Below are positions 1 to 64,000 of a DNA stretch of 64,000 nt, one piece after another. How positions within the stretch are numbered: position 1 is the stretch's first letter; every line of letters begins with the position of its first letter. This stretch comes from Capsulimonadaceae bacterium. GTDB taxonomy: Bacteria; Armatimonadota; Armatimonadia; Armatimonadales; Capsulimonadaceae. The translations under genes were made by a program, and so were the position numbers. The notes beneath the pieces were generated by a model. The model was not told where the DNA came from, ran no database searches, and saw only the letters and a program-made list of their open reading frames with translations. The DNA is taken from contig OZ251980.1 of NCBI GenBank assembly GCA_965246745.1, positions 1,444,280-1,508,279 of the forward strand, read 5' to 3'.

Positions 1-633
1 GAGGCTTCCCAGGCCGGCCCGGCGGCGCACCGCCCGAAACGGCGGCTGCGGGCGCGGCAGCATGTGTTCGATCCCTTCGCGGGCGCTTAGGGGAACATCT
101 TTCTCGGCGTCCGGCAGCGCCGCCATTTTCTCCCAAAACGCGCCGGGATCAGCCCGGCTTTTCTCGGCGACCTCGCGCAGCCAGGCATGGTCTTCCGCCA
201 GCACAAACGGCCGCCCGCCGGCTTTCAGGCCCGCCGCGTAGCCGGCCAGAATCGCCGTGCAAGCCGCGCCGCGCCGTGTTTGCAGCTCGTCTGCAAGCGA
301 GACGCTGACAGCCAGCCGGACCAAATCTATCGTGTACGGCATCACAGCGGCTTCGTCGAAATCGTTGACTCCCCAAACAAGCCGCCCTTCGGTGTCCCGC
401 CAGGTGCCGAAATTGGCGGCATGCAGGTCGCCGGCCGCCAGCACCCTCGGCGCGTCGGCTTCTTTCGGGCAGATGGCCGGAAACACCTGCGCCCAGCGGT
501 AGAACGTCCCCCGCAGAAACGCAAACGCCCCTGTCGTCATTTGCTGATGCTTGAAGTCCAGGTCGGCCGGCACCAGCGCGGTTTGCTCGCCGAGCCAGGC
601 TTCATACTTCTGAGTCGCGGTTTGGATATTCAT
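1..633 (-). CDS. DUF2252-like (aminoglycoside-phosphotransferase-fold) protein, 3' part; the gene continues beyond the window start
   Basis: Reverse-complement translation from the ATG at 633..631 gives MNIQTATQKYEAWLGEQTALVPADLDFKHQQMTTGAFAFLRGTFYRWAQ...DLHAANFGTWRDTEGRLVWGVNDFDEA. There is no stop before position 1. The FAFLRGT...RW and DLHAANFG motifs are typical of DUF2252 and APH-fold proteins. It is not in the ORF track because it is open-ended. Confidence 0.5.
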   Translation of the reverse strand, partial: MNIQTATQKYEAWLGEQTALVPADLDFKHQQMTTGAFAFLRGTFYRWAQVFPAICPKEADAPRVLAAGDLHAANFGTWRDTEGRLVWGVNDFDEAAVMPYTIDLVRLAVSVSLADELQTRRGAACTAILAGYAAGLKAGGRPFVLAEDHAWLREVAEKSRADPGAFWEKMAALPDAEKDVPLSAREGIEHMLPRPQPPFRAVRRRAGLGSL

Positions 634-684
634 GGGGTGTGGAAAAAAGCGCAGGCGGGGAATTCTGCGGCCTTTTCAGCCCGC

Positions 685-1155
685 TTACCGCAGCAGGTCG
701 GCATACACGCCCGGCACGCTGCCGGGGATGACGATTGCGCCGACGGCTTTTCGGTAAAACTCGACCGGCCCCGCCGCGCCGATGATGGCATACGCATAGC
801 CGAGGTCGTGCAGGCCCCACAGCGATTCAATCAAAAGCGCTTTGCCGATGCCGCGTCCCCGAAAGGCCGGGTCCACGCCGGTCGGGCCGAAGAACGCTTT
901 GCGGGTGGCGTCAAACGCCGCAAAGCCGACAATGGTTTTCCCCGACAGCGCCAGAAAGCTTGACACCGGCTGCCGTGCAAGGGTGACAGCCATTTCGTCG
1001 GCCCAGCTTACGGAGAATTTGCTTTCGACAAACGCCCGCACGGGGGTCAGCTCAAACGAGTTCGGGCGGCGCAGCAGAATGCCGGCGGCGGCGACGCCGG
1101 CCGCGCCGTGGGCGCGGGGCGGCAGGGAATACAAAGGTACGAGAAGGTCGGGCAT
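685..1155 (-). CDS. GNAT family N-acetyltransferase
   Basis: 156 aa ORF. Its acetyl-CoA-binding motif region (FRGRGIGKALL) and fold pattern are typical of GNAT enzymes. Confidence 0.8.
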   Translation of the reverse strand: MPDLLVPLYSLPPRAHGAAGVAAAGILLRRPNSFELTPVRAFVESKFSVSWADEMAVTLARQPVSSFLALSGKTIVGFAAFDATRKAFFGPTGVDPAFRGRGIGKALLIESLWGLHDLGYAYAIIGAAGPVEFYRKAVGAIVIPGSVPGVYADLLR

Positions 1156-1204
1156 AGGCGGCAGTTCAACGCGGGGCGTCGAAAATCCTGCCGGGGCGGT
1201 TTAC

Positions 1205-1440
1205 TCGCCGAAGCCACGGATTGAAAGCTACGGATTAGGAGCCACAGATTAGGAGCCACGGATTGAAATCCGAGGCTGGAACAAACCAGTGTCGAAGCGA
1301 CACAAGAAAGAGGGTACAGGCAATTCCCGCGTCGCGGCGACTGCACGGGCAGACCCGGAGGGCGCTGGTTTATCCGAGCCTCGGATTTCAATCCGTGGCT
1401 TCTAATCCATGGCTTTTGTTTTGCCTCCGTAGCTTTCGTC
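1205..1440. repeat. Large imperfect palindromic intergenic element. It has ~26 bp near-perfect inverted arms (gccacggattgaaatccgaggct at about 1254-1278 and agcctcggatttcaatccgtggc at about 1377-1401), plus additional partial arm copies (ggattaggagccaca x2, gaaagctacgga on both sides).
   Basis: Read directly from the sequence. The arms are reverse complements with a single mismatch and are separated by about 97 bp. Confidence 0.55.
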
Positions 1441-1442
1441 AT

Positions 1443-2024
1443 TTACTCCGCAACCGCGTTCAGTGTTTTCAGCAGCTCCGTCGCCAGCGTGAACGCGGCG
1501 GGGTCCTGCGCGAACAAGTCCGGGTGCAGGGCGCGGGCCAGCAGGCGGCGGGCGCGGCGGCGCTCTTCCGGGGCCAGGCGGGCGGCGACCGCATCCAAAG
1601 CGCCGCCGGCGGTGCTGCGTCCGTGGGCGGCCTGCCGCGCGAGCTTCTGCTCCGCCGCCGCCAGCTTCGCTTCAGCGCTTTTGGCCCGCTCCCGCATCTC
1701 GTCCCAGCTTGCTTCCAGCTCGGCAAGCTGCCGGCGCAGGTCGCGCACTTTGGCCTTCTGCGCGGTGTGCCGGGCGCAGATTTTCTCGTGCAGGGCGGCG
1801 TCTACCGTGCGCGGGCCGTCGCCTTTGGCCCCGATCAATTCCCGCAGGTCTTGGGAGCGGTAAATGGTGGCCCGCGAAACGCCCGCCCGCGCGGCGATGT
1901 CGGCGACGGAAAATGCGGCCCCGATTTTTTCCAGTTCTTTCAATGCGGTTTTGACCCGCAGGCGGCGGGCATCGGGGTCCTGCGGCTTGGCCCCCCGCGC
2001 CCGCACTTCGTTCAGTTTGCTCAC
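1443..2024 (-). CDS. hypothetical DNA-binding protein with an N-terminal HTH and a coiled-coil region
   Basis: 193 aa. The HTH-like segment is AAFSVADIAARAGVSRATIYR, followed by a charged, Ala-rich helical region. There is no clear family match. Confidence 0.4.
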   Translation of the reverse strand: MSKLNEVRARGAKPQDPDARRLRVKTALKELEKIGAAFSVADIAARAGVSRATIYRSQDLRELIGAKGDGPRTVDAALHEKICARHTAQKAKVRDLRRQLAELEASWDEMRERAKSAEAKLAAAEQKLARQAAHGRSTAGGALDAVAARLAPEERRRARRLLARALHPDLFAQDPAAFTLATELLKTLNAVAE

Positions 2025-2081
2025 ACGGTCTATTCTGACACAATCGCGCCCTGAATTCTACCGACCGCTGCTTTCCAGCCG

Positions 2082-3011
2082 TTACTTTCCGCCCAGCACG
2101 GTCATCAGGCGAATCAAACTCGGGCCGAGCAGAACCACGAAAACCGCCGGAAAGATAAAGAAAATCAGCGGAAACAGCAGCGTCACCGGCAGACGCGCGG
2201 CCTGCTCGCGGACGGTCTGAAGCTTAGCGGCGCGGGCCAGGCCGCTTTGCGCCCGCAGCACCCGCCCGATGGGTATCCCAAAGCGGTCGGCCTGCGCCAG
2301 CGCCGCCGTGAATGTCTTGACTTCGCGCATCTCAAGCCGCGCCGCCATGTCCCTTAAAGCCGCCGTGCGGGTCTTGCCGAGCATCGTTTCTTCCCGCGCC
2401 CGTGTCAGCTCGGCCGGCAGCGGCCCGGTCATCTTTTCGGAAACTTTCCCCAGCGCGGCATCGAGGCTCAGGCCGGCTTCGACGCTGACGACGAGTAAAT
2501 CTATCACTTCCGGCAGCGCCCGGCGAATAAGCGCTTCCCGCCGCCGGACCGCCGACTGCACCAGCGACTCGGGCAGCGCCAGGCCGAGCGCCAGACCGAT
2601 CACGACGGCAAGCACGCGCAGATTCGGCGGCAGGCCGGCGCACGCCGCCAAAGCCAGCGAAACGCCGGCCGCCGCGCCGGCCACGCGCAGGGCGGCAAAC
2701 TCGCCGACCCCGAGCTTCGGCAGACCCGCCCGCGCGAGCAGGCCGCGCAGCCGGTCCGACGCCCCCGCCGGGGTCAGGCGCAGGCCCCACGCCGCCAGCC
2801 GCGCCCGCACCGGCAGCCAAAACCGCTCCTGCCAGCCGCCGTCAAGCTGCTCTTCCGCCAGCGACCGCCGGGCCGAGCTTTCGCCGTCGCCGCGCCGCCC
2901 CACTGCCGCCAGCCGGGCGGCCAGCGCCCGCCGCTCGTGTCCGGTGTGTCCGGCCACAGCCCGCGCCAGCCCGGCCCCGCACGCAAAAGCTAAAAGTAAA
3001 AGTAAAAGCAT
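2082..3011 (-). CDS. tadC: Flp pilus assembly protein TadC (T2SSF/GspF-like domain)
   Basis: 309 aa membrane protein. The T2SSF-like C-terminal region is LGKTRTAALRDMAARLE...FGIPIGRVLRAQS...LLFPLIFFIFPAVFVVLLGP. Its position in the tad locus is consistent. Confidence 0.8.
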   Translation of the reverse strand: MLLLLLLAFACGAGLARAVAGHTGHERRALAARLAAVGRRGDGESSARRSLAEEQLDGGWQERFWLPVRARLAAWGLRLTPAGASDRLRGLLARAGLPKLGVGEFAALRVAGAAAGVSLALAACAGLPPNLRVLAVVIGLALGLALPESLVQSAVRRREALIRRALPEVIDLLVVSVEAGLSLDAALGKVSEKMTGPLPAELTRAREETMLGKTRTAALRDMAARLEMREVKTFTAALAQADRFGIPIGRVLRAQSGLARAAKLQTVREQAARLPVTLLFPLIFFIFPAVFVVLLGPSLIRLMTVLGGK

Positions 3012-3017
3012 AGCAGA

Positions 3018-3974
3018 TCAGATTTCCAGCGCGGTCATGCGGCGGATCAGCAGGGCACCGACCCCCTGCCCGGCGACTGCGCCGCCGATCAGCCAATGCC
3101 CAAACGGACTTTGCAGCAGCGGCCCGAAATACTCCGGGCTTTTCAGGGTCAAAATCAGCGCCAGCGCCGGGGCCAGCACAATCAAAATCACCGCCGACAA
3201 GCGCCCTTCGGCAGTCAGCGTCTGCACTTCGCCCGTGACCCGCACCCGCTCGCGGATGGTGTCGGCGATGGCGTCCAAGACTTCCGCCAGGTTGCCGCCG
3301 AGCGGAAGCTGAATCAAAATCGCCGTCCCGACTAAATCAAGGTCGGGCGACGGCACCCGCGCCAGGACCCGGCGCAGCGCGGTTTCCAGCGGGACGCCGA
3401 GCGCGGCTTCGCCCGACGCCCACGCAAACTCGGCCGCCAGCGGCGGCGGCAGCTCGTCGGCGGCGGTCTGCATCGCCGCTGAAAACGAAAGCCCGGCCCG
3501 CAGCGCCGACGACAGAAGCATCAAAGCATCGGGAAGCTGCGTTTCGCACCGCCGAAGCCGTGCCTGCCGCCGCCCCTGCAGCGCCAGCGACGCGCCCAGC
3601 GGCCCAAGCGCGGCCAGGCCGAGCGCGGGAACAAGGCGGCCGGACACGAGCAGCCCGCACAGAAAGCCCGCCACGGTCAGCCCGGCGCACAGCGCCAGCC
3701 ATTCGGCGGGGCGCAGGCGCAGATCGGCTTGCAGCATCGCCAGCCGCAGGCGCGGCTCGAACTCCTGCGCGGACAGCCAGCGGGTCACGGTCGGCAAAGG
3801 GTCGGGCCGCAGGCCGCGCTCGGTTTCCGGCAGGGGCGGCGCGGCGGCGGCGGGCCTGCCGGCGAGGCGGTCCAGCCGCGCTTGCAACCCGGTCCGGCGG
3901 CGGCTGTGGAGGAGCGCAAAAACCCCGCCGAAGGCCGCGACAAAGCTGAGAAGGGCAATAAATAACGGGTTCAT
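3018..3974 (-). CDS. tadB: Flp pilus assembly protein TadB (T2SSF domain)
   Basis: 318 aa protein with TM segments and a T2SSF-like region. It lies directly downstream of cpaF. Confidence 0.8.
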   Translation of the reverse strand: MNPLFIALLSFVAAFGGVFALLHSRRRTGLQARLDRLAGRPAAAAPPLPETERGLRPDPLPTVTRWLSAQEFEPRLRLAMLQADLRLRPAEWLALCAGLTVAGFLCGLLVSGRLVPALGLAALGPLGASLALQGRRQARLRRCETQLPDALMLLSSALRAGLSFSAAMQTAADELPPPLAAEFAWASGEAALGVPLETALRRVLARVPSPDLDLVGTAILIQLPLGGNLAEVLDAIADTIRERVRVTGEVQTLTAEGRLSAVILIVLAPALALILTLKSPEYFGPLLQSPFGHWLIGGAVAGQGVGALLIRRMTALEI

Positions 3975-3995
3975 AAGAGTTTATCAAAAGCGCGT

Positions 3996-5183
3996 TTAGG
4001 CCGGCGTCAGCCTGTCCTGAGTTTCATCCCAGCGAAAAATGTCCGTGACGCGCAGGCTGCCGTGGGCGTCCAGGCCGGCCACCTCGGACACCTGAGTCAC
4101 CCGGCGGCGGCCGTCGGGCAGCCGCTGCTGCTGCACCACCCGCTGCACCGCCGACGCGACCTGCTCGCGGACGGCCCGCAGCGGCAGGTCCGCGCCGGAC
4201 AGCAGGGTCAGCGTTTCCAGCCGCGACAGGGCATCGCGCGGGCTGTTGGCGTGGATCGTAGACAGCGAGCCGTCGTGCCCGGTGTTCAGCGCTTGCAGCA
4301 GGTCCAAAGCCTCGCCGCCGCGCACTTCGCCGAGCAGCAGCCGGTCGGGCCGCATCCGCAGGGCATTGCGGACAAGCTGCCGGATGGACACTTCGCCCCG
4401 GCCTTCCAAATTCGGCGGGCGGCTTTCCAAAGAAACCACATGCGCCTGCTGGAGCTGCAATTCGGCGGCGTCTTCAATCGTGATGATCCGCTCGGCTTCC
4501 GGGATAAACGACGACAGGGCATTGAGCGTCGTGGTCTTGCCGCTGCCGGTGCCGCCGGACACCAGGATATTCAGGCGGCTTTCGACGCTTCGGCGCAGAA
4601 ACTCGGCGGCGGCTTCGGTCAGCGTCCCCAGGCGGATCAAGTCGGCGACGCGCAGCGGCGACCGGGAAAACTTGCGGATCGTCAAGATCGGCCCGCGCAC
4701 CGACAGCGGCGGCAGGCAGATGTTGACCCGGCTGCCGTCGGCCAGCCTCGCATCGGCCATTGGCGACGATTCATCGGCGCGGCGGCCCAACGGGGCGAGA
4801 ATGCGCTCGATAATGCGCCGCAGGTGCGCTTCGTCGTCAAACGCGGTCTCGGTCAAAGTCAAGCGACCGCCGCGCTCGGCGTACACCTGCGCCGGGCCGT
4901 TGACCAGGATTTCGGAAACATCGTCGTCGGCCAGCAGCGGCTCCAGCGGCCCGAGGCCGGTCAGCTCATGCAGGACCGACTGCACCAATGTGTCCCGCTG
5001 CCGCCCGGTCAGCGCGGCGTTTTCCTCGGCCACCAGCCGCGACGCCGCCGCCGCGACCTGCGCGGCAAGCGCTTCGCGGGGCAGGCGGCCCAGGCGCGGG
5101 GCATCGGTCTCGGCCAGCAGCCGGGCATGCACCCGGCGCTTCCACCGCGAAAGCTCCAATGAAATCTCAGCGGCGGGCGGCAT
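3996..5183 (-). CDS. cpaF: CpaF/TadA secretion ATPase (VirB11/GspE family)
   Basis: It contains Walker A (VSGGTGSGKTTTLNALS), Walker B (AHVVSLESRP/ITIEDAAELQL) and a His box. The start is probably the internal Met (MPPAAEISLEL), which gives a short overlap with the cpaE stop. Confidence 0.85.
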   Translation of the reverse strand: MPPAAEISLELSRWKRRVHARLLAETDAPRLGRLPREALAAQVAAAASRLVAEENAALTGRQRDTLVQSVLHELTGLGPLEPLLADDDVSEILVNGPAQVYAERGGRLTLTETAFDDEAHLRRIIERILAPLGRRADESSPMADARLADGSRVNICLPPLSVRGPILTIRKFSRSPLRVADLIRLGTLTEAAAEFLRRSVESRLNILVSGGTGSGKTTTLNALSSFIPEAERIITIEDAAELQLQQAHVVSLESRPPNLEGRGEVSIRQLVRNALRMRPDRLLLGEVRGGEALDLLQALNTGHDGSLSTIHANSPRDALSRLETLTLLSGADLPLRAVREQVASAVQRVVQQQRLPDGRRRVTQVSEVAGLDAHGSLRVTDIFRWDETQDRLTPA

Positions 5184-6297
5184 AAAGGCTCCTCCCCAGC
5201 GCGGACACGGCGCACGCGGCGCGGCTGCTCGGATGCGACAGCACAAACGGAATGCCGCTGTTGACCGATGCCGGGACAATTTTGCCGTCGTTCGGGATTT
5301 GCCAGTCGGCGGGCCGCCCCAGCGCCCGCGCGGCGTCGGCGGGCTGCAATTTATTGGACGGCGCGGCGCGGTTCAAGCCCACCTGCACGGTGTTCAGCGG
5401 GACGGCATCCAGCCACAGCCGGGTCGCCGCCAGCGTCGCCAGGTCAAACAAATTGGCCGTCAGCAGCACGCAGTCGGCTTCTTCGAGCACGCGGCGGGAC
5501 GCTTCGCTCAGCGCCGCCGGCAGGTCCACGACAATGTGGGCGTATTCGCCGCGCAGCAGCGCCAGCAGCCGGTCCAAAAGCGCAAGCGTCAGGCCGTCGG
5601 CGTCCATCGGGGCCGCCGCGCCGGCCAGCAGCGCGAGGCCGCACGCATGCCGCTCGGCGTGGTCTTCCACCAGCGCGGCGTCCCAGTCCGCCGGGTCTGC
5701 CAGCGCCCAGTCCGCGAGAGTTCGGCGCGGAAAAAGGTTCAGCAGCAGGGCGGCGTCCGCAAACTGCGTGTGCAGGTCCAAAAGCACGGTCCGCTCGCCG
5801 GTTTCCGCCGCCAGCGCCGCCGCGAGGTTCACGGCCAGGGTGGTGGTGCCGACCCCGCCTTTCGCGCTCGTGACGGCGACAATCCGGCCCGGCGGCCGGG
5901 CGTCGGCGGCGGGCGTGCTGCGCCGGTGCAGGTCGGCATACACCGACTGCACGGCGGCTTGCAGCGCGGCCGCCCCGGCGGTGCGGCAGACGACTTCCCG
6001 CGCTCCCGCCCGCATCGCCCGCCGCAGGGCGGCGTCGGAGTCGTCGGCGCAGACCAAAATCGTTTCCAGCGGCAGGCCCGCCGCCGAAAGCGCCGCCGCC
6101 GCCGCAAAGCCGCCGTCCGGCGGCAGGTCGTCGGCAATCAAGACCACTTCTGGCCGCAGCACACGCGCCAGCCGCAGGCACTCGCCGCCGTCGCGGGCCG
6201 CGCCGAGGATTTCGATCTGCGCGTCCGAAGACAGCGCGGCTTGAAGCTGATCGCGGCGCTCGGGATGAGGGTCGGCGAGAAGTGTATGGATTGGCAT
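5167..6297 (-). CDS. cpaE: CpaE/TadZ: N-terminal receiver-like domain fused to a ParA/MinD-type ATPase
   Basis: 376 aa. The deviant Walker A is VTSAKGGVGTTTLAVNLAAALA, and the N-terminal region has a CheY-like fold pattern. Confidence 0.8.
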   Translation of the reverse strand: MPIHTLLADPHPERRDQLQAALSSDAQIEILGAARDGGECLRLARVLRPEVVLIADDLPPDGGFAAAAALSAAGLPLETILVCADDSDAALRRAMRAGAREVVCRTAGAAALQAAVQSVYADLHRRSTPAADARPPGRIVAVTSAKGGVGTTTLAVNLAAALAAETGERTVLLDLHTQFADAALLLNLFPRRTLADWALADPADWDAALVEDHAERHACGLALLAGAAAPMDADGLTLALLDRLLALLRGEYAHIVVDLPAALSEASRRVLEEADCVLLTANLFDLATLAATRLWLDAVPLNTVQVGLNRAAPSNKLQPADAARALGRPADWQIPNDGKIVPASVNSGIPFVLSHPSSRAACAVSALGRSLYAARR

Positions 6298-6314
6298 GGC
6301 GGTGTCCCACTATT

Positions 6315-8084
6315 CTACGGCTCCGGCAGATTAACCGGCGGGCCGGGCTTGCCCGTGTCCCCGCCGCCGTGCTGAAGCTCAGGAAAATCTTTGTCGAAAT
6401 CGGTGCGCCCGTCGCCGGGCCGGGCAATCGGCGGGTTTTCGAGGCTGCCGGGCGGCGGCGGAAACGCCTCGGTCGTCGCCGGGGTGACAATCTCGGGCTG
6501 GATCAAAATCAGCAGCTCGCTTTCTTCTTTGCGGGTCTGGGTGTTCTTGAAAAACTCGCCAAGCACCGGGATTTGGCTGAGCAGCGGAATTCGGCTTACC
6601 TGACGCGAGGCCGTGCTGCTGTACAGGCCGCCGATGACCAGTGTTTCGCCGTCGGCCATTTGCAGCGTGGAAGTCGCCCGGCGAACGGTCAGCGCGGGCA
6701 CCGAAAAGCCGGAAAGCTGGAGGCCCGCGCCGTAGTTCAGCTCGCTGACTTCCGGCGTCACGGTCATCTGGACAATTTTGTCGCCGATCAGCGACGCGTT
6801 GACCAGCAGGCGGACGCCGTAAGGCTTGTATTCAATCGCTACCGAGGCGCTTGCGCCGAGGGTGCCGCTGCTGGACTGGGCGACAGGAATAGGAATCTCG
6901 CCGCCGACCAGAATGCTGCCGTCGCAGCCGTCCAGCACCATCAGTCGCGGCTCGCTCAGCACCCGCGCTTTGTTTTCGGCGATTAAAGCGTTGAGCTGGG
7001 CCGCAAACGGCGAAATTCGGTTGAGGCTGCCGCCGCCGAGCAGGCTGGAATACGCCGAATTGACTGCGCCGGATTGGCCGAACAAAATCGGCTGCGGCTG
7101 AAACGTGTAAGTGCTGCCGCCGCGCCCTGCCGACAATCCGCCGGTGCCCCACTCCACGCCGAGGCTTTTTGTCGCGCTGCGGTTGATGTCTATGATCTTG
7201 GCTCGGACAAGTATCTGCCGGGTCGGGCCGCCGCCCAGATTCAGTAAATTGATGACTTTGAGGTCGGGCGGCAGGGAATGAATCAGCGTGTCGAGCGGGT
7301 CCGACGGCGCGGCATCGGACGCCAATCTCCCGCCGCTCGGCTTGCGCGGGTCTTTGGCCGGGTCCGCGTCGTCGGCCGGCTCCGTGCCGGCGCTGTCGCC
7401 CTCGGCTTTGCGCTTGCTGCGGCGGCGCGGCTGCGGCGCGGGCCACTCGGCGGCTTCGGCGGACACGCCCGGCGCGGCGGGGCGGCGTCGGTACTGCCCG
7501 GACAGGGCCAGGGTCTTGTCGCCCACAATTTGCACGGAAATCCCGAGCGGCGCAAGCGGCGGGGTCAGCAGCGCGGCGTAGGTCTCGGCCAGGGTCGGCG
7601 CGGGGACGGACGCGGGCACGACGGCAATCAGATTTTTGATTTTGGGCGCATACACCCCGGCAATCGCGGCGGCCCGCTGGGCGGCGACGGCAGTGGGGAC
7701 GCTGCCTTCCAAAAAAACCGTGTCGCCGTAGGCACGCACGCGGACGCCGGGCAGGCCGACGGCGGCCTGCACGGCGGCGGCGACCGGGGCGAGGCTGACG
7801 GCGGGCGGGCCGACCACTGTGAGGCGCAGGCGGTGAGCGCCGGCATGGTCGCAGACAAACAGCATGGTCTGTCCCAAGCTCTTGGCATTGACCAGCAGCC
7901 GCCGCGATGACAGCGGGACAATATCGGCGACCGCCGGGCTGCCGACAGCGGCGGTGGTCATGCGGTCGAACGTGTAAACCTCGGACTGCCCAACGACCAG
8001 TGTTTTCCGGGCGGTCTGCGTCCGGCCCGGCAGGGCCGTTGACAGAAAGCACAGCAGCAGGCAAAGCGTGATTATGGATTTCAT
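6315..8084 (-). CDS. cpaC: Flp pilus secretin CpaC/RcpA
   Basis: From the internal ATG at 8084 the protein starts MKSIITLCLLLCFLSTALPG (a signal peptide). It has a BON-like N-terminal region and a secretin domain (VLSEPRLMVLDGCDGSILVGGEIPIPV ... LILIQPEIV). The 878 aa ORF in the track extends upstream spuriously across cpaB. Confidence 0.8.
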   Translation of the reverse strand: MKSIITLCLLLCFLSTALPGRTQTARKTLVVGQSEVYTFDRMTTAAVGSPAVADIVPLSSRRLLVNAKSLGQTMLFVCDHAGAHRLRLTVVGPPAVSLAPVAAAVQAAVGLPGVRVRAYGDTVFLEGSVPTAVAAQRAAAIAGVYAPKIKNLIAVVPASVPAPTLAETYAALLTPPLAPLGISVQIVGDKTLALSGQYRRRPAAPGVSAEAAEWPAPQPRRRSKRKAEGDSAGTEPADDADPAKDPRKPSGGRLASDAAPSDPLDTLIHSLPPDLKVINLLNLGGGPTRQILVRAKIIDINRSATKSLGVEWGTGGLSAGRGGSTYTFQPQPILFGQSGAVNSAYSSLLGGGSLNRISPFAAQLNALIAENKARVLSEPRLMVLDGCDGSILVGGEIPIPVAQSSSGTLGASASVAIEYKPYGVRLLVNASLIGDKIVQMTVTPEVSELNYGAGLQLSGFSVPALTVRRATSTLQMADGETLVIGGLYSSTASRQVSRIPLLSQIPVLGEFFKNTQTRKEESELLILIQPEIVTPATTEAFPPPPGSLENPPIARPGDGRTDFDKDFPELQHGGGDTGKPGPPVNLPEP

Positions 8085-9013
8085 GGGGCCACCGTCACCG
8101 TCTGGCTGGCCGTGCCCTTGATCACTGTGATTGAGACCGGCGCAGGCGGGCGGGCCGGGGACATCGGCTTGACGACCGGCAGCGGCGGCTGGGGCAGACG
8201 GGGGGCGGGGCGGCGTGCCGGGGACGGCGTTTTGGGTGCCGGGTCCGCTTCGGCGGGGTCCGGCGGCGGAGCGGGCAGGGCCGGCACCGGGGCTTCCGCG
8301 CCGTCGCCGATGGCCCGCAGGGACAAGTGCAGCCGGCCCCGCGCGGCGGCCAGCACCAGCGCCTGGGCCTGCTTGGGAGAAACGGCGACCGTGACATGGG
8401 CCGCGCCGCCGGCGCTTCCCGCCGGGGCCGGCGGGGGATCGGGGGACGTGCTTCCGCCGACCGCCAGCAGGCGGACATTTTGCAGCACGGTCCGCGCCTG
8501 CATCGGGCCGCGCCCCGGCTCGTCGGTCGCAAGCACGTCCACATGGTCTTCGGGCCGAACAAACAGCTCCGTGCCGTCGGCCGGGTCGGTCGCGACCGTG
8601 ACCGCCCGCAGGGCCGGCGGCAGGGCAAACGCCATGCCGAGCGCGGCGCTCGGCGCGGCCACAGCGCTTTCCGTAATCGCGCTGCCGGCGGCAATCGGCG
8701 CGAGGGTGATTTTGCCGGCAAACACGCCCGGCGTTTTGGCCGCGCCTTCGGGGATGTCCCGCACGGCGACGGCCCGCACGGTCAAAAGCGCGGCGCACAG
8801 CCGGGTCCGGGCAGGCAGGTCGCGGGCGGCGACCACGATCCCCACTGTGTCCGGCGTCCCGGCGGCGGCAGGGGTCCGGTCCCGCACCAGCAGAAACGCC
8901 AGCGCGGCGGCGGCCAGTCCGGCAGCGAGGGCAGGCAGGTATGTCCCCCACGGCGGCTTGGGCCGCAGCGTGTAGGGCCGGGTTGGTGCGGGGCGAAGCG
9001 GCGCAATTTGCAT
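8081..9013 (-). CDS. cpaB: Flp pilus assembly protein CpaB (SAF/RcpC domain)
   Basis: 310 aa. It has an N-terminal TM segment and a SAF-like region (VVAARDLPARTRL...). Its stop forms an ATGA overlap with the cpaC start. Confidence 0.75.
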   Translation of the reverse strand: MQIAPLRPAPTRPYTLRPKPPWGTYLPALAAGLAAAALAFLLVRDRTPAAAGTPDTVGIVVAARDLPARTRLCAALLTVRAVAVRDIPEGAAKTPGVFAGKITLAPIAAGSAITESAVAAPSAALGMAFALPPALRAVTVATDPADGTELFVRPEDHVDVLATDEPGRGPMQARTVLQNVRLLAVGGSTSPDPPPAPAGSAGGAAHVTVAVSPKQAQALVLAAARGRLHLSLRAIGDGAEAPVPALPAPPPDPAEADPAPKTPSPARRPAPRLPQPPLPVVKPMSPARPPAPVSITVIKGTASQTVTVAP

Positions 9014-9017
9014 GTCA

Positions 9018-9080
9018 GGTCTTCCGTGATTTTTCTTCCGTGACTTTTCTTCAGTGACTTTTCTTCCGTGACTTTGGAAC
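9018..9080. repeat. Four tandem copies of the ~14 bp unit CTTCCGTGACTTTT in the tadG-cpaB intergenic spacer
   Basis: The sequence reads tcttccgtgattttt cttccgtgactttt cttcagtgactttt cttccgtgacttt. Confidence 0.7.
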
Positions 9081-9094
9081 TGTCTTAACGGCAG

Positions 9095-10228
9095 CTACTT
9101 GGTCAAATGGGCCGGGGCCTGCGCTCCGGCCTCGGCGCACGCGCCCTGAGTTGCCGACGGCACGACCAGGCTGAGAAAGCGGCCGTAAACAATGGCGTTG
9201 CTCGGCGCGGGATCGGTGGCCGGCTGGCTGATGAAAAATGTTGCAAAGGCAATAATCGAGACGTTTCCGGGCCGGTTTTTGACGGCCTGACTGATCACGG
9301 GAAGCAGCAGCAGGTGGCCGTCGGAAAGCGGCCGGCCGCCATTGAACCAGGCATCGTAGGTCGCGAAGCCGTGCGTAAACTGCGTGCTGCTCGGCGCAAG
9401 CCGGGCCGCAATCCCGGCGCGTGTCAGCGCCGTGCTGTCATAAGCCAGCGCCGTCGTCGCCAGCGTCTGGCCCGCCGACAGCGGCTGGTCCGAAAGATGC
9501 CCGATGGTGCTTTGGTAGCCCGCTCCCATGCCGCTGGTCATCAGCGGATCAAAGCTGCCTTTGGTCGCCAGATTGCCGTTTTGGTCCCACAGATTAAGCC
9601 GCAGCATGACCTGGCTGCCGGCCGGCTGGTACGCGCCCGGCGTCAGCGTTTTCGTTCCATTCAAAAGCGCGGCGACAAGCGCCACGGCAGGGTCGGCGCT
9701 GGCCGGGTCGTCGCCGATCAGCCCGAACGGCGCGACCGGCAGGCCCGGCGGCAGGCCGCAGGCGGCGGGAGCCGACGCAGTGGCGGACGCCGAGACCGTC
9801 ACAGTGTTCGCGGAGCCGTCCGCGCCGTGCGGCGTGAACCCGACGGCCGGGGCAAACGACAGCGGGGCGTTGACGGTGCCGCTGACGGTGACGGCTCCGC
9901 TCGGGTCGGCGCTGACGGCGGTGGTTGTGAACGCCGTTCCGGCGGCGTTGTTGGCGGCGGCGTTGTTGGCGGCGACCACGCCGGCGGCCGCCGCGCTCGG
10001 GGCGGCGGCTCCACCTGCGCCGGCCAGCGCGGCGGCATCGGCGACCGCCTGCGCCCGCTGCCGGGCCAGCCCCATCAAATTCAGGTCAATCGCCAGCGCG
10101 GCGGCGGCCAGCAGGCCGGCCAGCAAGAAAGCGACCAGCGGCAGGGCCGCCCCGGTGCGCGGCGAATGTCGGAAGTGTGGGCGATAGAAGCATGGAATTG
10201 AAATCCCACGCCTAAAATTGTCGTCCAT
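9095..10228 (-). CDS. tadG: TadG-like putative pilus-associated protein (Flp pilus-assembly TadE/G-like N-terminus)
   Basis: The N-terminal TM segment and the motif AIDLNLMGLARQRAQAVADAAALAGA resemble TadE/G-like domains. The large C-terminal region has no clear family match. Confidence 0.55.
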   Translation of the reverse strand: MDDNFRRGISIPCFYRPHFRHSPRTGAALPLVAFLLAGLLAAAALAIDLNLMGLARQRAQAVADAAALAGAGGAAAPSAAAAGVVAANNAAANNAAGTAFTTTAVSADPSGAVTVSGTVNAPLSFAPAVGFTPHGADGSANTVTVSASATASAPAACGLPPGLPVAPFGLIGDDPASADPAVALVAALLNGTKTLTPGAYQPAGSQVMLRLNLWDQNGNLATKGSFDPLMTSGMGAGYQSTIGHLSDQPLSAGQTLATTALAYDSTALTRAGIAARLAPSSTQFTHGFATYDAWFNGGRPLSDGHLLLLPVISQAVKNRPGNVSIIAFATFFISQPATDPAPSNAIVYGRFLSLVVPSATQGACAEAGAQAPAHLTK

Positions 10229-10247
10229 CGTTTTGCTTTCTTGCCCC

Positions 10248-10679
10248 TCACTCCCGCTGCATGACCAGCTTGGAAGTCAGCAGCCGCGTGCTGCCCGAGA
10301 AAACCAGCGTCGTCACCAGCGGGTGATTATATGCCGCCGTCGCCCGGACCAAGTTCCCGGCGGCGGCATCGTTGCCGCCGCCTGTGTCCCCGAGCGCTGT
10401 CCACGTCGCGCCGCCGTCGGCGCTTTTTTCCAGCACAATCGCGGCCGGCGATAAATGCAGGCCGGCGGCGGCATTCGCGCCGCGTATCGCGGCGTCTCCG
10501 GTCGTGCTGCCGGCGGCGGCCGCACGGGCGGCTTCCCGCGCGGCGGCCCCGACCTGCGCCCCGTCGCCGAGCAGCAGGCCGACTTCGACAATGCCGAACA
10601 GCAGCAGAAACAGCAGCGTGCTGATCAGCGCGAATTCGACCAGGGCCGCCCCTCGCTGCTGTTTTCGGGTGCGTTTCAT
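10248..10679 (-). CDS. tadE: TadE-like pseudopilin / Flp pilus assembly protein
   Basis: From the internal ATG at 10679 it reads MKRTRKQQRGAALVEFALISTLLFLLLFGIVEVG, which is the TadE-like N-terminal motif. Confidence 0.7.
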   Translation of the reverse strand: MKRTRKQQRGAALVEFALISTLLFLLLFGIVEVGLLLGDGAQVGAAAREAARAAAAGSTTGDAAIRGANAAAGLHLSPAAIVLEKSADGGATWTALGDTGGGNDAAAGNLVRATAAYNHPLVTTLVFSGSTRLLTSKLVMQRE

Positions 10680-10690
10680 TACTCGCCCCT

Positions 10691-11131
10691 TCAATGCAGA
10701 TGCCAGAACGCATACAGCGCCCCGGCAGCGACCGCCGGGGCGAACGGCAGCCGGGCGGCCTGGGCACGGGGCGGCAGCGAGAAGCGGCCCCGGCGGATCA
10801 CAAAGATCAGCGCGAGCAGGCCGGCGGCCGGCAGCGCCGCGAGCAGGGTCCAAGCTAAAAAAAGCGGCCCGGCCAGCGCTCCGACCGCCGCCAGCAGCTT
10901 GACATCGCCCGCGCCGAACACGCGGGCGGCATACAGCCCGAGCAGCGGCAGGGCGGCGGCGATCCCGAGCAGCGACTGCTCCAGGCCGGGCAGGCCGCCG
11001 AGCCGCGCCTGGCCCGCCAGGCCCGCCAGCATCCCGGCGGCGGCCAGCGCGTTCGGAATGCGGCGGGTGCGGAGGTCATATGCCGAGGCCCCCAGCAGGA
11101 GCACGGCCAGCAGGGCAGATAAAACGCTCAT
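10691..11131 (-). CDS. cpaA: Prepilin peptidase CpaA/TadV (A24 family)
   Basis: 146 aa polytopic membrane protein with catalytic Asp motifs (AYDLRTRRIPN ... GAGDVKLLAA). Confidence 0.8.
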   Translation of the reverse strand: MSVLSALLAVLLLGASAYDLRTRRIPNALAAAGMLAGLAGQARLGGLPGLEQSLLGIAAALPLLGLYAARVFGAGDVKLLAAVGALAGPLFLAWTLLAALPAAGLLALIFVIRRGRFSLPPRAQAARLPFAPAVAAGALYAFWHLH

Positions 11132-11149
11132 CGGCTTGATTTGTCGGCG

Positions 11150-11359
11150 TTATTTGAGCGAAGTGGCGGCGGTGTTCAGCTTGGTGTTCGCCGACGTGCC
11201 GAGCAGGGTGACCGCGCCGACGCAGACTGCCCCGATAAGGGCCACGAGCAGGACATACTCGACCAACGTGGCCCCCTCTTCGTCCGCCCAAAAGCGGCGA
11301 ACAGACGAGCATACAGAAAACGACGCGGAAGCAAGCGCAGTAGTGAAAGCAGCAGTCAT
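11150..11359 (-). CDS. flp: Flp family type IVb pilin (copy 1)
   Basis: The Flp motif EEGATLVEYVLLVALIGAVCVGAV is present. Confidence 0.8.
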   Translation of the reverse strand: MTAAFTTALASASFSVCSSVRRFWADEEGATLVEYVLLVALIGAVCVGAVTLLGTSANTKLNTAATSLK

Positions 11360-11408
11360 GGATGGTTCCCTCCCTGGGAAGCGAGCTGGGTGAATTGGGT
11401 GAACGAAG

Positions 11409-11597
11409 TTACTGAAGCGACGCAGCGGCCGAATTCAGCTTGGCGCTGGCGCCGGTGCCGAGAACGGCAATCGCGCCGACGCAGACGGCGGCTACAAGCG
11501 CCACGAGGAGGATGTATTCGGCAAGGGTTGCGCCGTCTTCGTTCCGCCAAAAGCGGGCGACAGACAGAAGAAGCGTGAAGTGTGCTGAGGACAGCAT
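11409..11597 (-). CDS. flp: Flp family type IVb pilin (copy 2)
   Basis: Taking the internal Met gives MLSSAHFTLLLSVARFWRNEDGATLAEYILLVALVAAVCVGAIAVLG. The G/ATxxEY processing motif is present. Confidence 0.8.
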   Translation of the reverse strand: MLSSAHFTLLLSVARFWRNEDGATLAEYILLVALVAAVCVGAIAVLGTGASAKLNSAAASLQ

Positions 11598-11830
11598 GGC
11601 GAAGTTCCTTCCCTGGTTCGTGGGCACTCGGTCCGTGAGATTTGTCTTGCGCGGCTATTATACAGCAGAAATGCGCGGGAGTCCAGTGTTTTCGCGCCCG
11701 CGAAAAAATAATTTTTTATTTTTGGAGCAGCGCCAGCCCGATCAATGTCAGCAAACTCAAAACCGCCATCAAGCCGCCGGGCATTGAGGAAAGCGAGAAG
11801 CGTAACTGTCCCGTTCCCCCAATGGTTTGC

Positions 11831-12322
11831 TTATTCTTCCGTCGCTCGGCGGCGCAGTTCTTCCTGAACCCATTCCAGCGCTTCGTAGGGCGTCATTACC
11901 CGGCAGCGTGTCGCCGGCGGTCCGATCAAAGGATTGCCTAAAAAATGCTGTTTGTCGGTGGTCACAAAAATGTCGGCATCACAATCAATCGCGCAGGCCA
12001 AAACACGCGCGTCAGGACGGTAAGCCGTCATCGCCATGCAAACTTTAACCGTCTTCGGGGCAGGCTGTGCGGCTTCGCCGACAAAATCGGCCCGGTCCAA
12101 AGTCAGCGCAAGCTCCGGCATCAGTTCGGGTCGGCTTTTTTGGACCAGAAACTCAATGTCCCGCACCACATCGCGGCAGTAGCGCATCTCGACAAACCCA
12201 AGATCGCCAAGCTGTAAAAGCTGACGTGCCGCTGAGTCCGATTTCTTCGCGTAGATCGCTGTGATGATCCCGCTGCTGTCCCAAAAGACGCGCGGCTTGG
12301 CAGGGCGAAGGTCACTCGGCAT
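11831..12322 (-). CDS. PIN-domain ribonuclease toxin (VapC-like)
   Basis: It has a PIN acidic-residue pattern (VFWDSSGII...; DIFVTTD). Its probable start (MPSDLRP) overlaps the antitoxin stop. Confidence 0.65.
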   Translation of the reverse strand: MPSDLRPAKPRVFWDSSGIITAIYAKKSDSAARQLLQLGDLGFVEMRYCRDVVRDIEFLVQKSRPELMPELALTLDRADFVGEAAQPAPKTVKVCMAMTAYRPDARVLACAIDCDADIFVTTDKQHFLGNPLIGPPATRCRVMTPYEALEWVQEELRRRATEE

Positions 12323-12569
12323 CGTCGGTTTCACGCTTCCGGCGCAAATCTCCCAGCATGTCTTCAAGTGTCACGCCGGCGGCCAGCAAGCCGTCACGGA
12401 GCGCGTCGGCGTGTGCATCTACCCGGATTTGGCGAGGGCTGACAAGAAACACGCCGCCGATGTCCACAACGGTCATTTTTTGCCCCTCCGTGAGCTGATA
12501 TAAATCGCGCAAAGGTTTCGGAATGGTAAGCTGCCCGCGCTGGGCAAGCTCAACAGCTGCAATCGTCAT
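12312..12569 (-). CDS. AbrB/MazE/SpoVT-family antitoxin
   Basis: 85 aa. The swapped-hairpin motif region is RGQLTIPKPLRDLYQLTEGQKMTVVDIGGVFLVSP. Confidence 0.7.
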   Translation of the reverse strand: MTIAAVELAQRGQLTIPKPLRDLYQLTEGQKMTVVDIGGVFLVSPRQIRVDAHADALRDGLLAAGVTLEDMLGDLRRKRETDDAE

Positions 12570-12572
12570 GGG

Positions 12573-12612
12573 CGTCTCCTGATTTCAGAAAAATACTGCT
12601 TTCTGATTTCTG
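12573..12612. promoter_or_regulatory. Palindromic putative operator upstream of the antitoxin gene
   Basis: The inverted repeats are gatttcagaaa ... tttctgatttctgaaat, and the region is AT-rich. Confidence 0.4.
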
Positions 12613-12659
12613 AAATTATTATGCCAAGATGCAGGGCAAAAGTCAACTGTGCGGGAAGG

Positions 12660-14999
12660 TTATGCGGCCAGCAGCAGGGGGAGCAGGCCGCCGTCTTCGG
12701 GTTCGGGGCGCGGAGGGCGCAGCGGGCCGGTCATCAGCGAAAGAAACGCGGCGACAACCTCGGGGTCGAAATGGGTGCCGGACAGGGAGCGGATATGGTC
12801 CAAAACGCGCCCTTCGGGCCAGGCCGCGCGGTACGGGCGGTCGGAGCGCAGGGCGTCCCACACATCCACCACGGCGAACAAGCGGGCGGCCAGCGGGATT
12901 TCCTCGCCGCGCAGGCCGCGCGGGTAGCCGGTGCCATCCCATTTTTCATGGTGGCAGTAGGGAATATCGAGCGCGGGGCGCAGAAACGCAATCGGGGACA
13001 GCATCTCGTAGGCGTCCTGCGGGTGACGGCGCATGACCCGCCACTCGGTCGGGGTCAGGTTGTCGGTTTTCAGGAGAATGCGGTCAGGGACGCCCATTTT
13101 GCCGATGTCGTGCAGCAGCGCCCCGCGCCGGACCGGCACCAGCTCCGCTTCGCTGAAGCCCAGGGTGCGGGCCAGCCGCACGGCGAGGTCGGTAACCCGG
13201 CGGGAATGGCCTTCGGTTTCCTGGTCGCGCAGGTCCAGGGCGCGGCCCCAGCCTTCAATGGTGGCATCGTAGGCTTCCATCAGCTCGCGGTTGGAGCGCT
13301 GGATATCCTGAAACATCGCGGCGCTGTCCAGGGCGATGGCGGCTTGACCGGCAAGAATGTCTAAGCGCTCGTGCCAGGACGCGTCAGGACAAAGCGGCGA
13401 GCGGTGAAACACTTCCAGCACCCCTTTCAGCGTGCCTTTGGCAATCAGCGGCACGGCCCAGTAGGATGCGACGCCTTCGGCGGCCAGCAGGGGCACATCG
13501 GCGAGCAGCTCCGGGGTCCAGCTCAGGTTCGACAGGGACACGGCGCTGCGCTGCCGGGCCGCGCCGCCGGCCGGCCCGGCCCCGAGGGCCTGCGGCGGCA
13601 GCGCGTCCACCGCCCGGCGCAGGCCGGCCCCGGCGGCGTAGCACAGCTCTTCGCGCTCCGGGGCATACGTCAGCACCGCCGCGCCGTCCACCCCGAGCTG
13701 CGCCCGAAGCTGCTCCAGCACCAGAGCGAGCGTTTCCACGATGTCCGGGCCGGCGATGATCGCCAGGTCAATTTGATGCAGGGCGGCGATCTCCTGAAGC
13801 CGCTGCTGCAAATGCTCGTTCAGCGCGAGAATTTTCTGCTGGGCCTGCCGGCTTTGGGTCACGTCTTCCACCACGGCGATAGAAAACAGCGGCCGTCCGG
13901 CGGAGTCCCGCACCAGCGACATGGTCAGGTCCGCCCACAGCAGCGTGCCGTCGGCGCAGCAATAGCGCTTTTCGGCTTGGTAGCTGTCGCGCAGCCCTTC
14001 CTGAAGCTCCCATTGAAGCTGAAGGTTCGCCGGCGCATCGTCCGGGTGGGTCAGCCGGGCCAGCGCCGTGCCGTGCAGCTCGTCCGCCGTGCAGCCGAGC
14101 ATGTTTTGAAACGCCGAGTTGGTCCGGGACAGCCGTCCGTTCATTTCGACCCGCGCGATGCCGACCGCCGCCGCATCGAAGATCATTTGAAGCTGGTCTT
14201 CGCTTTCCCGCAGGGCGTCTTCGGTGACCCGCCGGGCGGAGATGTCCCGCACCGTCCCTTCGTAGTGGAGCAGACGGCCATCTTCGGCGCGAACCGCGCG
14301 GGCATCTTCCGAAATCCACAGCCGGGTGCCGTCGCACCGCCGAACCTGCGACTCAAACCCGGTCACCGTGTCGGCCAGATGCAGGCAGCGCTGAAACTCG
14401 GCCCGCCGCAGCGGGTCCACATACAGGTCGCGGCCGGTTTCCACCTGCTGCGCGATCAGCGCTTCGGGGGTTTCGTAGCCGTAAATCTGCGCCAGCGCGG
14501 CATTGGCCCGCAGGAAATACCCGTCGGGCGACGTTTGAAACATGCCGATCAGCGCCCGCTCGAACCAGCCCCGGTGGTCGGCCTCGGAGCGGCGCAGCTT
14601 TTCTTCCTCGGGCTGATGGCGGCTGCACACCAGCAAAAGGCCGCTCCACACCGCGTCGCCGCCGGCCGAGACGCGCGAAAGCGCGAGGTCTACGGCAACA
14701 CGCGAGCCGTCGCGCGGGCAGGCGTCGAGCCGCAGCAGCCGGCCGCCGCGCTCGTCGAGCAGCCGGCGCGGAAATTCCGGCAGCAGCGACCAGACTTCTT
14801 CGCCGAGAACATCACCCGCCCGGCAGTGAAACAAGCGCTCGGCTTCGGCATCAAACGACAGGATGCGGCCTGTCGGGCCGAACGTCAGCGTCGGCGCGGA
14901 AAGCGTCGGCGCGGGGGCGGACGGGGCGGTGATGGAGGAAATAGCAGGCATTAATTTCACGGCTAATGTTGTATCGGCAGTTTCGGGTTTTGTCTTCAC
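12660..14999 (-). CDS. Multi-sensor signalling protein: PAS domains plus a GAF domain plus an HD-GYP phosphodiesterase domain
   Basis: 779 aa. The C-terminal region carries LLHDIGKMGVP and HHEKWDGTGYPRGL (the HD-GYP signature), with PAS-like repeats and a GAF-like region in the middle. Confidence 0.8.
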   Translation of the reverse strand: MKTKPETADTTLAVKLMPAISSITAPSAPAPTLSAPTLTFGPTGRILSFDAEAERLFHCRAGDVLGEEVWSLLPEFPRRLLDERGGRLLRLDACPRDGSRVAVDLALSRVSAGGDAVWSGLLLVCSRHQPEEEKLRRSEADHRGWFERALIGMFQTSPDGYFLRANAALAQIYGYETPEALIAQQVETGRDLYVDPLRRAEFQRCLHLADTVTGFESQVRRCDGTRLWISEDARAVRAEDGRLLHYEGTVRDISARRVTEDALRESEDQLQMIFDAAAVGIARVEMNGRLSRTNSAFQNMLGCTADELHGTALARLTHPDDAPANLQLQWELQEGLRDSYQAEKRYCCADGTLLWADLTMSLVRDSAGRPLFSIAVVEDVTQSRQAQQKILALNEHLQQRLQEIAALHQIDLAIIAGPDIVETLALVLEQLRAQLGVDGAAVLTYAPEREELCYAAGAGLRRAVDALPPQALGAGPAGGAARQRSAVSLSNLSWTPELLADVPLLAAEGVASYWAVPLIAKGTLKGVLEVFHRSPLCPDASWHERLDILAGQAAIALDSAAMFQDIQRSNRELMEAYDATIEGWGRALDLRDQETEGHSRRVTDLAVRLARTLGFSEAELVPVRRGALLHDIGKMGVPDRILLKTDNLTPTEWRVMRRHPQDAYEMLSPIAFLRPALDIPYCHHEKWDGTGYPRGLRGEEIPLAARLFAVVDVWDALRSDRPYRAAWPEGRVLDHIRSLSGTHFDPEVVAAFLSLMTGPLRPPRPEPEDGGLLPLLLAA

Positions 15000-15096
15000 C
15001 TGAGCGTCTGCTCAGGGCCAGTGTCGAAACACGGCGGAAAGTGGGTAAAATGAGGCTCAATGAGCCAAAAAGTGAGAACACTGCGGGAGGCCGACT

Positions 15097-15723
15097 TTGG
15101 ATGATGCCGCTCCGCGCCCGGCCCGGCCCCGCGCAACCGTTTCCGCCGAAGAGCGGGCGCTGATCGAGCGCTGCAAGCGCGGCGACATCGGGGCGTTCAA
15201 CGACCTTGTCCGCAGGTACGAAAAGCAGGTGTACAACTTCGCGTACCGCTTGACGGGCAACTACGACGACGCCAATGATGTCGCGCAGGACGCGTTTCTG
15301 CGCGTCTTCAACGCCATCGGGACCTTTCGCGGCGACTCGTCGTTTTCCACCTGGCTGTTTCGGATCACCACCAATGTCTTTCTGGACGAGCGCAAAAAAG
15401 CCAAAGCGCATCCGCAGACTTCGCTGGACGAGTACCTGGAGCTGGGCGAGTCGAGTGTCGCCCGGCAGATTGAAGACCCGTCGCCGTCGCCGGAAGCCGT
15501 GCTGGAAGAATCCGAGCGGGCGCAGATTTTGCGTCAAGCCGTCGGCGGCCTGCCCGAGTACCAGCGGGCGATGGTGACGCTGTACCACACGCAGCAAAAG
15601 TCGTATGAAGAAATCGCCGAGATCATGGACCTGCCCATCGGCACGGTGAAAAGCCGGCTGAACCGGGCGCGGCTGGCTTTGAAAGAGAAACTTTCCGGCA
15701 TCCGGGAACTTTTCAACTCGTAG
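15097..15723 (+). CDS. ECF-type sigma-70 family RNA polymerase sigma factor
   Basis: Region 2 (YNFAYRLTGNYDDANDVAQDAFLRVF) and region 4 (SYEEIAEIMDLPIGTVKSRLNRAR) are both present. The gene uses a TTG start. Confidence 0.85.
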   Translation: MDDAAPRPARPRATVSAEERALIERCKRGDIGAFNDLVRRYEKQVYNFAYRLTGNYDDANDVAQDAFLRVFNAIGTFRGDSSFSTWLFRITTNVFLDERKKAKAHPQTSLDEYLELGESSVARQIEDPSPSPEAVLEESERAQILRQAVGGLPEYQRAMVTLYHTQQKSYEEIAEIMDLPIGTVKSRLNRARLALKEKLSGIRELFNS

Positions 15724-15837
15724 CGTCGTCGCACACGCAGACAGGCTTGCGCCTGCGGGAAATTTCCGAACATCACCTGTGTTTCAGACGGTGATTTTTT
15801 ATAGCGTCACTGCCGGCGGGTGACGAGGACGACTGCC

Positions 15838-16824
15838 ATGAAGCTTGAACGCGCCCAAGAATTGTATTCCGATTATGCCGAAGAAACGCTGACTCCCGCT
15901 TTGCGGCAGGCGCTGGAGCAGCACTTCGACGCCGACCCGGCGGCGCGGGCCGATTACGCCCGATTTTCGTCGGTCTATGCCCTGCTGAGTTTGCCGGCGG
16001 GCGATGAGGCCGAAGTGCCGCACGGCTTCCGGGCCAAAGTCTTGGAGCGGGCATCCGCCGAAGCCGACCGGCGCAGCGCGGCGAAAAGCGCCGGCTGGCT
16101 GGCCCGGCTGGTGCCGCCCGCGTACCGCCGGGCCGCCGGCGGCGCTCTCGCCGCGCTGGCCGCCGTCACAGTGGCCGCCGTGCTGACCGTGCCGCCGAGC
16201 CGGCCGGGAGCGTCCCAAAGCGGCGTTCTGCCGTCGCTTGCCGCCCCGCCGCCGACGCCGGCGACGCTGGTTCAGGGCGTGGACATGCAGGCCGGCACCA
16301 GCTACCGTCAGTTTCATCTGCACCTGCCGCCGAGCGTTCCCGCCGCCACGGTGACGGCGTATGTGATCACGGCCACCGAGCAGATCACCGACCCGGCGCA
16401 TCTGGCCGACGCCACGCCGGCCGTTTCGGGGCAGCACTTGACCAACCATCAGGGCCTGCAAATCCCGATTGCGCCGGTCGCCGCGCCGCCGGCGGGGAGC
16501 ACGCTGACACTGCTGGCGGCTTACAAGCCCGATGCGGCGGGGCAGCCCGCCGGGGCCGAAGCGGTCTTTACGCCGTTTGGGGCCGCCGACCCCGCCACCG
16601 CCGCGCCGGTGAACACGAGTTTTCTGGACGGCATGCAGGCGGTCGCCGCGCACTACGGCACCACGGTGATTGTGGACGTTTCGGCGGCTCCGACCCAGGC
16701 CGTCACCGCAAGCTTTGCCGCCGCCGACCCGGCGGTTCCGCTGGCGGACATGGCAAGCGCCGCCGGCTGCACGGTGCGTAAAGTGTCCGACAACACCTAT
16801 TATGTCGGGCGGAATCAACCGTAG
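15838..16824 (+). CDS. anti-sigma factor (N-terminal anti-sigma helix, one TM segment, extracytoplasmic C-terminal domain)
   Basis: It lies immediately downstream of the ECF sigma gene. It has a TM segment (ALAALAAVTVAAVLTV) and an Ala/Pro-rich periplasmic part. Confidence 0.55.
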   Translation: MKLERAQELYSDYAEETLTPALRQALEQHFDADPAARADYARFSSVYALLSLPAGDEAEVPHGFRAKVLERASAEADRRSAAKSAGWLARLVPPAYRRAAGGALAALAAVTVAAVLTVPPSRPGASQSGVLPSLAAPPPTPATLVQGVDMQAGTSYRQFHLHLPPSVPAATVTAYVITATEQITDPAHLADATPAVSGQHLTNHQGLQIPIAPVAAPPAGSTLTLLAAYKPDAAGQPAGAEAVFTPFGAADPATAAPVNTSFLDGMQAVAAHYGTTVIVDVSAAPTQAVTASFAAADPAVPLADMASAAGCTVRKVSDNTYYVGRNQP

Positions 16825-16835
16825 AAAAACACAGC

Positions 16836-16871
16836 AAAAAAGCCCGGCACTTTCCGTGCCGGGCTTTTTTT
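16836..16871 (+). terminator. Rho-independent terminator
   Basis: The sequence aaaaaagcccggcactttccgtgccgggcttttttt is a GC-rich hairpin followed by a T-tract. Confidence 0.65.
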
Positions 16872-16928
16872 GCGTGTGCTGAAACTTTTCCCCATTCCGG
16901 CACTCCAAACACACCGGAGGCCCGGTTT

Positions 16929-18659
16929 ATGCGCGTCTGCGCCGCACTCACAACCCAGTTTTTCGCCGCCCTTTTTCTGCTTTTGACGCTTACCGCGCTT
17001 TGCCGCGCCGCGCCGCCGGTGCAGGACATCTTTGTCGGCGGCGGCACGCCCGGCCCGTTTGCCCTGCGCTGGAGCGCCGTGGAAGTCGGCACCGAGCAGG
17101 TCTCGGTCAACGGGCAGGCGCAGCTTCGCGGAATTGACTACACGCTCGACAGCGCGGCGGGAACCGTGACATTTACCCGTGCCGTTCCCGTGAGTTCCGC
17201 CGTGTCGGTCGCGTACACGCTTGTCCCCGGACGCTCTCAGCGCAGCGGCGGCGGGCAGACGATCCCGCTGTCGCTGGATTTGCTCCGCACCGGGCACGGG
17301 TATTTTTCGCTGGACGCGCTCGGCAGGCAGGCCGCCGATGCGCCGAGCAGCCTCACGCTCGGCTTCGGGCTGGGCTGGCAGAACGGGTCCCGCAGCCAGT
17401 TTTCGTCCCGCTTCGTTTTTGCGCCGTCCGCCGCCGGCAGCGGCGCGGACGGACGGACCGACCGAACAGGGCTGCGGCTCGGCGGGTCGGCGTCGGCCGG
17501 AAGCTGGGGCCGGTTTTCGCTCGGCTTTTCCCGCGCCGGGGCGGGGCTTGACCCCGGCGCAGGCGACGGCCTGGAAGCCGGGCGGCAGGTGCTCTCGCTT
17601 GGCGGCAGTCTCACGCCTGCAAACTCCGTCCAAGCCCAAATTTCGGTGTCGCGCACCGACCCTCTGCCTCATGCCGACGCGGAAGCGGGCGTCACCCGCG
17701 CCGCCCTGTCGCTGTCGGCGACGCCGGGTCAGGCCACCAAGCTGGCGGCGAATTTCTCGGAAACGGACACGGACGGACGCGGCGCGACCCAAACCGTCGC
17801 GCTGTCGGCGGACACGCAGCCGACAAAAACGCTCGGGGTCAGCGCGGCGTTTCGCGCCCGAAACGCGCCCGGCGCTGCCGGGGACACGTCTGTCATCAGC
17901 CTCAAAACCGTGCTGACGCCGAGCCGAGCTTACACCGTGCAGGCCGGGGCGGAGCAGGCCCAAAGCGGGCCGGCCACGGTCAGCCGCGAGTCGGTGACGG
18001 TGTCGCTGACTCCCGAGCCGCGCGTTTCGCTGCAAGCCGGGATCGCCCTGCGCCAAACGGCGGGGCCGCCGGCGGCAGGCGGCGCGGGCGTCCCGCTCGG
18101 CACGTCCACCGCCACGGTCGGCGGGACCCTGCGGCCTGCGCCGATGCTGGAGCTGTCGGGAACCTACAAAAGCCGCACGGCCTCGGGTGCCGAGACCAAC
18201 TCCAGTGCTCTGCTTGACACCAGCGCCGCGCGGATCGCGTTCGCGCCGGTCGGCACGCTGAAGCTGGTCGGCACCTACGCGCAGAACCCCGACGACGGCG
18301 GGGACACCGTGCAGCGGGTCGCCCGGCGCGGCCTCAGCCTGGAAACCCGTGTCGGCGCACTCGGCCTGTCCGGCGGCTGCGACTGGTCCCGCGCGTTCGG
18401 GGACACCGCCGATGCCCAGACCCTTCGCGCCGACCTCGGCCTGCGCTTTTCCGCCGCCACTCGTCTTTCGCTCGGCTACGCCGCCCAGCAGGCCGCCCGC
18501 GACCCGTCGGCCCCGCCCGCGACGGTCTACACGGTCGGCTTCACGCACACCCTCGGCGACCGCTTTTCCCTTAGCCTCACCGGCAAGCGCCGCCAGGACG
18601 CCGCCTCGTCCGCCACCCCCGACTACAACGCCGCAGCCAGCCTCGGCATGAAGTTCTAG
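16929..18659 (+). CDS. putative outer-membrane beta-barrel protein
   Basis: 576 aa. It has a signal peptide, alternating amphipathic beta strands rich in Gly/Ser/Thr/Ala, and ends in F (...ASLGMKF), which is typical of an outer-membrane barrel. Confidence 0.5.
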   Translation: MRVCAALTTQFFAALFLLLTLTALCRAAPPVQDIFVGGGTPGPFALRWSAVEVGTEQVSVNGQAQLRGIDYTLDSAAGTVTFTRAVPVSSAVSVAYTLVPGRSQRSGGGQTIPLSLDLLRTGHGYFSLDALGRQAADAPSSLTLGFGLGWQNGSRSQFSSRFVFAPSAAGSGADGRTDRTGLRLGGSASAGSWGRFSLGFSRAGAGLDPGAGDGLEAGRQVLSLGGSLTPANSVQAQISVSRTDPLPHADAEAGVTRAALSLSATPGQATKLAANFSETDTDGRGATQTVALSADTQPTKTLGVSAAFRARNAPGAAGDTSVISLKTVLTPSRAYTVQAGAEQAQSGPATVSRESVTVSLTPEPRVSLQAGIALRQTAGPPAAGGAGVPLGTSTATVGGTLRPAPMLELSGTYKSRTASGAETNSSALLDTSAARIAFAPVGTLKLVGTYAQNPDDGGDTVQRVARRGLSLETRVGALGLSGGCDWSRAFGDTADAQTLRADLGLRFSAATRLSLGYAAQQAARDPSAPPATVYTVGFTHTLGDRFSLSLTGKRRQDAASSATPDYNAAASLGMKF

Positions 18660-18927
18660 CCCTGCCCCAAGACACAAAAACGCCCGGCCCTGCGCTTACG
18701 CGTAAGGCCGGACGTACCGCCGCGCGTGGGCTTTAGTGCCGACGATGGGGAAAGCTGCCGTCGAGCCGGACGGAGACATCGTTCGGGATGGAAGGGCGAC
18801 AATCTTTGCAGGGAGCGGGCTTGCCGTTATCCGTGACGCTGCCGCCGATGTTTGTGATGCGGCAGGAGCCGGCGCGGTCGCTCGGCAGCGAGTGCTGCAT
18901 TCATTGCAGCACCGCCTGCGCTCGGTG

Positions 18928-19710
18928 TCAAGGGATGTTTTTGCTGTTTTTCGAATCCGCCGCTTTGGCGGCGCGGCGGACGGCCATCACGGCGACATCG
19001 TCGGAGAAGCGGCCTCGGCAGAAGGCGGACACTTGACGCAGGAGGCTTTGGATCAGGCGGCGGGGGGGCAGCGCGGCGAGACGGGCGAAGAGGGCTTTGA
19101 GGCGGGGCAGGCCGAGCCAGTCGAGGCGCGACTGCGGCGGGCGGGCATCGGACACGCCGTCGGTGTAAAGCAGCAGCGTGCCGCCGGGCGGCAGGGTGGC
19201 CGAGTGCTCCTCAAAGCGGGTCATGGCGGGCGGGAACGCCCCGACCGGCGGGCCGGTGCCTTCCAGCTCCTGCACGGCGTCGGGGCTTTGGGCATCGGCG
19301 GGGGCGATCAAGGCCGGCTCGTGGCCGCCGCTGGCGTAGACCAATCGGCCGGTGCCGGACTCAAGGGTCCCGACAAACACGGTGCCGAAGCCCTCAAAGT
19401 TCGGGTCCGGCTCGATCATGGCATTGACGGCGGACAGGGTTTGGGCGGGGGAAAAGCCGACCGAAAGGCAGTCGGACAGCAGCTCGCGCATGTGCTCGGC
19501 CTGCAATGCCTGCTCGGGGCCGTGCCCGGCCACGTCGCCGATGACTACGGCGACCTCGCTGCTCGCCCCGGCGTCCAGCAGAAACGCCGCGTGGAAGTCG
19601 CCGCCCGACGGCGGGGTGGCGGGGATGTCGGCATACGCCGCGCTGTATTCGGGGGTTAAAGTCTGCGCTCCCGGAGTCAGCGGTATATCGGTCGTGGGAG
19701 GCGTGTCCAT
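18928..19710 (-). CDS. PP2C-family serine phosphatase (SpoIIE/RsbU-like)
   Basis: From the internal ATG at 19710 it reads MDTPPTT... The motifs FLLDAGASSEVAVVIGDVAGHGPEQALQAEHMRE and GTLLLYTDGV are present. The longer 473 aa ORF in the track is a GC artefact that overlaps the upstream GT2 gene. Confidence 0.8.
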   Translation of the reverse strand: MDTPPTTDIPLTPGAQTLTPEYSAAYADIPATPPSGGDFHAAFLLDAGASSEVAVVIGDVAGHGPEQALQAEHMRELLSDCLSVGFSPAQTLSAVNAMIEPDPNFEGFGTVFVGTLESGTGRLVYASGGHEPALIAPADAQSPDAVQELEGTGPPVGAFPPAMTRFEEHSATLPPGGTLLLYTDGVSDARPPQSRLDWLGLPRLKALFARLAALPPRRLIQSLLRQVSAFCRGRFSDDVAVMAVRRAAKAADSKNSKNIP

Positions 19711-19718
19711 GTCTTTGA

Positions 19719-20864
19719 TTATAACACAGGTTCGGTGATTGTGCCAGCGGCGAACAAAACGCGCGTCAGGGCGGCCCCGGAGCCAAGCTCGGCTTGAGCG
19801 CCTTCCAGATACCGGACATTGTAAATCACCGACAGCGCGGCAAAGGCCGGGCCGGCCCGGCGCAGGCGGTAGGCGGCGCGGGCGGCCGGCAGCAGCAGCG
19901 CCCGCAGCGGTGCGCCGAGGCGCGGGGCGGCCAGAACGACGCGGGCCAGCAGGCGGGTGGCGCGATTGCGGGCGGCGTAGCCGTGCCGCACGGTGTCCCA
20001 CGACGTGTCCCCGCGCTGCGCCCGGACCACATCCAGGCGGCCATACGCAAACGGCACGGCGAGCCACGACGCAAACTTCCGGCGGGGCCGGTGGATGCCC
20101 CGCGCGTCGGGCGCGTACACAAACTCGACGCCGCGCTGTTTTTCGAGCCGCACGGCCAGCTCGACATCTTCCTGACGCGGGAACTGCTCGTCGAAGCCCC
20201 CGACGGCGACCAGGTGCCGGCGGCGCACGGACGCATTTCCCGAGTAAAAGTGATGCGGCCCGCAGCCGTCCCACTCGCCGGTGCGCCAGGCCGTGTACTG
20301 CTTTTCCAGCATCGCGTGCTCCCACGCAATCCACACCGGCTCCTGCCACAAAAGCGCCGGGTCGGGCACCATCGGCGCAATCACGACTGCCGTGTCGCGG
20401 CCGGCATGCCGGGCGGCATGGACCGCTAGAAACTCGGGGGCCGGCTCCACATCGTCGTCGAGAAACACGACAATCTCGCCCTGCGCTTCTTCAATGCCGT
20501 GGTTGCGGGCGCGGGCCGGACCGGCGTTCGCTTGGAACACGGGTCGCAGCGCAAACGGCGCGGCGCGGGCGTACTCGGCCAGAAACGCGTCGGTGCCGTC
20601 CGTGCTGCCGTCGGAAACCACCACCGCCTCAAACTGCGCGGCGGGAAACGTCTGCCGGGCCAGGCCGTCCAGCGTTTTTTGCAGGCTGTCCCGGCGGTTG
20701 AAAGTCGGGATGACGACGGACAGGAGCGGCCCCCCCGCCCCAATTCTGGGGAGCCGGAGAGGAAACGAGGCTTCCACTGACTCTGTATTGCTCCCCAGAA
20801 TTGGGGTTTTATTGGGGTGGGCGGGGGGGCTATCTCCAAAAACAGGGAAGTTTGGGTCGCTCAT
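19719..20864 (-). CDS. Family 2 glycosyltransferase (GT2)
   Basis: The motifs LSVVIPTFNRRDSLQKTLDGLARQ and AVVVSDGSTDGTD and the DxD region are present. The start ATG at 20864 overlaps the stop of the upstream acyltransferase gene. The N-terminal 40 codons span a palindromic element. Confidence 0.85.
   Translation of the reverse strand: MSDPNFPVFGDSPPAHPNKTPILGSNTESVEASFPLRLPRIGAGGPLLSVVIPTFNRRDSLQKTLDGLARQTFPAAQFEAVVVSDGSTDGTDAFLAEYARAAPFALRPVFQANAGPARARNHGIEEAQGEIVVFLDDDVEPAPEFLAVHAARHAGRDTAVVIAPMVPDPALLWQEPVWIAWEHAMLEKQYTAWRTGEWDGCGPHHFYSGNASVRRRHLVAVGGFDEQFPRQEDVELAVRLEKQRGVEFVYAPDARGIHRPRRKFASWLAVPFAYGRLDVVRAQRGDTSWDTVRHGYAARNRATRLLARVVLAAPRLGAPLRALLLPAARAAYRLRRAGPAFAALSVIYNVRYLEGAQAELGSGAALTRVLFAAGTITEPVL
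20727..20830. repeat. GC-rich palindromic element, copy 1 (TIR family GCCCCCCCGCCCCAATTCTGGGGAG), inside the GT2 N-terminal coding region
   Basis: The left arm is gcccccccgccccaattctggggag and the right arm is ctccccagaattgggg...ggggtgggcgggggggc. This is the same family as the copies at 59979-60107 and 60620-60749. Confidence 0.75.
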
Positions 20865-21427
20865 GGGGTATCCAGGGTCCGAATAAACTTTGCGGGAATG
20901 CCGCCGACCAGGGTATGCGGGGCCACGTCTTTGGTGACCACCGCGCCCGCCGCCACCACTGCGCCCGCGCCGATTGTCACGCCCGGCAGGATCGTCACCG
21001 ACGCCGCAATCCACGCGCCGTCTTCAATCCGCACCGGGGCGGTTTCAACATCGCCCGCCCGAAACAGCGCCGGGCCGAGCGCATGGCCGGTCGTCACGAT
21101 CACCACATGGTGCCCGACCGCGACCCCGCTGCCGAGCGTCACCGGCCCGGCGGCGTCCAAAAACAGCGGGCTGTTGAGAAAGCAGCCTTCGCCGATTTGC
21201 AGCGTCCGGCGTGGGTCGCCGGACAAGCCGAATTGCAGCGGCCCGGCGATCAAAGTCCGCGCTCCGATCTGAAACCCCGCCAGCCGGTACAAGCGAGTCC
21301 GCAGCCGGCAGCCGACGCCGAGCGGCAGGGCATGAATGATCCCGTCCATCACGCGCAGCGTCAAAGGCCGGGTGCCGAGTTCCGAGCGCAGAACGCGCAG
21401 CAGTTTGGAAAGCCGGGTGCGGCTCAT
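20861..21427 (-). CDS. Hexapeptide-repeat (left-handed beta-helix) acyl/acetyltransferase
   Basis: The hexapeptide repeats run IGEGCFL...LGSGVAVGHHVVIVTTGH...IEDGAWIAASVTILPGVTIGAGAVVAAGAVV. Confidence 0.8.
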   Translation of the reverse strand: MSRTRLSKLLRVLRSELGTRPLTLRVMDGIIHALPLGVGCRLRTRLYRLAGFQIGARTLIAGPLQFGLSGDPRRTLQIGEGCFLNSPLFLDAAGPVTLGSGVAVGHHVVIVTTGHALGPALFRAGDVETAPVRIEDGAWIAASVTILPGVTIGAGAVVAAGAVVTKDVAPHTLVGGIPAKFIRTLDTP

Positions 21428-21451
21428 GGCTTGTCTTTCACGGCTTGTCTT

Positions 21452-21991
21452 TCACGGCTTGTCTAAAACCCGGATCAGCCGCGCCGGGACGCCCCCGACC
21501 AGAGTGTTCGGGGCTACGTCTTTGGTCACCACCGCGCCGGCCGCCACCACCGCGCCGCGCCCGACAGTGACGCCTTTCAGAACCGTCACCCGCGCCGCCA
21601 GCCAGACATCGTCTTCAATAATCACCGGCCGGGCTTCCGGCGGAACCGTGTGGTCATGGGTGGAGTGAAAATCCGTGTCCATAATCAGCGTCATGTTGCC
21701 GACCGCGCAGCGAGCGCCGATCTTGACATGCTTGGCGGCGCACAGCGACGCCCCGCTGTTGATATACGTCCCGTCGCCGATTTCCAGCACGCCGCCGGGC
21801 ATCGCCGCCAGCTCCACCGGCAGGTGGGTGGCGCGAATTCGCACTTTGCTGCCGAGGCGGATGGTGCCGGCGTTTTCCACCAATAATTTGCCCTGCACGC
21901 GCGGCCAGCGGCCCACCGATGAGCACCGGCGGGTTTTCCAGCGGCTCGACACCAGCAGCACAACGAGAGACACGGCGGCGGCAGGGGTCAT
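21452..21991 (-). CDS. Hexapeptide-repeat acetyltransferase (second copy)
   Basis: From the internal ATG at 21991 it reads MTPAAAV... The repeats are IGDGTYINSGASL...IEDDVWLAARVTVLKGVTVGRGAVVAAGAVVTKDV. Its start overlaps the GT2 stop (ATGA). Confidence 0.8.
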   Translation of the reverse strand: MTPAAAVSLVVLLVSSRWKTRRCSSVGRWPRVQGKLLVENAGTIRLGSKVRIRATHLPVELAAMPGGVLEIGDGTYINSGASLCAAKHVKIGARCAVGNMTLIMDTDFHSTHDHTVPPEARPVIIEDDVWLAARVTVLKGVTVGRGAVVAAGAVVTKDVAPNTLVGGVPARLIRVLDKP

Positions 21992-22917
21992 CGGGTCCCT
22001 TCCGGCAGCCGGTACAAGCGGGTGCGGCGGTCCACGCCGTGCCGCAGGCTCAGGGCCAGGCCCGCGCAGACGCCGCGCAGCAGGGTCAGGTCGGTGTTGG
22101 TCCGGCGCAGGGCCGCCTTCGCCCCGGCCCGCGCGGACAAATGCACCAGGGTTTGAAGGAGCCGGCGCAGCGCCCAGCCGTCGCCGCAGCGGGCATGCTT
22201 GGCAAAAAACGCCGCTTCCCCCACCCCGTAGCCGTGCAGCACCGCCAGCCAGCGGGCGGGGGTCCGCCAGGCCCGGTGGTACAATCGCAGAGACGGGCGC
22301 AGCACCGCCCGCGCCCCGGCGAGGCGCAGCCGGTACACAAAGTCCCCTTCCTCGCCTGCCGGAAACGACGCCCCCGGCCCCATCGCCGGGTCGAACAACC
22401 GCGCCCCGGCCGGCAGGCGGGCCAGCGCCGACCGGCGCAGAGCCATGTTCGCGCCCATGCCGCAGACTTCGCCGGGCCGCAGGTCGCGGGCCTCGGTGAA
22501 CGACCACGCGGGGACGCACACGCTGTCGAGGTCGGGAATGGCCGGCGACGGCAGCACCGGGCCGAACAAAATGTCGGCGTCGGGGGCGGCGGCAAACGCG
22601 GCGGCGATCTGCTCCAGCCAGTCCGGCGGCGCTTCGCAGTCGTCGTCGGTGAACGCCAGCAGGGGAGCGTCGGTCTCGGCGATGCCGAGGTCGAGGGCGC
22701 GGGACTTGCCGACGGTCGTGGTCGGCAGGTAGCGCAGCGCGGGCCGGTCCGCCGCAAGGCGCTCGGCGACCTGCCGGGTCTCGTCGTTGTCGCTTTGGTC
22801 CACCAGCACCAGGTCCCAGTCGCCGCGCAGGCAGGCCAGCACGGTCGGCAGGCACAGCGCCACATCTTCGGGCCGGTTTCGGGTGCAGATGATCACGGAA
22901 AGTTTCGGCGTCGTCAT
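21988..22917 (-). CDS. Family 2 glycosyltransferase (GT2), second copy
   Basis: It starts MTTPKLSVIICTRNRPEDVALCLP and also carries LLAFTDDDCEAPPDWL. The start is at 22917. Confidence 0.85.
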   Translation of the reverse strand: MTTPKLSVIICTRNRPEDVALCLPTVLACLRGDWDLVLVDQSDNDETRQVAERLAADRPALRYLPTTTVGKSRALDLGIAETDAPLLAFTDDDCEAPPDWLEQIAAAFAAAPDADILFGPVLPSPAIPDLDSVCVPAWSFTEARDLRPGEVCGMGANMALRRSALARLPAGARLFDPAMGPGASFPAGEEGDFVYRLRLAGARAVLRPSLRLYHRAWRTPARWLAVLHGYGVGEAAFFAKHARCGDGWALRRLLQTLVHLSARAGAKAALRRTNTDLTLLRGVCAGLALSLRHGVDRRTRLYRLPEGTR

Positions 22918-24371
22918 GCCCCGGCCTTTCTTTTGAGTATCTGCTGCACCATCTGGACATCCGACGGGTGCAGGCAGCGCAGCAGCCAGCACAGCGGCAC
23001 ATACGCAAGCAGGCCGGGCGTTAAAAACACCAGGTCGCTGCGGGAATGAACAAAATAAAACAAGCCGACCAGCGGCAGCGCCGCCGCCGACGCCTTGCCG
23101 AGCGTGCCGAGGTTTTGCAGCGTCACAAAGCCCGGCGGCAGGGCACGCAGGTATGCCGCCACCATGTACGCTTCAATCAGCGCGTCGCCCAAAATCGCCC
23201 CGAGAGCGCCGTTGTGCAGCCAGCGCTGGGACGCATAAATCAGCGCCCCGGTCAGCGGAATGCAGATCACCGCCGAGATCGCCGTCACGCGGCTCAGGGC
23301 CGCCTGCCGGTCGCTGGCGATCAGCGCAGTTCCGACCGCCTGGCTCAGAAACCACAAAATAATCGCCGCGCCGAGGATCATCAGCACCGGCGCGGCGGGC
23401 GCAAACCCGGCCATGTCGTGCGTCACCAGCGCAATGATCCGGCCCGGCGCCATCACCAGCACGGCGGCGAACGGCACGGCGCAGATCACGATAAAATTGA
23501 ACATCCGCTGGGTTGCGCCCTCAAACGCCGCCCGGTCTTCGTGGTACGCCCGCGACAAGGCCGGCAGCATCGCCCCGGTCAGCGCCACCGGCAAAAACAG
23601 CGTGGTCCCGCCCAGCCGCTTCGCCAGCCCGTACCAGCCGATGGCGTCCAAAGAGCTGAGCTGCTTCAAAAGCAACGCGTCGCAGTTGCCGTACACCGCA
23701 ATAAACACGGCGGTCGTTAAAAACGGCAGTCCTTGACGCGTCAGCGACATCAGCGCCGCCCGCGTCGGCCAGGCGACGGATTTCCAGTACGGGCCGAACG
23801 CCGACGCATTCACGGCCAGCGCGACCAGGGCGCTGACCCCGGCGGCCCCGGCAAAGGCCCACAGCGGGGCGTGCCGGTAGACCAAAAAGACGCTCAGCGC
23901 CGACAGCACCGCTTTGTCCGCCAGCGCGGCGGCGTTCTGACGCGGCACTTCCTGAAGGCCGCGCAGGGCTGACGCCAGGGCGTCGCTGAGCAGTCCGACC
24001 AAGAGCGCGGCCAGCGCGACCGTGATCAGCAAGCGCAGCGAGGCGGAGTAGCCGAGCGCCCGCGCCGCCGCCCAGCCGAGGCCGATGCAGGCCAGCCCGA
24101 GCGGCAGCCGCAGGGCCAGCGCCGCCAGGGTCAGCTCGGCAGTGCGCGACGTGTCCCGCGCAATGTCGCGGGTCAGCACCGTGGAAGTCCCGAGCGCCAT
24201 GCCGATCCCGAACACGCCGGCAAACGACGCCGCCAGGGTCAGCGCTCCCAGCCCGGCGGCCCCGACGTAGCGGGTGACGACAATCATCACGCCGAAGCTC
24301 ATGGCCCACGACAGCACCTGCGCCGCCAGGGTCGTGAGCACGTTCCGCGCCACCCGCCCCGACCGGGTCAT
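22914..24371 (-). CDS. wzx: Polysaccharide flippase (Wzx/MOP superfamily)
   Basis: About 485 aa from the ATG at 24371 (MTRSGRVARNVLTTLAAQVLSW...), with many TM helices. The 958 aa ORF in the track is an artefactual fusion with the region upstream. Confidence 0.75.
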   Translation of the reverse strand: MTRSGRVARNVLTTLAAQVLSWAMSFGVMIVVTRYVGAAGLGALTLAASFAGVFGIGMALGTSTVLTRDIARDTSRTAELTLAALALRLPLGLACIGLGWAAARALGYSASLRLLITVALAALLVGLLSDALASALRGLQEVPRQNAAALADKAVLSALSVFLVYRHAPLWAFAGAAGVSALVALAVNASAFGPYWKSVAWPTRAALMSLTRQGLPFLTTAVFIAVYGNCDALLLKQLSSLDAIGWYGLAKRLGGTTLFLPVALTGAMLPALSRAYHEDRAAFEGATQRMFNFIVICAVPFAAVLVMAPGRIIALVTHDMAGFAPAAPVLMILGAAIILWFLSQAVGTALIASDRQAALSRVTAISAVICIPLTGALIYASQRWLHNGALGAILGDALIEAYMVAAYLRALPPGFVTLQNLGTLGKASAAALPLVGLFYFVHSRSDLVFLTPGLLAYVPLCWLLRCLHPSDVQMVQQILKRKAGA

Positions 24372-24409
24372 TCCGGCATTTTCGGCGCCGGCACTGCGAA
24401 TTTCTGCGC

Positions 24410-26047
24410 TCAACGCCGGGCCTCCCGCGCCGGCGGCGCGGCAGGAGTCGGCAGGGCCGGAAGGCTCGGCAGGACAGCGACAATGCCGGACCACAGCCCG
24501 GCGAACAGCATGTCGCGGAAATTCGAGAACTGCAAGTCCAGCAGGCCGAAGATCATCAGCGCCCCGACAATCAGCATGCCGCCGAGGGCCAGCGCCTTGA
24601 TCTCCGGGTCCGCCCGCTCGCTGCGGACGGTGCGGGCGGCGCAGATCAAAATCGCCGACACCATCATCCAGAACGCCAAAAAGCCGAATGTTCCGACCCG
24701 CATCCAGACCCACAGCACTTGGTTGTGGGTCATAATGTCCCACCATTCGTACTTGGTGCTGATGTCGGCAATCGGCACGGCATGAATCATCCGCTTGCCG
24801 TAGCCGTAGCCGAGCGGCGCGGAATGGATGGTCGCCATCAGGTCGGCGTTTTCCGCATCCCGGTAAGCGTTCGAGGACGCATCGCGCGGGTCCGGCGAGA
24901 ACTGCGACTTGATGGCGCGGGCCGGCTGGGCATAGATCGCCTCGCTGTTTTTGAACGCTGAATAATAGCCGATAAACAAGGCGACCCCGAGCGCGGACAG
25001 CCAGGCAATCATTCGCCGCCGCTTCGGCAGGGCCTGGTAGGCGGCCAGCACCAGCACCGGCACAATAATGATAAACGCCGCCGTGCCCGCCCGGCGGTTG
25101 CAGGCCAGGCTGCCCAGGATCACAAACGGCAGCAGAAACAGCATCACGCGCCGCAGTTTGGGAAACACGCCGCAAACGGCGAACGCCAGCAGCAGGGCGA
25201 CAAACGCATCGAAAAAGTACACTTCCTCGTGCGCCCCGACCCCCTGGTCGGGCAAAGGAAGGCCGTGCAGGGTGACATAGCGGCGCACGGTCAGCAGCAC
25301 GCCTTTGAGGCCGATGCAGACCACGGAAATCCACAGCAGGCCGACAAGCTGCCGGCGCTCGCGGATCATGTTGTACGCAATCAGATACGCCAGCGCGAAG
25401 TAAAGCTGCGACCGTATCTCCTGCAAAGAAATCTTGAAATCGCCGCCGGTCGCCATGCCGGCGATCCAGCCGGCCAGCACAAACCCGGTGTAAATCCCGA
25501 CCGGCCAGATCAAGGGTCCCAGCCGCACGCCCCCGGCTTTGGTGTATGCCGCCCGGAGCAGGGCGCAGACCCCGGCGATCAGCAGCACCACTTCCAGCAG
25601 GTTCAGCGGGACGGCCTTGAAATCGTTGTGCGTGTACACTTGAAAGATCGTGTTGACATTCCAAAACACCGGAATGCTGTCGGTCAGCGCGTCGGCATAC
25701 GGCTTGCCGTGCGGCCCGCTCATCTGCACCAGCTCCACCGAGCAGACGGACGCCAGCACAAAGTACAGCACCAAGCGCGGAAAGCGCCACAGCAGGATCG
25801 GCAGCAGCAGCAGGACCAGCACGATCACCGGCACGGAAATATCGTCCAGGGTCGCAAATGCCGTCGCCGCCAGCGCCGCCAGGGTGACGCCGCCGATCAG
25901 GTATTTGCGCCGCCGCTGCCGTCCGGCAGCGGCAAACTCGTCCGCCGTCGGCAGGCGCGACAGCGGAGCGCCCGCGTCCACCGCGTCGGGGATCGGCTCC
26001 CGGTCCGGCGGCGGCGCGGCAGGTTGATCGGAAAGTGTTGAGTTCAT
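24410..26047 (-). CDS. O-antigen ligase / polymerase family membrane protein (Wzy/WaaL-like)
   Basis: 545 aa polytopic membrane protein with a large loop. Its context in the polysaccharide operon supports the call. Confidence 0.65.
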   Translation of the reverse strand: MNSTLSDQPAAPPPDREPIPDAVDAGAPLSRLPTADEFAAAGRQRRRKYLIGGVTLAALAATAFATLDDISVPVIVLVLLLLPILLWRFPRLVLYFVLASVCSVELVQMSGPHGKPYADALTDSIPVFWNVNTIFQVYTHNDFKAVPLNLLEVVLLIAGVCALLRAAYTKAGGVRLGPLIWPVGIYTGFVLAGWIAGMATGGDFKISLQEIRSQLYFALAYLIAYNMIRERRQLVGLLWISVVCIGLKGVLLTVRRYVTLHGLPLPDQGVGAHEEVYFFDAFVALLLAFAVCGVFPKLRRVMLFLLPFVILGSLACNRRAGTAAFIIIVPVLVLAAYQALPKRRRMIAWLSALGVALFIGYYSAFKNSEAIYAQPARAIKSQFSPDPRDASSNAYRDAENADLMATIHSAPLGYGYGKRMIHAVPIADISTKYEWWDIMTHNQVLWVWMRVGTFGFLAFWMMVSAILICAARTVRSERADPEIKALALGGMLIVGALMIFGLLDLQFSNFRDMLFAGLWSGIVAVLPSLPALPTPAAPPAREARR

Positions 26048-26071
26048 AAAGTTGAGTTCATAAAAGCGTTT

Positions 26072-28294
26072 CTACTGTTTCGCCGCAATCCGCACCAGGG
26101 TCACCGACTGCGGGGGCAGGGCCAGCGAGCGCTTCAGCGGGGACGGCGGCAGCGCCGACACGCGGGCGGGGGCATTCTCACCGGGATTGTCGGCGGTCAA
26201 GCGCCACATCTTTACCGGGCCGGACGGCGAAAAGCCCTGCACGGTCAGCGGCGCGGTGATGGTCGCTTTTGCGGTTTTGTTGACCAAAATCAGCGTCAAG
26301 TCGCCCGTGCGGCTGTCGGTGGCGGCGTAGCACGACAGCTTGCCGGGGTCGGCGCTTGCCGCCGCGCAGGCGACATCGCCGAAGCCGGCCCCCTGCCCGT
26401 CGGCATTGCGGTACAGCTTAAACACTAAATAGGCCGGCGAGTTTTTGGGCGGGTACGCCCAGTAGTTCGCCAAAAAGATGTTTTCGCGCCCGAACACGCC
26501 CAGCGCGTCGGCGGCGGCGAGGCCGCCGCTGATGTCTTTTTCGCCGCCGAAGCTCCATTCGGTCAGCCCGATCCGTGTGCCGGGGTAGCCTGCCGCGATC
26601 CAGGTTTTGAGCCGGGGGATCAGCATGACCGGCTCGCCGATCCAGCTTTCATCGGGGTACGCCGGGTCGAACAAAGCGCGGGTGGAGCGCTCCCGCAAGG
26701 CCCGCGTCGCTTTGTCCGCCTGCCCGCCGTAGACCCCGCTGCCCTGCGGGTAGAAATGGACATCCAAAACATCGAGCGTGCGGGTCTTGGCGCGAAGGTC
26801 GTGGGCATGGACTTGTTTCAGAAACCACAGCAGAAACGGGTCGCCGCCGTGGGCTTTGCGGTCGGCAAACGAATGGAAATTGTCGTCGCCCCGGTCGAGC
26901 GCCGAATAATTGTACCCGGTCCAGCCCCACGACACCGGCCCGGTGACCAATGCCGCCGGGTCCACGGCTTTGGTCGCCGAAGCATAGTCCAAGTAATTAT
27001 GCAGGACATCGCCGTAGCCCATGCGGGCGGGGTGAACATCGGTGTGGGTCACATCCCACAAATCCGGCTCGTTGTCCATGGCGTAAAACTGCACGCCGCC
27101 GCTGCCCGCCGGGCCGAACGTCTTTTTCAGGTGCGCGATCCATTCGTCCTGGTAAACAATCTCGCCGGCCGCCGGGGGGGCGTCCGAAAACGGCGCGTTT
27201 TTGCGGGCGACGGACTGTACACTGGTGCGGCGGCGGTTTTCGGACGGATTGTACCCGGCGGTTTTGTCGGACGGCGGCACCCCGGCGGACTGGTGGCTGT
27301 TGTCGCTGTCGCGGGCCACCCAGCCCAGGGTCGGCACGGTCAGCAGCGTCGCCGCGCCCCGCGCCTTGTTGCCCTGCACAAACCTGTCGGCGGCGGACGA
27401 CGGCCCCGGCGGGACGGACGCGTCGGACGCGTACCGATTGCGGAATTCCCAGTCCCGCGCGGCGTTGTCGGCGTTGCCCTGCACCCAGTTGTAGCGCGAC
27501 TTGTCGTTGCCGCCCCAGCGGTTCACGGTGAGCTTCAGGTCGGCCAGGTAATCATCGGGCGCAAACGCCATGCCGTAAATATAGGGCGAGATCGGGTGCC
27601 GGCCCGCGCCGGCATTGACCGTGACGGCCACAGTCGCCGCCGTCGGCGCAGGCGGAATGGAGAAATCGGGCAGCAGCGAAATCTCGTCGAGAACCACCGG
27701 CTCGGACGCATCCTGCCGGGGCTGAAAAACAAGGCCGGTGATGGCCTCGCCGCCGCGCGGAGCGCCGAGGTCGGCCAGCGGCACCCGGAGCCGGTGCCAG
27801 CCGGGCAGATGATTGGGGTCCGGGGACAGATACCGGCTCATCGGCACGGCGTCGCCGAACTTGCCGCTGCTGTCTACCAAACACACTTTCGCGGTCGTGT
27901 CGCCCGCAACAAACGCCGTCAGGGCCGCGTACCCGCCGGTGCTGTACGGGTCATGGTGCAGGTACACCCCCCGGTTGCCGCCGGGCGAGAGCGAAATCGC
28001 AAACTGCCCCGTGTGGACAGGCGAAGTGGATTTCAGCGTGCGCGTTCCCCACGACCAGTCCTGCCAACCGTCGCCAAGCGCATCGGTGTAAACGGTCAGC
28101 GGCCCGTCGGCCCGCTCCGCCGGCAGCGCCGCCGCCATCGCCCCCTGCCCCTTGACCGCGTGATACAGCTGCGCCGCCGCCTGGTGCCAGCGCCCGTGCC
28201 CGCCGACCGCCCGCCGCCCCACCTCGGCCCCGGTTCCCAGCACCAGCACGCCGAGACCCAAACCCACCGCTACCGAAAACCGTTTTGCTGCCAT
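26072..28294 (-). CDS. Secreted glycoside hydrolase, GH-A clan (GH44-like) with additional beta-rich domains
   Basis: 740 aa with a signal peptide. It has a putative acid/base motif (YAMDNEPDLW) and a nucleophile motif (IGLTEWSFGG). Confidence 0.55.
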   Translation of the reverse strand: MAAKRFSVAVGLGLGVLVLGTGAEVGRRAVGGHGRWHQAAAQLYHAVKGQGAMAAALPAERADGPLTVYTDALGDGWQDWSWGTRTLKSTSPVHTGQFAISLSPGGNRGVYLHHDPYSTGGYAALTAFVAGDTTAKVCLVDSSGKFGDAVPMSRYLSPDPNHLPGWHRLRVPLADLGAPRGGEAITGLVFQPRQDASEPVVLDEISLLPDFSIPPAPTAATVAVTVNAGAGRHPISPYIYGMAFAPDDYLADLKLTVNRWGGNDKSRYNWVQGNADNAARDWEFRNRYASDASVPPGPSSAADRFVQGNKARGAATLLTVPTLGWVARDSDNSHQSAGVPPSDKTAGYNPSENRRRTSVQSVARKNAPFSDAPPAAGEIVYQDEWIAHLKKTFGPAGSGGVQFYAMDNEPDLWDVTHTDVHPARMGYGDVLHNYLDYASATKAVDPAALVTGPVSWGWTGYNYSALDRGDDNFHSFADRKAHGGDPFLLWFLKQVHAHDLRAKTRTLDVLDVHFYPQGSGVYGGQADKATRALRERSTRALFDPAYPDESWIGEPVMLIPRLKTWIAAGYPGTRIGLTEWSFGGEKDISGGLAAADALGVFGRENIFLANYWAYPPKNSPAYLVFKLYRNADGQGAGFGDVACAAASADPGKLSCYAATDSRTGDLTLILVNKTAKATITAPLTVQGFSPSGPVKMWRLTADNPGENAPARVSALPPSPLKRSLALPPQSVTLVRIAAKQ

Positions 28295-28488
28295 ACAGGC
28301 ATTTTACCACGACTCGCGCCGAAGTCGCACACGCTAAAAGACAGACTACGGCGTTTTTGGAGGCGGAAAGAGGCGTGTCTGCGCGGCAGCGACCGGGTAT
28401 CGGCCAGCGATTTGCAAAGCGCGGCGCTCCAACAGCCGGTCCGGGGCATTCAAGCCGAGGAGGCGAGAGGTCACTTCACCGATTTCGG

Positions 28489-29127
28489 TCAGCGGCACAA
28501 TGACCATGCCGTTCGGCTCGTCCAAGTGAAAAGCTGATGCCATAAATCGCGGCGCGGCGAGTAAAAGCGCGTTAATGTGCTGGTTTGCACCGCCAAAGAG
28601 CCGAGGTCACTGCCTTTGCTGCGATTACAGGGAAGACAGGTGTACGCAAGATTGTCTTTTTGCGTCAAGCCGCCATGCTTTTCGCTGACGATGTGGTCAA
28701 CTTCGCTGCTGAACAGCATGTCGTCTTCGTGGAGAAGGCAGTATTCGCAGAGAAAGTCCGCCCGCGCGATGACAAGGCGGCGCAATTCCGCCCGGATATA
28801 AGAAGTGCTCATTTGCCGGCCAAAAATTGCCGTGCCCGGTACGGGAATTATAGGCCACAAGACACACAGACACAATACGATACGGTTCTGATCACTTTTA
28901 AGCCGAGGCACTACTCGCAGCCATACCCACAGGTACATTCCGCCGACAGCCATGACACAGGCGGCGACAAGCGGCGAAAACCGAGAGAAATACCACAAAC
29001 AAAAGACGGTTAGCAGCAGGCAAACGATTAGGTCAATGATCTGCGGTTGGCGGCGGGCTGTGAGCAGCAGTTGCTCTGCCTCCTCAGAAACGAGCCACGA
29101 GCCTTTGCGGGCGGACAGCGGCATCAT
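28489..29127 (-). CDS. HNH endonuclease with an N-terminal transmembrane region
   Basis: The C-terminal region CEYCLLHEDDMLFSSEVDHIVSEKHGGLTQKDNLAYTCLPCNRSKG has an HNH signature. The gene lies in the low-GC segment next to the attC array. Confidence 0.7.
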   Translation of the reverse strand: MMPLSARKGSWLVSEEAEQLLLTARRQPQIIDLIVCLLLTVFCLWYFSRFSPLVAACVMAVGGMYLWVWLRVVPRLKSDQNRIVLCLCVLWPIIPVPGTAIFGRQMSTSYIRAELRRLVIARADFLCEYCLLHEDDMLFSSEVDHIVSEKHGGLTQKDNLAYTCLPCNRSKGSDLGSLAVQTSTLTRFYSPRRDLWHQLFTWTSRTAWSLCR

Positions 29128-29175
29128 TATCTCGGCTCCATCAAGCTGCTTTGTCCTTAACAGGCGTTCCGTCCA

Positions 29176-29278
29176 GCGGCCTAACGGCCAAGCTCACCTG
29201 CGACACCGCAAGCAACCGAAACGGCTGACGACGAAACAACGGCGCGGTGGCGTCGGCTGCAGCGCATTGTTAGGCCGC
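29176..29278. mobile_element. Integron attC site 1
   Basis: The inverse core (GCCTAAC) is at 29179-29185 and the core (GTTAGGC) at 29269-29275. Both sit within the ~103 bp imperfect palindrome GCGGCCTAACGG...GCATTGTTAGGCCGC. Confidence 0.8.
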
Positions 29279-29285
29279 AGACAGG

Positions 29286-29558
29286 TCAGCGCCGGTTACG
29301 CTGACGAGCGGTGGCATAACAGCCCGCGCAAAGATAGGTGATCTGTGCAAATGCTTCTGTCTCATCATCCCATTCTCCTCCTGCCGCAAGCAAACGTCTG
29401 TCGCATTCCCCACACCAGGCATCCGGGCAGGGATCATCACCTGTATCGTCTGCGTGGAAGAAGCCTAGCCCAACACCCCGGACTAGATGCTTACAGACAA
29501 AGGTAACATAGCTTTCCCCATGAACGGGGCAGATTACTAGCTTGGTTTTGTCACTCAT
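29286..29558 (-). CDS. Cys/His-rich small cassette protein, hypothetical
   Basis: 90 aa with CPVH, CKH and CPDAWCGEC...CAGC motifs. It is followed at its 3' end by attC-1. Confidence 0.5.
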   Translation of the reverse strand: MSDKTKLVICPVHGESYVTFVCKHLVRGVGLGFFHADDTGDDPCPDAWCGECDRRLLAAGGEWDDETEAFAQITYLCAGCYATARQRNRR

Positions 29559-29595
29559 CTTTGCAACGTTCCGCCGACTGCGATGGCTATGTTCT

Positions 29596-29699
29596 GCGGC
29601 CTAACGGCAGCGCTCACCGGCGACACCTGACTGCACAGCCTTCCGACCTTGCAGAGCAAAGAGACAGGTGGCGTCGGCTGCAACGCATTGTTAGGCCGC
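29596..29699. mobile_element. Integron attC site 2
   Basis: It reads GCGGCCTAACGGCAG...GCATTGTTAGGCCGC and overlaps the stop of the ankyrin gene. Confidence 0.8.
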
Positions 29700-30014
29700 A
29701 CCATGTTCGGCGAACGCCAATAATACCTCTTGATGAAGTAAACCGCGCGTCAAATCTTGTGCTAATTCCTGCGCTAACTCTTGTGCTGTTTTACCAAAAA
29801 GATCTCGTGCTGTCGTGTCCGCCCCAAACTCAAGCAATAAACGTACTAAGTTAGCCTGTCCCGTGTAAGCTGCTGCCATTAAAGGAGTAGAACCAAGAGG
29901 GTCTTTGCCGTTGACATCTGCTCCCTGTTCCAGTAGCTGACGTACAATCTCTAGGTGGCCCATGTTGACTTCGTCATGGAGTTTAGATATAAGCCACTTT
30001 TCATTTGCTTCCAT
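29691..30014 (-). CDS. Ankyrin-repeat protein (cassette ORF)
   Basis: The ANK repeats are GADVNGKDPLGSTPLMAAAYTGQANLVRLLLEFGAD. Confidence 0.8.
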   Translation of the reverse strand: MEANEKWLISKLHDEVNMGHLEIVRQLLEQGADVNGKDPLGSTPLMAAAYTGQANLVRLLLEFGADTTARDLFGKTAQELAQELAQDLTRGLLHQEVLLAFAEHGAA

Positions 30015-30035
30015 TTTTTGTTCCGGCTACGCGGT

Positions 30036-30137
30036 GCGGCCTAACGGCAAAGCTCAGCCGCGCTACCGCCTGCACAGCCACCCAATCTCGCTGAGGCAAT
30101 GGCGGCGGTGGCGTCGGCTGCAGCGCATTGTTGGGCC
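30036..30137. mobile_element. Integron attC site 3 (core variant GTTGGGC)
   Basis: It reads GCGGCCTAACGGCAAAG...GCATTGTTGGGCCG, with the same architecture as sites 1 and 2. Confidence 0.75.
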
Positions 30138-30180
30138 GTGACGGTTCCGCTCTCGAACGCTAGAAGTCCACCGACAAACG

Positions 30181-30603
30181 CTAGAAGTCAACCGACAGAT
30201 GAAACTGAGCCTGATGTTCTTGGGCCAAGACCAGCACACGTTCTAAGTCTGATAAGTCAGCCCTTAGCCCCTCGAAAAACTCTGCCCTCTCCCAACCACT
30301 CGGTGCGCTGACAAGAGAATTCGGATGAGAACGCACCCGCTCCAAAAGCGGACGTATAACCTCTAGCCCCTCTTCTGGGGCAAACCATTCTTCGGCGGGC
30401 ACGACAATTTCGTCTGGGTCTTGTCCCGTCTGGTCGGAGATGAAGCCTCTCAATTCGTCTGCATTGGTGCTGTTGAAACGGAGCAAAGGCTCGAAGAGGC
30501 TGCCTTCCTCAAAAAGAACGTCTGCCAATGCCTTTCCCGAAACCTCTGTGACATCAAATCCGGCTACTTCTTTATTAAAAACGGGATAGACACTGACACC
30601 CAT
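30181..30603 (-). CDS. acidic hypothetical protein (cassette ORF)
   Basis: About 140 aa from MGVSVYPVFNKEV..., Asp/Glu-rich. Its 3' end abuts attC-3. Confidence 0.45.
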   Translation of the reverse strand: MGVSVYPVFNKEVAGFDVTEVSGKALADVLFEEGSLFEPLLRFNSTNADELRGFISDQTGQDPDEIVVPAEEWFAPEEGLEVIRPLLERVRSHPNSLVSAPSGWERAEFFEGLRADLSDLERVLVLAQEHQAQFHLSVDF

Positions 30604-30991
30604 GATTTCCTCCTCGCGTTTCCGACGACTGTGCGGCACTTTTTCATCGGCCCAACAAGTATTTTACCGCGTTATGCCGTTGGACGTTTGACGTAAAATA
30701 CGCGCATTTGGCGGCAATTACCGCACTTTTTTCGCGGCTTGCGGCATAACACCGCACAGAGCGCATTTTTACCGCACCGCAATGTGTCAGCCTCGATTAA
30801 TTGCTTCACTGCTGTTGTATCACAATTCTTTTCTTTCCTACCCATCCTCATTTTTTGCCCACGCCCCCGAGTCACTTCGTTCCGCAGCAGAAAGGCGGCC
30901 ACTCTGCCTGCGGCATTGCTGCGTCTCTGACGCTTCGCCCCAGGGCGTAGACCTTTAGTTCCACGCTCTGGGGTGCCCTCCAATGTGCCCC

Positions 30992-33010
30992 CTATTTCTT
31001 GTCGGCGACTGCCGCCAAGGGATAGGCGGCTGCGCCGGCGGGCGGGGCGGCGGTCGGCTCGGTTTCGGCGAGGGCGTCGGCGATGGCTTGGAGGGCCTGC
31101 GGGTTCGACGCCAGGGCGTTGGCGATGGCGTCGGCCTGCGCGGGGCTGGTGCCGCTTTGGCCGGTCATCTTTTCAATCGCGGGCGTCAGAAGCCGCCCGA
31201 GATTGCCCAAGAGCGTGTCCACTTGGGACGCCCCGCTTGGAGAATGGCCGTTGCCGTTGCTGCCATCGGCGGGCGACGATGCGCCGCCGAGAAAGCCTTC
31301 GGCCATGGCGCGGATGCCGAAGCCTTTGGCCATGTTGTCCATCATCTTTTGCGCGGTTTCCGGCGTGCCGTACAGGGTCATGTTGCCTTTCGATAAAAAC
31401 AGGCCGAGGGCGCGGGCGAATTCCTGCTGGACTTCCTTGTCGGCCTGAATTCTCAGTTTTTCGATTTCGAGGCGGATGCCCGCTTCGGCGAACTCCTGGC
31501 GGTTCGCGAGCTGGTTGCGCTCGACATCCACCCGCGCCTGCTCGACCCCGACATTCTCGCGGGCCACTTCCACCGGGACAAGCTGCTGCGCCCGCTCGCC
31601 CCGCGCGACCAGCTCGCGCGACTGGGCTTCCGCCTGGGCAAGCTGAAGGCGAGCCTCGGCCTGCTTGGCGGCGGCTTCCTGCTCGCCCTGGGCATTGGTG
31701 ACGCGGGTAAACGCCGACACCTGCGCTTCGGTCTGCTGGCGGATTTTGTCGCGCTCGATTTCCTGACGCGCCGCGATCAGCTTTTTGTTGGCGTCGCGCT
31801 CGGCTTCGGCGATCTGGGTCACGGTGATGACCTCTTGAGTCGCTTTCTCCTGCGCGGCCTGGGCGATGAGGGCTTTTTCTTCGGCCCGCGCCCGCTCGGC
31901 TTCCTGGTTGGCGACAGCGATCTGCTTGAGGCGCTCGGCCAGCGCCACGGCCTGGTCGCGCCCGACGGCTGCCGTTTGGAGTTCCTGCTCACGGGCGATG
32001 GTGGCGGTCCGCACGGCTTTTTCCTGACCGACGCGGGCGACTTCGACGGCCTGCTGGCGGCCGATTTCGGCGGTCTCGACCGCCTGCTGCTTTTCAATCT
32101 GCGACGTTTCCACGGCCCGCTGCTGGGCGATCACCGCCTGCTGCGATTCTTGGTCTTTGCCGGCCCGGATTTTGGCAATTTCGGTGCTTTGGTTCGCTTC
32201 TGCCTCAGCCTGGTTGCGCTCCAAGTTCAGAATATACTGACGCGTGGTCACGTCCTGGTTTTTGCGGGCCTGCTCCGCCGCCCGCTCCAAGTTGTTGCGC
32301 TCGACCATCGCCGCTGCCGTGATTTCGGTGATTTTGCGCTTGCCCTGGGCATCGAACACGTTGTTGTCGGACAGCTCCGACGGGTCGGTCTGGTCCAGCT
32401 CGGAGATCGTAACGCTTTCCAAAAGCAGGCCGTTTGCTTCGAGGTCCGACTTGACATGCTCTTTGACCCGCTCGGCAAACTCGTCGCGCTTGGTGTGAAT
32501 CTCAAACAAGTACATCTGCGACGCAATGGCCCGCAGCGCGGACACCAGTTTCTCGCTGACCAGGTTCTCGACATTTTCGGCGTTGACCGAGTTGTCGCCG
32601 AGCGACCGGGCGGCGTTCAGAATATGCTCCCGATCCGCTTGGACGCGAATATAAAACTGAGCCAGAATATCCGACCGCAAATTGTCGTGGGTAATCAGCG
32701 CATTCGGCCCGTGCGGGTTGACTCCGAGCTTCATCGTCCGCAGATTGACTTCGGTAATCCGGTGGAAGATCGGAATGACGAGCGCCCCGCCGTCGAGCAC
32801 GACCCGCGAGCCGCCCTGCCCGGTCATCACAAACGCCTGGTCCGCCGACGTTTTCTTATACAGCGAAGTCCAGACCGTGATGACCAGCCCCAGCAGAAAC
32901 AAAATCAGGCCGGCGACGCCGAGCACGGCCTTGCCGGCGAACCCAATCACCGGCAGAAACAGCGGGCCGACCATCAAGGCCGCACCGGCGATCAGCAAAG
33001 CAGCTCCCAT
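30992..33010 (-). CDS. Flotillin / SPFH (band 7) family protein, YqiK-like
   Basis: 672 aa. It has an N-terminal TM segment, an SPFH domain, and a long E/A/Q-rich coiled coil (…AEAEANQSTEIAKIRAGKDQESQQAVIAQQRAVETSQIEKQQAVETAEI…). GC is high, so it looks native. Confidence 0.85.
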   Translation of the reverse strand: MGAALLIAGAALMVGPLFLPVIGFAGKAVLGVAGLILFLLGLVITVWTSLYKKTSADQAFVMTGQGGSRVVLDGGALVIPIFHRITEVNLRTMKLGVNPHGPNALITHDNLRSDILAQFYIRVQADREHILNAARSLGDNSVNAENVENLVSEKLVSALRAIASQMYLFEIHTKRDEFAERVKEHVKSDLEANGLLLESVTISELDQTDPSELSDNNVFDAQGKRKITEITAAAMVERNNLERAAEQARKNQDVTTRQYILNLERNQAEAEANQSTEIAKIRAGKDQESQQAVIAQQRAVETSQIEKQQAVETAEIGRQQAVEVARVGQEKAVRTATIAREQELQTAAVGRDQAVALAERLKQIAVANQEAERARAEEKALIAQAAQEKATQEVITVTQIAEAERDANKKLIAARQEIERDKIRQQTEAQVSAFTRVTNAQGEQEAAAKQAEARLQLAQAEAQSRELVARGERAQQLVPVEVARENVGVEQARVDVERNQLANRQEFAEAGIRLEIEKLRIQADKEVQQEFARALGLFLSKGNMTLYGTPETAQKMMDNMAKGFGIRAMAEGFLGGASSPADGSNGNGHSPSGASQVDTLLGNLGRLLTPAIEKMTGQSGTSPAQADAIANALASNPQALQAIADALAETEPTAAPPAGAAAYPLAAVADKK

Positions 33011-33036
33011 GTGTTTTCTCCTCTACAGTGAACTTC

Positions 33037-33720
33037 TTACACAATGCTTTCAACAATCAGCTGGTCGCGGGACGCATCATAGTCCGCGATCAGCACGCTT
33101 CGGCCCCGGCCAATCGCTGCCTGCCCCGGCCCGGTCCGGGCGGACACATCGTGCAGCGACCCGTGGGCATCGTAGACATGCACCCGCCCCCGCGCATCGT
33201 TTATGGGAAACACGACGGTTCCGGTCAGCCCGCAGAGGTCCACGGCGCTGACCGCAAACGACTCGTCGCCCGGCAGAAAGCGCGACACGGCCTCGACGGT
33301 CAGCTTTTCGGTCAGAAACGCCCCCAAAACCGCTGTCGCCAGCGCCGCCGCAAATGCCGCGCCGGGCGCAGGCAGCAGCTCGCGCCAAAGCGGCGTCCCC
33401 CAGAACCCGAAGACGCCCCAGCCGAGCAGAGCGCTCCCCCAGACCAGCGGCCCCGGCGCTCGCCCCAGCCCAAAAAACGCCGCGATTCCCGGCGCTCTCG
33501 CCGCCGACCCCGCGTGCTTCTGCCCGCCGCCGTGCTTGACGCCCCCGCCGTGCCGCATCCCGCCGCCATGATGCCCGCCCGTGCCGTGGTGCCCTGCGCT
33601 GTGGTGCCCTCGGTGCATCCCGCCGCCGAGCGCCGACAGCAGCAGCACGAGCAGCGCGGCCCCGCCCGGCAGCGCGTACATCAGTTCATCCCAGCGCCCG
33701 ATTCCCGTCCAGTCCGTCAT
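33037..33720 (-). CDS. NfeD-like / YqiJ-like membrane protein, partner of flotillin
   Basis: It has N-terminal TM helices, a His/Gly-rich loop, and a C-terminal OB-fold-like region (GTVVFPINDARGRVHV). It lies immediately upstream of the flotillin gene, as in yqiJK. Confidence 0.65.
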   Translation of the reverse strand: MTDWTGIGRWDELMYALPGGAALLVLLLSALGGGMHRGHHSAGHHGTGGHHGGGMRHGGGVKHGGGQKHAGSAARAPGIAAFFGLGRAPGPLVWGSALLGWGVFGFWGTPLWRELLPAPGAAFAAALATAVLGAFLTEKLTVEAVSRFLPGDESFAVSAVDLCGLTGTVVFPINDARGRVHVYDAHGSLHDVSARTGPGQAAIGRGRSVLIADYDASRDQLIVESIV

Positions 33721-33784
33721 CTTTGCGCCCCTGTAGTTTCTCTGACCCGGCGGCCCGCGAAAAGTTGCACGGCTGTTAAAAAAA

Positions 33785-33911
33785 GCGAGGGAGTGAACTC
33801 CTCTCGCTAGTTATAGTCGTCCTTCGGACGAAAGACTGCAACCGTTTGGCTGCTTCTCGTCCGCAGGGCGACATTTTACAGCGAGAGGAGTTCACTTCCT
33901 CGCTTGCTCCC
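33785..33911. repeat. ~125 bp structured repeat, copy A (terminal inverted repeats gcgagggagtgaactcctctcgct / agcgagaggagttcacttcctcgc; internal cgtccTTCGgacg hairpin)
   Basis: Read directly from the sequence. It is homologous to the copy at 41531-41655. Confidence 0.7.
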
Positions 33912-34390
33912 TCTTGCCCCGTGGTTGTGTTTCCCTACGACCTGCCGCGCCGCCCGGAGCCGAATCGATTCGTCGCTGCGTTTCCCGGCGAGACTGTGCT
34001 GCAATTCCGCCACCATGTTGTCCAGCTTAACCGCCTGCCGTGGCGTAGATTTATCCGCCAGGAAAACCCGGTGGCAAGCGCACTCATGGCGAAGATGAAG
34101 CAGTACGAACGCGCCATTGAGCAGTTTATGCCGACAGAAAGAACATCGTGGAAATCCTGACCGACTGGGAATGTAAGGGTATCGCACAAGGCATCGTGGA
34201 GGGCATCTCCCAGGGTTTGACGCAGGGCAAAGAAGCGCTGGTCGTTCCCCTGCTCCGCCGCCGCCTCGGCCCCGACACTCTCACCGCCCGCCTCGACACC
34301 CTCACCGCCGCCCATCTCGACGACCTCGGCGAAGCGTTGTTGGACTTCCGCACCGCCGCCGATTTACAGCAGTGGCTTGACCGGAATTAG
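33904..34390 (+). pseudogene. 3' remnant of an Rpn-family (PD-(D/E)XK) recombination-promoting nuclease / putative transposase gene (DUF4351 C-terminus), frameshifted
   Basis: Two adjoining frames encode ...AKMKQYERAIEQFMPTERTSWKS and EILTDWECKGIAQGIVEGISQGLTQGKEALVVPLL...LLDFRTAADLQQWLDRN. The QG-rich repeat followed by a helical tail is typical of DUF4351. A second 3' fragment (…LLDFRTIADLEQWLDQH) lies at about 35430-35497. Confidence 0.5.
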
Positions 34391-34405
34391 CGCAGCAGCG
34401 GCCTG

Positions 34406-34645
34406 TTAGACTTGATCATAAGCCGCCAAGAACTCGTCCCGCGAAATCCCGCTCTGGGTCAAAACCGTTCGCAGCGTAGACCCCTTAATCACTTTGTGGT
34501 TCGGCAATGTCAGTGGAGTCCTACTCCCATCGGCGTTCTCCCGCAGAAGCGCCAGATGATTGCCTTCCCGCACCAGCCGAAACCCCAGAAGCGCCAGCGC
34601 TTTGATCACCTTCTCACGCGGCGCATCCACCGGAAAGCGCGGCAT
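34406..34645 (-). CDS. hicA: HicA-family mRNA interferase toxin
   Basis: 79 aa. The segment KVIKALALLGFRLVREGNHLALLRENADGSRTPLTLPNHKVIKGSTLRTVL matches the YcfA/HicA fold pattern. Confidence 0.75.
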   Translation of the reverse strand: MPRFPVDAPREKVIKALALLGFRLVREGNHLALLRENADGSRTPLTLPNHKVIKGSTLRTVLTQSGISRDEFLAAYDQV

Positions 34646-34869
34646 CAGGCCGCCACCGCAAGCTCGGCGACAAAGGCTTCCAGCACCGGCGTTTCGGTTT
34701 CAATTACGTCCGGCCCGAACGTCTCCAAATGAAACGCAATCGCCGACTTCACATCCGCCAGCGCCTCCTCATACGTCTCGCCTTCCCCCACCACACCCCC
34801 CGCAATGCCGAGCGGATACGCCACATACCCGTCGCTGTGCCGCTCCACCACAATCTTAAACTGCCTCAC
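34645..34869 (-). CDS. hicB: HicB-family antitoxin (UPF0150)
   Basis: 74 aa. The segment FKIVVERHSDGYVAYPLGIAG…GETYEEALADVKSAIAFHLE matches the HicB N-terminal domain pattern. Confidence 0.75.
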   Translation of the reverse strand: MRQFKIVVERHSDGYVAYPLGIAGGVVGEGETYEEALADVKSAIAFHLETFGPDVIETETPVLEAFVAELAVAA

Positions 34870-35143
34870 GTTTCGCCTCCTCCAAGTGGCCCTTTCCTGC
34901 CCCGTAGGGCGTAGGGCATGCCCCTACCCTCCTCTCCGGGTCAAGAAGCTGCGTCAAGCCTGCCCGATACTCCGTAAGCACTTCCTCCGCCAGCCGGACC
35001 AGAGCCGGTGACGACTGCGTAAAAGATCGCTGCCAGCGCTGCTCGTCTTCCAGTTCTTCTAAAATCAGAGCCGCAATCGCATCTTGATCGGGTTCCGCCA
35101 GTTGCTGCACCTGAGCATAAGCGCGTTCTAATAATTGGGTCAT
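34856..35143 (-). CDS. hypothetical acidic helical protein (antitoxin-like)
   Basis: 95 aa with no motif recognised. It is overlapped by the hicB start. Confidence 0.3.
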   Translation of the reverse strand: MTQLLERAYAQVQQLAEPDQDAIAALILEELEDEQRWQRSFTQSSPALVRLAEEVLTEYRAGLTQLLDPERRVGACPTPYGAGKGHLEEAKREAV

Positions 35144-35181
35144 CTCAAAGCCTCACAATATCTCATCTGCGGCAGGTTCCC

Positions 35182-35340
35182 CTATTCAATCCGGTCTGCC
35201 GGCACCCGCAGGGCAAGCACCTGGGCGCGAACCACGGACTCCGACCGCCTCTGACCATAGGCAAGCCCCCTCGGCAATTCAGGAACTTCACTCAGCCACC
35301 GGCCATCTTCTTCTTGTTCGACTTCAATGGAAAGCGGCAC
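35182..35340 (-). CDS. small HicB-like (UPF0150) ORF that is not in the ORF track (under 60 aa, GTG start)
   Basis: Reverse-complement translation gives MPLSIEVEQEEDGRWLSEVPELPRGLAYGQRRSESVVRAQVLALRVPADRIE. This matches the HicB N-terminal consensus (IE.E.EEDGRW.AEVPELPGC.A.G.T.EEA...). Confidence 0.45.
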   Translation of the reverse strand: MPLSIEVEQEEDGRWLSEVPELPRGLAYGQRRSESVVRAQVLALRVPADRIE

Positions 35341-35593
35341 AATTTCACCTCACAGACAAGATAACGACATGATACCCGGTCTCTTCTTGGTCTTGATGAC
35401 AAGAAAGCGAATGCCAGACGCCCCAGTGCCATCGCTCACCGCCCTTCTCGACTTCCGCACCATTGCCGATTTAGAACAGTGGCTTGACCAGCATTAGCGG
35501 GGAGTAATCGAGAGGCTTTGGTTAAGCTGGCCCACCCGTGTCGGTGTAGCGCATTGTTCGACCGCAAATAGCGCTCGCAGCGTGTTTAGAGAG

Positions 35594-36328
35594 TTACTCT
35601 GGTTGCCTCTGTGTTATGAGAAAGTCATCGGTAAGCTCTTCAATGGGTAGATAGGCTCTTATGATAGCAAAAGCGTCTGGTATAGTAATCTGCCCATCTA
35701 TACGAAAATGCTTCGTGTAACCTGTTCCCTTAATTTTGTTCCCGTCTGCAAACAGACGCAGTTTGTCTTCGGGGCTAAAAGATATAGTAGCCCCGTCCAG
35801 ATGAATAAATGTAGTCGCGTCAGGTGTCAATCGACCATGTACATAAAAAACCTCTGGCGATTGTGCAATATCTTCCCAAGCTTCTAATTCAACTGCGCTA
35901 TCTTTCCGGTCTACTGCGATGTGAACGAGGAGATCTGCAACAAAACCAGTAGCGCTAAATCGCTCAGGCATAGGAACCTGAAACCTAGCCTTTATCAGTT
36001 TTTGCAGGCGTACCTCTTGTAGAGCACGCTCAAAAGGCACTCCATACAATGTCGCACGGCCCATGATTGGAGGAAAAGCCTTTACGCTTATAGCTGCCGC
36101 TTCCCATAGGTCAAGCTTTTGGACAAGAATATCTACGACTCTGTTGATATACGGGACAGGGTAGACCTGAAAATCGCTTCGATGCTTTAAGTGTAGCGAA
36201 TAATCTGCGGCCTGCTGCTGATGCACAATCCTTAGATCATTGGCCTGGACAAGTCCATCGTGATTTAGAAGTTCTGAAAGTGTGACAGCATTTTGTCTTC
36301 GCATTCTTTGTTGCTCTATCTTATTCAT
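35594..36328 (-). CDS. hypothetical protein (244 aa) with no recognisable domain; last gene of the AT-rich three-gene operon
   Basis: GC is about 42-45%, against a ~69% host. It shares the minus strand with the two ORFs upstream at short spacing. Confidence 0.5.
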   Translation of the reverse strand: MNKIEQQRMRRQNAVTLSELLNHDGLVQANDLRIVHQQQAADYSLHLKHRSDFQVYPVPYINRVVDILVQKLDLWEAAAISVKAFPPIMGRATLYGVPFERALQEVRLQKLIKARFQVPMPERFSATGFVADLLVHIAVDRKDSAVELEAWEDIAQSPEVFYVHGRLTPDATTFIHLDGATISFSPEDKLRLFADGNKIKGTGYTKHFRIDGQITIPDAFAIIRAYLPIEELTDDFLITQRQPE

Positions 36329-36439
36329 ATCGATTAGGATTTACACGGTTGAAGCCAAACCAAGAGATTTTAATGCCTTGTTCTCGCGATTCTACTCAAA
36401 GATCGCATGGAAACATCCAGCGAAGCAAGCATTGGAGTA

Positions 36440-36730
36440 TTAGACCCAGAAGAATAACTTTATGATAAGATCACAGAAGGCCTGTTTACGAGCCAGCTTG
36501 TCGGCTTCGATTTTTCTTAGGCGCTGACTTTCCTCTTCCGCAATGCGAGATTCTTCTCTAACCGCGTCTTTGTACGCCCGGTAAGCAGGATCGGCTGCTT
36601 CCCGTTCCTCCTCTTTTCTTATCTCAGCTTCCCGGTAGGCTATTTCACTTGCTCTCACGCTGTCGCGGATAGCGTTTTCAGTTAATGAAACGGCTTTCTT
36701 AATTGCCCATTTTGCAATAGGTCCTATCAT
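36440..36730 (-). CDS. small hypothetical protein (96 aa): amphipathic charged helix plus a C-terminal hydrophobic tail (FCDLIIKLFFWV)
   Basis: It is the middle gene of the AT-rich operon. Confidence 0.4.
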   Translation of the reverse strand: MIGPIAKWAIKKAVSLTENAIRDSVRASEIAYREAEIRKEEEREAADPAYRAYKDAVREESRIAEEESQRLRKIEADKLARKQAFCDLIIKLFFWV

Positions 36731-36757
36731 TAGCAGGTCTCGCTTTCTATTGAAGCG

Positions 36758-37969
36758 TTAAGGTAGTGTCTGAGGTATGAGCAGAAATATATTTGCAGCC
36801 TGCCCTTTAGGGGCATTTTTAGGCCGAAGTTGTTGCCACTCGTTTAGGCTGATGCCTGTTTGTTGAAGTGCCGCAACTTCGTCCCGGTATGCTTCAAACC
36901 GCCTCATGTCCTCAATAACGCCTTCTGCCTTCGTGAGCAACTCCGGCAAAGTTTGGGCGTAATACTCTTGCTTCTTCACTCTATATTCTTTTATTTTCTT
37001 TCTTGTCCTGTTCACTGCATCCTTATTGGACGCTACTTCAATGTTCCAGTATGTAACCTTGGCAAAGGCGGAAAAGCCTGTCTGGGCCTGGGCCTGAGCT
37101 TGATTATTTTTGCTTGAGATAAGTATATTCTCAACCCTCTCCAATTCCGCTTGTTGTTTCTTGCAGATATCTGAGTCGGATGCCTTCACAGATGACATTT
37201 CAAGTCTTCGGACATCTTTTTCCAAAGAATCTTCAAGCCGCCATATCCTAGCCACGAGGTCTGTGCATTGAGATAAGTCTATACACCATAGATGATTTGT
37301 ATCGAAAGCTGTATATTTCTTCTTCAAGTAGGCATGCACAAGTGTTCTCATGGTTTCAGAATACTGCTCTAGCTTTGATGTAGCAAGAACCATTTCGCCT
37401 AGTTCTATATGGCATCTAATTTCGGCAGTATAAGCGAGGAACAATGTCGAAATCAGCTTGTCTGCAATCTCACTGCCGGCAGCGATCTGGGCATCGCATT
37501 CTGCCTCGAAATAATGCTGTGCCTCCAACATACGATTGACCGCGTGAGTTGCAGTAATTCGCTTTGTGTCCGGGCTTTGCGTCATCATTGCATCGTTCGC
37601 TTGCCGAATTGCGGCCACAAAGTTTCCATAGAAACTCAAATCAAGTTTTCGATCTATCTGGGTTAAGAGAGCATTTTGTTCGGAGATGGACGTTTCCAAA
37701 AGCTTGATGCGGTTGAGAATGATTGTAAAGCCCGTCACAGAAACACCAAGATTAAGCACACCTACGACATCGCCAAACTTCAACAATCGCGAGGCTGAAC
37801 TAAGCATCTGTCCTGGTGAGACCTGAGTAAAGTCAGTTTCGCGTAGCCAGGCAACAACTGATTTAGAGTCAACTTCACGAATGACACCGCCAACTCTCTC
37901 ATAGTTGCCATTGTCTAAGCCATTCGCAATCCAATCGGGTATCTGAAAAACTGCTTCAACTGTATTCAT
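36758..37969 (-). CDS. hypothetical protein (403 aa), mostly alpha-helical, with one N-proximal hydrophobic segment (VVGVLNLGVSVTGFTIIL); first gene of the AT-rich operon
   Basis: GC is about 42%. No family motif was recognised. Confidence 0.5.
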   Translation of the reverse strand: MNTVEAVFQIPDWIANGLDNGNYERVGGVIREVDSKSVVAWLRETDFTQVSPGQMLSSASRLLKFGDVVGVLNLGVSVTGFTIILNRIKLLETSISEQNALLTQIDRKLDLSFYGNFVAAIRQANDAMMTQSPDTKRITATHAVNRMLEAQHYFEAECDAQIAAGSEIADKLISTLFLAYTAEIRCHIELGEMVLATSKLEQYSETMRTLVHAYLKKKYTAFDTNHLWCIDLSQCTDLVARIWRLEDSLEKDVRRLEMSSVKASDSDICKKQQAELERVENILISSKNNQAQAQAQTGFSAFAKVTYWNIEVASNKDAVNRTRKKIKEYRVKKQEYYAQTLPELLTKAEGVIEDMRRFEAYRDEVAALQQTGISLNEWQQLRPKNAPKGQAANIFLLIPQTLP

Positions 37970-38187
37970 CTTATTCTCCTTGATCTACCTTACACCATTA
38001 ACACTACTGCCGCAGAATGAAAAGCGGAAACTCAAACCCGTTTTTCTGCCTTGATCTTCGCATACCGTTTCGCCGCCCGCTTGCTATTTTCCTGCAAACA
38101 TTTTCGCCACAAATCCTAAATCCTTGCCCGCGAAGGCGGCCACTCGGCGCTTCGCCCCACAGCGTAGAACTTCAGTTCCACGCCCCA

Positions 38188-38216
38188 TTGACAACCCTAT
38201 CGCTTCTTTGCGATAA
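38188..38216 (+). promoter_or_regulatory. sigma70-like promoter (TTGACA, 18 bp spacer, GATAAT) upstream of the XRE gene
   Basis: The sequence is ttgacaaccctatcgcttctttgcgataatg. Confidence 0.5.
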
Positions 38217-38222
38217 TGCCCC

Positions 38223-38525
38223 ATGCCGCACACTACCAGCGACGCCGCCGAAATCATGGACATTGAGTTCGGCGCTGACCCCAACTATCAGAAGATTCGC
38301 GCCGAGCAGCGGATCAAGTCTCAGGCGGCGCAGGCGATCTATGACGCCCGCACTGCCGCCGGGCTGTCCCAAACCCAGCTTGCTAAGATTGCCGGGACGA
38401 CGCAATCCGTAATCTCGCGCTTGGAAGACGGCGACTATGACCGGCATTCGCTGGCGACACTGGGACGGATCGCCGCCGCGCTGGGTCGCCGGGTGGAAGT
38501 GCTTTTTGTTCCCATCTTGCCGTGA
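38223..38525 (+). CDS. XRE-family helix-turn-helix protein (HigA/antitoxin-like)
   Basis: The HTH is LSQTQLAKIAGTTQSVISRLEDG. Confidence 0.7.
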   Translation: MPHTTSDAAEIMDIEFGADPNYQKIRAEQRIKSQAAQAIYDARTAAGLSQTQLAKIAGTTQSVISRLEDGDYDRHSLATLGRIAAALGRRVEVLFVPILP

Positions 38526-38609
38526 CGCCGACTGCGTGGTACAATAAATATTATTGTGAGTGCTTCTTTCGCGATAAAAAGCTTGCCAGAGAATAGGAGA
38601 TGAACAAGA

Positions 38610-39410
38610 GTGGTTTACGAATGCGAAAAATGCAATGTGCCGCTACCGCCAGGAGTAAGAGCTTGCCCAAATTGCGGGGAAGCTTTTGATGATGTAGTGC
38701 CGGCTGATGCTGAAGTTCCTCAGCGTGGTTTTCGTCCCAGCAATGCTTCGGCAGGTTCAACACAATATCAAGCGCCAACGCCGCCGATGCCTCAGCCTCC
38801 AAATCCTATTCCGGTTTATGCCGCCCCCGCAACCACTACCCCTGCTCTGGCACGGGGATGGGTGATGGTCCTTACATTCCTCTTCTGCTTCCCGCTGTTT
38901 ATTATCGGTGTTTGGCAACGGCCCGATTGGTCGCGTGGCGCAAAGGCTTTGGCGACTGTTGCTTTCGTTATCATGCTATGTATAATTGCCGGCATCAACA
39001 ATGCTACAAGCAATAATACTTCTCCATCCTCATCTTCAGCGCCGTTGATGCCAACGCAACACAGCCCAAGTTCAGCTAAGTACAGTCCACCTGCGGCACC
39101 GGACACAGCACCGTCTCCTGCACCTGACGCCAGTGATACAGAATCAAAGCCGGATTTAGAAGTAATAGATCACAAGTCGGTCTCAGAGGAATATGGGCGC
39201 TCAGTTGTTGGCACAGTTCGCAACAACACGGACCATAATTACGGTTACGCCCAAGTAGAGATCAATCTCTATGACAAAAGCGGAAGTCAAGTCGGGTCTA
39301 CGGTCGCCAACATTAACAACTTAGCACCCCATAGCCTCTGGAAATTCAAAGCTCCTATCTTAGAAGATAGTGCAGTTCGCTTTGAGATTAAAGATGTAAC
39401 AGGGTTTTAG
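38610..39410 (+). CDS. zinc-ribbon, TM segment, FxLYD-domain protein
   Basis: The N-terminal C-x2-C…C-x2-C ribbon is CEKCNVPLPPGVRACPNCGE. It has one TM segment and a Ser/Pro-rich linker. The C-terminal region YAQVEINLYDKSGSQVG carries the FxLYD motif. Confidence 0.55.
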   Translation: MVYECEKCNVPLPPGVRACPNCGEAFDDVVPADAEVPQRGFRPSNASAGSTQYQAPTPPMPQPPNPIPVYAAPATTTPALARGWVMVLTFLFCFPLFIIGVWQRPDWSRGAKALATVAFVIMLCIIAGINNATSNNTSPSSSSAPLMPTQHSPSSAKYSPPAAPDTAPSPAPDASDTESKPDLEVIDHKSVSEEYGRSVVGTVRNNTDHNYGYAQVEINLYDKSGSQVGSTVANINNLAPHSLWKFKAPILEDSAVRFEIKDVTGF

Positions 39411-39452
39411 AAGCGTCTTCGAGACCGGCAGCGGTATAAATGCCGCCTTGCC

Positions 39453-41504
39453 GTGAGCCGCGCGATATGGTACAATGGTGATTATCGTGAGCAGTTTCCT
39501 TTCGCGGAAAGAGTGACGCAACCTATGGCAGACGACAAACAGACTTCACACGCACAGACGCCGTACCGGGTGAAAGTCCCGGATATTGATTACTGGCGCG
39601 GCAAGATCGGCTGCCAGACCGGGTGCCCGGTCAAGACCGACGCGCGGGGCTATGTGATCGCTATCGCCGAAGGGCGCTACGACGATGCGTATGCCATCGC
39701 CCGCGCTCCGAACCCGTTTGCTTCGATGTGCGGGCGCATCTGCGGCGCTCCCTGTGAGGTCAAGTGCACACGCGGCAATATCGGGTCGGACACGTCCGGG
39801 CCGGTCTCCATCCGGGCGTTGAAGCGGTTCGCGACCGAGCAGTACGGGGTCGAGAACTTGAAGAACCTGCACAAGTCTTTGGAGTATTCCAATGCGCGGG
39901 GGTCGGCGTACCCGGTGCAGGACAAGGAAAAGATTGCGGTGGTCGGCGCGGGCGTTGCCGGCATGACGGCGGCGCACGATTTGGCGCGGCTCGGCTACCA
40001 GGTCACGGTCTTTGAGGAGCTGGAAGTCCCCGGCGGGCAGATGGCGACGGGGGTTCCCATTTACCGTTTGTCGCGCGAGCTGATGAACTTAGAGATCGCG
40101 GCCATCTGCGAGCTGGGCGTGGATTTGAAACTCGGCGTCTCGGTCGGCAAAGACGTGACCATCCCCGAGCTGCGCGAGCAAGGGTACAAGGCGTTTATTG
40201 TCGCGGCGGGCTACATGCAGGGGCGGCCGCTCACGATCCCCGGCTCGGACAAAAAAGGCGTCCATATCGGCATCAATCTGCTGCGAGAAGTGAATTTAGG
40301 CAAGCCGTACACGGTCGGCGAGAAGTGCGTGGTCATCGGCGGCGGCAATGTCGCGATGGATGTGGTCCGAATGACGGTGCGTACTCCCGTCGTGGCGGGA
40401 TTGTCCAACTTGGGCAAGCCGAAAAACTACGCGATGACCGATATTGCCCGGACTTTGGCGCTGACGGCCAAGTCCATTGACTGCATCTTCGGCGAGTCCC
40501 GCGCCCAGATGAACGCCGACGAGTACGAGATCGAAGAAGCGGTCTTGGAAGGGGTCAAGCTCTGGCCCCAGCGGCTGCCGATTGAAATACTCGGCGACGA
40601 GCATGTCACCGGCATACAAACGAAGAAAGTCAAGTCGCTGATTGACGCCCAGGGGCGCTTCAACCCGCAGTATATTGACGGCTCCGAAGAAGTCTTCCCG
40701 TGCGACTCGGTGATTGTTTCCATCGGCCAGATGGTGAACTGGAACTTTGTGACGGGCATTGAAGACCTGAAGCGCACGCCCCGAGGCACGATTGAAGTGG
40801 ACCCCGAAACTTTGCAGTCTACGAGCCACCCGGACGTGTTCGCGGTCGGCGATATTGCGCTCGGGGCGCGATTGTTTATTGACGGCATCGCGTCGGCGCA
40901 GAAATGCGCGGTTGGGGTAGACGAGCACCTCTCGGGCGTGACCCAAAAGCTGATCAAGCGCGGCTACATGCGGGCGCTGCCGATTGTCAACTACGCCATG
41001 CCGCAGAAGTACGACAACTTCATTCGCCAGGAGCCGCCGGAGCGGGACATCGCCAACCGCTCGGCGGGCTTTGATTTGGTGGAATTCAATTACACCGAAA
41101 AAGCCGCGCGGGAACAAGGCATGCGCTGTTTGCGTTGTCATGTTAACGTGGTCTTCGATGCCGAGAAGTGCATTCTCTGCGGCCTCTGCATCAATATCTG
41201 CCCGGAAAGCATCCTGAAGATGGTCCCGGTCACCGATGTGGTCGGCGACGAGGAAGTGGCCCGGCTGATTGAAGCCAAGTACGGCGTCCCGCAGGACGAA
41301 TTAAAGCCCGACGACGGGACTATCATGCTGATGGACGGCACCAAGTGCATCCGCTGCGCCCTGTGCGCCAAAATCTGCCCGATGGACTGCATTTCGATGG
41401 AAGCGTTTGAATACGAGGAAGAATTGGTCCCCATTTCGACCCGCACGCGAACGTCCCGCCCGCCGGAGCCGTCGCTCATCGGATACAAGGGTGTTGGGGT
41501 ATAA
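39453..41504 (+). CDS. FAD/NAD(P)-dependent oxidoreductase (glutamate synthase small-subunit-like) fused to a 2x[4Fe-4S] ferredoxin domain
   Basis: Two Rossmann motifs (IAVVGAGVAGMTAA; CVVIGGGNVAMD) are present. There is an N-terminal Cys cluster (CGRICGAPCEVKC). Two C-terminal motifs (CILCGLCINICP and CIRCALCAKICP) are 4Fe-4S signatures. The start is either 39453 or the Met at 39525. Confidence 0.75.
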   Translation: MSRAIWYNGDYREQFPFAERVTQPMADDKQTSHAQTPYRVKVPDIDYWRGKIGCQTGCPVKTDARGYVIAIAEGRYDDAYAIARAPNPFASMCGRICGAPCEVKCTRGNIGSDTSGPVSIRALKRFATEQYGVENLKNLHKSLEYSNARGSAYPVQDKEKIAVVGAGVAGMTAAHDLARLGYQVTVFEELEVPGGQMATGVPIYRLSRELMNLEIAAICELGVDLKLGVSVGKDVTIPELREQGYKAFIVAAGYMQGRPLTIPGSDKKGVHIGINLLREVNLGKPYTVGEKCVVIGGGNVAMDVVRMTVRTPVVAGLSNLGKPKNYAMTDIARTLALTAKSIDCIFGESRAQMNADEYEIEEAVLEGVKLWPQRLPIEILGDEHVTGIQTKKVKSLIDAQGRFNPQYIDGSEEVFPCDSVIVSIGQMVNWNFVTGIEDLKRTPRGTIEVDPETLQSTSHPDVFAVGDIALGARLFIDGIASAQKCAVGVDEHLSGVTQKLIKRGYMRALPIVNYAMPQKYDNFIRQEPPERDIANRSAGFDLVEFNYTEKAAREQGMRCLRCHVNVVFDAEKCILCGLCINICPESILKMVPVTDVVGDEEVARLIEAKYGVPQDELKPDDGTIMLMDGTKCIRCALCAKICPMDCISMEAFEYEEELVPISTRTRTSRPPEPSLIGYKGVGV

Positions 41505-41530
41505 TAAGCTAGGACACAATGCACGCAGGG

Positions 41531-41655
41531 AGCGAGGGAATAAATTCCTCTCGCTGAATGGCATCCTTCGGATGTAGGACTAGCACGCGTTTGGCTTTCT
41601 TCTCATCCGAAGGATGCCATTCAGCGAGAGAAGTTTACTTCCCCGCTTCTCGCTC
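41531..41655. repeat. ~125 bp structured repeat, copy B (gcgagggaataaattcctctcgct … cagcgagagaagtttacttccccgcttctcgctcc) with perfect 21 bp internal inverted arms bearing TTCG/GAAG loops
   Basis: It reads ctgaatggcatccTTCGgatg … catccGAAGgatgccattcag. It is homologous to copy A at 33785-33911. Confidence 0.7.
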
Positions 41656-41711
41656 CTAATATCGCTCTCGCACGACCAGCGGGCTTTGAACCCGCCTAGA
41701 AGGAAACAAAC

Positions 41712-42164
41712 ATGCCCGCAACTTTAGAAATGCCGACCTCGGCACCGACTTTTATGCCTGAAACCCTGCCCGCGCCGCTGAGCCTCACCGACGCCGCGGC
41801 GGCGGAAGTGACCGCGCTGATCGCCCAGCAGGACCGCACCGACCTCGCCCTGCGCGTGTATGTCGCCGGCGGCGGCTGCTCCGGCCTGCAATACGGCATG
41901 GCTTTGGACGAGAATATCGAGCCGGGCGACGAGACCTTCGCCTTCGGCCCGATTACTCTGGTCGTGGACTCGACCTCGCTGCGCTACCTGACCGGCGCGG
42001 TTGTGGACTACATCCACACCGACATGGGCGGCGGGTTTAAGATCGAGAACCCCAATGCCACCAAGTCCTGCGGCTGCGGCTCGAGCTTCAGTGCCGGCGA
42101 CGACGAGGCCGCCGGCCTCGACACCAAAGCCGGCGGCGGCTGCGGCTCCTGCGGCTGCCACTAA
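41712..42164 (+). CDS. erpA: Iron-sulfur cluster insertion protein ErpA/IscA (HesB family) with a Cys-rich C-terminal extension
   Basis: The HesB signature …SCGCGSSF is present. The tail GGGCGSCGCH is unusual. Confidence 0.8.
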   Translation: MPATLEMPTSAPTFMPETLPAPLSLTDAAAAEVTALIAQQDRTDLALRVYVAGGGCSGLQYGMALDENIEPGDETFAFGPITLVVDSTSLRYLTGAVVDYIHTDMGGGFKIENPNATKSCGCGSSFSAGDDEAAGLDTKAGGGCGSCGCH

Positions 42165-42237
42165 GCCGAAGCGATACGCGCACACAGACAGGGGCGGGCC
42201 AAACGGCCCGCCCCTGTTTTCTTTTTAGGAGATCATT

Positions 42238-42548
42238 GTGTCTGTTACTCTATGGGAGCCAGGCCCGAATTATGTTTGGGTCGAGCCGGAAAACGTAGAC
42301 AAAGTGACGGAAGACGACTACCGCTACGGCGTCATCTGGGCAAACCCGCCGCGTGTGAGCGGAACCCCGTGTTTCACTGGACCCGCGTCCCCATCCGCAA
42401 TCTTTGGAATTATTTGGAGAGCGGAGAAACCACGGCCGCCTTCTTGGACGACTTCGAGGGCGTCACGCAGGAGCAGGGGTTGGCGGTTCTTCTGCTGGCC
42501 CGTACCAAGCTGCTCGAAGGGTTGCCGCCGGATACCTGCCACGAGTAA
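42238..42548 (+). pseudogene. DUF433-family gene disrupted by a -1 frameshift near 42377
   Basis: Frame 1 reads …ANPPRVSGTPCFTG and then runs off. Frame 2 continues (G)TRVPIRNLWNYLESGETTAAFLDDFEGVTQEQGLAVL. Joined, they give the DUF433 consensus (C.G.P...GTR.PV..IL..L..G.s.eei...yp.lt.e.i..al.ya). Confidence 0.6.
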
Positions 42549-42663
42549 AGCAGACAAAAATTTTATTTTGATTGTTTTCCGGTTTGTGAGCGGCGGCGAG
42601 AGTATAAAGACGTAGACCTCACTTTCACCGTGAGCATTCTAAAATCGCCGACAGGAGACTTTT

Positions 42664-45288
42664 ATGCTGCTGAAAGAAACATTGCTAGACTCTGGCTGGA
42701 ACCTTGCTCACACCGTGACGTTGCCGTCGCGTGAGAAACAAACCTTTGAGAGCAGCGGGCTGGCTTTATCCGAAGTGACCCACCGCTTTTTGGCAGCATC
42801 AAAGACTGGGCTTTACCTGCACCAGCGGGAGGCTGTGAGCAGGTTTCTTGACGGGTCGAATGTCTGCATGACAACCGGCACGGCTTCGGGGAAAAGTCTG
42901 CCGTTTTATCTTGCCGGCATTGATCAACTGGCGCGAAATCCCAGTTCCAAAATTATCGCTGTTTATCCGATGAAGGCGCTCGGCTATGAGCAGGAAGAGC
43001 GCTGGAAGCAGGCGCTGGCGCAAGCCGGACTGACCGCACACGTCGGGCGCATTGACGGTCAAGTCTCGACAAAAGCACGGCCGGAGATTTTACGCCGCTC
43101 GAGCGTTGTGATTTTGACGCCGGATGTCATTCACGCATGGCTCTTGAACAATCTCGGCGACAAAGCGGTCTTGACGTTTCTGAGGCAGGTCGCGCTGATG
43201 ATTGTTGATGAAGTCCACAGCTACACCGGCGTATTCGGCTCCAATTCCGCATTTTTGTTCCGTCGGCTTCAGCACGCGATGACTATGCTGCGAAGCAAGC
43301 CGAGCTATATCTGCGCGTCGGCGACAATCGCAAATCCGCAGGCGCATTTGGCAAAGCTGTTCGGCGCGGAGTTCGCGCTGATCGGCTCTGATTCGGATAC
43401 CTCGCCTCGCCATGCCGTTGAAGTTCAGCTCGCTACTCCTCGCCCAGAGGCTGATATGCTGTCGCAAGTGACCGATCTCCTACAGCAGATTGCCGAAAAA
43501 TCAGATTCCAAGTTTATTGCGTTTGTAGACAGCCGCAAGCAGGCGGAGCATATTTCTTCAATCCTGGCGCGAAGTCAGGACCAGTCACAGGACGAGGAGC
43601 AGGAGACGGAAGCGCATTTCGACTTTGACTTTCTGCGACGGCTGAACGTGTTGCCGTTCCGCTCGGGCTTTGAGGAACATGACCGCTCTATTATCCAGGA
43701 GCGGCTGAAAAGCGGCAGCCTGCGCGGCGTGGTCAGCACAAGCGCTTTGGAACTCGGCATGGACATTTCCCAACTTGGGACGGGAATTCTTGTCGGCGTT
43801 CCACGCTCCTCGACCAGCCTGTTTCAGCGAATCGGACGCATCGGGCGTCATGGCTCCGGCACGGTGGTCATTGTCAACACCGGAACCATCTATGATGAAG
43901 CTATTTTCAGAAACCCGCAGGAGCTGTTAAACCGGCCGATGGCGGAAAGCTCGCTGTACCTAGAAAACACGCGAATTCAATATATTCATGCGCTCTGTCT
44001 TGCCCGTCAGGGCGGCGAACATGATAAAGTACGAAGCGCGGTCAGCGGGGAAGAAACGACGGAGATGGAAACAGAAGTCGCCTGGCCGGCCGGCTTTCTC
44101 GACATCTGCCGCCGTGAGCGGCTCGGCGAAGTGCCTGCCGATTTGCAGAATATGAAAGCAGAAGCCGGCGAGGAGCCAAACCATACCTTTCCGCTTCGGG
44201 ATGTTGAGAGTCAATTTAAGATTGAGTTCAAGCAAGGCCCGGAACAGCGTCAGCTCGGCGCGGTTTCGCACGGCCAAATGATGCGCGAAGCCTATCCCGG
44301 CGCAATTTATTACTACATCACTAAGCCTTACCGTATCTATAGTGTTGACATGCGAAGCCGCGTGATCCGCGCTCGCGCCGAAAAGCACTACACGACAAAC
44401 CCTCAGAACTTGCCTACCTGTGTCTTCCCGAACTTATCTGAAGGAAACATACACCGCGCCAAAAGCCATGATACACTTTCAGCGGTCGAGTGCAACTTGC
44501 AAATTCGTGAAGCCGTCTGCGGATACAAAGAGCGGCGTGGGCCGAACAAGGCTTTCCACGGATACCCCATACTATCAACGACTTCGGGAATTTCGTTCGG
44601 GCTAGATCGGTTTGTTCGTAACTATTTCACGACCGGCATTATCGTGACGCATCCTGCACTGAATTGGGACGGGGTTGACTGCAATTTGATGGCAAGCCTG
44701 ATTTATGAAGGGTTTTTGATGCTTGTTCCGTTTGAGCGTCAAGATATGGGCGTCGCTGTAGATAAACATCGAACCCCGCGCGAGGGAATCGAGCAAGGCA
44801 GCAAATTTATTGCTCTGCACGATCAGACCTACGGCAGCCTGCGCCTTTCGGGAAGGCTTTTGGAAGAGCAGTGGCTTAGGGGGACACTGGCGAAGGCAGT
44901 GGAGCTTTGCCGAGAACAAGAAGTCACGTCGGAACACCCAAACACGCTGGCAGCGCTTGAAGCAGTGTCCGCGTCGGCAAACCAAGCGGAAACCGCTTCT
45001 GTGTTCGGCACAGATAGTGCATCGGCGTCCGCACCGGAAGATTGTGCGCTGGTCATTTTGCCCGGCAGCCGGGGGCTAAAGATAGATACCGGTGCCGTGG
45101 AAGAGTTTGAGGTAGAAGATGTGTTTTATCATCCTTCGTTCAACGGATTGAGCTACCGGGGCAGACGACATTCCTTGAAGGGAGAAACGAGCAAAAATGT
45201 CGTTCCTATCTCTGCGCTAAAAGAAATCCCTGGAGAGAGCCTGATGGGCTACTACGATTTCAACACTGGAGAAATCGCGCCTATATAG
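42664..45288 (+). CDS. DEAD/DEAH-box superfamily 2 helicase, YprA/MrfA-like (probable C-terminal Zn-binding/DUF1998-like region)
   Basis: Motif I (TGTASGKSL), motif II (DEVH), motif III (SAT) and motif VI (QRIGRIGRHG) are all present. The C-terminal 300 aa carries scattered Cys residues. GC is about 50%, against a ~69% host. Confidence 0.75.
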   Translation: MLLKETLLDSGWNLAHTVTLPSREKQTFESSGLALSEVTHRFLAASKTGLYLHQREAVSRFLDGSNVCMTTGTASGKSLPFYLAGIDQLARNPSSKIIAVYPMKALGYEQEERWKQALAQAGLTAHVGRIDGQVSTKARPEILRRSSVVILTPDVIHAWLLNNLGDKAVLTFLRQVALMIVDEVHSYTGVFGSNSAFLFRRLQHAMTMLRSKPSYICASATIANPQAHLAKLFGAEFALIGSDSDTSPRHAVEVQLATPRPEADMLSQVTDLLQQIAEKSDSKFIAFVDSRKQAEHISSILARSQDQSQDEEQETEAHFDFDFLRRLNVLPFRSGFEEHDRSIIQERLKSGSLRGVVSTSALELGMDISQLGTGILVGVPRSSTSLFQRIGRIGRHGSGTVVIVNTGTIYDEAIFRNPQELLNRPMAESSLYLENTRIQYIHALCLARQGGEHDKVRSAVSGEETTEMETEVAWPAGFLDICRRERLGEVPADLQNMKAEAGEEPNHTFPLRDVESQFKIEFKQGPEQRQLGAVSHGQMMREAYPGAIYYYITKPYRIYSVDMRSRVIRARAEKHYTTNPQNLPTCVFPNLSEGNIHRAKSHDTLSAVECNLQIREAVCGYKERRGPNKAFHGYPILSTTSGISFGLDRFVRNYFTTGIIVTHPALNWDGVDCNLMASLIYEGFLMLVPFERQDMGVAVDKHRTPREGIEQGSKFIALHDQTYGSLRLSGRLLEEQWLRGTLAKAVELCREQEVTSEHPNTLAALEAVSASANQAETASVFGTDSASASAPEDCALVILPGSRGLKIDTGAVEEFEVEDVFYHPSFNGLSYRGRRHSLKGETSKNVVPISALKEIPGESLMGYYDFNTGEIAPI

Positions 45289-45299
45289 AACGGCAGCGA

Positions 45300-47750
45300 C
45301 TATTTCCTCTCGCCGGGCTTTTTCTCGTCTTTCTTCTCGTCGTCGGTCTTGTCCGCCGCCGGGACCTCGAGGGTGATTGGGGGGAAGCCGAATGCCGTGA
45401 ACTGGTAGGTTCCGCCCGTAGAAGGCAGGCGGAAGGTGAGGGCGAACGGGGCGGCGAGGGCGCGGTCGTCTTTGCCGGGGACGTAGGGGACGGACCAGCT
45501 TGCGGTCTCGGCCAGCGCTTTTTGGCCCAAAACGCTGACCGGCAGGCCGGCGGGGCGTATCGGGCGGCTGGGCGGGACGGTGCGGGTCAAGCGGAAGTCG
45601 GCGGGCTTTAGCGTCAAGGGGCGGCGGGTTTCCGCCGTGTCGCGCAGAACAAACGCGATCTCGACATACCGTGGGCCATTATCGGGGCGGCCGGCGTAGG
45701 TTTCGAGAGTCGCCGATGTGACAGTCAGCTCCCAGCCGTTTTGGACTAATTTATCGCCGGTGCGGTGAACGGTATTCGCCCCGTGGTTCAGGTGCTTGTC
45801 GAACCAGGACACGCAGCGGCGCAGCTCGTCGAGCCGGTGCTCCGGCTCGCCGAGTCCGTGGCCTTCGCGGGGGTAGTGGACAAACTCGGCGGGCTTGCCT
45901 AAGAGGTGCAGGGCCTGGTACATCTCCTGGGAATTGGCGATAAACGTGTTCGGGTCCTGGTCGCCGTGCATGATCAAGACGGGCGTCTCGATGTCTGTGA
46001 CGTAAGACGACGGCGAGCGGTCGGCGTACAGCGCGGGCTGCTCCCAGGGAAAGCCACCGAGATACTCGGTTTCCCAGCGCGGGGCCTGCGAATTGGAAAA
46101 ATCGGTGGTGAGCGAGAAGATGCCGAACTGCGACACCGCCGCGCGGAACCGCTTGGTCCGGGCAATCAGCCAGTTCACTAAATAGCCGCCGTAGGACGAG
46201 CCGATGACGGCCAAACGGTCCGGGTCGGCAATTTTTTCGGCGACAGCCTGGTCAATGCCGGCCAGAATGTCGGACACGTCCCCGCCGCCGAGGTCGCCGC
46301 GATTGGCGGTGCTGAACGCGTTCCCGTAGCCTTCGCTGCCCCGGTAATTGGGGGACAAAACCGCGTACCCGGCGGCGGCCCACGTCTGCCACGCGGTGTA
46401 GGGCGACAGGGCCTGCACGCTGCGGCCATGCGGGCCGCCGTGCAGGTTGACAATCAGCGGCAGTTGTCCGCCGCCGCCGTCGGGCGTGCCCGGCGGCAGG
46501 GTCAGCAGGCCCTCGATTTCCAGGCCGTCGGGGGCTTTCCAGGTCACCAATTGGGTCGGGGCGAGGGCGTACTTGTCGGCCCAGTCTTGGTTCAGATCGG
46601 TCAGCGTTTCCGGGCGTTTTTTCCCCGGAGCCAGCCAGCACAATTCGGGGGCGTCCACTGTCGAGCTGGACACATACGCCAGCCCGCCGCTCGGGGCGAC
46701 CGCATAGTCGTGCAGATGCTCGTCGTTTTCGACCATGCTTTCCCACACGGTGCCGTCATAACGAAAAATCGCCGTGGTCGTGCCGAGGGCGGCGAGCGCG
46801 TAGATGTTACCGGCGGCGTCGGTGCGAACCCCGCGCCACCCGGTCAGGTCGTGCGGAAAGCCGGCGGTGAGACAGACGGGGTCAGCTTTTTCCCCTGTCG
46901 CCGCCGCCGCGTACAAATTGGGCTGGGAATACGACAGCGCGGGGTCGAGCGGGGCGACATACAAAACTTTTGAGCCGTCCAGGGTCCAGACGGGATGGAG
47001 CTTGCCGCCGGGGCCGCCCGCAATCGCCCGTGCGTCCCCGCCGTCCATCCCGACCACCCAGACATCGCACTTGTGGTAATCGTTGACTTCGCCGGTGTAG
47101 TTGGTCGTAAATGCGACGCTTTGGCCGTCCGGCGAGGCCGCGATCTCGCCTAATCCGAAATCGCCGGGATAAATCAATTTCGGCTTTTTGCCTTCGCGGT
47201 CAATCCGCCAAATCTGCTGCCGGAACTTTTCCTCGCGCTCGACCACGGCATCGTCTTTGCGCTCGTGTTTGTCTTCGCGGTATTCTTCCAGCGGCTTCGG
47301 GCGCGGCTCGGGGGCCAGATAAACCACGCCCGACGAATCGGGCAGCCAGTCGTAGGCGCTTACGCCCTCGGGCGCATCGGTCAATCGCTCCGCTTCGCCG
47401 CCCATGCCATCGGTCGGCAGCAGCCAGACTTGAGCCTTCGGCTCGTCGTCCTCCGCGCCGTCGCTTTCGTCGTCGCGGTCCGACAAAAACGCCAGCCAAA
47501 GGCCGTCGGGGGACCAGCGCGGCTCGGTTTCATTGCCCCGCCCGCGCGTGATTTGGCGCGGGTCGGCGTCGGACCCGACTTTGAGCAGCCACAGGTGCTG
47601 CGTGACACTGTTTTCGTCCCAATTCGTTTCGCTGACCGCGTAGGCGATGCGCTCGCTGTCCGGGGCAATCTGCACTTCGCCCGGCATTTTCAGCTCCAGC
47701 AGAGCGCGGGGAGTAATCTTCTCGGTCTTCTTCTGCGTCCGTCTTGCCAT
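45300..47750 (-). CDS. S9-family serine peptidase (prolyl oligopeptidase / acylaminoacyl peptidase-like) with an N-terminal beta-propeller
   Basis: The nucleophile motif is GSSYGGY and there is a DPN…H region. From the internal ATG at 47750 it reads MARRTQKK…. Confidence 0.85.
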   Translation of the reverse strand: MARRTQKKTEKITPRALLELKMPGEVQIAPDSERIAYAVSETNWDENSVTQHLWLLKVGSDADPRQITRGRGNETEPRWSPDGLWLAFLSDRDDESDGAEDDEPKAQVWLLPTDGMGGEAERLTDAPEGVSAYDWLPDSSGVVYLAPEPRPKPLEEYREDKHERKDDAVVEREEKFRQQIWRIDREGKKPKLIYPGDFGLGEIAASPDGQSVAFTTNYTGEVNDYHKCDVWVVGMDGGDARAIAGGPGGKLHPVWTLDGSKVLYVAPLDPALSYSQPNLYAAAATGEKADPVCLTAGFPHDLTGWRGVRTDAAGNIYALAALGTTTAIFRYDGTVWESMVENDEHLHDYAVAPSGGLAYVSSSTVDAPELCWLAPGKKRPETLTDLNQDWADKYALAPTQLVTWKAPDGLEIEGLLTLPPGTPDGGGGQLPLIVNLHGGPHGRSVQALSPYTAWQTWAAAGYAVLSPNYRGSEGYGNAFSTANRGDLGGGDVSDILAGIDQAVAEKIADPDRLAVIGSSYGGYLVNWLIARTKRFRAAVSQFGIFSLTTDFSNSQAPRWETEYLGGFPWEQPALYADRSPSSYVTDIETPVLIMHGDQDPNTFIANSQEMYQALHLLGKPAEFVHYPREGHGLGEPEHRLDELRRCVSWFDKHLNHGANTVHRTGDKLVQNGWELTVTSATLETYAGRPDNGPRYVEIAFVLRDTAETRRPLTLKPADFRLTRTVPPSRPIRPAGLPVSVLGQKALAETASWSVPYVPGKDDRALAAPFALTFRLPSTGGTYQFTAFGFPPITLEVPAADKTDDEKKDEKKPGERK

Positions 47751-47799
47751 AGACGCAGATTGTACCCGATAGGAACAAGCATCCGCCGCCGAACCGTCC

Positions 47800-47846
47800 C
47801 GGCACAAAAACACCCGGCCCCTGATGATTGGGGCCGGGTGTTTCTA
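47800..47846 (-). terminator. Rho-independent terminator (hairpin cacccggcccc…ggggccgggtg followed by a T-tract on the minus strand)
   Basis: It lies downstream of the PEP-CTERM gene. Confidence 0.55.
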
Positions 47847-47865
47847 TGGCACAAGCCGGGAACGA

Positions 47866-48567
47866 CTAAGCGGCAGCGCTGCGCTTGCGGCGAGCCGAGA
47901 CAGCCCCGCCGAGGCCGAGGGCCAGCAGGAGGGCGAACGAGACGGTGGTGGAGGCTTCGGGCACGGGGTCAATCGCCGGGCCGACGGTGCCGGAAACGCC
48001 GGAAACGCGCAGGCCGGTGGAGCTTTGGCCGTCGTCGAGCACCACAAAGTCCAGCGTGTTGAGGCCGGCGTGGAACCCGGAGCCGATAGAAAACGCGCTG
48101 TAGGCGTTGTTGGCGTTCGACACGTTGCCGGTCGAAAGGCCGTTGATCAAGATGTCGGTGCCGAAGTTGTCGGTGGCCCAGAAGCCCGACAGCGACGCGG
48201 CGGCGGGGTCCAGGCCGGTCAGGTCGAACGTTGTCTGGTAGTCATAATAGCCGGCCACGCCGGCGGTTTGCAGGAACGGGTCGTTGGTCGGGGCGATCCA
48301 CGCCGAATCGGGCGCGTCGGCCAGCCAGCCGTTGGAAACCAGCGGAAAGCCGTAGGCGGAGGTCAGCACTTGCAGGCTGCCGGACGTGCCGGCGGGATGC
48401 TGGGTCAGGGTGTAATGCGGGTCGCCGAGCGTACCGCTGGGCAGGGACGCCCCGGCGGAGTCAACGCCGGTGCTGTAGACCGTAAAGGTCTGCGCCGAGG
48501 CGGCGTGGGCGCTCAGCAGGCCGAGAGCGGCGAAAGCGAGCAGGGTCGGGCGATAAGTATTATTCAT
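47866..48567 (-). CDS. PEP-CTERM sorting-domain secreted protein
   Basis: It has a signal peptide. The C-terminal VPEASTTVSFALLLALGLGGAVSARRKR is the PEP-CTERM motif, followed by a TM segment and a basic tail. Confidence 0.8.
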   Translation of the reverse strand: MNNTYRPTLLAFAALGLLSAHAASAQTFTVYSTGVDSAGASLPSGTLGDPHYTLTQHPAGTSGSLQVLTSAYGFPLVSNGWLADAPDSAWIAPTNDPFLQTAGVAGYYDYQTTFDLTGLDPAAASLSGFWATDNFGTDILINGLSTGNVSNANNAYSAFSIGSGFHAGLNTLDFVVLDDGQSSTGLRVSGVSGTVGPAIDPVPEASTTVSFALLLALGLGGAVSARRKRSAAA

Positions 48568-49017
48568 AACGGCATGTCCTTTGTATGCGAAAGCCCGGCA
48601 GAGTTTGTGCGAACGTCACCGTATTATACTGCACAAACCATGCCGAAGGCAAGAGCAGGCAGGCGGCGGAGCGAATAACCCGGTATCTTTACCGGAGAAA
48701 AGAGCGTTTCGGGCGGTTCCGGCGCAGAAAAGCCGGTATTTGTCGGGGTAACTGTTTAGCGCCCCCTGCCGATAATCTTGAATGTCTGACACGCCAATCG
48801 CTGCTCGACAAAGGCAAACCTGGGGAAACGCAGGGACGCAAAGCACAGGGCCTTCGCATGTAAACAATCACCGTGCATGGCAGCCTGGCCTCCGAAAGTG
48901 CGACAGCATGAATATACACGCAACGCGCCCGGTCCCCTTCTAGAAAGGACCGGGCGTTTTGGCGTCCGCGTCCGCATCGCCCTACAGCCCGGTAATCGCC
49001 GTGCCGATAACAACGGC

Positions 49018-49740
49018 ATGAAAGTTCTCCGGCACCCGCGTCATGCCGACAAAATCATGCGGATTGAAGGAACGCTGGCGGTCGGCGGGGTCGGCGGCGG
49101 CGTTTTGCTGTGGACCCAGGCCGCCCATTTCGGCGGCTACGCGTTCGCTGCCGCTGCATTCTTAAGCCTCGGCGGGGTGCAGGCCGGAGTCCGCGCCCTC
49201 AGAAACCACAACCGCTGGCACCGGGGCACGAGCGGGGAAGACGCGGTGCTCCAGACCCTGCGCGGCCTGCCGGACGGCTACACGGCGGTCGCCAATTTTG
49301 TCGCGCCGGGCACCCGGCAGGGCGACATGGACCTGCTGGTGCTCGGCCCCGCCGGGGTGCTCGTGATTGAAGTCAAATCGTACACAGGCCGCTTCGCCTG
49401 CGCGGGCGACCTGTGGTTCACGGTGGAGGCAGACGGCGTCCGCCGCCCCTTGAAAGGCAGCGTCTCGCGCCAGCTTAAACGCGCCGGCAAGACCGCCGGG
49501 CATTATTTGGTGGACTGCGACGTAAGCATCCCTGTCCACACCGCCGCCGTGTTCCGCGCCGGAGCCGAGCTGGAGCTGACCCGCCCGACGGTTCCCATCG
49601 TCCGCGAAGACGCCCTCCTCGCCCATATTTTGGCGCTGCCCCCCGCCCCCGTCCCCTGCGCCCTCTCCGAAATCGAGCCGCTGTTCGCCCCTGACCCGCC
49701 CGCCCGCCGCCTCGCCCTGCCCCTGCTGCCGTCGCGCTAG
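49018..49740 (+). CDS. NERD (nuclease-related domain) protein with N-terminal TM helices
   Basis: The NERD motif region is DLLVLGPAGVLVIEVKSYTG. Confidence 0.7.
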   Translation: MKVLRHPRHADKIMRIEGTLAVGGVGGGVLLWTQAAHFGGYAFAAAAFLSLGGVQAGVRALRNHNRWHRGTSGEDAVLQTLRGLPDGYTAVANFVAPGTRQGDMDLLVLGPAGVLVIEVKSYTGRFACAGDLWFTVEADGVRRPLKGSVSRQLKRAGKTAGHYLVDCDVSIPVHTAAVFRAGAELELTRPTVPIVREDALLAHILALPPAPVPCALSEIEPLFAPDPPARRLALPLLPSR

Positions 49741-49772
49741 AAGCGCAGGGCGGTCTCGGGTACAATCGCGTT

Positions 49773-52658
49773 ATGCCGATGACAACGTATTCCGATTTGA
49801 CGCCGGACGCGCTGGCGGGGCTGGGCTTTGACGACCCCGCGCATGCCTGCCGGACGCTGCAAGGCATGGCGGGGCAGGGAGTCCCCGACCGCGCGTTTGA
49901 GGCGCTTTTGGCGGTGATCGTGCCGGCGCTCGGGCGCAGCGCGGACCCGGACCGAGCAGTCGCCAATCTCGGACGCTGGATGGACGCCGCCGGCAGCCGG
50001 ACCGCCGCTTACGGGACGCTTTCGGCCTACCCGGCCGCCGCCGAGATGCTGCTGACATTGTTTGCGGCGTCGCAGTTTTTCGCCGAGCTGCTCCTTGCCA
50101 ACCCGGAGTATTTGGAGATTTTGACCAACCCGGCCATCCGCGACCGGGGCCGGACGCCGGACGATTTATGGCGCGATCTTGCGCGGCGGGTCGGGATCGG
50201 AAAGACGCCCAACGCGCGGCGGGACGCCCTGCGGCGGTTCAAGCCGCCCGAAATACTGAGGATCGGGGCGCGGGACCTGCTCGGCTTTGCGGACGTGCCC
50301 GAGACCATCGCCGCGATCAGCGACTTCGCCGATGCCTGCGTTCAAATGGCCCTGCAAATCTGCGCGGACGAGCGCGGACTGGCCGATGCGCCGTTTGCCG
50401 TGTTTGCGCTCGGCAAGCTCGGCGGGCGGGAGCTGAATTATGCGTCGGACATTGACCTGGTGTTTGTTCACGGCGACCACATGCCGGCGGCGGCCGCCGT
50501 GAAGCTCGGCGAGGCGGTGCGGGACACGCTGGCGAAGCCGACCGACGCCGGGTTTGTGTTTCGGGTGGACCTGCGCCTGCGGCCCGAAGGCCGGTTCGGG
50601 CCGGTCTCGCGGTCGCTGGCCGCCTGCCGGGCGTACTACGAATCGTGGGCGGAACCCTGGGAGCGGCAGGCGCTGCTGAAAGCCCGGTTTGTGGCCGGCG
50701 ACCCGGCCGTCGGCGCGGCGTGGACGGCGCTGGCGGAAGCGTTTGCCTACCGGGGACGGGTGGAAGAGTCGTTTGTCGAAAGCATCCAAGCGGGCAAGCG
50801 GCGCATCGAGCAAAAAATCGCGCGGGCGGGCGAAGCCGAGATCAATGTCAAAGAGGGCGTGGGCGGCATCCGGGATGTCGAGTTCGCGGTGCAGCTTTTG
50901 CAGCTTCTCGCCGGCGGGGCAACCCCGGAGCTGCGGACCGGCCGCACGCTGCGGGCGCTGGACGCACTGTCCGGCGCGAGCCTGCTGACGCCCGCCGAGC
51001 GGGACACTCTGCGCGAGTCGTATTTGTTTCTGCGGAACGCCGAGCACCGGCTTCAGCTTCGCGACGAGCTGCCGGTCCGCACCCTGCCGCGCGACCCCGC
51101 CGAGATGGACAAGTTCGGCCGGCGACTCGGCTACGCGGGCGGAGCGGCGTTTTTGTCGGAGTACACGGGGCACACGGCCCGCACCCATGCGCTGTTCACC
51201 CGGCTTTTTTACGGCGCGGCCCCGGCCCGCCCGCCTTCGCCGGCCGTTTCCCCCCTGGCAGACTGGGCGCTGGCCCCTGAAGACGACCCCGTCGCTTCAG
51301 CGGCGCTGCGCCGGGCGCTGGCCGAGCGCGGCTTTTCGGACCCCGATTCGGCGGGGCAAACACTGCGGCGGTCGGTCTCGGGCACCGACTACGGCGCGGT
51401 GTCCCCTGCCGACCGGGCGGCGTTTGCCGCGCTGATGCCCGCCCTGCTGGACGCCGCCGAACAGACCGAAAATCCCGATGCCGCCCTGCACGGCCTGGAC
51501 CGGCTCGCCGACGCCGTGCCGTCCCGCGCGGCCTTGTTCGGGTCGCTGGCGGACAGCAAGACTTTTCTGCCGCGCCTGGCCGCGCTCGCCGCCGGCAGCC
51601 CGCATTTGTGGCAGATGCTTCTCGGGCATTTGGAGCTGCTGGATTTGCTGGCTGACGACGGCGCGATGGACACGCCGCCGCGCTTCCGGCCCGCCCCCAC
51701 CCTCCTCGAGATCGCCGCGCTGGTCCGCCGCGCCCGGCTGCACACCGGCGCACGCGATCTTTGGGGCCTGGCGGATACGGCGGCGGTTTTGGCCGAAACA
51801 ACGCAGGCCGCCGAAGCCGCGCTGTCGTCGGCCCTGGCGCTGACGCGTTCCGAGCTGGGCTTCGGGGGAGAGTTCGCCGTCATCGGCCTGGGCAAGCTCG
51901 GCGGCGCGGAGCTGGGATACGGCTCGGATTTAGACGTGGTTTATGTCGCCGGCCCCGACCAATTGGCCGACGCCGCCCGGCTGGCCGAGCGGACTCAGCG
52001 GCTTTTGAAGGACGATTTAGGCCGCTTCGGGGTGCGCCTGGAAACCGACCCCCGCCTGCGCCCTGAAGGCCGCAAGGGTCAGCTTGTCCTGGACCTGGCT
52101 TCCTATGCGGCGTACTATGCCCGGTCGGCGCAGACGTGGGAGCGGCAGATGCTCGTGAAAGCCCGCTTTGTCGCCGGCGATCCCGCCCTCGGCGCGGCCT
52201 GGGAGCGTCTTGCGGCGGAAACCGTCTACGGCCTGCCGTGGACCGAAGCCGCTTTGGCCGAAGTGCAGGCGATGAAGCGGCGGATCGAAGCCGAGCGTGT
52301 CCACGACCCGCGCGACATAAAGCTCGGCCCCGGCGGCCTCTCGGACATCGAGTGGACCGCCCAAATGCTTCAGCTCCGCTTCGGCCCCCAGCGCCCGCGC
52401 CTGCGGACGGCAAGCACCCTGGACGCCCTGCGCCGCCTGCGCGACGACGCCCGGCTGACTCAGGCCGATTGGGAAACTTTGTCTGAGACTTATCTGGCCC
52501 TCGCGCAGTTTCGCAACCGGCAGTTTCTGCGCTCGGGCCGGGCATCAAGCGCCCCTGCCGACGTGCCGGACACGCTCTCGGCGCAGCGGGCGGCAGCGCG
52601 GGACATCTGCCTGCGCGTGTTTTATGAACTCACTCCGGCACCGGGCGCAGGGCCGTGA
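49773..52658 (+). CDS. glnE: Bifunctional glutamine synthetase adenylyltransferase / adenylyl-removing enzyme GlnE
   Basis: 961 aa. It has two nucleotidyltransferase modules (LGKLGGRELNYASDIDLVFV and IGLGKLGGAELGYGSDLDVVYV). Confidence 0.9.
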   Translation: MPMTTYSDLTPDALAGLGFDDPAHACRTLQGMAGQGVPDRAFEALLAVIVPALGRSADPDRAVANLGRWMDAAGSRTAAYGTLSAYPAAAEMLLTLFAASQFFAELLLANPEYLEILTNPAIRDRGRTPDDLWRDLARRVGIGKTPNARRDALRRFKPPEILRIGARDLLGFADVPETIAAISDFADACVQMALQICADERGLADAPFAVFALGKLGGRELNYASDIDLVFVHGDHMPAAAAVKLGEAVRDTLAKPTDAGFVFRVDLRLRPEGRFGPVSRSLAACRAYYESWAEPWERQALLKARFVAGDPAVGAAWTALAEAFAYRGRVEESFVESIQAGKRRIEQKIARAGEAEINVKEGVGGIRDVEFAVQLLQLLAGGATPELRTGRTLRALDALSGASLLTPAERDTLRESYLFLRNAEHRLQLRDELPVRTLPRDPAEMDKFGRRLGYAGGAAFLSEYTGHTARTHALFTRLFYGAAPARPPSPAVSPLADWALAPEDDPVASAALRRALAERGFSDPDSAGQTLRRSVSGTDYGAVSPADRAAFAALMPALLDAAEQTENPDAALHGLDRLADAVPSRAALFGSLADSKTFLPRLAALAAGSPHLWQMLLGHLELLDLLADDGAMDTPPRFRPAPTLLEIAALVRRARLHTGARDLWGLADTAAVLAETTQAAEAALSSALALTRSELGFGGEFAVIGLGKLGGAELGYGSDLDVVYVAGPDQLADAARLAERTQRLLKDDLGRFGVRLETDPRLRPEGRKGQLVLDLASYAAYYARSAQTWERQMLVKARFVAGDPALGAAWERLAAETVYGLPWTEAALAEVQAMKRRIEAERVHDPRDIKLGPGGLSDIEWTAQMLQLRFGPQRPRLRTASTLDALRRLRDDARLTQADWETLSETYLALAQFRNRQFLRSGRASSAPADVPDTLSAQRAAARDICLRVFYELTPAPGAGP

Positions 52659-54030
52659 TTTTGTGGTCTTTGTCCACCGCAATCAGCCAGACAACTGCGG
52701 TTGTCCCGTACAGCGCCCGGTACTTGGCAAGGCCGGAAGCCGGGTCCCGGCGCAGCAGGGAAAGCGAAGTCAGCGGGCCGAGCGGAGCCAAAAGGGCGTG
52801 AGCGGGACCCACCGCCGCCGGCGTCAGCGCGTCCCGGAGCGCCGGGGCGAACAGCGCATGGTCGAGCGTGCCCGACGCGATCTGCGCGGAGACGGTTTTG
52901 AGCAGCGCGGCGGTCTGCGGGTCGGTGTTAAGGACGGCGGCTTCGGCAGGCGGCGCGGGCAAAAATTGTTTGGCGACTCCGAGCGCCAGCGGCTGAGTTA
53001 GCTCCGGATCGGCCTGGTCAAACAGATTGCACAAGACAACGACAGCCAGGCGGCTGTCCATAAAATAAGCAATCGTGGCGGCGTAGCCGGGAGTCGCGCC
53101 GGTGTGGGTCACCAGCGCCTGCCCCCGGTAAGGGGCGACGACAAAGCCGAAGCCGTAAGAAGTCGGGGTGCTGTCCGGCAGCCGCCCCGGCGTAATCATC
53201 TGCTTCAAGGTCGCGGCGCTGACAAGCCGCCCGGCGGAAAGCGCCGTGGTCCATTTGGCCAGGTCGCCGGCGGTAGACATCAGGCCGTCGTCGCCGAAGT
53301 CCAGGGCGCGAGGCAGAAAAGTTTTGTTGACGACGCGCTCCGTGCCGTTCCAGTTGTATCCGGCCGCCTGACCGGGCAGCGGTGCCGGCCCTGTCGCCAG
53401 GCCGGTCGCGGTCATCCCGGCGGCGTGGAATTGATGCGTCGCCAGGTACGCCTCGTAACTCTGCCCGGAAACTTTTTCGATAATCTGCCCGAGCAGGTGG
53501 TAGTTCGTGTTGCTGTACTCGAACTTGGTCCCCGGCGCAAAATGAAGCGTTTTGCCCGCCAGCAGCGCGGTGACGCTGTTCGGCCTGACATAATTCGGGT
53601 CGGCCAGCGTGTTGTAATCCAGAAACTCCCGGTAATTCGGCAGGCCCGACGTGTGCGTCAAAAGCTGCCGCACAGTGATCCGGATCCACGCCGCCGGCAG
53701 GCCGGGCAGGTAGCGCGAGGCTGAGGCGTCGAGGTCCACTTTGCCTGCTTCCTGAAGCTGAAGCACGGCGACGGCAGTAAACGGCTTGGTACAGGAGCCG
53801 AGAATAAACCGCGTGCTTAAAGTCGCCGGTGTCTTTGCGGCAACATCGCTGACTCCGTAAGCCGCCGCTTTGACCACCGCGCCGTCCTGCACGACCGCGA
53901 CCGACAGGCCCGGAATATGCCGCGCGGCCATCTGCGCTTTGAGAAAGTCGTCCGTGCTGTCCGCACGGGCCGGCAGAACAGGCGCAAGGAGCGCAGCGGT
54001 AACAAGCAGAATTCGGCGTAGGTATCTCAT
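52630..54030 (-). CDS. Serine hydrolase of the beta-lactamase / class C family
   Basis: The catalytic SxxK motif is LGSCTKPFTAV. There is a signal peptide after the internal ATG at 54030 (MRYLRRILLVTAALLAP). Confidence 0.8.
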   Translation of the reverse strand: MRYLRRILLVTAALLAPVLPARADSTDDFLKAQMAARHIPGLSVAVVQDGAVVKAAAYGVSDVAAKTPATLSTRFILGSCTKPFTAVAVLQLQEAGKVDLDASASRYLPGLPAAWIRITVRQLLTHTSGLPNYREFLDYNTLADPNYVRPNSVTALLAGKTLHFAPGTKFEYSNTNYHLLGQIIEKVSGQSYEAYLATHQFHAAGMTATGLATGPAPLPGQAAGYNWNGTERVVNKTFLPRALDFGDDGLMSTAGDLAKWTTALSAGRLVSAATLKQMITPGRLPDSTPTSYGFGFVVAPYRGQALVTHTGATPGYAATIAYFMDSRLAVVVLCNLFDQADPELTQPLALGVAKQFLPAPPAEAAVLNTDPQTAALLKTVSAQIASGTLDHALFAPALRDALTPAAVGPAHALLAPLGPLTSLSLLRRDPASGLAKYRALYGTTAVVWLIAVDKDHKITALRPVPE

Positions 54031-54068
54031 GCTGCCATGATACCCCCAGACATCGGAATTTGCACTCG

Positions 54069-54725
54069 TCACACCGCTTCTTCGCGGCCGCTCCCGCCCT
54101 GCCTGAACAGTCGGTACGAGTAGGCGATGGGAACAGCGAGCAGCACCGCGAAGACGACGGGAAGCAGAAGAGCGGGCGAGAGGCCGAGCCAGAGCAGCGC
54201 TGCGCCGAGCAGGGACACGCCGACCCAGAGGCGTCCGGCGAACCGATGGGTCGCGATCCAGTTGGCATCCGACGCCAGCGTCCACGGGAGTCGAATTCCG
54301 GTCCACGGGTTACGGCGCGTTTTGCCCAGCACGTTGCCGAGCAGCACAAACAACAGCAGCATTCCCGTGAGGATCAGCTTTGAGATCGGCAGGCCGGGAT
54401 GCAGCACGATTTGGAGGGTGACGACGTTGACATACGCCATCAAAATTGCGGTCACAACGGAGATATAATTTCCGATGGCAGTTGATGGGTTCATCCCAGT
54501 GGGCACGCGCAGGCGCGGCAGGAGAGTGATAAGAAGTGCAATAATGAGCAGCGGGAGCAGGCTGAGAAAATACACAGTCCCTTTGGGGCTGAAGCCGTCG
54601 GCCTGCCCGTAGATGTTCCAGTGGCTTGGAATGACGGCGGGCAGGTGCGGATTAAGCAGGTAATCGTACACAAGCGTCGCGGCGATCAGCGCGAAGAGGG
54701 TCAAGTTTGCGTGCCGGGTTTCCAT
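54069..54725 (-). CDS. SdpI/YhfL-family membrane protein (DUF1648 + SdpI)
   Basis: Polytopic membrane protein. It is adjacent to an ArsR-family regulator, matching the SdpR/SdpI pair. Confidence 0.65.
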   Translation of the reverse strand: METRHANLTLFALIAATLVYDYLLNPHLPAVIPSHWNIYGQADGFSPKGTVYFLSLLPLLIIALLITLLPRLRVPTGMNPSTAIGNYISVVTAILMAYVNVVTLQIVLHPGLPISKLILTGMLLLFVLLGNVLGKTRRNPWTGIRLPWTLASDANWIATHRFAGRLWVGVSLLGAALLWLGLSPALLLPVVFAVLLAVPIAYSYRLFRQGGSGREEAV

Positions 54726-55015
54726 TGGGGTTCCTCTTGTGCTTTTATCTCTGCTGTCGGCAGCAGCTCCATCACGGCGGCGACGACTTCCTGAAAAACC
54801 GTCGTGTTAAGCGAGTAATAAATCTGCTGGCCGCCGCGCCGGGACGCGATGAGATCGGCCTGCTTCAAGACGCTGAAATGGTGGGACATGGACGGGGCCG
54901 AGATGTCGAACTGCTCCGCCAGTTCCCCCGCCGTCAGTTCCCGGCCTTCGAGAAGCTGCAAGATGCGCCGCCGTGTCGGGTCCGCCAGCGCCTTGAAGAC
55001 GCTGTCACTCTTCAT
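54701..55015 (-). CDS. ArsR-family transcriptional regulator (SdpR-like)
   Basis: The HTH is LADPTRRRILQLLEGRELTAGELAEQFDISAPSMSHHFSVL. Confidence 0.8.
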   Translation of the reverse strand: MKSDSVFKALADPTRRRILQLLEGRELTAGELAEQFDISAPSMSHHFSVLKQADLIASRRGGQQIYYSLNTTVFQEVVAAVMELLPTAEIKAQEEPQWKPGTQT

Positions 55016-56067
55016 TGGGAGACGCCCATTTTCCAGGTCACGCGCAGCCAGCCGCACAGCGCAGAAAGCGCTTCCGGCGCGACCGGACCGGCCATTCCTA
55101 GATCGGCTTCATTGGTGACGGACTTCAAGTTGTGGCTTGCATTTGGAATCAGCGACACTTGATAGGTGCCATGCGTCCGGCTGCTCAGCGCAGCTTTTAG
55201 CACGGGCAGATCACGCTCGGCGGAGACTTGGACATCTTTTTGGCCTTGAATGACAAGCACCGGGCCGGAAAACTGGGCGGCAAGCTTTGCGGGGTCTGCC
55301 AACTGGACACTGCGGTAGAATTTGCCGATATAAGCAGGATAAAGGGCAGCAAGGCCGGCTGGCACATCGTCCGGCACGACGCCGGTGCGCTCGATAGCGG
55401 CGGCAATCTCGCGGTTCTTGGAGAGAAAATAGTTTGTCTGCGCCGGGGTTGCCCCCTGAAGCCTCAGAATACGGACAAGCTGGTCGTTGACAACGACATC
55501 GTAGGTTCGGCCTGCGGTAGACACGAGCACCAGAAGGCTCGGCGGCTGAGAGCCGCTGATCTGCTGCGTGGCCTGCAAAGCGATCAGACCGCCCTCGCTG
55601 TGGCCGAGAAAGCCGGTGCGCCGGGCATCTATACCGGGCTGCTGCTGCAAGTCGCGCAGGGCGGCAGTAGCGTCACCGACAAAGTTCTCCCAGGCGGCGT
55701 AGTCTGCTAAGTTTGCCTGGTCGGCAGGGGACATGACGCTGCCGCCGACCCCGCGCTTATCGTAGCGCAGACTGGCAATGCTTTTCGACGCCAGCCGCTG
55801 GGCGATCTGCTTCAGCAGGTCTGTCTGCACCGGCCCGGAGTTGCCGTCCCGGTCGGTCGGTCCGCTCCCGGCAATTAAGACTAGCCCCGGCACGGCAGAC
55901 TGACCGGAATGAACCGGCAGGGTGAGCGTTCCCGTCAGTACAGCGCCGCCGACGCCCGTGAAAGTCACCGGCTTCTCCGTGTACGGCGGTTGGTTTGTCT
56001 GGGAACAGCCGGGCAGAGAAGCCAGCAGCAGTAACAGCGGGAGGCTTAAGAAAGCATGCCGCTTCAT
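55012..56067 (-). CDS. alpha/beta hydrolase (lipoprotein signal peptide)
   Basis: The nucleophile motif is GHSEGG and there is a lipobox (LASLPGCS). Confidence 0.7.
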   Translation of the reverse strand: MKRHAFLSLPLLLLLASLPGCSQTNQPPYTEKPVTFTGVGGAVLTGTLTLPVHSGQSAVPGLVLIAGSGPTDRDGNSGPVQTDLLKQIAQRLASKSIASLRYDKRGVGGSVMSPADQANLADYAAWENFVGDATAALRDLQQQPGIDARRTGFLGHSEGGLIALQATQQISGSQPPSLLVLVSTAGRTYDVVVNDQLVRILRLQGATPAQTNYFLSKNREIAAAIERTGVVPDDVPAGLAALYPAYIGKFYRSVQLADPAKLAAQFSGPVLVIQGQKDVQVSAERDLPVLKAALSSRTHGTYQVSLIPNASHNLKSVTNEADLGMAGPVAPEALSALCGWLRVTWKMGVSQ

Positions 56068-56150
56068 TTTCGTTCTCTCCTGTTTTGTATATTTAGCCAA
56101 TTATCTAATTATAATAGTTTAGGCTGGGTTTGTCAAGAGGCAAAAAGCAG

Positions 56151-56310
56151 GGCGAACACAAGGTTCGCCCCTACGGGGTACAGAATAGGATTAGGAACGG
56201 GATGTAGGGCGCGAACCTTGTGTTCGCCCTTCTGGTTTATGTTCGCCCTTCGGGGCTGTTATTTACGCCCTTCTGGTTTATGTTCGCCCTGCTTATTGTG
56301 TTCGCCCTCC
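56151..56310. repeat. Cluster of short direct and inverted repeats built on TTCGCCC (ggcgaacacaaggttcgcc palindrome; TTCTGGTTTATGTTCGCCCT x2; GTGTTCGCCC x3)
   Basis: Read directly from the sequence. The cluster lies upstream of the radical-SAM gene. Confidence 0.55.
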
Positions 56311-56347
56311 CTTTCCTATCTGGTGCGGGCCTGCTCGCTGCTCTGCC

Positions 56348-57481
56348 TCACGTCCAGTACAAAATCCGGCCCTGCGGGAAGCGGCGGGCGATCTCGGACT
56401 CGAAAAAGCGGCGCAGGGTCTTCATCATGTCTTTTTTGTAGACGTACTTGACGCCGCCGAACTTGTTGCGCTTTTCGTCGCGCGTGTCTTCAATCATATC
56501 CAGCGTCGTCTTCGGATACCATGACTGCAAGACTTCTTTCGAGCCGGGGGTGAACCGATGCGTGATCAGCTCAAATGTAATGTCAGGCGCAAAGCCCACG
56601 GCGGCTTCAGCGTCGTCGAGAAGCTGCGTGTACTGCGCTTCCCAGTCGTCTACGGGGATAATCGGCGCGATGACGACCCCGATGGGATAGCCGCCGCCGC
56701 CTTCGGACCGAGGCAGCGCCAGGCGGCGCAGGGCATGAAGACGCGCAGACACCGGCGCGACCCCGCCTTCGAGGCGACGCGCAACCGTGTCGGCATTGAC
56801 CGAGGCGCGGGGGCGTGTGTGGCCGTTGTGCGGCAGGTCCAGCAGCGGCTCAACGGCGTCAAACTTGGTGGTGTACCGCAGGTACGCGTTCTCACGCGTG
56901 CCGAACCAGCGGATCGTCTCGGCCAGCGACCCCGTCAGGTGCTCCAAAGACAGCGGATCGGTATAGCACGATGCTTCAAACGTCGTCCCTAAGTCTTCGT
57001 TGCGGCCCGCGCCGGGCTTTTCGTAGTGCGCTAGATTGTCCAGGATAAACGGCAGATTGGCAAAGGCTCGGATAACCGGCGGGCCGGCGAGGCTGCCTGC
57101 CAAATAACAATACTGACAGTGCGCGGGGCAGCCCTCAGCGAGGTGAAACTGCCAGTCGGCGCTCGGCGGGATCGGCTGAAGCTTGGCCGCGCCGGGGGCG
57201 GCATTGACCACGGCCAGGGTGCGCTTGGCTTTGTTGTACGTCGCCCGCGCATCGTCCCCGCGCAGATTAGTCAAACGATTGCTTTTCAGGACTTCGACGG
57301 GAACGCCGAGCGCTTCGACGCGGCTGCGTATCTGCCGCCCCCACGCCCCTTCCAGGGCGGCGGGCGTAAACTGGGCCGTCTGCGGCATCCACAAGCGCGG
57401 CTTCGGCGGCGCGGCCGGGGCCGCTGAGATCGGAGCCATTAAAACCGGGGACACAATCGGGAGTTCTTGTGTGCTGTTCAT
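56348..57481 (-). CDS. Spore-photoproduct-lyase-family radical SAM protein (SplB-like DNA repair)
   Basis: The radical SAM CxxxCxxC motif is CPAHCQYC. The overall SP-lyase family pattern continues through the C-terminal region …RFFESEIARRFPQGRILYW. Confidence 0.7.
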   Translation of the reverse strand: MNSTQELPIVSPVLMAPISAAPAAPPKPRLWMPQTAQFTPAALEGAWGRQIRSRVEALGVPVEVLKSNRLTNLRGDDARATYNKAKRTLAVVNAAPGAAKLQPIPPSADWQFHLAEGCPAHCQYCYLAGSLAGPPVIRAFANLPFILDNLAHYEKPGAGRNEDLGTTFEASCYTDPLSLEHLTGSLAETIRWFGTRENAYLRYTTKFDAVEPLLDLPHNGHTRPRASVNADTVARRLEGGVAPVSARLHALRRLALPRSEGGGGYPIGVVIAPIIPVDDWEAQYTQLLDDAEAAVGFAPDITFELITHRFTPGSKEVLQSWYPKTTLDMIEDTRDEKRNKFGGVKYVYKKDMMKTLRRFFESEIARRFPQGRILYWT

Positions 57482-57649
57482 ACTTATTGAACAGCCGCGT
57501 GCCCTTCGGCGTTCCTCAGTTCGCTCCAAAATTGCCTGATTGTCCGAAAAGCGCTCATGTTTGGCGGCAGGCAGGCGATGGATATAATGAGACGAATATG
57601 CTGAAACCGGCAGAGCTTTTCTGCTGCTGACAAATACAAGGAAAAATCA

Positions 57650-57931
57650 ATGATTGCCTCAATACTGATGTGGCTGGTGGTCGGCTTTCTTGCCGGCCTG
57701 CTTGCCAAAGCAATTGTGCCCGGCGGCGCGGCCAAGCCGAGCGGCTTTCTCGGGACGGCCCTTCTCGGCATTGTCGGCGCGATTGTCGGGGGCGCGATTT
57801 ATTATCTCGTGTCCGGCGGCAACACCGGCTTCCGCACCCATTTCGACCTTGCCAGCATTTTGTGGGCGACACTCGGCGCGATTGTCGTGGTTGCGATTGA
57901 GCGGGCCGTCGCCGGCCGCCGCGCGATTTAG
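57650..57931 (+). CDS. GlsB/YeaQ/YmgE-family small membrane protein
   Basis: 93 aa, Gly-rich, with TM helices (LVVGFLAGLLAKAIVPG…IVGAIVGGAIY). Confidence 0.8.
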   Translation: MIASILMWLVVGFLAGLLAKAIVPGGAAKPSGFLGTALLGIVGAIVGGAIYYLVSGGNTGFRTHFDLASILWATLGAIVVVAIERAVAGRRAI

Positions 57932-57952
57932 TTTTCTCGCGCAGACGAAAAG

Positions 57953-57987
57953 CGCCGGGAGCCTTGATTGGCTCCCGGCGTTTTTTT
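57953..57987 (+). terminator. Rho-independent terminator
   Basis: The sequence is cgccgggagccttgattggctcccggcgttttttt. Confidence 0.65.
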
Positions 57988-57994
57988 GGGACTG

Positions 57995-59095
57995 CTACTC
58001 CATCCGCCACAGAAAATAGACGCCGAGGCCCATAAACAGCAGGGCCGGGGACCAGGCGGCCAGGGCGGGCGGCATCCGGCCCGCCACCCCCAAAATCTTG
58101 GTCAGCAGCAGCGTGTTCCAGGCCACCCAGACCATGATGATGCTTAAAAAGATGCCCATGTACGCCCCCGCGCGAGCGAACCGCAAAGCCAGCGGCGGGG
58201 CGCACAGCGCAAAGCCGAGGCACAGCAGCGGCAGGCCGAGCTTGGCGTAGTAGTTGAATGCCACACGGGTCGTGTCCTGCCCGGTGCGCTCTAAAGCGGC
58301 CATCTGCTCCCCAAGCTGGGCCATCGACAGGGTGTCGGGGGTATCCGCCGCCGCGCCCGCCATGCTGCCGAGCGGCACCTGCAAGTTCAGCGTGATTGTC
58401 TTCGCCTGCGTTTCGGTCGCGACAAAGCCGGTCTTGTCGAACGTGATCAAATGCGCGGCGTGGAGGGTCCAGACATCGTGCTCGTAATCGGCGCTTTGGG
58501 CGGTCATCAAGGTCGCCAGGGAATCGGGACCGACGGGGTTCTCATAGATAATCAGGCCCGAGAGCTGCAATTTATCGGCGCGTCCGCTGGGGTCTTTTTG
58601 GATTTGCCGGATATGAAACGAGTAGTCCTGGAACGTAAACACTTTGTTGGCGGCCACGGTCGGCGACGCTTGCAGGGCGTAGGCGAACAATTGGCCCTGA
58701 GTTTTCTGGAACTCGCGCCAGGCGGCGGGGACCACCCGGTCGCCGACAAAAAACGACGCCGCGCTGGCGAGGACGCCGACGCAGACAATCGGGAAAAACA
58801 GGCGGCGCAAGGACACGCCCGCCATGCGGATGGCCGTGATTTCCGAGTCCCGCGCCAGGCGGTTGACGGCCCACGCCGAGGCCAGCGCGACCCCCGGCGG
58901 CAGGGTCAGGGGAACAAGAATGGGCAGGTTGAAGACAATCAGCCGCAGGACGATCATCGGCGGGATGCCGTTTTTGACGATGTCCTCAATCAGCGGAAAC
59001 AAGGTGTTGCCGACCAGCATGACGACAATCAGCAGAATGCCCCCGACAAACGGCAGCACCATCTCCCCCAGCAGATAACGGTCCAAGCGTTTCAT
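57995..59095 (-). CDS. LptF/LptG-family LPS export permease
   Basis: 366 aa with six TM segments and a periplasmic beta-jellyroll region, matching the YjgP/YjgQ pattern. Confidence 0.75.
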   Translation of the reverse strand: MKRLDRYLLGEMVLPFVGGILLIVVMLVGNTLFPLIEDIVKNGIPPMIVLRLIVFNLPILVPLTLPPGVALASAWAVNRLARDSEITAIRMAGVSLRRLFFPIVCVGVLASAASFFVGDRVVPAAWREFQKTQGQLFAYALQASPTVAANKVFTFQDYSFHIRQIQKDPSGRADKLQLSGLIIYENPVGPDSLATLMTAQSADYEHDVWTLHAAHLITFDKTGFVATETQAKTITLNLQVPLGSMAGAAADTPDTLSMAQLGEQMAALERTGQDTTRVAFNYYAKLGLPLLCLGFALCAPPLALRFARAGAYMGIFLSIIMVWVAWNTLLLTKILGVAGRMPPALAAWSPALLFMGLGVYFLWRME

Positions 59096-59144
59096 GGCAT
59101 CAGCTCTTCATAGCGTAATCCCGGTGGCCTCGGGTATAATCCGC

Positions 59145-59942
59145 TTACTGCGCCGTAAGCTGAATGCTCCAGCCGGTGATGTCGAGATCGGGGGTCGTGA
59201 TGCCCTCGGCGGTCGTGCCGCCGACAATGATGGGGACGCCGTTGACATACTGCGCCACATCCCCGGCGCTTTCGCCGACCCCCGACGTGGAATTGTTGAA
59301 TGTGTTCGCGAGCAGCGTCCCGCCGGCATCGCGGATGATCAAAGTAACATAGCTGTTGCCGGCCTGCTGCGGCGGGTAGAGCGCATCAAAATACTTCGGG
59401 ACCGTGATGTTCTGCCCGTTCGGCGGGACGACATTGGTGGCGATGAAATTGACCTCGAGGCTGTTGATCTGCGCGGCGGTAGTCGCGGTCGTGGTCGTCA
59501 GATAGGCCAGCGGAAGCTGAAAGGTCAGCGTGTTTCCGACCGCCTGCTTTTGGACCAGCCGGTCCTGCCCGAGCACCTGCGAGTTGAACAGGGTCGAGTC
59601 CACGGCGAAATAATTGAAACTGGTTCCGCCGGGCAAAGCGCCGTTGTATTCCACATAATTGGTGAACGCCCCCGCTGCGTAGCCGTTGCCGTAAGGCGCG
59701 GCGACCACGGGGATCGGCCCGGTGATGCTGGAATTGTTCGGCCCCGGCGTGTTGTTCACATTGAACAGCACATAATAATAATAATTCGGGTTGATGTTCC
59801 CGGCGACCGTCATGGTCACGAGAAGCTGCGGCCCGGACACCGGGCTGGTCCCGCCGCCGCTCGGCGACTTGGCGCATCCGGCGGGCAGAAGCAGCAGCGC
59901 GGTCAGCAGCGGCCAAAGACGAAGGCGTAGGGCGTGGTGCAT
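59145..59942 (-). CDS. putative lipoprotein, Asn/Thr/Gly-rich, hypothetical
   Basis: From the ATG at 59942 it reads MHHALRLRLWPLLTALLLLPAGCAK, a lipobox. The rest is low-complexity and beta-rich. Confidence 0.45.
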   Translation of the reverse strand: MHHALRLRLWPLLTALLLLPAGCAKSPSGGGTSPVSGPQLLVTMTVAGNINPNYYYYVLFNVNNTPGPNNSSITGPIPVVAAPYGNGYAAGAFTNYVEYNGALPGGTSFNYFAVDSTLFNSQVLGQDRLVQKQAVGNTLTFQLPLAYLTTTTATTAAQINSLEVNFIATNVVPPNGQNITVPKYFDALYPPQQAGNSYVTLIIRDAGGTLLANTFNNSTSGVGESAGDVAQYVNGVPIIVGGTTAEGITTPDLDITGWSIQLTAQ

Positions 59943-59971
59943 ACGCGTAGTATAGCAGGATTGAGCGTGTC

Positions 59972-61708
59972 TTGACAAGCAGAAGCGGCCCCCCCGCCCC
60001 CAATAATGGGGGAGTCCGAAAAGACATATCTGTGAGGGCGCGGCTTGCCGCGCCCTCTGTTCCTCGTCTGACTCCCCCATTATTGGGGGCGGGGGGGCCG
60101 CTTCTGCGGACGGCCCTCTCCGGCCTGCTGCTGGCGGGGGCGCTGCCGCACCTGGACTGGGGCTGGCTGGCGTGGGTCGGCCTTGCGCCGTTTCTCGCGC
60201 TGTTTCCGTTTCGCAGCAAGCGGGCGGCGTTTGGGCATGGGTTTCTGCTCGGCGTGTGTTACCTGGGCGGAATGGCCTACTGGGTCGCCGTTTTTGCCGC
60301 GCCCATTCTCGGCCCGGCCCTGGGCGTGCTCGGCTGGGCATTGGTGACGGCGTATCAGGCGTTTTACCTTGCCGTCTGGGCGCTCGGGGCGCAGTGGCTG
60401 GCGGGGCGCGGGGTCTGGGCGTGGCGACTAGGCGTGCCGGCGCTGTGGGCGGTGGTGGAATGGTGGCGGCAGTCGGGCGACCTCGGCTTCGGCTGGGGGG
60501 ACCTCGCGTACACGCAGCACCTGGCCCTGCCGGTGCTTCAGCTCACGAAGCTCTCGGGCATTTGGGGCCTGGCGTTTTTGATTGTTCTGGTGAATGTCGC
60601 GCTGGCGGAAGTGGTGAAGGCCCCCCCGCCCCAATTCTGGGGAAAAGCCCCCCCGCCCCAATTCTGGGGAGCCATATGGATAAGAAGGGCGCAGCAAGCA
60701 GCGCCCCTACGGGTTCTTTTCCGGCTCCCCAGAATTGGGGCGGGGGGGCAATTTCCCCTGGCCGTGGCCGCGCTGCTTGTCACTGTTCTAGCCTGCGGCG
60801 GCGTCAGCCTGCGGACCGAGCATCTTGCGCCGACTTTTACAGCGGCGGCTTTGCAGGGCAACATCTCGCAGAATGTCGAGCAGGACGCGGCGTACAAAGC
60901 GCGGGTGACTGCGACGTTCGGTGCCCAAACGCGAAGCGCGGCAGCGCGGGGGGCGACTTTGGTGGTCTGGCCGGAAACAGCGTATCCGGGCTATTTGCAG
61001 AGGGCGGACACAAGCCGCGCCCAAGTCGCGGGGGTTCTCGGCGAAACAGGGCAGACGGCGCTGATTGGGGGGGTGGACTTCGACCCGGCGGAGCGCAAAA
61101 ACGCCAATGCGCTGTTTGCGCTTTCCCCAAGCGGGGCCGTCACAGGCGTCTACCGCAAGCAGCACTTGGTGCCGTTCGGCGAGTTTGTGCCGGGGCGGAA
61201 ATGGCTGCCGTTTCTCGCGGCGCTGCATGTCACAAACTTCGACATGGCGGCCGGCACAGGGGAGCAGGGGCTGCTGGGCGGCGGGCCGGGCATCGGCAAG
61301 ATCGGCGCGGCAATCTGCTTTGAGTCGTCGTACCCGCGCGTCCTGCGCGAGCAGGTGCGGCAGGGGGCGGGGCTGCTGGCGATTTCGACCGACGACGCTT
61401 GGTTCGGGCGGACGGCGGCGGCGCGGCAGCATGCGGCGATTGCGGCGGTGCGGGCGGCGGAAACCGACCGTTATTTAGTCCGCAGCGCGGCGACCGGCGT
61501 GTCGCAGATTGTTGATCCGACCGGGCGGGTGCTGGCCGAAGCGGACTTGTTTCAAGCGTCGGTCGTCAGCGCCCCGGTGCAGTCCCGGTCCACCGTGACG
61601 CCGTATGTCCGCTGGGGCGACTGGTTTATCGGCGTCTGCGTCGTTTTAATTCTCGCCGTTAGTGCTCGTGCTCGCCGCGCAGGAACCGCTCGTAGTTCGG
61701 GCCGCTGA
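59972..61708 (+). CDS. lnt: Apolipoprotein N-acyltransferase Lnt, carrying two in-frame palindromic-element insertions
   Basis: The TM N-domain is LLLAGALPHLDWGWLAWVGLAPFLAL… The CN-hydrolase domain carries …LVVWPETA…ICFESSYP… (E/K/C triad context). The annotated TTG start lies inside element copy 2. Confidence 0.85.
   Translation: MTSRSGPPAPNNGGVRKDISVRARLAAPSVPRLTPPLLGAGGPLLRTALSGLLLAGALPHLDWGWLAWVGLAPFLALFPFRSKRAAFGHGFLLGVCYLGGMAYWVAVFAAPILGPALGVLGWALVTAYQAFYLAVWALGAQWLAGRGVWAWRLGVPALWAVVEWWRQSGDLGFGWGDLAYTQHLALPVLQLTKLSGIWGLAFLIVLVNVALAEVVKAPPPQFWGKAPPPQFWGAIWIRRAQQAAPLRVLFRLPRIGAGGQFPLAVAALLVTVLACGGVSLRTEHLAPTFTAAALQGNISQNVEQDAAYKARVTATFGAQTRSAAARGATLVVWPETAYPGYLQRADTSRAQVAGVLGETGQTALIGGVDFDPAERKNANALFALSPSGAVTGVYRKQHLVPFGEFVPGRKWLPFLAALHVTNFDMAAGTGEQGLLGGGPGIGKIGAAICFESSYPRVLREQVRQGAGLLAISTDDAWFGRTAAARQHAAIAAVRAAETDRYLVRSAATGVSQIVDPTGRVLAEADLFQASVVSAPVQSRSTVTPYVRWGDWFIGVCVVLILAVSARARRAGTARSSGR
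59979..60107. repeat. GC-rich palindromic element, copy 2: perfect 37 bp TIRs (gcagaagcggcccccccgcccccaataatgggggagt) flanking a 55 bp core that contains its own hairpin (gagggcgcggcttgccgcgccctc)
   Basis: Read directly. It overlaps the lnt 5' end. Confidence 0.8.
60620..60749. repeat. GC-rich palindromic element, copy 3: duplicated left arm (gcccccccgccccaattctgggga x2) and right arm ctccccagaattggggcgggggggc
   Basis: It lies inside lnt and is translated in frame as KAPPPQFWGKAPPPQFWG…LPRIGAGG. Confidence 0.8.
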
Positions 61709-62114
61709 CCCCGCAGTCGTAGCGGGCATCGCCCCGGTAGATTTCCAGCCCCGCGCGGAGGCCGCCGGGCGGGTAAAACGAGACAAACCGGAACATTCCC
61801 GACTTGCCGGGCAGGAGCGTTCCCGATGACACCAAATACGTCGGCGATTCGGCTTCGTCAAGCGCCACCTGCCAGCGCAGGCGGGACCAGCCGGGCGGGA
61901 CCGACTTGTGCATCCAAAAGGCGTTTTCGGGGCCGCCGCGTGTCAGCCCGAGCGCCAGCGGCTTCGGCTGATACTCGGGCGTGAAATAATACGGGCCGAG
62001 CCGGATTTGCGTGACTGCCGCCTGGCCTTCGCCGGCCCGCAGCAGCAGCTCGTACAAAAAGCCGTCGTTGCCTGCGGTGCAGGTCAGCATCGGCGCGGTT
62101 TCAGGAATAATCAT
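61659..62114 (-). CDS. hypothetical protein
   Basis: About 151 aa from the internal ATG at 62114 (MIIPETAPMLTCTAGNDGF…). No motifs were recognised. Confidence 0.35.
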   Translation of the reverse strand: MIIPETAPMLTCTAGNDGFLYELLLRAGEGQAAVTQIRLGPYYFTPEYQPKPLALGLTRGGPENAFWMHKSVPPGWSRLRWQVALDEAESPTYLVSSGTLLPGKSGMFRFVSFYPPGGLRAGLEIYRGDARYDCGVSGPNYERFLRGEHEH

Positions 62115-62390
62115 TGGGTGCGGCCTATCGGAGTGTAAAGTTGAAAGCCTGGGAAAATCCGGGGCACCTAACCCTGGGCAGCGGCGGTGCGCCATATCAC
62201 AGCAATTGCTATTATAACAACCTCTATCATAACACACTTTCCGGGAATTTGCGCCGGGACACACGGGAATTCTCAGCGAGGCGGCACGCAAAAAAAGGCC
62301 GGCCCCTGGCGGGGGCCGGCCTCGGCGATTAGCCTTCCCAAGTGATCCGGCGGACGGACCGGACCGGGCGCGGTGCGTTAGTCATGCGCG

Positions 62391-64000
62391 TTATTCTCCT
62401 GTCAGCACCGTCGAGGTCAGGTCCACGGCGGACGATGCGCTGCCCCACATGGCCCGGTCGGCCCAAACGGAGCTGCCCCACATGGCGCGGCTGGCCGACG
62501 GGTCATTGCTGCCCCACATGGCGCGGCTGAAAGTCAGTGCGCTGGACCCCCACATCGCGCGGTCGGCGCTGACCGACGCGCTGCCCCACATGGCGCGGCT
62601 GCCCCACATGGCCCGCAGGTCGGTCACTCCCGTGCCCCACAGGCTCGATCCCCACATCGCGCGGCCCATCACCACCGAAACGCTGCCGTCGGTGTTCAGC
62701 GCAAGCGCCGGGGACACCGCCGGTCCCAGCGCGGTCGCTTTGGACGACAGGGCGGCGGGAATGTTCAGGTAGCCCGCGCCGTAGGTCAGCGGGTCCTCGG
62801 TGCCGTCGGGCGCATACCACTTGTCGGCGGACAGCATCAAGCGGGCCTTGATCGTGTCGGGGGTCAGCGACGGGTCGGCTTGCAGCATCAGCGCCGCTGC
62901 GCCGGAAACGACGGGAGCGGCCATGGAAGTCCCCGACAGCCGGAAGTAGTCGGCGGAGTTGCCGTTTAGAAGGCTTTGGGAGGTCGGCGACGGGATCACA
63001 TAGCAGCTATACGGAATATCGTTCGCCCCGCCGGCATAGTTGTCCAAAGTCGAGCCGTGGGCATCCAGCGAGATCACTTTGTTGCCCGGCGCGATGATGT
63101 CGGGCTTCATCACCAGGTCCAGACGGCTCGGCCCCCGGCTGGAATAAGTGGCGATTTTGTCGTTGCTGCGATTGCCGTCGGTGCTTTTGGTCGCGCCGAC
63201 CGTGATCACAAACGGATCGTTGCCGGGGCTTTGGATGGAGCCGTAAGCCGTGCCCCAGCCTTCGTTGTCTTTGCCCGGCGTGTTGGTGCAGCCGCTGGTC
63301 CGTCCCTGATTGCCGGCGGCGCAGACGACGACGATTTTGGCCTGCCACAACGCTTCGGCGGCCTGGCAGATCGGGTCGGTGGTGTAGGACTCGCTGACCG
63401 GGTGGCCGAGCGAAAGATTGACGACCCGGATCGGTGCTTTTTTGTCGTCATTTTGGTGACGCAGCACCCATTGCAGGCCGCTGACGACGGTGGAAACCGT
63501 GGAGCCGCCGTCCTGGTCGAGCACCCGGACATCCACCAGGCCGGCATCCGGCGCGATGCCCATAAACGTGTGCGTGCAGACAGGAATGGAGAACAGGGGG
63601 GACAGCGGGAACGCCTGCGGCGAGCGGCTGCCGTTGCCGCCGATGATTCCGGCGACGTGGGTGCCGTGCCCGCAGGGGTCGGCGGCGTTGCTGCTGGATA
63701 CTCCGAGCGGCAGGCCGCTGAGGGCAACGTTTTTATCGTTTTTGTCGTTTCCTTTGCCGCTGTTCTTTTTGCCGAACAGCGAGCCGCTCACCGAGCCGCT
63801 CGGCAGCGGCGTTGAAAGGTTGACGCTTTGGGAAACGCGCGATTTGGCGAGGTTGAAATAATCGTCATGGCCGGTGCTGAGGTCTGCGACCGGCGAGACG
63901 CCGCTGTCAACCACCGCCACGGTGATGCCGGCTCCGGTGAGCTTGTAGGTCTGCGGATTTTTGCCTTTTTTGTCGTAGGTGGTGACGAATGCCTGGGAAG
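62391..64000 (-). CDS. S8-family subtilisin-like serine peptidase with C-terminal tandem RAMWGS repeats; the 5' end runs beyond the window edge
   Basis: The catalytic triad motifs are VAVVDSGV (Asp), HGTHVAGIIGG (His) and GTSMAAPVVSGAAAL (Ser). The reading frame stays open through position 64000 (…FVTTYDKKGKNPQTYKLTGAGITVAVVDSG). Confidence 0.85.
   Translation of the reverse strand, partial: SQAFVTTYDKKGKNPQTYKLTGAGITVAVVDSGVSPVADLSTGHDDYFNLAKSRVSQSVNLSTPLPSGSVSGSLFGKKNSGKGNDKNDKNVALSGLPLGVSSSNAADPCGHGTHVAGIIGGNGSRSPQAFPLSPLFSIPVCTHTFMGIAPDAGLVDVRVLDQDGGSTVSTVVSGLQWVLRHQNDDKKAPIRVVNLSLGHPVSESYTTDPICQAAEALWQAKIVVVCAAGNQGRTSGCTNTPGKDNEGWGTAYGSIQSPGNDPFVITVGATKSTDGNRSNDKIATYSSRGPSRLDLVMKPDIIAPGNKVISLDAHGSTLDNYAGGANDIPYSCYVIPSPTSQSLLNGNSADYFRLSGTSMAAPVVSGAAALMLQADPSLTPDTIKARLMLSADKWYAPDGTEDPLTYGAGYLNIPAALSSKATALGPAVSPALALNTDGSVSVVMGRAMWGSSLWGTGVTDLRAMWGSRAMWGSASVSADRAMWGSSALTFSRAMWGSNDPSASRAMWGSSVWADRAMWGSASSAVDLTSTVLTGE

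Follow-up and report, generated by a model that had tools for sequence, protein, structure and literature searches.

The Rickettsia RPEs are short palindromic repeats that occur in many copies, some of which lie in frame within genes of unrelated proteins (PMC10969869, PMC3184786; summarising Ogata et al. 2000, 2002). In-frame fusions of repeats with ORFs are also known for the Bordetella BRE, the pneumococcal RUP, BOX and SPRITE, and the enterobacterial ERIC and YPAL elements (PMC3184786). REPINs are doublets of REP sequences that form hairpins, are mobilised by RAYT transposases and have been described as extragenic (PMC3116915, PMC3337134).

Here, we analyse a palindromic repeat, E3, in a 64-kb stretch of Armatimonadota DNA (the window, i.e., the whole stretch of DNA that was analysed), where it lies near the 5' end of a GT2-family glycosyltransferase gene. 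Using related loci, orthologous proteins and structure predictions, we compared sites with and without the element. The reading that we consider probable is that E3 is a tolerated in-frame insertion in GT2, read through, of a multi-copy hairpin repeat of REPIN/MITE-like type.

Structure of the palindromic element

An inverted-repeat search delimited E3 as a near-perfect palindrome of 102 nt at 20729-20830, whereas the original prediction had placed it at 20727-20830, which is correct to within two bases. The palindrome includes a perfect 17-nt inner inverted repeat, CCCCAATTCTGGGGAGC (20738-20754 and 20790-20806), and a perfect 12-nt outer inverted repeat, GCCCCCCCGCCC / GGGCGGGGGGGC (20729-20740 and 20819-20830). 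The 16-mer CCCCAATTCTGGGGAG, with at most two mismatches allowed, occurs five times in the window, compared to 0.04 occurrences from shuffled sequences, and none of the 100 shuffles reached five. Two other copies, E1 and E2, are also present in the window (Table 1), in agreement with the prediction that the copy in the GT2 N-terminus is the third of the same element; it covers codons 12-46 of GT2, compared to the predicted range of about 12-45, and its translation is SPPAHPNKTPILGSNTESVEASFPLRLPRIGAGGP. The insertion at 20807-20821, which is missing from the copy in the orthologous locus L097, is a partial duplication of the arm, located in the 5'-side arm in the GT2 sense.

Table 1. Coordinates of E3, its parts, the genes around it and the other copies in the window.
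Feature	Position	Strand	Evidence and remarks
Palindromic repeat copy E3, 102 nt	20729..20830	-	Inverted repeats, motif enrichment, translation; in frame, GT2 codons 12-46
Arm unit GCCCCCCCGCCCCAATTCTGGGGAGCCGGA, left on the + strand, i.e., 3' arm in GT2 sense; encodes RLPRIGAGG	20729..20757	.	Fits the consensus of 157 arms
Variable centre, roughly the hairpin loop	20758..20786	.	Centres vary among copies, arms are conserved
Second arm unit, of the GTATTGCT-CCCCAGAATTGGGG...CGGGGGGGC type, split by a 15-nt partial arm duplication	20787..20830	.	
15-nt in-frame insertion within the arm, TTTTATTGGGGTGGG on the + strand, encoding HPNKT	20807..20821	.	5'-end alignment of orthologues
In-frame GTG, codon 30, centre of E3	20775..20777	-	Sole alternative start before the catalytic domain; sequence and translation
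GT2-family glycosyltransferase gene, 381 aa, host of E3	19719..20864	-	PF00535, E = 8.6e-29, residues 49-189
GT2 ATG, overlapping the TGA (20861-20863) of the upstream gene as ATGA	20862..20864	-	Sequence; same ATGA overlap in five orthologous loci
Upstream hexapeptide-repeat acyltransferase gene, stop overlaps the GT2 start	20861..21427	-	Pfam Hexapep; gene order conserved in L098, L099, L100, L101
Copy E2, in frame within lnt, between the LNT_N and CN_hydrolase domains	60620..60749	+	Left arm duplicated; GTAG-type REP in the centre
Copy E1, AATAAT arm subtype, 5' end of the lnt ORF	59988..60098	+	Variant arm core CCCCCAATAATGGGGG

The predicted mRNA-sense fold of the 161-nt stretch 20715-20875 has a free energy of -73.4 kcal/mol (z = -4.8) and consists mostly of one long E3 hairpin, which begins 33 nt past the GT2 ATG. 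On the GT2 strand, no U-tract was found 3' of this hairpin, where CCGCUCCUGUCC stands instead, and the terminator scan returned just small hairpins within E3 on the opposite strand. E3 was therefore rejected as an intrinsic terminator on the GT2 strand. A search of Rfam over 19000-22000 gave two sub-threshold chance matches only.

Distribution and genomic placement of the repeat family

A scan for the 20-nt arm, which covered one genome per species, detected at least 96 stretches, spread over about 20 assemblies and nearly all of them from Armatimonadota (Capsulimonadaceae, 'Armatimonadales'). Many stretches per genome were common, e.g., at least 27 loci on one 4.2-Mb contig. It should be noted that five stretches are in an assembly labelled Janthinobacterium lividum; the same assembly encodes a close GT2 orthologue (P0045), and this label is therefore probably wrong.

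The loci and the window together contain 126 arm clusters, i.e., 54 doublets, 4 clusters with an extra arm and 68 single arms, and the doublets are in the F...R order without exception (54). The usual form includes two inverted units of ~30 nt each, GCCCCCCCGCCCCAATTCTGGGGAGCC, around a variable centre of 20-60 nt. The consensus of 157 arms, GCCCCCCCGCCCCAATTCTGGGGAGCCgGA, defines a conserved unit of ~30 nt in which conservation ends at the outer G and fades toward the centre. Arm variants contain ...CCCCCTAGCCCCC... or belong to an AATAAT subtype. The inner arm ends have two forms, AGCCGGA and AGC(C/A)ATAC(G/A)GA, so that most full copies have a polarity. The arms are near-invariant among genomes as far apart as those of the window and L097, and they contain no stop codons in any of the six frames. 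Target-site duplications, sought as direct repeats of at least 3 nt, were detected at none of 42 doublets; the sequence to the left of the doublets is rich in purines, that to the right is rich in pyrimidines, and the two are partly complementary. In the literature searched, neither the arm sequence nor repeats of Armatimonadetes led to a description of the family. A word-index search with the concatenated three-frame peptide returned 8 candidates, none of which scored, and a profile search with the element peptide among 1.84 billion representatives returned 3 matches, short Pro/Gly-rich peptides being beyond the reach of such tools.

The flanks of the copies were classified with a model of the codon usage of 255 long ORFs from the arm loci, and copies at a locus edge were left out. 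Among the 110 classifiable copies, 102 are not deep in genes: 18 are flanked by same-strand gene pairs and 3 by opposite-strand pairs (2 convergent, 1 divergent), 48 have one coding flank, and 33 have no coding flank. Eight copies (about 7%) are deep intragenic and in frame, four of these being full doublets. The numbers of gene 5' and 3' ends that face the element are 43 and 47, respectively; thus, a preference for gene 5' ends is rejected. The gene ends and the placement counts together suggest that the family chiefly occupies gene boundaries, a minority of its copies being apparently translated.

Elsewhere, the hosts of the repeat are PMT_2 membrane glycosyltransferases (L063, L092, L093), a BlaR1-type M56 protein (L083) and an ABC ATPase (L054); in an OpuAC protein (L022), the copy is at the extreme N-terminus, and in L089 the repeat is at the 3' end of an ORF. 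The PMT_2 loop is occupied repeatedly, including in homologues that are just 26% identical. All three arm frames are used, producing PPAPILGS/LPRIGAGG, APPPQFWG/APQNWGGG/SPELGRGG and PPRPNSGE. The peptide LPRIGAGG is encoded by E2 in Lnt as well as by E3 in GT2, as had been noted originally; it is shared because it corresponds to one of the three arm frames, all of which are used elsewhere.

We also looked for a system that could mobilise the family. A RAYT-like ORF in a related genome (L004:660-1265) scored 22.1 bits on Y1_Tnp, with a cut-off of 23, and is flanked by a classical GTAG-headed REP, GTAGGGGCGAACCTTGTGTTCGCCC (GTAGGGGCG...CGCCC), not by arms of the E3 family. Members of this GTAG-REP family lie within the centres of some copies, E2 and the GT2 copy of L100 among them. 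In the loci examined, no link was found between a RAYT and the E3 family, the L004 gene being flanked by a different REP and an IS200-like gene in L089 being frameshifted and 3 kb away from any arm. In about 0.85 Mb, no autonomous parent with the same ends was found, and the genes enclosed by arm pairs 0.5-3 kb apart are ordinary ones and include no transposases. Given the REPIN-like layout, the absence of a GTAG head, the RAYT-like gene that is associated with another REP, and the absence of a parent insertion sequence from the DNA examined, we describe the family as REPIN/MITE-like.

Empty and filled sites in GT2 orthologues

The comparison of GT2 orthologues, which had been suggested together with the original prediction, revealed both states of the site. 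We used the 120 best orthologues, with identities of 58-83%. The site is empty in approximately 113 of these, with a leader of 2-10 residues before LSVVIPTFN (e.g., MSQTSPLLLSVVIPTFN), whereas seven (6%) contain an element or its remnant at the leader position; the ATG that precedes the element is conserved. The filled set includes the window protein, P0002 with an element of the AATTCT type, and P0019 and P0029 with elements of the AATAAT type. Decayed copies are represented by P0033, which retains a single arm, and by P0003 and P0027, in which the element is degenerate. For the analysis at the DNA level, the window was compared with L098, where the site is empty, and with L097, L099, L100 and L101, where it is filled. 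The presence of filled and empty orthologous sites, both among the proteins and in the DNA alignment, indicates that E3 is an insertion rather than ancestral sequence.

In a neighbour-joining tree of the catalytic cores, computed without support values, the filled genes are scattered, the sole sister pair being P0002 and P0003. Between the window copy and the L097 copy, the arms match at 31 of 31 and 37 of 38 positions, and the centres are about half alike. The two host genes differ at 49% of their synonymous sites, and near-identical arms despite this divergence imply either that the copies are young and independent or that the arms are held constant by some reader. E3 probably arose fairly recently, as an event separate from the same-site insertions in other lineages. 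The centres at orthologous sites were not clearly closer to each other than those of random pairs (p = 0.044, 0.12, 0.17, 0.35 and 0.94), a comparison that has low power at such divergence.

The following sequence of events would account for these observations. A non-autonomous mobile repeat would have inserted within the first ~10 codons of GT2, past the coupled ATG and before strand beta-1; because the ATGA overlap with the upstream gene leaves no intergenic spacer, an element of gene boundaries would end up in GT2 codons at this junction. Arms without stops and an insert length that keeps the frame are expected to allow read-through, and the ribosome would then produce a GT2 enzyme with a Pro/Gly-rich, disordered N-terminal extension of 35-38 residues. 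We infer the translation through the element, its mobility, and a single-strand mode of insertion without duplication.

Special targeting is not needed for this explanation. If the density of three copies per 64 kb held over the 3.84-Mb contig that encodes an identical GT2 protein, this contig would carry roughly 180 copies; assuming ~1 gene boundary per kb, the expected occupancy is about 5%, similar to the 6% (7/120) observed at the GT2 boundary. It can be argued that occupation of the same sites by different subtypes, AATTCT versus AATAAT, at the GT2 leader, the Lnt leader (AATTCT in the L094 orthologue, AATAAT, i.e., E1, in the window) and the PMT_2 loop would mean directed insertion, replacement or conversion. 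This would point to an undescribed and still active palindrome family, widespread in Armatimonadota, whose enzyme is neither a classical RAYT nor a DDE transposase, with site-directed insertion, replacement or in-place conversion. We consider this alternative unlikely, and re-use of permissive sites can explain the recurrent occupation.

Under the reading that we favour, a permissive insertion that is read through, the insertion of E3 is tolerated rather than useful. The original prediction that the element is tolerated, or even co-opted, as coding sequence holds in its first part, as copies are in frame in GT2, PMT_2, BlaR1-M56 and ABC-ATPase genes. Co-option is without support, because all three arm frames are used elsewhere, most orthologues are empty, and some copies are decaying.

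Start codon and functional state of the host gene

The Pfam match to GT2 begins at residue 49 and covers positions 1-140 of the PF00535 profile, from beta-1 on, so that the element was rightly predicted to be just before the catalytic domain. The 381-aa protein has an identical protein on record and 730 homologues at E <= 1e-20. The overlap (CCATGAG) between the GT2 start and the TGA that ends the upstream hexapeptide-transferase gene is present in all six loci read as DNA, i.e., the window and L097-L101, and the GT2 protein begins with MS or MR in all of them, with or without the element. Conservation of the ATGA overlap and of the leader in filled and empty orthologues places the start upstream of the insertion; this conserved, translationally coupled ATG appears to be the ancestral start.

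The original prediction that no alternative ATG or GTG lies between the element and the catalytic domain is literally true, as no in-frame ATG, GTG or TTG was found in the window from the end of E3 to beta-1, and the nearest later in-frame start is 101 nt past the padded boundary of E3 (arm core plus 12 nt), within the domain, where initiation would delete beta-1. However, this prediction overlooks the GTG of codon 30 inside the element. If translation began at this GTG (20777-20775), only the second arm would be translated (VEASFPLRLPRIGAGGPLL...), and the 29 codons before it would serve as a leader, or as an in-frame upstream ORF for coupling. Such a start is in frame, 19 codons ahead of beta-1, and comparable codons are found in other copies: the element of L022 has a central ATG that precedes a plausible signal peptide, and the AATAAT-type arm in L099 and L100 carries an in-frame TTG. 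However, the GTG is not conserved, because the filled GT2 of L097 contains no in-frame start codon either inside or after its element; moreover, the GTG is located in the partly paired centre of the predicted long hairpin, no well-spaced Shine-Dalgarno sequence was seen upstream of it on reading the sequence, and the conserved ATGA overlap offers a ready mechanism of initiation at the upstream ATG. We find initiation at codon 30 improbable, and initiation at the ATG with translation of the whole element remains the preferred reading.

The hairpin itself might be the selected feature, acting as a regulator at the gene junction, either by protecting the upstream message from 3' exonucleases or by throttling or attenuating GT2, with the peptide as a by-product. 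Intercistronic REP hairpins stabilise upstream mRNA in enterobacteria, and this possibility is consistent with the very stable predicted mRNA structure (z = -4.8), with arm conservation that far exceeds that of synonymous sites, and with the GT2 junction being filled in several lineages. However, the arms are conserved throughout the family, whatever the context, about 94% of GT2 orthologues do not contain the element, the remnant and single-arm copies represent decay, and the lack of a U-tract on the GT2 strand leaves no terminator. A regulatory role of this kind, like the internal start, has little probability in our opinion, and tolerated insertion is the reading retained below.

The 336-residue core of GT2 is intact, and the closest element-free orthologues are 80-83% identical. 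The dN/dS values of the core compared to five orthologues are 0.16-0.19, which shows purifying selection on GT2 and suggests that it is still functional. The window and L097 copies differ by the 15-nt arm duplication and by 6 nt in the centre, and every indel is a multiple of 3. An AlphaFold2 model built with a 32-sequence alignment has a mean pLDDT of 85, with beta-1 at residues 48-55; pLDDT is below 50 at residues 1-41, which marks the E3 peptide as a predicted disordered N-terminal extension of GT2, at a site that is compatible with the modelled fold. It is very improbable that GT2 is inactivated or a pseudogene in the making, in which a long ORF persists because the GC-rich arms have no stops: arms that are open in six frames make long spurious ORFs easy in 67% GC DNA, but this core is intact, well conserved and constrained, four independent filled orthologues have retained the frame through the element, with differences that are multiples of 3, and the AlphaFold2 fold is complete and confident.

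Comparison with known repeat systems

These results add a high-GC phylum that has been little studied to Rickettsia and the few other bacteria with protein-coding palindromes, and suggest that proteins can gain longer N-termini and loops from repeat insertions while the genes are not destroyed. Because the arms are open in six frames, gene callers will extend ORFs via intergenic copies and also yield real repeat-bearing proteins; knowledge of the family helps to separate spurious ORF extensions from real repeat-encoded segments. Filled and empty sites are possible markers of strain history in Armatimonadota.

Like classical MITEs, which derive from insertion sequences with DDE transposases, the elements are small and non-autonomous, and have terminal inverted repeats; they differ from MITEs in that target-site duplications are absent (0/42) and no parent insertion sequence was seen in the DNA examined. 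As in the BRE, RUP/BOX/SPRITE and ERIC/YPAL families, copies extend genes at the 5' end (here GT2 and lnt) or the 3' end (here the ORF in L089), or are internal in a handful of proteins. However, the sequences and hosts are different, and several of these families combine terminal inverted repeats with target duplications, or have a known parent insertion sequence, neither of which was found here.

The likeness to REPINs is closer in architecture: inverted units around a less conserved spacer, a long hairpin, high copy number, gene-boundary placement, singlets beside doublets, the lack of target-site duplication, and units conserved across genomes. In contrast to REPINs, the arm consensus has no GTAG head, only one inner arm type containing GTAT, and some copies are in frame within ORFs, whereas REPINs are described as extragenic.

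The RPEs appear to be the closest analogue in behaviour. Both are multicopy palindromes of ~100-150 bp with an in-frame fraction, positions compatible with the protein fold, and a repeat-encoded peptide. About 7% of the copies are deep in genes here, compared to about half for some RPE families, and three frames are used here, compared to one conserved peptide in RPEs. Furthermore, the host phylum is unrelated, and the arms are GC-rich, whereas Rickettsia genomes are AT-rich. Shared descent with the Rickettsia RPEs is unlikely, as the two are set apart by base composition and host phylum, and sequence similarity between them is not expected. The Armatimonadota family is a further example of the in-frame repeat insertion that has been described in Rickettsia and a small number of other bacteria.

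Palindromic elements in and near coding sequences

In three membrane glycosyltransferases of the PMT_2 family, an in-frame copy of the palindromic element occupies one common loop, with the insertion site at position ~127-131 of the 160 positions of the Pfam profile. Two of the three hosts are orthologues with 70% identity, and the arm subtypes of their elements differ; the third host shows an identity of only 26%, and its element is read in a different frame.

The lnt genes of the window and of L094 are orthologues with 79% nucleotide identity, and their 5' ends carry elements of different subtypes, AATAAT and AATTCT, respectively. In 160 kb of DNA from the L094 genome, we found no arm of the AATAAT subtype, against 37 of the AATTCT subtype. 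Both lnt ORFs open with TTG and begin with MTS; it should be noted that the window TTG lies within TTGACA, and a -35 box would be an equally plausible reading of it.

Element copies were also observed at gene ends in locus L089. One forms a 3' extension of a membrane-protein ORF, providing its final ~35 codons together with the stop region. Another lies immediately 5' of a thioredoxin-like gene, in front of its ATG and signal peptide, and gene callers could misextend this ORF across the element.

Features in the window and in loci from related genomes (L-numbers)
Feature	Position	Strand	Remarks
Element, AATAAT	window 59988-60098		lnt 5' end
Element, AATTCT	L094:7872-7952		lnt 5' end
Element	L063:5047-5124		PMT_2 gene
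Element	L093:3530-3604		PMT_2 gene
Element	L092:1871-1987		PMT_2 gene
Element	L089:5700-5843
Element	L089:3758-3900
GTAG-REP	window 60687-60710		within E2, the element copy inside lnt
GTAG-REP	window 56150-56174
GTAG-REP	window 34907-34927
GTAG-REPs	L004:350, 524, 960, 1272
RAYT-like ORF	L004:660-1265	+	HUH-like motif NHLH; Y1_Tnp 22.1 bits, below the cut-off of 23 bits
IS200-like transposase	L089:46-509	+	frameshift, two ORFs

Assemblies and base composition

Assembly JBPBQB01, labelled Janthinobacterium lividum, carries the palindromic element in L028, L034, L042, L068 and L093, as well as a GT2 glycosyltransferase orthologue (P0045) with 73% identity to that of the window; its label or binning is probably wrong. 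In CAVYTV01 (L006, L010, L014, L023, L025), several element copies have a shared flank containing GTATAGAAT before or after them, which suggests a larger composite repeat unit. Within the window, G+C content is 0.45-0.60 at 28000-46000, with the minimum of 0.45 at 36-38 kb, compared to 0.64-0.71 in the remainder, and this stretch may be a foreign island.

A second repeat family and transposase-like genes

The same genomes harbor a second, classical REP family, consisting of a GTAG head and a GC hairpin, as in GTAGGGGCGCTGCTTGCTGCGCCC and GTAGGGGCGAACCTTGTGTTCGCCC, with 32 matches in the DNA examined. The center of the larger palindromic element is a frequent nesting place of these repeats. The IS200-like transposase of L089 matches Y1_Tnp at ~50 bits in each half. 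The RAYT-like ORF of L004 has GTAG-REPs on both flanks and itself contains one inserted copy, which adds RPERDGRTQGSPLQ.

Follow-up and report, generated by a model that had tools for sequence, protein, structure and literature searches.

We conclude that the region at 28.3-31.0 kb of the window (the whole stretch of DNA analysed, 64 kb) is very probably an integron gene-cassette array without an integrase of its own (CALIN), carried by the chromosome of a Capsulimonadaceae-like member of Armatimonadota. By the definition of Cury et al. 2016 (PMC4889954), a CALIN has two or more attC sites on the same strand within 4 kb and lacks an intI nearby. Here three attC sites lie within 1 kb on the minus strand, starting 420 and 440 nt apart, and no intI was found in the window; the array is therefore a CALIN by definition, in agreement with the initial annotation of this DNA. 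Read on the minus strand, the element consists of a leader of ~230 nt, three complete cassettes, each made of a promoterless ORF and an attC of ~98 nt, and a decayed terminal unit. The features are as follows.

30931..30966, no strand assigned: 36-nt core of a ~60-nt repeat element, at the outer end of the leader
30657..30890, minus strand: conserved non-coding leader, candidate attI and outward promoter
30650..30656, minus strand: R-box junction G|TTGGGC, start of cassette A
30181..30603, minus strand: ORF of cassette A, 140 aa (cassette 30655..30045, 611 bp)
30039..30136, minus strand: attC3, the best-preserved site
29691..30014, minus strand: ORF of cassette B, 107-aa ankyrin-repeat protein (cassette 30044..29605, 440 bp)
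29599..29696, minus strand: attC2
29286..29558, minus strand: ORF of cassette C, 90-aa Cys-rich protein (cassette 29604..29185, 420 bp)
29179..29275, minus strand: attC1
28813..29127, minus strand: hydrophobic ORF, ~100 aa
28346..28812, minus strand: frameshifted HNH endonuclease gene, cassette-derived
35545..35571, minus strand: probable relic of a fourth attC, 3' arm only

The GC content was 0.68-0.69 at 27.4-28.4 kb, dropped to 0.50-0.59 over 28.4-31.0 kb and then returned to 0.65-0.67, in line with the change near 28.3 kb described in the initial annotation. The three imperfect palindromes of ~103 bp that it had reported were found in this low-GC stretch, with the ends that it had given. 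They cover 29177-29279, 29597-29700 and 30037-30140 when the GC clamp is included, and 29179-29275, 29599-29696 and 30039-30136 (97-98 nt each) when counted from R'' to R'. All three start with GCGGCCTAACGG at the 5' side, and the 3' end is GCATTGTTAGGCCGC in two and GCATTGTTGGGCCG in one. The R''/R' boxes (RYYYAAC/GTTRRRY) are inverted, reading GCCTAAC...GTTAGGC at two sites and GCCTAAC...GTTGGGC at the third. The pattern GCCTAAC-N70-100-GTTRGGC gave 5 strand-hits at the three sites against 0.03 expected from shuffles, and the 28-nt 3' arm was present in exactly 3 copies in 64 kb, all inside the array, against 0 expected. On the minus (top) strand, attC3 carries R'' GCCCAAC at 30136..30130 and R' GTTAGGC at 30045..30039, which places the crossover between 30045 and 30044; the equivalent positions are between 29605 and 29604 in attC2 and between 29185 and 29184 in attC1. 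A further 3' arm, TGTAGCGCATTGTTCGACCGC on the plus strand with 81% identity to the attC 3' arm, was found at 35.5 kb, where it adjoins the edge of a second low-GC island. Assignment of this half-site as a fourth attC is weak, because the covariance model described below gave no score there.

The covariance model, R1, was built only from three attC sites of clinical class-1 integrons on plasmids (aadA2, aac(6')-IIa, and cmlA8). These integrons were reached by tblastn with a verified IntI, and the sites of the window contributed nothing to the model. The three sites are short and align cleanly; a MAFFT alignment of 11 diverse known attC sites misaligned the 3' arms and was unusable. R1 matched all three sites of the window over its full length (model positions 1-60 for attC3) and on the minus strand only, with 49.0 bits for attC3 (E = 1.8e-11), 34.5 bits for attC1 (E = 4e-7), and 29.9 bits for attC2 (E = 9.2e-6), the E-values being rough ones from a shortened calibration. 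These scores were higher than those of several bona fide attC sites outside the model (OXA-246, 17.8 bits; dfrA27, 16.8 bits), and the rest of the 64 kb gave no other convincing R1 score. This result, significant matches with full coverage on one strand from a model of clinical sites, indicated that the palindromes are attC sites. Rfam holds no attC family, and searches against it at the gathering threshold and at E <= 10 gave nothing relevant.

Sites of the attC kind are about 57-141 nt long in total, vary in their terminal structure, and owe their strand polarity to extrahelical bases on one arm. In the R1 alignment, R and L boxes, an unpaired spacer (5 nt and 6 nt), and two bulged bases were placed as in known attC sites. 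When 38 attC sites of this type were compared, 91.6% of the cells were paired, against 24-47% in slid controls, and compensatory changes were observed at eleven pairs; helices 2 and 3, paired at 100% and 93%, were among the parts with such changes. Sites with the same arms at other loci were 53-127 nt long, and their centres were unrelated in sequence. Unpaired G16 and A23 of the top strand, corresponding to C and T on the plus (bottom) strand, were invariant in 38/38 sites, and their model positions are identical to those of the bulges of aadA2 and aac(6')-IIa. The search for polarity-setting extrahelical bases, proposed in the initial annotation, thus yielded two conserved bulges together with R1 matches confined to the minus strand. 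Judged from the sequence, the polarity is fixed, and the plus strand is the predicted recombinogenic bottom strand. Folding of the bottom strand as DNA gave -33 kcal/mol for attC3 (z = -3.7) and a z of -3.0 for attC2; attC1 (z = -1.2) was not clearly better than shuffles. In attC1 and in attC2, 2/6 pairs of the L-box helix modelled by R1 are mismatched. Because of these mismatches and the fold of attC1, the two sites may recombine poorly.

We then turn to the integrase. No intI gene or pseudogene was detected in the 64 kb by tblastn with an IntI that had been verified against TIGR02249 (471 bits), the best E being 3.4. An HMM of 7 IntIs, run with --max against 1218 six-frame fragments of the whole window, also found no integrase (best E 0.8), and there was no integrase match over the 28 kb to the left or the 33 kb to the right of the array. 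Both searches agree with the absence of intI noted earlier, and the adjacent intI with an IntI-specific insertion that marks a complete integron was not found in the window.

All ORFs of the cassettes are co-oriented, and each lies upstream of an attC on the minus strand, so that every palindrome stands 3' of a small minus-strand ORF as the initial annotation had described. The reported overlap with the ankyrin gene was seen at attC2, whose R'' box GCCTAAC (29696..29690) holds the stop codon TAA. The gene-attC-gene-attC pattern stood for the three cassettes but not for the fourth, distal unit (28.3-29.18 kb), which has no attC. In cassette A, GGAGG is found upstream of the ATG at 30603. Its protein is one of an orphan family with lengths of ~130-140 aa, with full-length matches in 189 representative clusters at E <= 1e-3, and had no match in Pfam, NCBIfam, PADLOC or PDB. 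At its 5' end, cassette A reads TTGGGCC (30655..30649), which complements R'' of its own attC3 (GGCCCAA), and attC3 is the sole site of the window with C at that R'' position. The protein of cassette B matched Pfam Ank (E = 1.6e-14), and family searches with the protein of cassette C gave no match. PADLOC returned only generic ankyrin and HNH similarities.

In the terminal unit, which has no attC, a membrane ORF is joined to an HNH gene with a frameshift, and the array is therefore partly decaying. The HNH gene (Pfam HNH, E = 1.2e-10) changes frame near 28540, and both reading frames match one intact 152-aa HNH cassette gene of related loci (L007/L127), with 63% and 54% identity. Of the small partner ORF that usually accompanies this gene, no more than the last ~10 codons remain, and the HNH gene is not followed by an attC. 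The hydrophobic ORF, which continues in frame into the HNH remnant, had no significant family match; it is probably a separate cassette, joined via a deletion that removed its own attC.

The array had been described as abutting the flotillin gene directly. This proved incorrect, for a non-coding stretch of 335 nt (30657-30991) separates the first cassette from the flotillin stop codon. The leader within it contains the boxes GTTATGC, GCATAAC and GTCCAAC, and shares blocks of 74-89% identity with four related loci (L017, L128, L130, and L134). Its 3' end on the minus strand reads ...AATACTTG|TTGGGCC. The leaders are homologous exactly as far as G|TT, where cassette A begins in the window, and unrelated first cassettes then follow in five genomes; an identical G|TT joins them to the leader in each of the five platforms. 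The leader block runs ...TGTGATATAAT...GCGGTAAAATACTTG and then |TT; TGTGATATAAT, the candidate Pc promoter, is conserved in the four related leaders, and the window reads TGTGATACAAC. At 30822..30814 the window has TGATACAAC, a mutated form of TGATATAAT in the relatives, and the putative -10 box TATAAT has become TACAAC in the window. A scan for the sigma-70 consensus over 28.2-31.1 kb found no promoter, and the leader had no homology to known attI sites. The core of the repeat element at its outer end has a second copy at 38148-38183 (89% identity), and more copies of the ~60-nt repeat were found at the same four loci and at L035.

Searches beside related arrays and leaders (L127, L128, L129-L135, and L017) found no integrase, with +-10 kb covered around each related leader or array examined, and intI was missing from all five leader-bearing loci, including the window. 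The divergent neighbour of the leader codes for an uncharacterised protein of ~270 aa in the four relatives (the gene is truncated in one); in the window, the 3' end of the flotillin gene takes this place. We considered the ~270-aa gene as a hidden recombinase and rejected this as unsupported: it had no family match, and it is also present in genomes without leader or cassettes, with an ABC transporter as neighbour. Since the leader is homologous in four other genomes, leader and cassettes arrived or were duplicated as a module. The platform itself may be one that can be copied to new chromosomal sites; the window copy is located behind flotillin, and the other four upstream of the ~270-aa gene. 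The ~230-nt leader, common to four related genomes without an adjacent intI, and the decay of the array are what this analysis newly adds.

The flotillin of the window shares 87-93% identity with proteins from Armatimonadota MAGs, one of which lies on Capsulimonadaceae OZ255718.1 (3,956,925 bp); a look-up of the exact flotillin sequence gave no record. The attC sites of the window are 75-85% identical, over their full length, to those of five Armatimonadota loci (L001, L007, L015, L017, and L024), and L127 holds 33 attC sites in 20 kb. Cassettes in the arrays of relatives code for toxin-antitoxin systems, immunity-type proteins, HNH, ankyrin, and orphan proteins. Because the same attC type fills large arrays of related genomes, the cassettes of the window would come from the cassette pool of the lineage itself; attC sites conserved within taxa have been reported (PMC8352920). 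The same attC 3' arm adjoins verified integron integrases in other phyla (L008, L022, L025, L070, and L098). A metagenome scan with a 30-nt arm specific to Armatimonadota gave no matches, and one with a 24-nt arm gave 91 loci, with IntI at three, none of which had the attC subtype of the window. The flotillin loci of three relatives (L033-L035) have no attC; because they are not syntenic with the window downstream, no empty site could be defined. Armatimonadota were absent from the searchable integron literature.

By analogy with established integron biology, the plus (bottom) strand of an attC would fold, when single-stranded, into a hairpin composed of the R-box stem, the unpaired spacer, the L-box stem with extrahelical C and T, and the variable terminal stem. 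If an integron integrase were provided in trans, this hairpin would be its binding substrate, with cleavage between G and TT; cassettes could then be released as circles, and new ones inserted at the G|TT of the leader. The cassettes may be expressed through transcription that continues from the co-oriented flotillin gene, or from the putative, weakened promoter of the leader. A tentative further reading, less likely than not, is that the conserved attI/Pc-type leader of this lineage is never linked to an integrase gene and that its arrays form a 'split' integron, in which a distant integrase or a non-IntI recombinase would service canonical attC sites.

It is extremely improbable that the palindromes are ordinary REP/MITE-type repeats or transcription terminators unrelated to integrons. 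They are indeed GC-rich, imperfect and intergenic, and no Rfam family exists to which they could be assigned, but a T-tract is absent, and the match to the model of clinical attC sites on one strand and the two conserved bulges speak against this reading. The same arm also adjoins verified IntI genes in other phyla. The initial annotation had regarded occurrence throughout the genome outside cassettes as the mark of a REP element; copies in the window and in related genomes were confined to arrays of co-oriented ORFs, with ~1 ORF per repeat. The REP/MITE or terminator reading is largely refuted. Insertion of the cassettes at a non-specific chromosomal site (attG, GWT) by an integrase encoded elsewhere is also improbable. 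Insertion at attG by IntI1 was shown experimentally, and small CALINs can arise in this way and be expressed near a resident promoter (bioRxiv 10.1101/2022.09.11.507474). The small size of the array, its position immediately behind the flotillin gene and in the same orientation, and the three related flotillin loci without attC would be consistent with such an event; the upstream junction of the array, however, is not a random site but the point where a leader with homologues in four other genomes ends.

That the array is the fossil of a complete integron, with the leader as the old attI/Pc, the adjacent intI deleted, and the cassettes inert and eroding, seems rather unlikely. Loss of intI is one route to CALINs (Cury et al., PMC4889954), and signs of decay are present in the frameshifted HNH gene, the lost last attC, the mismatched L boxes of attC1 and attC2, and the altered -10 box. 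Against this, the 64 kb contains no pseudogene of intI, and intI is missing at each of the five leader-bearing loci, where the first cassettes are unrelated and the G|TT is the same. Either integrase activity after divergence or five independent losses would therefore be needed.

When compared with known systems, the attC sites of the window have the same architecture and bulge positions as those of class-1 cassettes (attC(cmlA) and the aadA/aac(6') type). The R''-spacer-L'' arm is near-identical, reading GCCTAAC-AATGCG-CTGCAGCCGAC on the top strand of the window and GCCCAAC-AAATCG-CTGCAGCCGAC in cmlA8, and as the first extrahelical base on the bottom strand the window sites share C with cmlA, in contrast to G in aadA. 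The sites of the window are longer (97-98 nt versus 60-70 nt in class-1) because the variable terminal stem is longer, and they are chromosomal, whereas class-1 resistance cassettes are located in mobile integrons. Homogeneous attC sites specific to a lineage, large arrays in relatives and typical cassette content are shared with sedentary chromosomal integrons such as the superintegrons of Vibrio and Xanthomonas. Unlike these, no platform or array fragment examined in the Armatimonadota lineage has intI beside it, and the array of the window is a small satellite, with three attC sites, at a different locus.

The leader resembles attI1 in its A-rich end followed by G|TT, in GTTAYGC-type boxes upstream, and in homology between genomes that stops at the crossover; attI1 read from a real plasmid is GATGTTACGCAGC...CCTAAAACAAAG|TTAGCC. 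This candidate attI differs in having neither sequence homology to attI1 nor an adjacent divergent intI. Should the leader persist as a functional attI with no intI linked to it, the adjacency of intI and attI that is usually taken as a rule would not apply here.

The array is like other CALINs in being small, with three attC sites within 1 kb on one strand, neither intI nor its pseudogene nearby, and cassettes mostly of unknown function. Since it is a textbook CALIN, its main value lies in confirmation and in the extension of host range: canonical soil-type attC cassettes, including large sedentary arrays, occur in Armatimonadota, a little-studied soil phylum. It differs from typical descriptions of CALINs in its leader, which is shared across genomes and resembles an attI/Pc platform. 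If this resemblance reflects function, some so-called CALINs would not be debris but working capture platforms that are served in trans.

GC content falls from ~0.68 to 0.50-0.59 across 28.4-31.0 kb and returns to ~0.66 inside the flotillin gene. The initial annotation had placed three ~103 bp palindromes with integron-type ends in this low-GC stretch, and their places, their ends and the drop in GC were all confirmed. The flanking genes and the imperfect palindromes, given from R'' to R' (103-104 nt counting the GC clamp), were as follows.

26072-28294, minus strand: GH44 glycoside hydrolase gene, left flank
29179-29275: palindrome attC1
29599-29696: palindrome attC2
30039-30136: palindrome attC3
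30992-33010, minus strand: SPFH/flotillin gene, right flank

On the plus strand all three begin with GCGGCCTAACGG and end with GCATTGTTAGGCCGC, except the third, which ends with GCATTGTTGGGCCG. A motif scan for GCCTAAC-N70-100-GTTRGGC (chance expectation 0.03) pinpointed just these three places, and the 28-nt 3' arm was present in three copies, with no others within the 64 kb.

Because Rfam holds no attC family, an independent attC test was made. A bona fide integron integrase was taken from another locus, L022 (TIGR02249, 471 bits against a cutoff of 265), class-1 integrons in a plasmid collection were located with it, and the sequences after annotated resistance cassettes were read. Only three attCs, all clinical (aadA2, aac(6')-IIa and cmlA8), went into the covariance model R1, which was given the canonical structure of R-box, spacer and L-box with two bulges and was searched against the whole window and the plasmid loci.

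R1 scores of attCs held out of the model and of the window sites
gcuF attC, held out: 50.1 bits, E = 8.5e-12
A. salmonicida cassette attC, held out: 24.5 bits, E = 3.8e-4
OXA-246 attC, held out: 17.8 bits, E = 0.038
dfrA27 attC, held out: 16.8 bits, E = 0.079
attC3, minus strand: 49.0 bits, E = 1.8e-11
attC1, minus strand: 34.5 bits, E = 4e-7
attC2, minus strand: 29.9 bits, E = 9.2e-6

All three palindromes, already called attC in the initial annotation, were thus detected by a model of clinical sites alone; the next-best matches in the window were a partial GC-rich hairpin (E = 0.01) and then noise. The three matches extend over model positions 1-60, all on the minus strand and none on the plus, so minus is the attC top strand and plus the recombinogenic bottom strand, a polarity that agrees with the minus-strand ORFs.

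When 38 sites of the window type (from the window, Armatimonadota loci and one Acidobacteriota-labelled locus, L013) were aligned to the model, standard pairs filled 91.6% of pair cells, against 24-47% with partners slid by 1-3 columns. Compensatory changes were seen in half of the 22 pairs (11; e.g. CAGCCG/CGGCTG, CACCGG/CCGGTG and CACCTG/CAGGTG), and the unpaired L-box bases, top-strand G16 and A23 (bottom-strand C and T), were constant in 38/38. Plus-strand ssDNA folded at -33.0 (attC3), -25.9 (attC2) and -23.3 kcal/mol (attC1), with z-scores of -3.7, -3.0 and -1.2. The 6-bp L stem has two mismatches each in attC1 and attC2, which we read as erosion.

In the window, the strongest tblastn match to the verified IntI had E = 3.4; a seven-IntI HMM, searched with --max over the complete set of 1218 six-frame fragments, reached E = 0.8 at best. 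The reported lack of intI in the window therefore held, and the nearest possible intI lies >28 kb to the left or >33 kb to the right. A CALIN is defined by two or more same-strand attC within 4 kb and no intI (PMC4889954); by this definition the array is a CALIN, as had been proposed. The window sites carry the sequence, structure and polarity of attC, the units are cassettes, and an integrase is absent in cis. The top-strand G↓TT crossovers set the cassette limits.

30655-30045, minus strand: cassette A, 611 bp; ORF 30603-30181, 140 aa, with a GGAGG ribosome-binding site
30044-29605, minus strand: cassette B, 440 bp; ankyrin ORF, 107 aa
29604-29185, minus strand: cassette C, 420 bp; Cys-rich ORF, 90 aa

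The noted overlap of an attC with the ankyrin stop codon was borne out, the stop TAA being the TAA within the gene's own R'' box, GCCTAAC. The 5' end of cassette A, TTGGGCC, is the exact complement of its own attC3 R'' (GGCCCAA), and attC3 alone among the window sites has C at that R'' position; this match marks a cassette that was at one time a circle closed at its own attC. The cassette A protein belongs to an orphan family of 189 representative clusters, for which no Pfam or PDB relative was found. A 21-nt tandem duplication in two copies (30156-30197; AACGCTAGAAGTC[C/A]ACCGACA) spans the stop of its ORF, directly upstream of attC3.

No attC was found in the distal unit, from 29184 down to ~28300. 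Its HNH gene (Pfam E = 1.2e-10) has a frameshift near 28540, and the two frames, taken together, correspond to a single intact 152-aa HNH cassette gene at locus L007/L127 (63% and 54% identity). Of the small partner ORF that normally accompanies it, only the final ~10 codons are left, joined behind a hydrophobic ORF.

The array had been described as abutting flotillin; instead, 335 nt of leader DNA separate cassette A from the flotillin stop. Blocks of the leader are 74-89% identical to non-coding DNA at four related-genome loci, and the 335-nt stretch is not random spacer. The homology stops at G↓TTRGRCCGC in 5/5 loci.

Leader junctions (the arrow marks the crossover)
Window: ...GGTAAAATACTTG↓TTGGGCC
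L130: ...GGTAAAATACTTG↓TTGGGCC
L128: ...GGTAAAATACTTG↓TTAGACC
L017: ...GTATAGTAACAAG↓TTAGGCC
L134: ...GTATAGTACAGAG↓TTGGGCC

The first downstream ORFs, known at four loci, encode 140, 166, 185 and 113 aa and are mutually unrelated. Leaders contain GTTAYGC-type boxes, and TGTGATATAAT, directed into the cassettes, is conserved in the four relatives, with TGTGATACAAC (30825-30814) as the window counterpart. An integrase was found at none of the five loci. We lean slightly towards the leader being a candidate attI with promoter; the alternative is that it is a relic. Origin by random attG insertion is argued against by the leader being common to other genomes, and origin by simple local deletion of intI by the five intI-less platforms with differing first cassettes. 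The lead worth following is a platform that lacks intI yet is apparently used. In L128, half-site attCs (9585-9632 and 10455-10480) lie among cassette-type genes after the leader, and the region looks like an eroded array between leader and thi operon.

The divergent neighbour of the leader in 4/5 loci encodes a ~270-aa protein (N-terminus MPTTxGGP...) without a Pfam or NCBIfam match.

L128, 6015-6827: gene for the ~270-aa protein
L017, ~5498-6298: same
L130, 10001-10819: same
L134, 1286-1459: truncated remnant

It has at least 383 homologues, usually with an ABC transporter next downstream, and members P0268 and P0287 lie on the 4.23-Mb chromosome bearing L017. A role as recombinase was rejected: the gene occurs with the ABC transporter in genomes without leader or cassettes, and was therefore treated as an ordinary neighbour.

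MAG proteins match the flotillin at 87-93% identity, and one of them is encoded on a 3.96-Mb Capsulimonadaceae chromosome; named matches further off are from Capsulimonadaceae and Chthonomonadaceae. In three relatives the flotillin locus has no attC, from which it follows that the array is not an ancestral feature of this site. In a genome-collection scan, the 24-nt 3' arm occurred at 26 loci in many phyla, including Armatimonadota, Acidobacteriota, Gamma-, Beta- and Deltaproteobacteria, Pirellulales, Pseudanabaena and Chthoniobacterales. At most of them the partnering R'' box lay 61 or 96-106 nt upstream, with unrelated centres between the arms, and the arm lay <=8 kb from verified or IntI-like genes at L008, L022, L025 and metagenome loci L070 and L098. 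At full length, the sites closest to those of the window were in Armatimonadota (L001, L007, L015, L017 and L024; 75-85%). The Capsulimonadaceae locus L127 (OZ255718.1, 3844372-3864830) carries 33 attC sites within 20 kb, every one on the same strand, and the array continues past both locus ends; no integrase was found in this stretch. Its cassette content (BrnT toxin, Imm53, WapI, DUF4259, HNH and ankyrin proteins) is typical. Within a taxon, chromosomal attCs show conservation, and they are similar to the attCs of other taxa in the same environment (PMC8352920); the kinship of the window attCs to lineage arrays fits this pattern. The window cassettes are drawn from a lineage-specific pool.

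Other features were observed in the window.

33783-33905: inverted repeat (49-nt arms, 82% complementary, 25-nt loop), intergenic, upstream of the flotillin operon
34148-35500: toxin-antitoxin-rich; HicA toxin gene 34406-34645, minus strand; two paralogous small plus-strand genes with 3' ends (34343-34392, 35450-35499) 86% identical
35500-38190: second low-GC island (44-50% GC); minus-strand ORFs 35594-36328, 36440-36730 and 36758-37969, none with a Pfam match
35545-35571: putative half attC at one island edge
38122-38187: ~60-nt element at the other edge, its 36-nt core recurring at 30931-30966
48803-48896, plus strand: c-di-GMP-I riboswitch aptamer (RF01051, 62 bits against a gathering score of 35)

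L017 has a leader, cassette and attC in the syntenic slot of the second island.

From established integron biology, an IntI acting in trans would fold the plus strand and cut it at G↓TT, and cassettes would be excised or inserted. By the same reasoning, expression may come from flotillin read-through or a weakened leader promoter. No terminator-like site was found on the minus strand between flotillin and cassettes, and no sigma-70-like promoter in the region.

The leader recalls attI1 as read from a plasmid (GATGTTACGCAGC...CCTAAAACAAAG↓TTAGCC), although it has no sequence homology to it. The aac(6')-IIa cassette has its stop codon inside the R'' box, as does the window ankyrin cassette, and the arm is near-identical to that of attC(cmlA): GCCTAAC-AATGCG-CTGCAGCCGAC on the window top strand against GCCCAAC-AAATCG-CTGCAGCCGAC in cmlA8. 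The element itself is of an ordinary kind; its host is what is unusual.

Follow-up and report, generated by a model that had tools for sequence, protein, structure and literature searches.

Nearly all work on REPIN/RAYT systems has been done in Proteobacteria. IS200/IS605 elements are multi-copy and horizontally mobile; their left and right ends are asymmetric, and their target is a defined tetra- or pentanucleotide. Correia and RUP elements descend from DDE-type parents and show target-site duplications, and ERIC is not known to have a transposase. In the REPIN/RAYT (REPtron) arrangement, each REP family has one Y1 gene that is single copy, vertically inherited and bordered by the REPs of that family (PMC3116915, PMC5581495, PMC6006769, PMC3733652). 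Further close systems are the TIRtrons/TIRYT (Di Nocera 2013, PMC3733652) and the IS200 Group 3 genes, which are single copy and without duplicates, with abundant flanking 16-mers (Bertels 2017, PMC5581495). Armatimonadota are named neither in Bertels 2017 (PMC5581495) nor in the HUH phylogenomics paper (PMC6006769).

We analysed a 64 kb stretch of DNA from a Capsulimonadaceae bacterium (hereafter the window), in which two related hairpin repeats of ~120 bp, copies A and B, are present (Table 1). A 24-nt arm pattern matched the window four times, in both arms of A and both arms of B, where shuffles expect no match. We put at about 0.8 the probability that A and B are independent members of a dispersed REPIN-like family moved in trans by a single-copy HUH/Y1 transposase. 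The original prediction, made from the letters of this DNA, had let copy A run to 33911 and copy B from 41531 to 41655; both copies exist, with the corrected limits given in Table 1. Identity between the two is ~72–81%, depending on the measure used.

Table 1. Coordinates of the repeat copies, their parts and the context genes of copy B in the window.
Feature	Position	Strand	Remarks
Copy A, long-spacer subtype	33785–33903	.	profile 95.3 bits (+), 91.1 bits (−)
Copy A, outer T hairpin, left arm GCGAGGGAGTGAACTCCTCTCGCT	33785–33808	.	0 mismatches to arm pattern
Copy A, inner I hairpin CGTCC-TTC-GGACG	33818–33830	.	pair counts, helix 2
Copy A, variable centre AAAGACTGCAACCGTTTGGCTGCTTCT	33831–33857	.	
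Copy A, right-arm inner hairpin CGTCCGCAGGGCG	33858–33870	.	1 mismatch
Copy A, outer T′ hairpin, right arm	33880–33903	.	1 mismatch to arm pattern
FAD/4Fe-4S oxidoreductase gene (context)	39453–41504	+	orthologues 74–91% identity, each directly followed by Fe-S_biosyn gene
Copy B, short-spacer subtype, spacer GAATGG	41532–41646	.	profile 85.6 and 84.0 bits
Copy B, T hairpin, left arm GCGAGGGAATAAATTCCTCTCGCT	41532–41555	.	arm-pattern match
Copy B, inner hairpin, CATCC-TTC-GGATG variant	41562–41574	.	
Copy B, right-arm inner hairpin CATCC-GAA-GGATG	41604–41616	.	
Copy B, T′ hairpin, right arm	41623–41646	.	3 mismatches to arm pattern
IscA/HesB-type Fe-S assembly gene (context)	41712–42164	+	

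Elements of the family are ~110–135 bp long and consist of a doublet of inverted arms, each arm holding an outer T hairpin (GCGAGGGARTRAAYTCCTCTCGC, 23–24 nt, imperfect) and an inner 13-nt I hairpin, CGTCC-TTC-GGACG. The T hairpin has a 9-bp stem with one bulge and a 4-nt loop and is 97.6–98.1% paired over 93 copies; in the left T hairpin of copy A the 9-bp stem has T18 bulged and the loop is TGAA. The original prediction had described each of the 24-nt ends as a near-palindrome, which was borne out, and its perfect 21 bp inverted arms in copy B hold too, since the perfect inverted stretch there was found to be ~27 bp. Its UUCG tetraloop was read in the wrong register, the I hairpin having a 5-bp stem and a 3-nt loop. 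Relative to CGTCC/GGACG, the CATCC/GGATG variant of copy B is a compensatory change from G-C to A-T. The centre between the arms is poorly conserved (~16–49 nt, median 29), and in copy A its pairing is limited to the purine-rich and pyrimidine-rich edges. Divergence of the centre is much higher than that of the arms; a simple recent-burst model does not predict such a contrast. Each copy as a whole folds into one long imperfect hairpin, with −84.7 kcal/mol for A and −83.6 kcal/mol for B (z = −13.3 and −12.4), and the opposite strands fold about equally well. Profile scores of the two strands differ by 1.6–4.2 bits for A and B, against a family median of 1.4 bits. Because the conserved parts form a true palindrome and the strand scores are nearly equal, the claim that A and B lie in the same orientation has no meaning.

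Conservation of the structure was assessed on an alignment of 93 copies (A3). Under a model with four small hairpins, 98.3% was paired, both sides having changed in 12 pairs and 129 cells, and the covariation score was 0.165 vs. 0.089 in shuffles, none of 500 shuffles scoring as high. Under a long-hairpin model 91.4% was paired, and this model failed exactly at the covarying sites of the small hairpins (24 unpaired at pair 36-114 and 13 at pair 9-142); the I-hairpin pair 36-47 was GC in 66 copies, AU in 26 and unpaired in 1. The small hairpins are better preserved by compensatory changes than the long hairpin. Comparison of multiple copies, which had been proposed as a check on the original prediction, thus uncovered compensatory changes, located in the small hairpins. 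Of the two observations named there as counting against it, genome-wide abundance without association with insertions was found, but a lack of covariation was not.

The family was collected by scanning genomic blocks with the 24-nt arm pattern, followed by a profile search. Among the matches listed, the arm pattern occurred in more than 101 genomic blocks, nearly all from Armatimonadota (Capsulimonadaceae/Armatimonadales) and at least 23 of them from one 3.96 Mb chromosome; the profile search gave at least 116 copies, 104 of them full length. From secondary copies in the sampled blocks, a density of ~1 copy per 50 kb was estimated. Most copies are extragenic (98 of 116 outside plausible coding sequence) and typically lie 20–35 nt from the flanking ORFs, with the flanking genes in tandem at 49 copies, convergent at 9 and divergent at 3; rplK, for example, has repeat copies on either side. 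Copy A occupies a divergent gap between an Rpn-like remnant and a 227-aa gene (start codon at 33720, minus strand) upstream of a Band_7/flotillin gene, and copy B starts 27 nt past the oxidoreductase stop codon and ends 66 nt ahead of the IscA start codon. In four of four relatives (L102–L105) the oxidoreductase and IscA genes are direct neighbours with no repeat in the gap; copy B is a lineage-specific insertion. At another locus (L003), two copies 1 nt apart in sequence are inverted around hisD and have unrelated flanks. Target-site duplications were absent at 84 of 103 copies and the remainder had matches of 1–4 nt, of which the short ones (1–2 nt) are due to chance; the flanks of the elements are merely purine-rich or pyrimidine-rich. 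The proposed check of copy number and target-site duplication thus revealed an abundant family lacking duplications at most sites, and no pair of empty and filled sites sharp enough for cut-site definition was found. Paired elements (doublets) number 92 vs. 2 true solo arms. At the hairpin foot neither a 5′ GTAG nor an unpaired CGTC tag was evident; CGTC occurs inside the I stem.

In one genome (L090), a 139-aa gene lies between full repeat copies at 4326–4447 and 4969–5094. Its protein matches Pfam Y1_Tnp with 92 bits and NCBIfam IS200 with 82 bits (cutoff 55), and reaches 36.6 bits with NCBIfam REP_Tyr_transpos, the RAYT model, below the cutoff of 80. Among the Y1 proteins, neither the HUH histidines nor the catalytic Tyr varies. 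The closest solved relatives are ISDra2, IS608 and Sulfolobus TnpA, not E. coli RayT, which is 17% identical and with which phmmer did not find the Y1 protein. Five genomes (L090, L107–L110) have the gene in a shared slot, SurE-AttH-[repeat]-Y1-[repeat]-CDF-DnaJ-SecE-NusG, with the repeat on both sides of it in all five. This Y1-plus-repeat locus is a REPIN/RAYT (REPtron)-like arrangement. The 64 kb window contains no Y1 gene, so for the window's genome the Y1 link runs through repeat homology only; that genome probably carries such a gene as well.

Both their architecture and the way they behave in genomes make the elements REPINs (REP doublets). As in REPIN–RAYT systems or REPtrons (Bertels and Rainey 2011, PMC3116915; Nunvar 2010, PMC2817692; Ton-Hoang 2012, PMC3333891; PMC6006769), short imperfect palindromes pair up as inverted doublets, which fold to give a long hairpin, copies are many, extragenic and free of target-site duplications, doublets are far commoner than singlets, a single-copy, vertically inherited Y1/HUH gene is bordered by its own repeat family, and several gene–repeat pairs may coexist per genome. 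Unlike in those systems, the sequence of the Y1 protein is IS200/IS605-like and scores under the RAYT model cutoff, the family has no GTAG tag, the arms hold two distinct hairpins (T and I) instead of one REP, and the host phylum is Armatimonadota. Membership in the TIRtrons/TIRYT or IS200 Group 3 is a candidate assignment, with repeats unrelated to the published GGGGWSAS-type. ERIC/IRU, Correia/NEMIS, RUP and BIMEs resemble the family in being ~100–150 bp long, extragenic, hairpin-forming and co-transcribed with neighbours, but share no sequence with it. In the mechanism we propose, the repeats, which are non-autonomous, would be mobilised in trans, as single-stranded DNA, by the single-copy HUH/Y1 transposase, whose gene would lie elsewhere in the genome, between copies of these same elements. 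Recognition of the small hairpins by the enzyme would be followed by cleavage and rejoining beside them, bringing copies into intergenic DNA without target duplication. That the Y1 enzyme moves the repeats is suggested by its linkage to them, and recognition probably takes place on single-stranded DNA. Once inserted, a copy would form a very stable hairpin within operon transcripts, effects on the mRNA being secondary.

The likeness to IS200/IS605 elements such as IS608 and ISDra2 extends to transposase fold and family, HUH and Tyr motifs, hairpin recognition elements and the absence of target-site duplication. Instead of belonging to a domesticated single-copy REP-type system, the elements could be miniature derivatives or lone ends of an active, multi-copy, selfish IS200/IS605-type IS; the protein passes the IS200 model and fails the RAYT model, its closest solved structures are IS200/IS605 TnpA proteins, and the whole unit is only ~0.77 kb, IS200-sized. 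We consider this improbable, as the gene was seen once per genome (the L090 protein, P0121, on one contig and its 60–67% identical homologues on one or two contigs each), no second copy was present in ~870 kb of sampled repeat-bearing blocks, repeats exceed the gene at least 20 to 1, and the same syntenic site is kept in five genomes with only 66–78% DNA identity across the Y1 region. The gene moreover lies between symmetric doublets, and IS200/IS605 ends are not full palindromic doublets. A MITE family had been among the original suggestions, and the mobile, non-autonomous character, the many extragenic copies, the pair differing by 1 nt and the insertion of copy B agree with it. The lack of target-site duplications at most copies and of a DDE parent in the sampled blocks, together with the Y1 (HUH) enzyme, argues for a REP/REPIN-like family and not a classical MITE. 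A DDE-transposase insertion sequence that has lost its interior and keeps terminal inverted repeats of 24 bp would account for those repeats, the small size, the copy number and the intergenic sites, but no transposase ORF except Y1 was recurrent in the sampled blocks (~0.87 Mb), and the ends themselves form hairpins that show compensatory changes, which DDE terminal repeats do not need. This reading is highly improbable.

The compensatory changes in the stems, the very stable folding and the placement of copies between co-directional genes, near stop and start codons, would also be expected of a host RNA element, i.e., an intercistronic stabilising or terminating hairpin selected in place, or a small RNA gene, with spread as a secondary matter. 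However, no Rfam family matched the repeat (best 42 bits vs. a gathering score of 140), a strand preference is not definable, and G-U intermediates are almost absent, with Watson-Crick pairs kept on both strands, which fits recognition at the DNA level better. Scanning revealed no promoter-like site at A or B and no terminator-like site at B; the sole terminator-like match in copy A (minus strand, 33853–33838) falls within its variable centre, and the real, strong intrinsic-terminator-like hairpin of the oxidoreductase–IscA pair lies elsewhere, after the IscA gene at 42186–42219. Copy B is dispensable in the four relatives, and the linkage to the Y1 transposase would be left unexplained. A host RNA element is thus very unlikely, and the structured sRNA genes of the original prediction are unlikely also given the spacing of copies at 20–35 nt from ORFs inside operons. 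There remains the proposal that A and B are att-like or recombination borders of an inserted 7.7 kb low-GC island. The flanked region does hold an Rpn-like remnant, HicAB, orphan genes and a low-GC stretch, and each of the four relatives compared has a different region upstream of the oxidoreductase. Yet a GC content of 44–50% is limited to ~35.2–38.0 kb, in the middle of the interval, and the oxidoreductase region (39.5–41.5 kb) has 57–64% GC, similar to the surroundings. The oxidoreductase gene, inside the interval, is an ancestral neighbour of IscA, outside it, and hence does not belong to an island with copy B as its border; the gene pair that copy B separates being conserved in four relatives, the interval is not present or absent as a unit. 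As mutual relatives A and B rank 26th and 33rd of 103, no integrase was seen, and at the estimated density a neighbour within 8 kb is unremarkable. With B splitting a conserved gene pair, A and B of different subtypes and the low GC confined to ~3 kb mid-segment, the bracket or att reading is refuted, and we regard it as the least credible of those weighed; the 7.7 kb between the copies is a coincidence. In annotation of the window, both repeats should be masked as dispersed REPIN-like elements and are unsuitable for delimiting a genomic island; it is the low-GC block of ~3 kb, with its neighbours, that forms the truly variable or foreign part.

Returning to the REPIN-like family with its Y1 partner, two further Y1 paralogues (L011, L023) are each bordered by another nested-palindrome repeat that is built in the same way, and the L023-type repeat is also dispersed. 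The outer hairpin is GGGGCG-ATGAA-CGCCCC in the L011 type and CACGGGG-CTGAAC-CCCCGTG in the L023 type. We suggest tentatively, with the odds somewhat against it, that Armatimonadota hold an independently domesticated IS200-type Y1 branch that radiated into at least three co-resident gene-plus-repeat systems (T, L011 and L023). The three may follow one modular plan, with a specificity hairpin on the outside, a hairpin of CGTCC/CCCGC type with a TTC/TGC loop further in, and a centre that is free. The T and L011 types have the inner hairpin in common, which would suggest two-part recognition by a common binding hairpin and a family-specific one. If true, REPIN-like "replicators" would have arisen a second time, outside the Proteobacteria, and the evolution of hairpin specificity could be studied in a natural system. 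The clear case in Armatimonadota, which combines an IS200-like enzyme, arms of two hairpins and several families in parallel per genome, widens the known range of long-lived intragenomic replicators and offers material for testing whether domestication occurred more than once. These repeats also break up short-read assemblies, and many of the Y1 homologues were found on contigs of only ~1–1.5 kb.

As shown by a 24-nt arm pattern, GCGAGGGARTRAAYTCCTCTCGCT, which matched the window at both arms of copy A and both arms of copy B and had no match in dinucleotide shuffles of the window, the two copies share the same arms. Each folded into a single long imperfect hairpin (A, -84.7 kcal/mol, z = -13.3; B, -83.6 kcal/mol, z = -12.4), strongly below shuffles, and the complementary strands folded nearly as stably. 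Two related hairpin repeats are thus present, as predicted originally. No Rfam family was assigned to A or B in a whole-window search at gathering thresholds; a permissive search on the repeat returned a plant miRNA-precursor model alone (42 bits vs. a gathering score of 140), which is a generic hairpin resemblance. The sole match in the window at gathering thresholds was a full-length c-di-GMP-I riboswitch aptamer, RF01051, at 48803-48896 (+) (62.1 bits vs. 35).

Results of an arm-pattern scan of a collection of species-representative genomes indicated that A and B are members of a large family, here called T, and not a pair. The pattern was found in at least 101 eight-kb blocks, nearly all from Capsulimonadaceae or 'Armatimonadales' MAGs, and the complete 3.96 Mb chromosome OZ255718.1 accounts for at least 23 of them. 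With a profile of 52 clean copies, 116 copies (104 full length) were detected in the blocks listed and the window. Typical copies also occur on JBPBQB01 contigs (L020, L077, L082) of a MAG named Janthinobacterium lividum; either the binning of these contigs or the species label is probably in error. The element has the layout [T][spacer 3-10 nt][I][centre][I′][spacer][T′], in which the outer hairpin T is a 9-bp stem with a bulged T and a URAA loop, the inner hairpin I is CGTCC-TTC-GGACG, and the centre measures about 16-49 nt (median 29). Copy B belongs to a subtype with a short GAATRG spacer and often a CATCC/GGATG inner stem, and copy A to one with a longer, variable spacer. As the conserved parts form an exact palindrome (median score gap between strands, 1.4 bits), the element has no usable orientation, and the earlier statement that A and B lie in the same orientation is empty. 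A test of element orientation relative to flanking gene direction failed for the same reason, the elements being too symmetric (64 of 75 undecidable). The centre is palindromic only at its AAAGA...TCTTT edges, and its folding is no more stable than that of shuffled sequence (mean z -0.29). Copies have a faint consensus in the centre, which shows common descent, and an origin of the centre by fold-back copying was rejected on these two grounds.

To define the conserved structure, we compared models on an alignment (A3) of 93 copies and 150 columns. A model of four small hairpins was 98.3% paired, with two-sided changes in 12 pairs and 129 cells; its covariation score was 0.165 vs. 0.089 in shuffles, none of the 500 shuffles scored as high, and slid controls gave 41-51% pairing. 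Compensatory changes, called for by the original prediction, were therefore found in the small hairpins, e.g., at pairs 9-14 (AU 60, GC 30, CG 2, unpaired 1) and 36-47 (GC 66, AU 26, unpaired 1), although these counts refer to sequences, not to independent events, and are in part due to subfamily descent. The long-hairpin model was 91.4% paired and failed at the same columns (36-114 unpaired in 24 cells, 9-142 in 13). The CATCC/GGATG variant was mostly confined to one arm (21 discordant vs. 2 concordant elements). Since the long hairpin breaks where the small hairpins covary, the unit that is conserved is the small hairpin. Almost no G-U intermediates were seen and Watson-Crick pairing was kept on both strands, a pattern that we read as favouring recognition of hairpins in DNA; that the repeats are structured sRNA genes, for which their stable folds and covariation might speak, is unlikely.

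The copies behave as dispersed elements. Most (98/116) lie outside plausible coding sequence, usually 20-35 nt from an ORF, between genes in tandem (49), convergent (9) or divergent (3) arrangement; in the block L079 they flank rplK in the conserved cluster nusG-rplK-rplA. Doublets predominate, with 92 paired elements vs. 2 true solo T hairpins. In the block L003, two copies differing by 1 nt are inverted on either side of hisD in unrelated flanks, and the whole element, centre included, has therefore been copied recently. Target-site duplication, another expectation raised earlier, was lacking in 84 of 103 copies. The 5′ flank is rich in purines and the 3′ flank in pyrimidines; of 103 copies, 18 have a palindrome that runs 4 nt or more into the flanks, and 8 have one that runs 7 nt or more. 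In L098, L038, L041, L063, L026, L006 and L100 it continues for 7-13 nt into otherwise unrelated flanks (e.g., L098, GAGCGCGTGAGGA|...|TCCTCACGCGCTC). Such extensions may have arisen where an element inserted in the middle of a hairpin already present, or may reflect a feature of the insertion mechanism. A search for empty and filled sites in the at least 101 blocks gave one pair, copy B vs. L102 (a relative's oxidoreductase locus), whose intergenic alignment was too diverged to define cut sites.

A and B had also been read as att-like boundaries of an inserted 7.7-kb low-GC segment. Their position at both ends of a variable region agrees with this reading, but the comparison with relatives shows it to be wrong. 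Orthologues (74-91% identity) of the oxidoreductase at 39453-41504 were located in four assemblies, and in all four an IscA-type gene follows directly (gap 55-128 bp), with no T-family copy anywhere in the 22-kb loci. Copy B is thus a lineage-specific insertion in a conserved gene pair. Upstream of the oxidoreductase, each relative has a different gene; the region varies whether or not the repeats are present. Low GC is confined to about 35.2-38.0 kb. As each other's relatives, A and B rank 26th and 33rd of 103 and are 72% identical (random-pair median 67%); the idea of a local duplicate pair like that of L003 was rejected. Secondary copies within the blocks give an estimated density of about one copy per 50 kb, at which a distance of 7.7 kb between two copies is unremarkable.

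A phmmer search with E. coli RayT, run against every ORF in the loci and in the window, gave no match. A screen for ORFs with within-genome paralogues revealed a Y1 transposase in the block L090, with Pfam Y1_Tnp at 92 bits, NCBIfam IS200 at 82 bits (cutoff 55) and REP_Tyr_transpos at 36.6 bits, under the cutoff of 80. The exact protein was found in one contig only, and homologues of 60-67% identity in 1-2 contigs each; several listed homologues (43-60% identical) are named 'REP element-mobilizing transposase RayT' by JGI. Contigs of about 1-1.5 kb hold many of the homologues, which is expected where repeats enclose a gene. Four homologues (L107-L110) all occupy the slot SurE-AttH-Y1-CDF-DnaJ-SecE-NusG, with which L090 is syntenic (66-78% DNA identity over the region), and the repeat profile matches both sides of the gene in 5/5 genomes, showing the association of repeat and Y1 gene. 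The catalytic tyrosine and HUH histidines are invariant in 12 aligned proteins, E. coli RayT included, and the nearest solved structures are the TnpA of ISDra2, Sulfolobus and IS608. The window holds no Y1 gene; for its genome the link therefore rests on repeat homology.

Two further Y1 paralogues, in L011 and L023, have their own repeats, nested palindromes of the same design as the T family, which in both cases overlap the 3′ end of the gene. The L011 repeat combines a GGGGCG-ATGAA-CGCCCC hairpin with the same I hairpin (CGTCCTGCGGACG) as the T family, and the locus has four tandem 15-mers, GACCGGGGCGATGAA. The L023 repeat has CACGGGG...CCCCGTG and CCCGC-CTT-GCGGG hairpins and is dispersed too (6-10 blocks).

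REPtron/REPIN-RAYT systems pair each repeat family with its own vertically inherited, single-copy Y1 gene (PMC3116915, PMC5581495, PMC6006769), and the T family fits this published pattern, with a single-copy, syntenic Y1 gene flanked by its own repeats. Its variant features are the IS200-like enzyme, arms that each have two hairpins, and three such systems in parallel. Among described systems, the closest counterparts are the 'TIRtrons' (Di Nocera et al., PMC3733652) and 'IS200 Group 3' (Bertels et al., PMC5581495), which is single copy. No such systems are reported for Armatimonadota in Bertels et al. (PMC5581495) or in an HUH phylogenomics study (PMC6006769). Most likely, the cognate Y1 enzyme would mobilise the hairpin doublets in trans, as single-stranded DNA, its catalytic role being predicted. 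The suggested MITE family thus stands as mobile, dispersed and non-autonomous, but its kind is HUH/REPIN.

Features of the window and of the Y1 loci
Feature	Location	Strand	Basis or remark
Copy A core	33785-33903		arm-pattern match
Two Rpn/DUF4351-like gene remnants	33920-34390, 35327-35499	+	3′ ends form a direct repeat
HicA/HicB-like toxin-antitoxin pair	34406-34869	-	translations judged by eye
Low-GC block, ~3 kb, 44-50% GC vs. ~60% background	35200-38000	-	three co-directional ORFs: 35594-36328, 36440-36730, 36758-37969
Copy B core	41532-41646		arm-pattern match
Strong terminator-like hairpin	42186-42219		ends oxidoreductase-IscA pair
DEAD/DEAH helicase, 874 aa	42664-45288	+	best PADLOC matches defence helicases: SngC 6.7e-29, BrxHI 6.9e-28, Cas3
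Y1 transposase, 139 aa	L090:4487-4990	-	within-genome paralogue screen
Full repeat copies flanking L090 Y1 gene	L090:4326-4447, 4969-5094		profile match
Y1 paralogue	L011:253-985 (OZ255718.1)		49% identical; 105-nt flanking inverted repeats
Y1 paralogue	L023:5055-5739 (CAXTER010000071.1)		flanked by own nested-palindrome repeat

The low-GC block is probably foreign DNA. Pfam and PADLOC gave no usable match for the orphan genes between A and B (sole hit JukB, E = 0.0018). The 3′ ends of the Rpn/DUF4351-like remnants share a 50-nt direct repeat (34343-34392 and 35450-35499, 86% identical). The helicase lies between IscA and an S9 peptidase, and no such gene was called there in the relatives' loci L102 or L104, so this flank is variable too. 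A second, unrelated small palindromic repeat, GCCCCCCCGCCCCAATTCTGGGGAGCC (core CCCCAGAATTGGGG), occurs at 5 window sites, including 20729-20806 and 60620-60740, and in L104 (11983-11996), L103, L069, L074, L077 and L087; in L104 it occupies the oxidoreductase-IscA gap, which in the window holds copy B. It probably represents a further REP-like family. At 29165-30138, three tandem units, each about 420-440 bp long, have conserved blocks of 34-43 nt in common (e.g., GCGGTGGCGTCGGCTGCAGCGCATTGTTAGGCCG, 91-97% identity), and a 14-nt tandem repeat, TCTTCCGTGACTTT, is present in 4 copies at 9020-9075.
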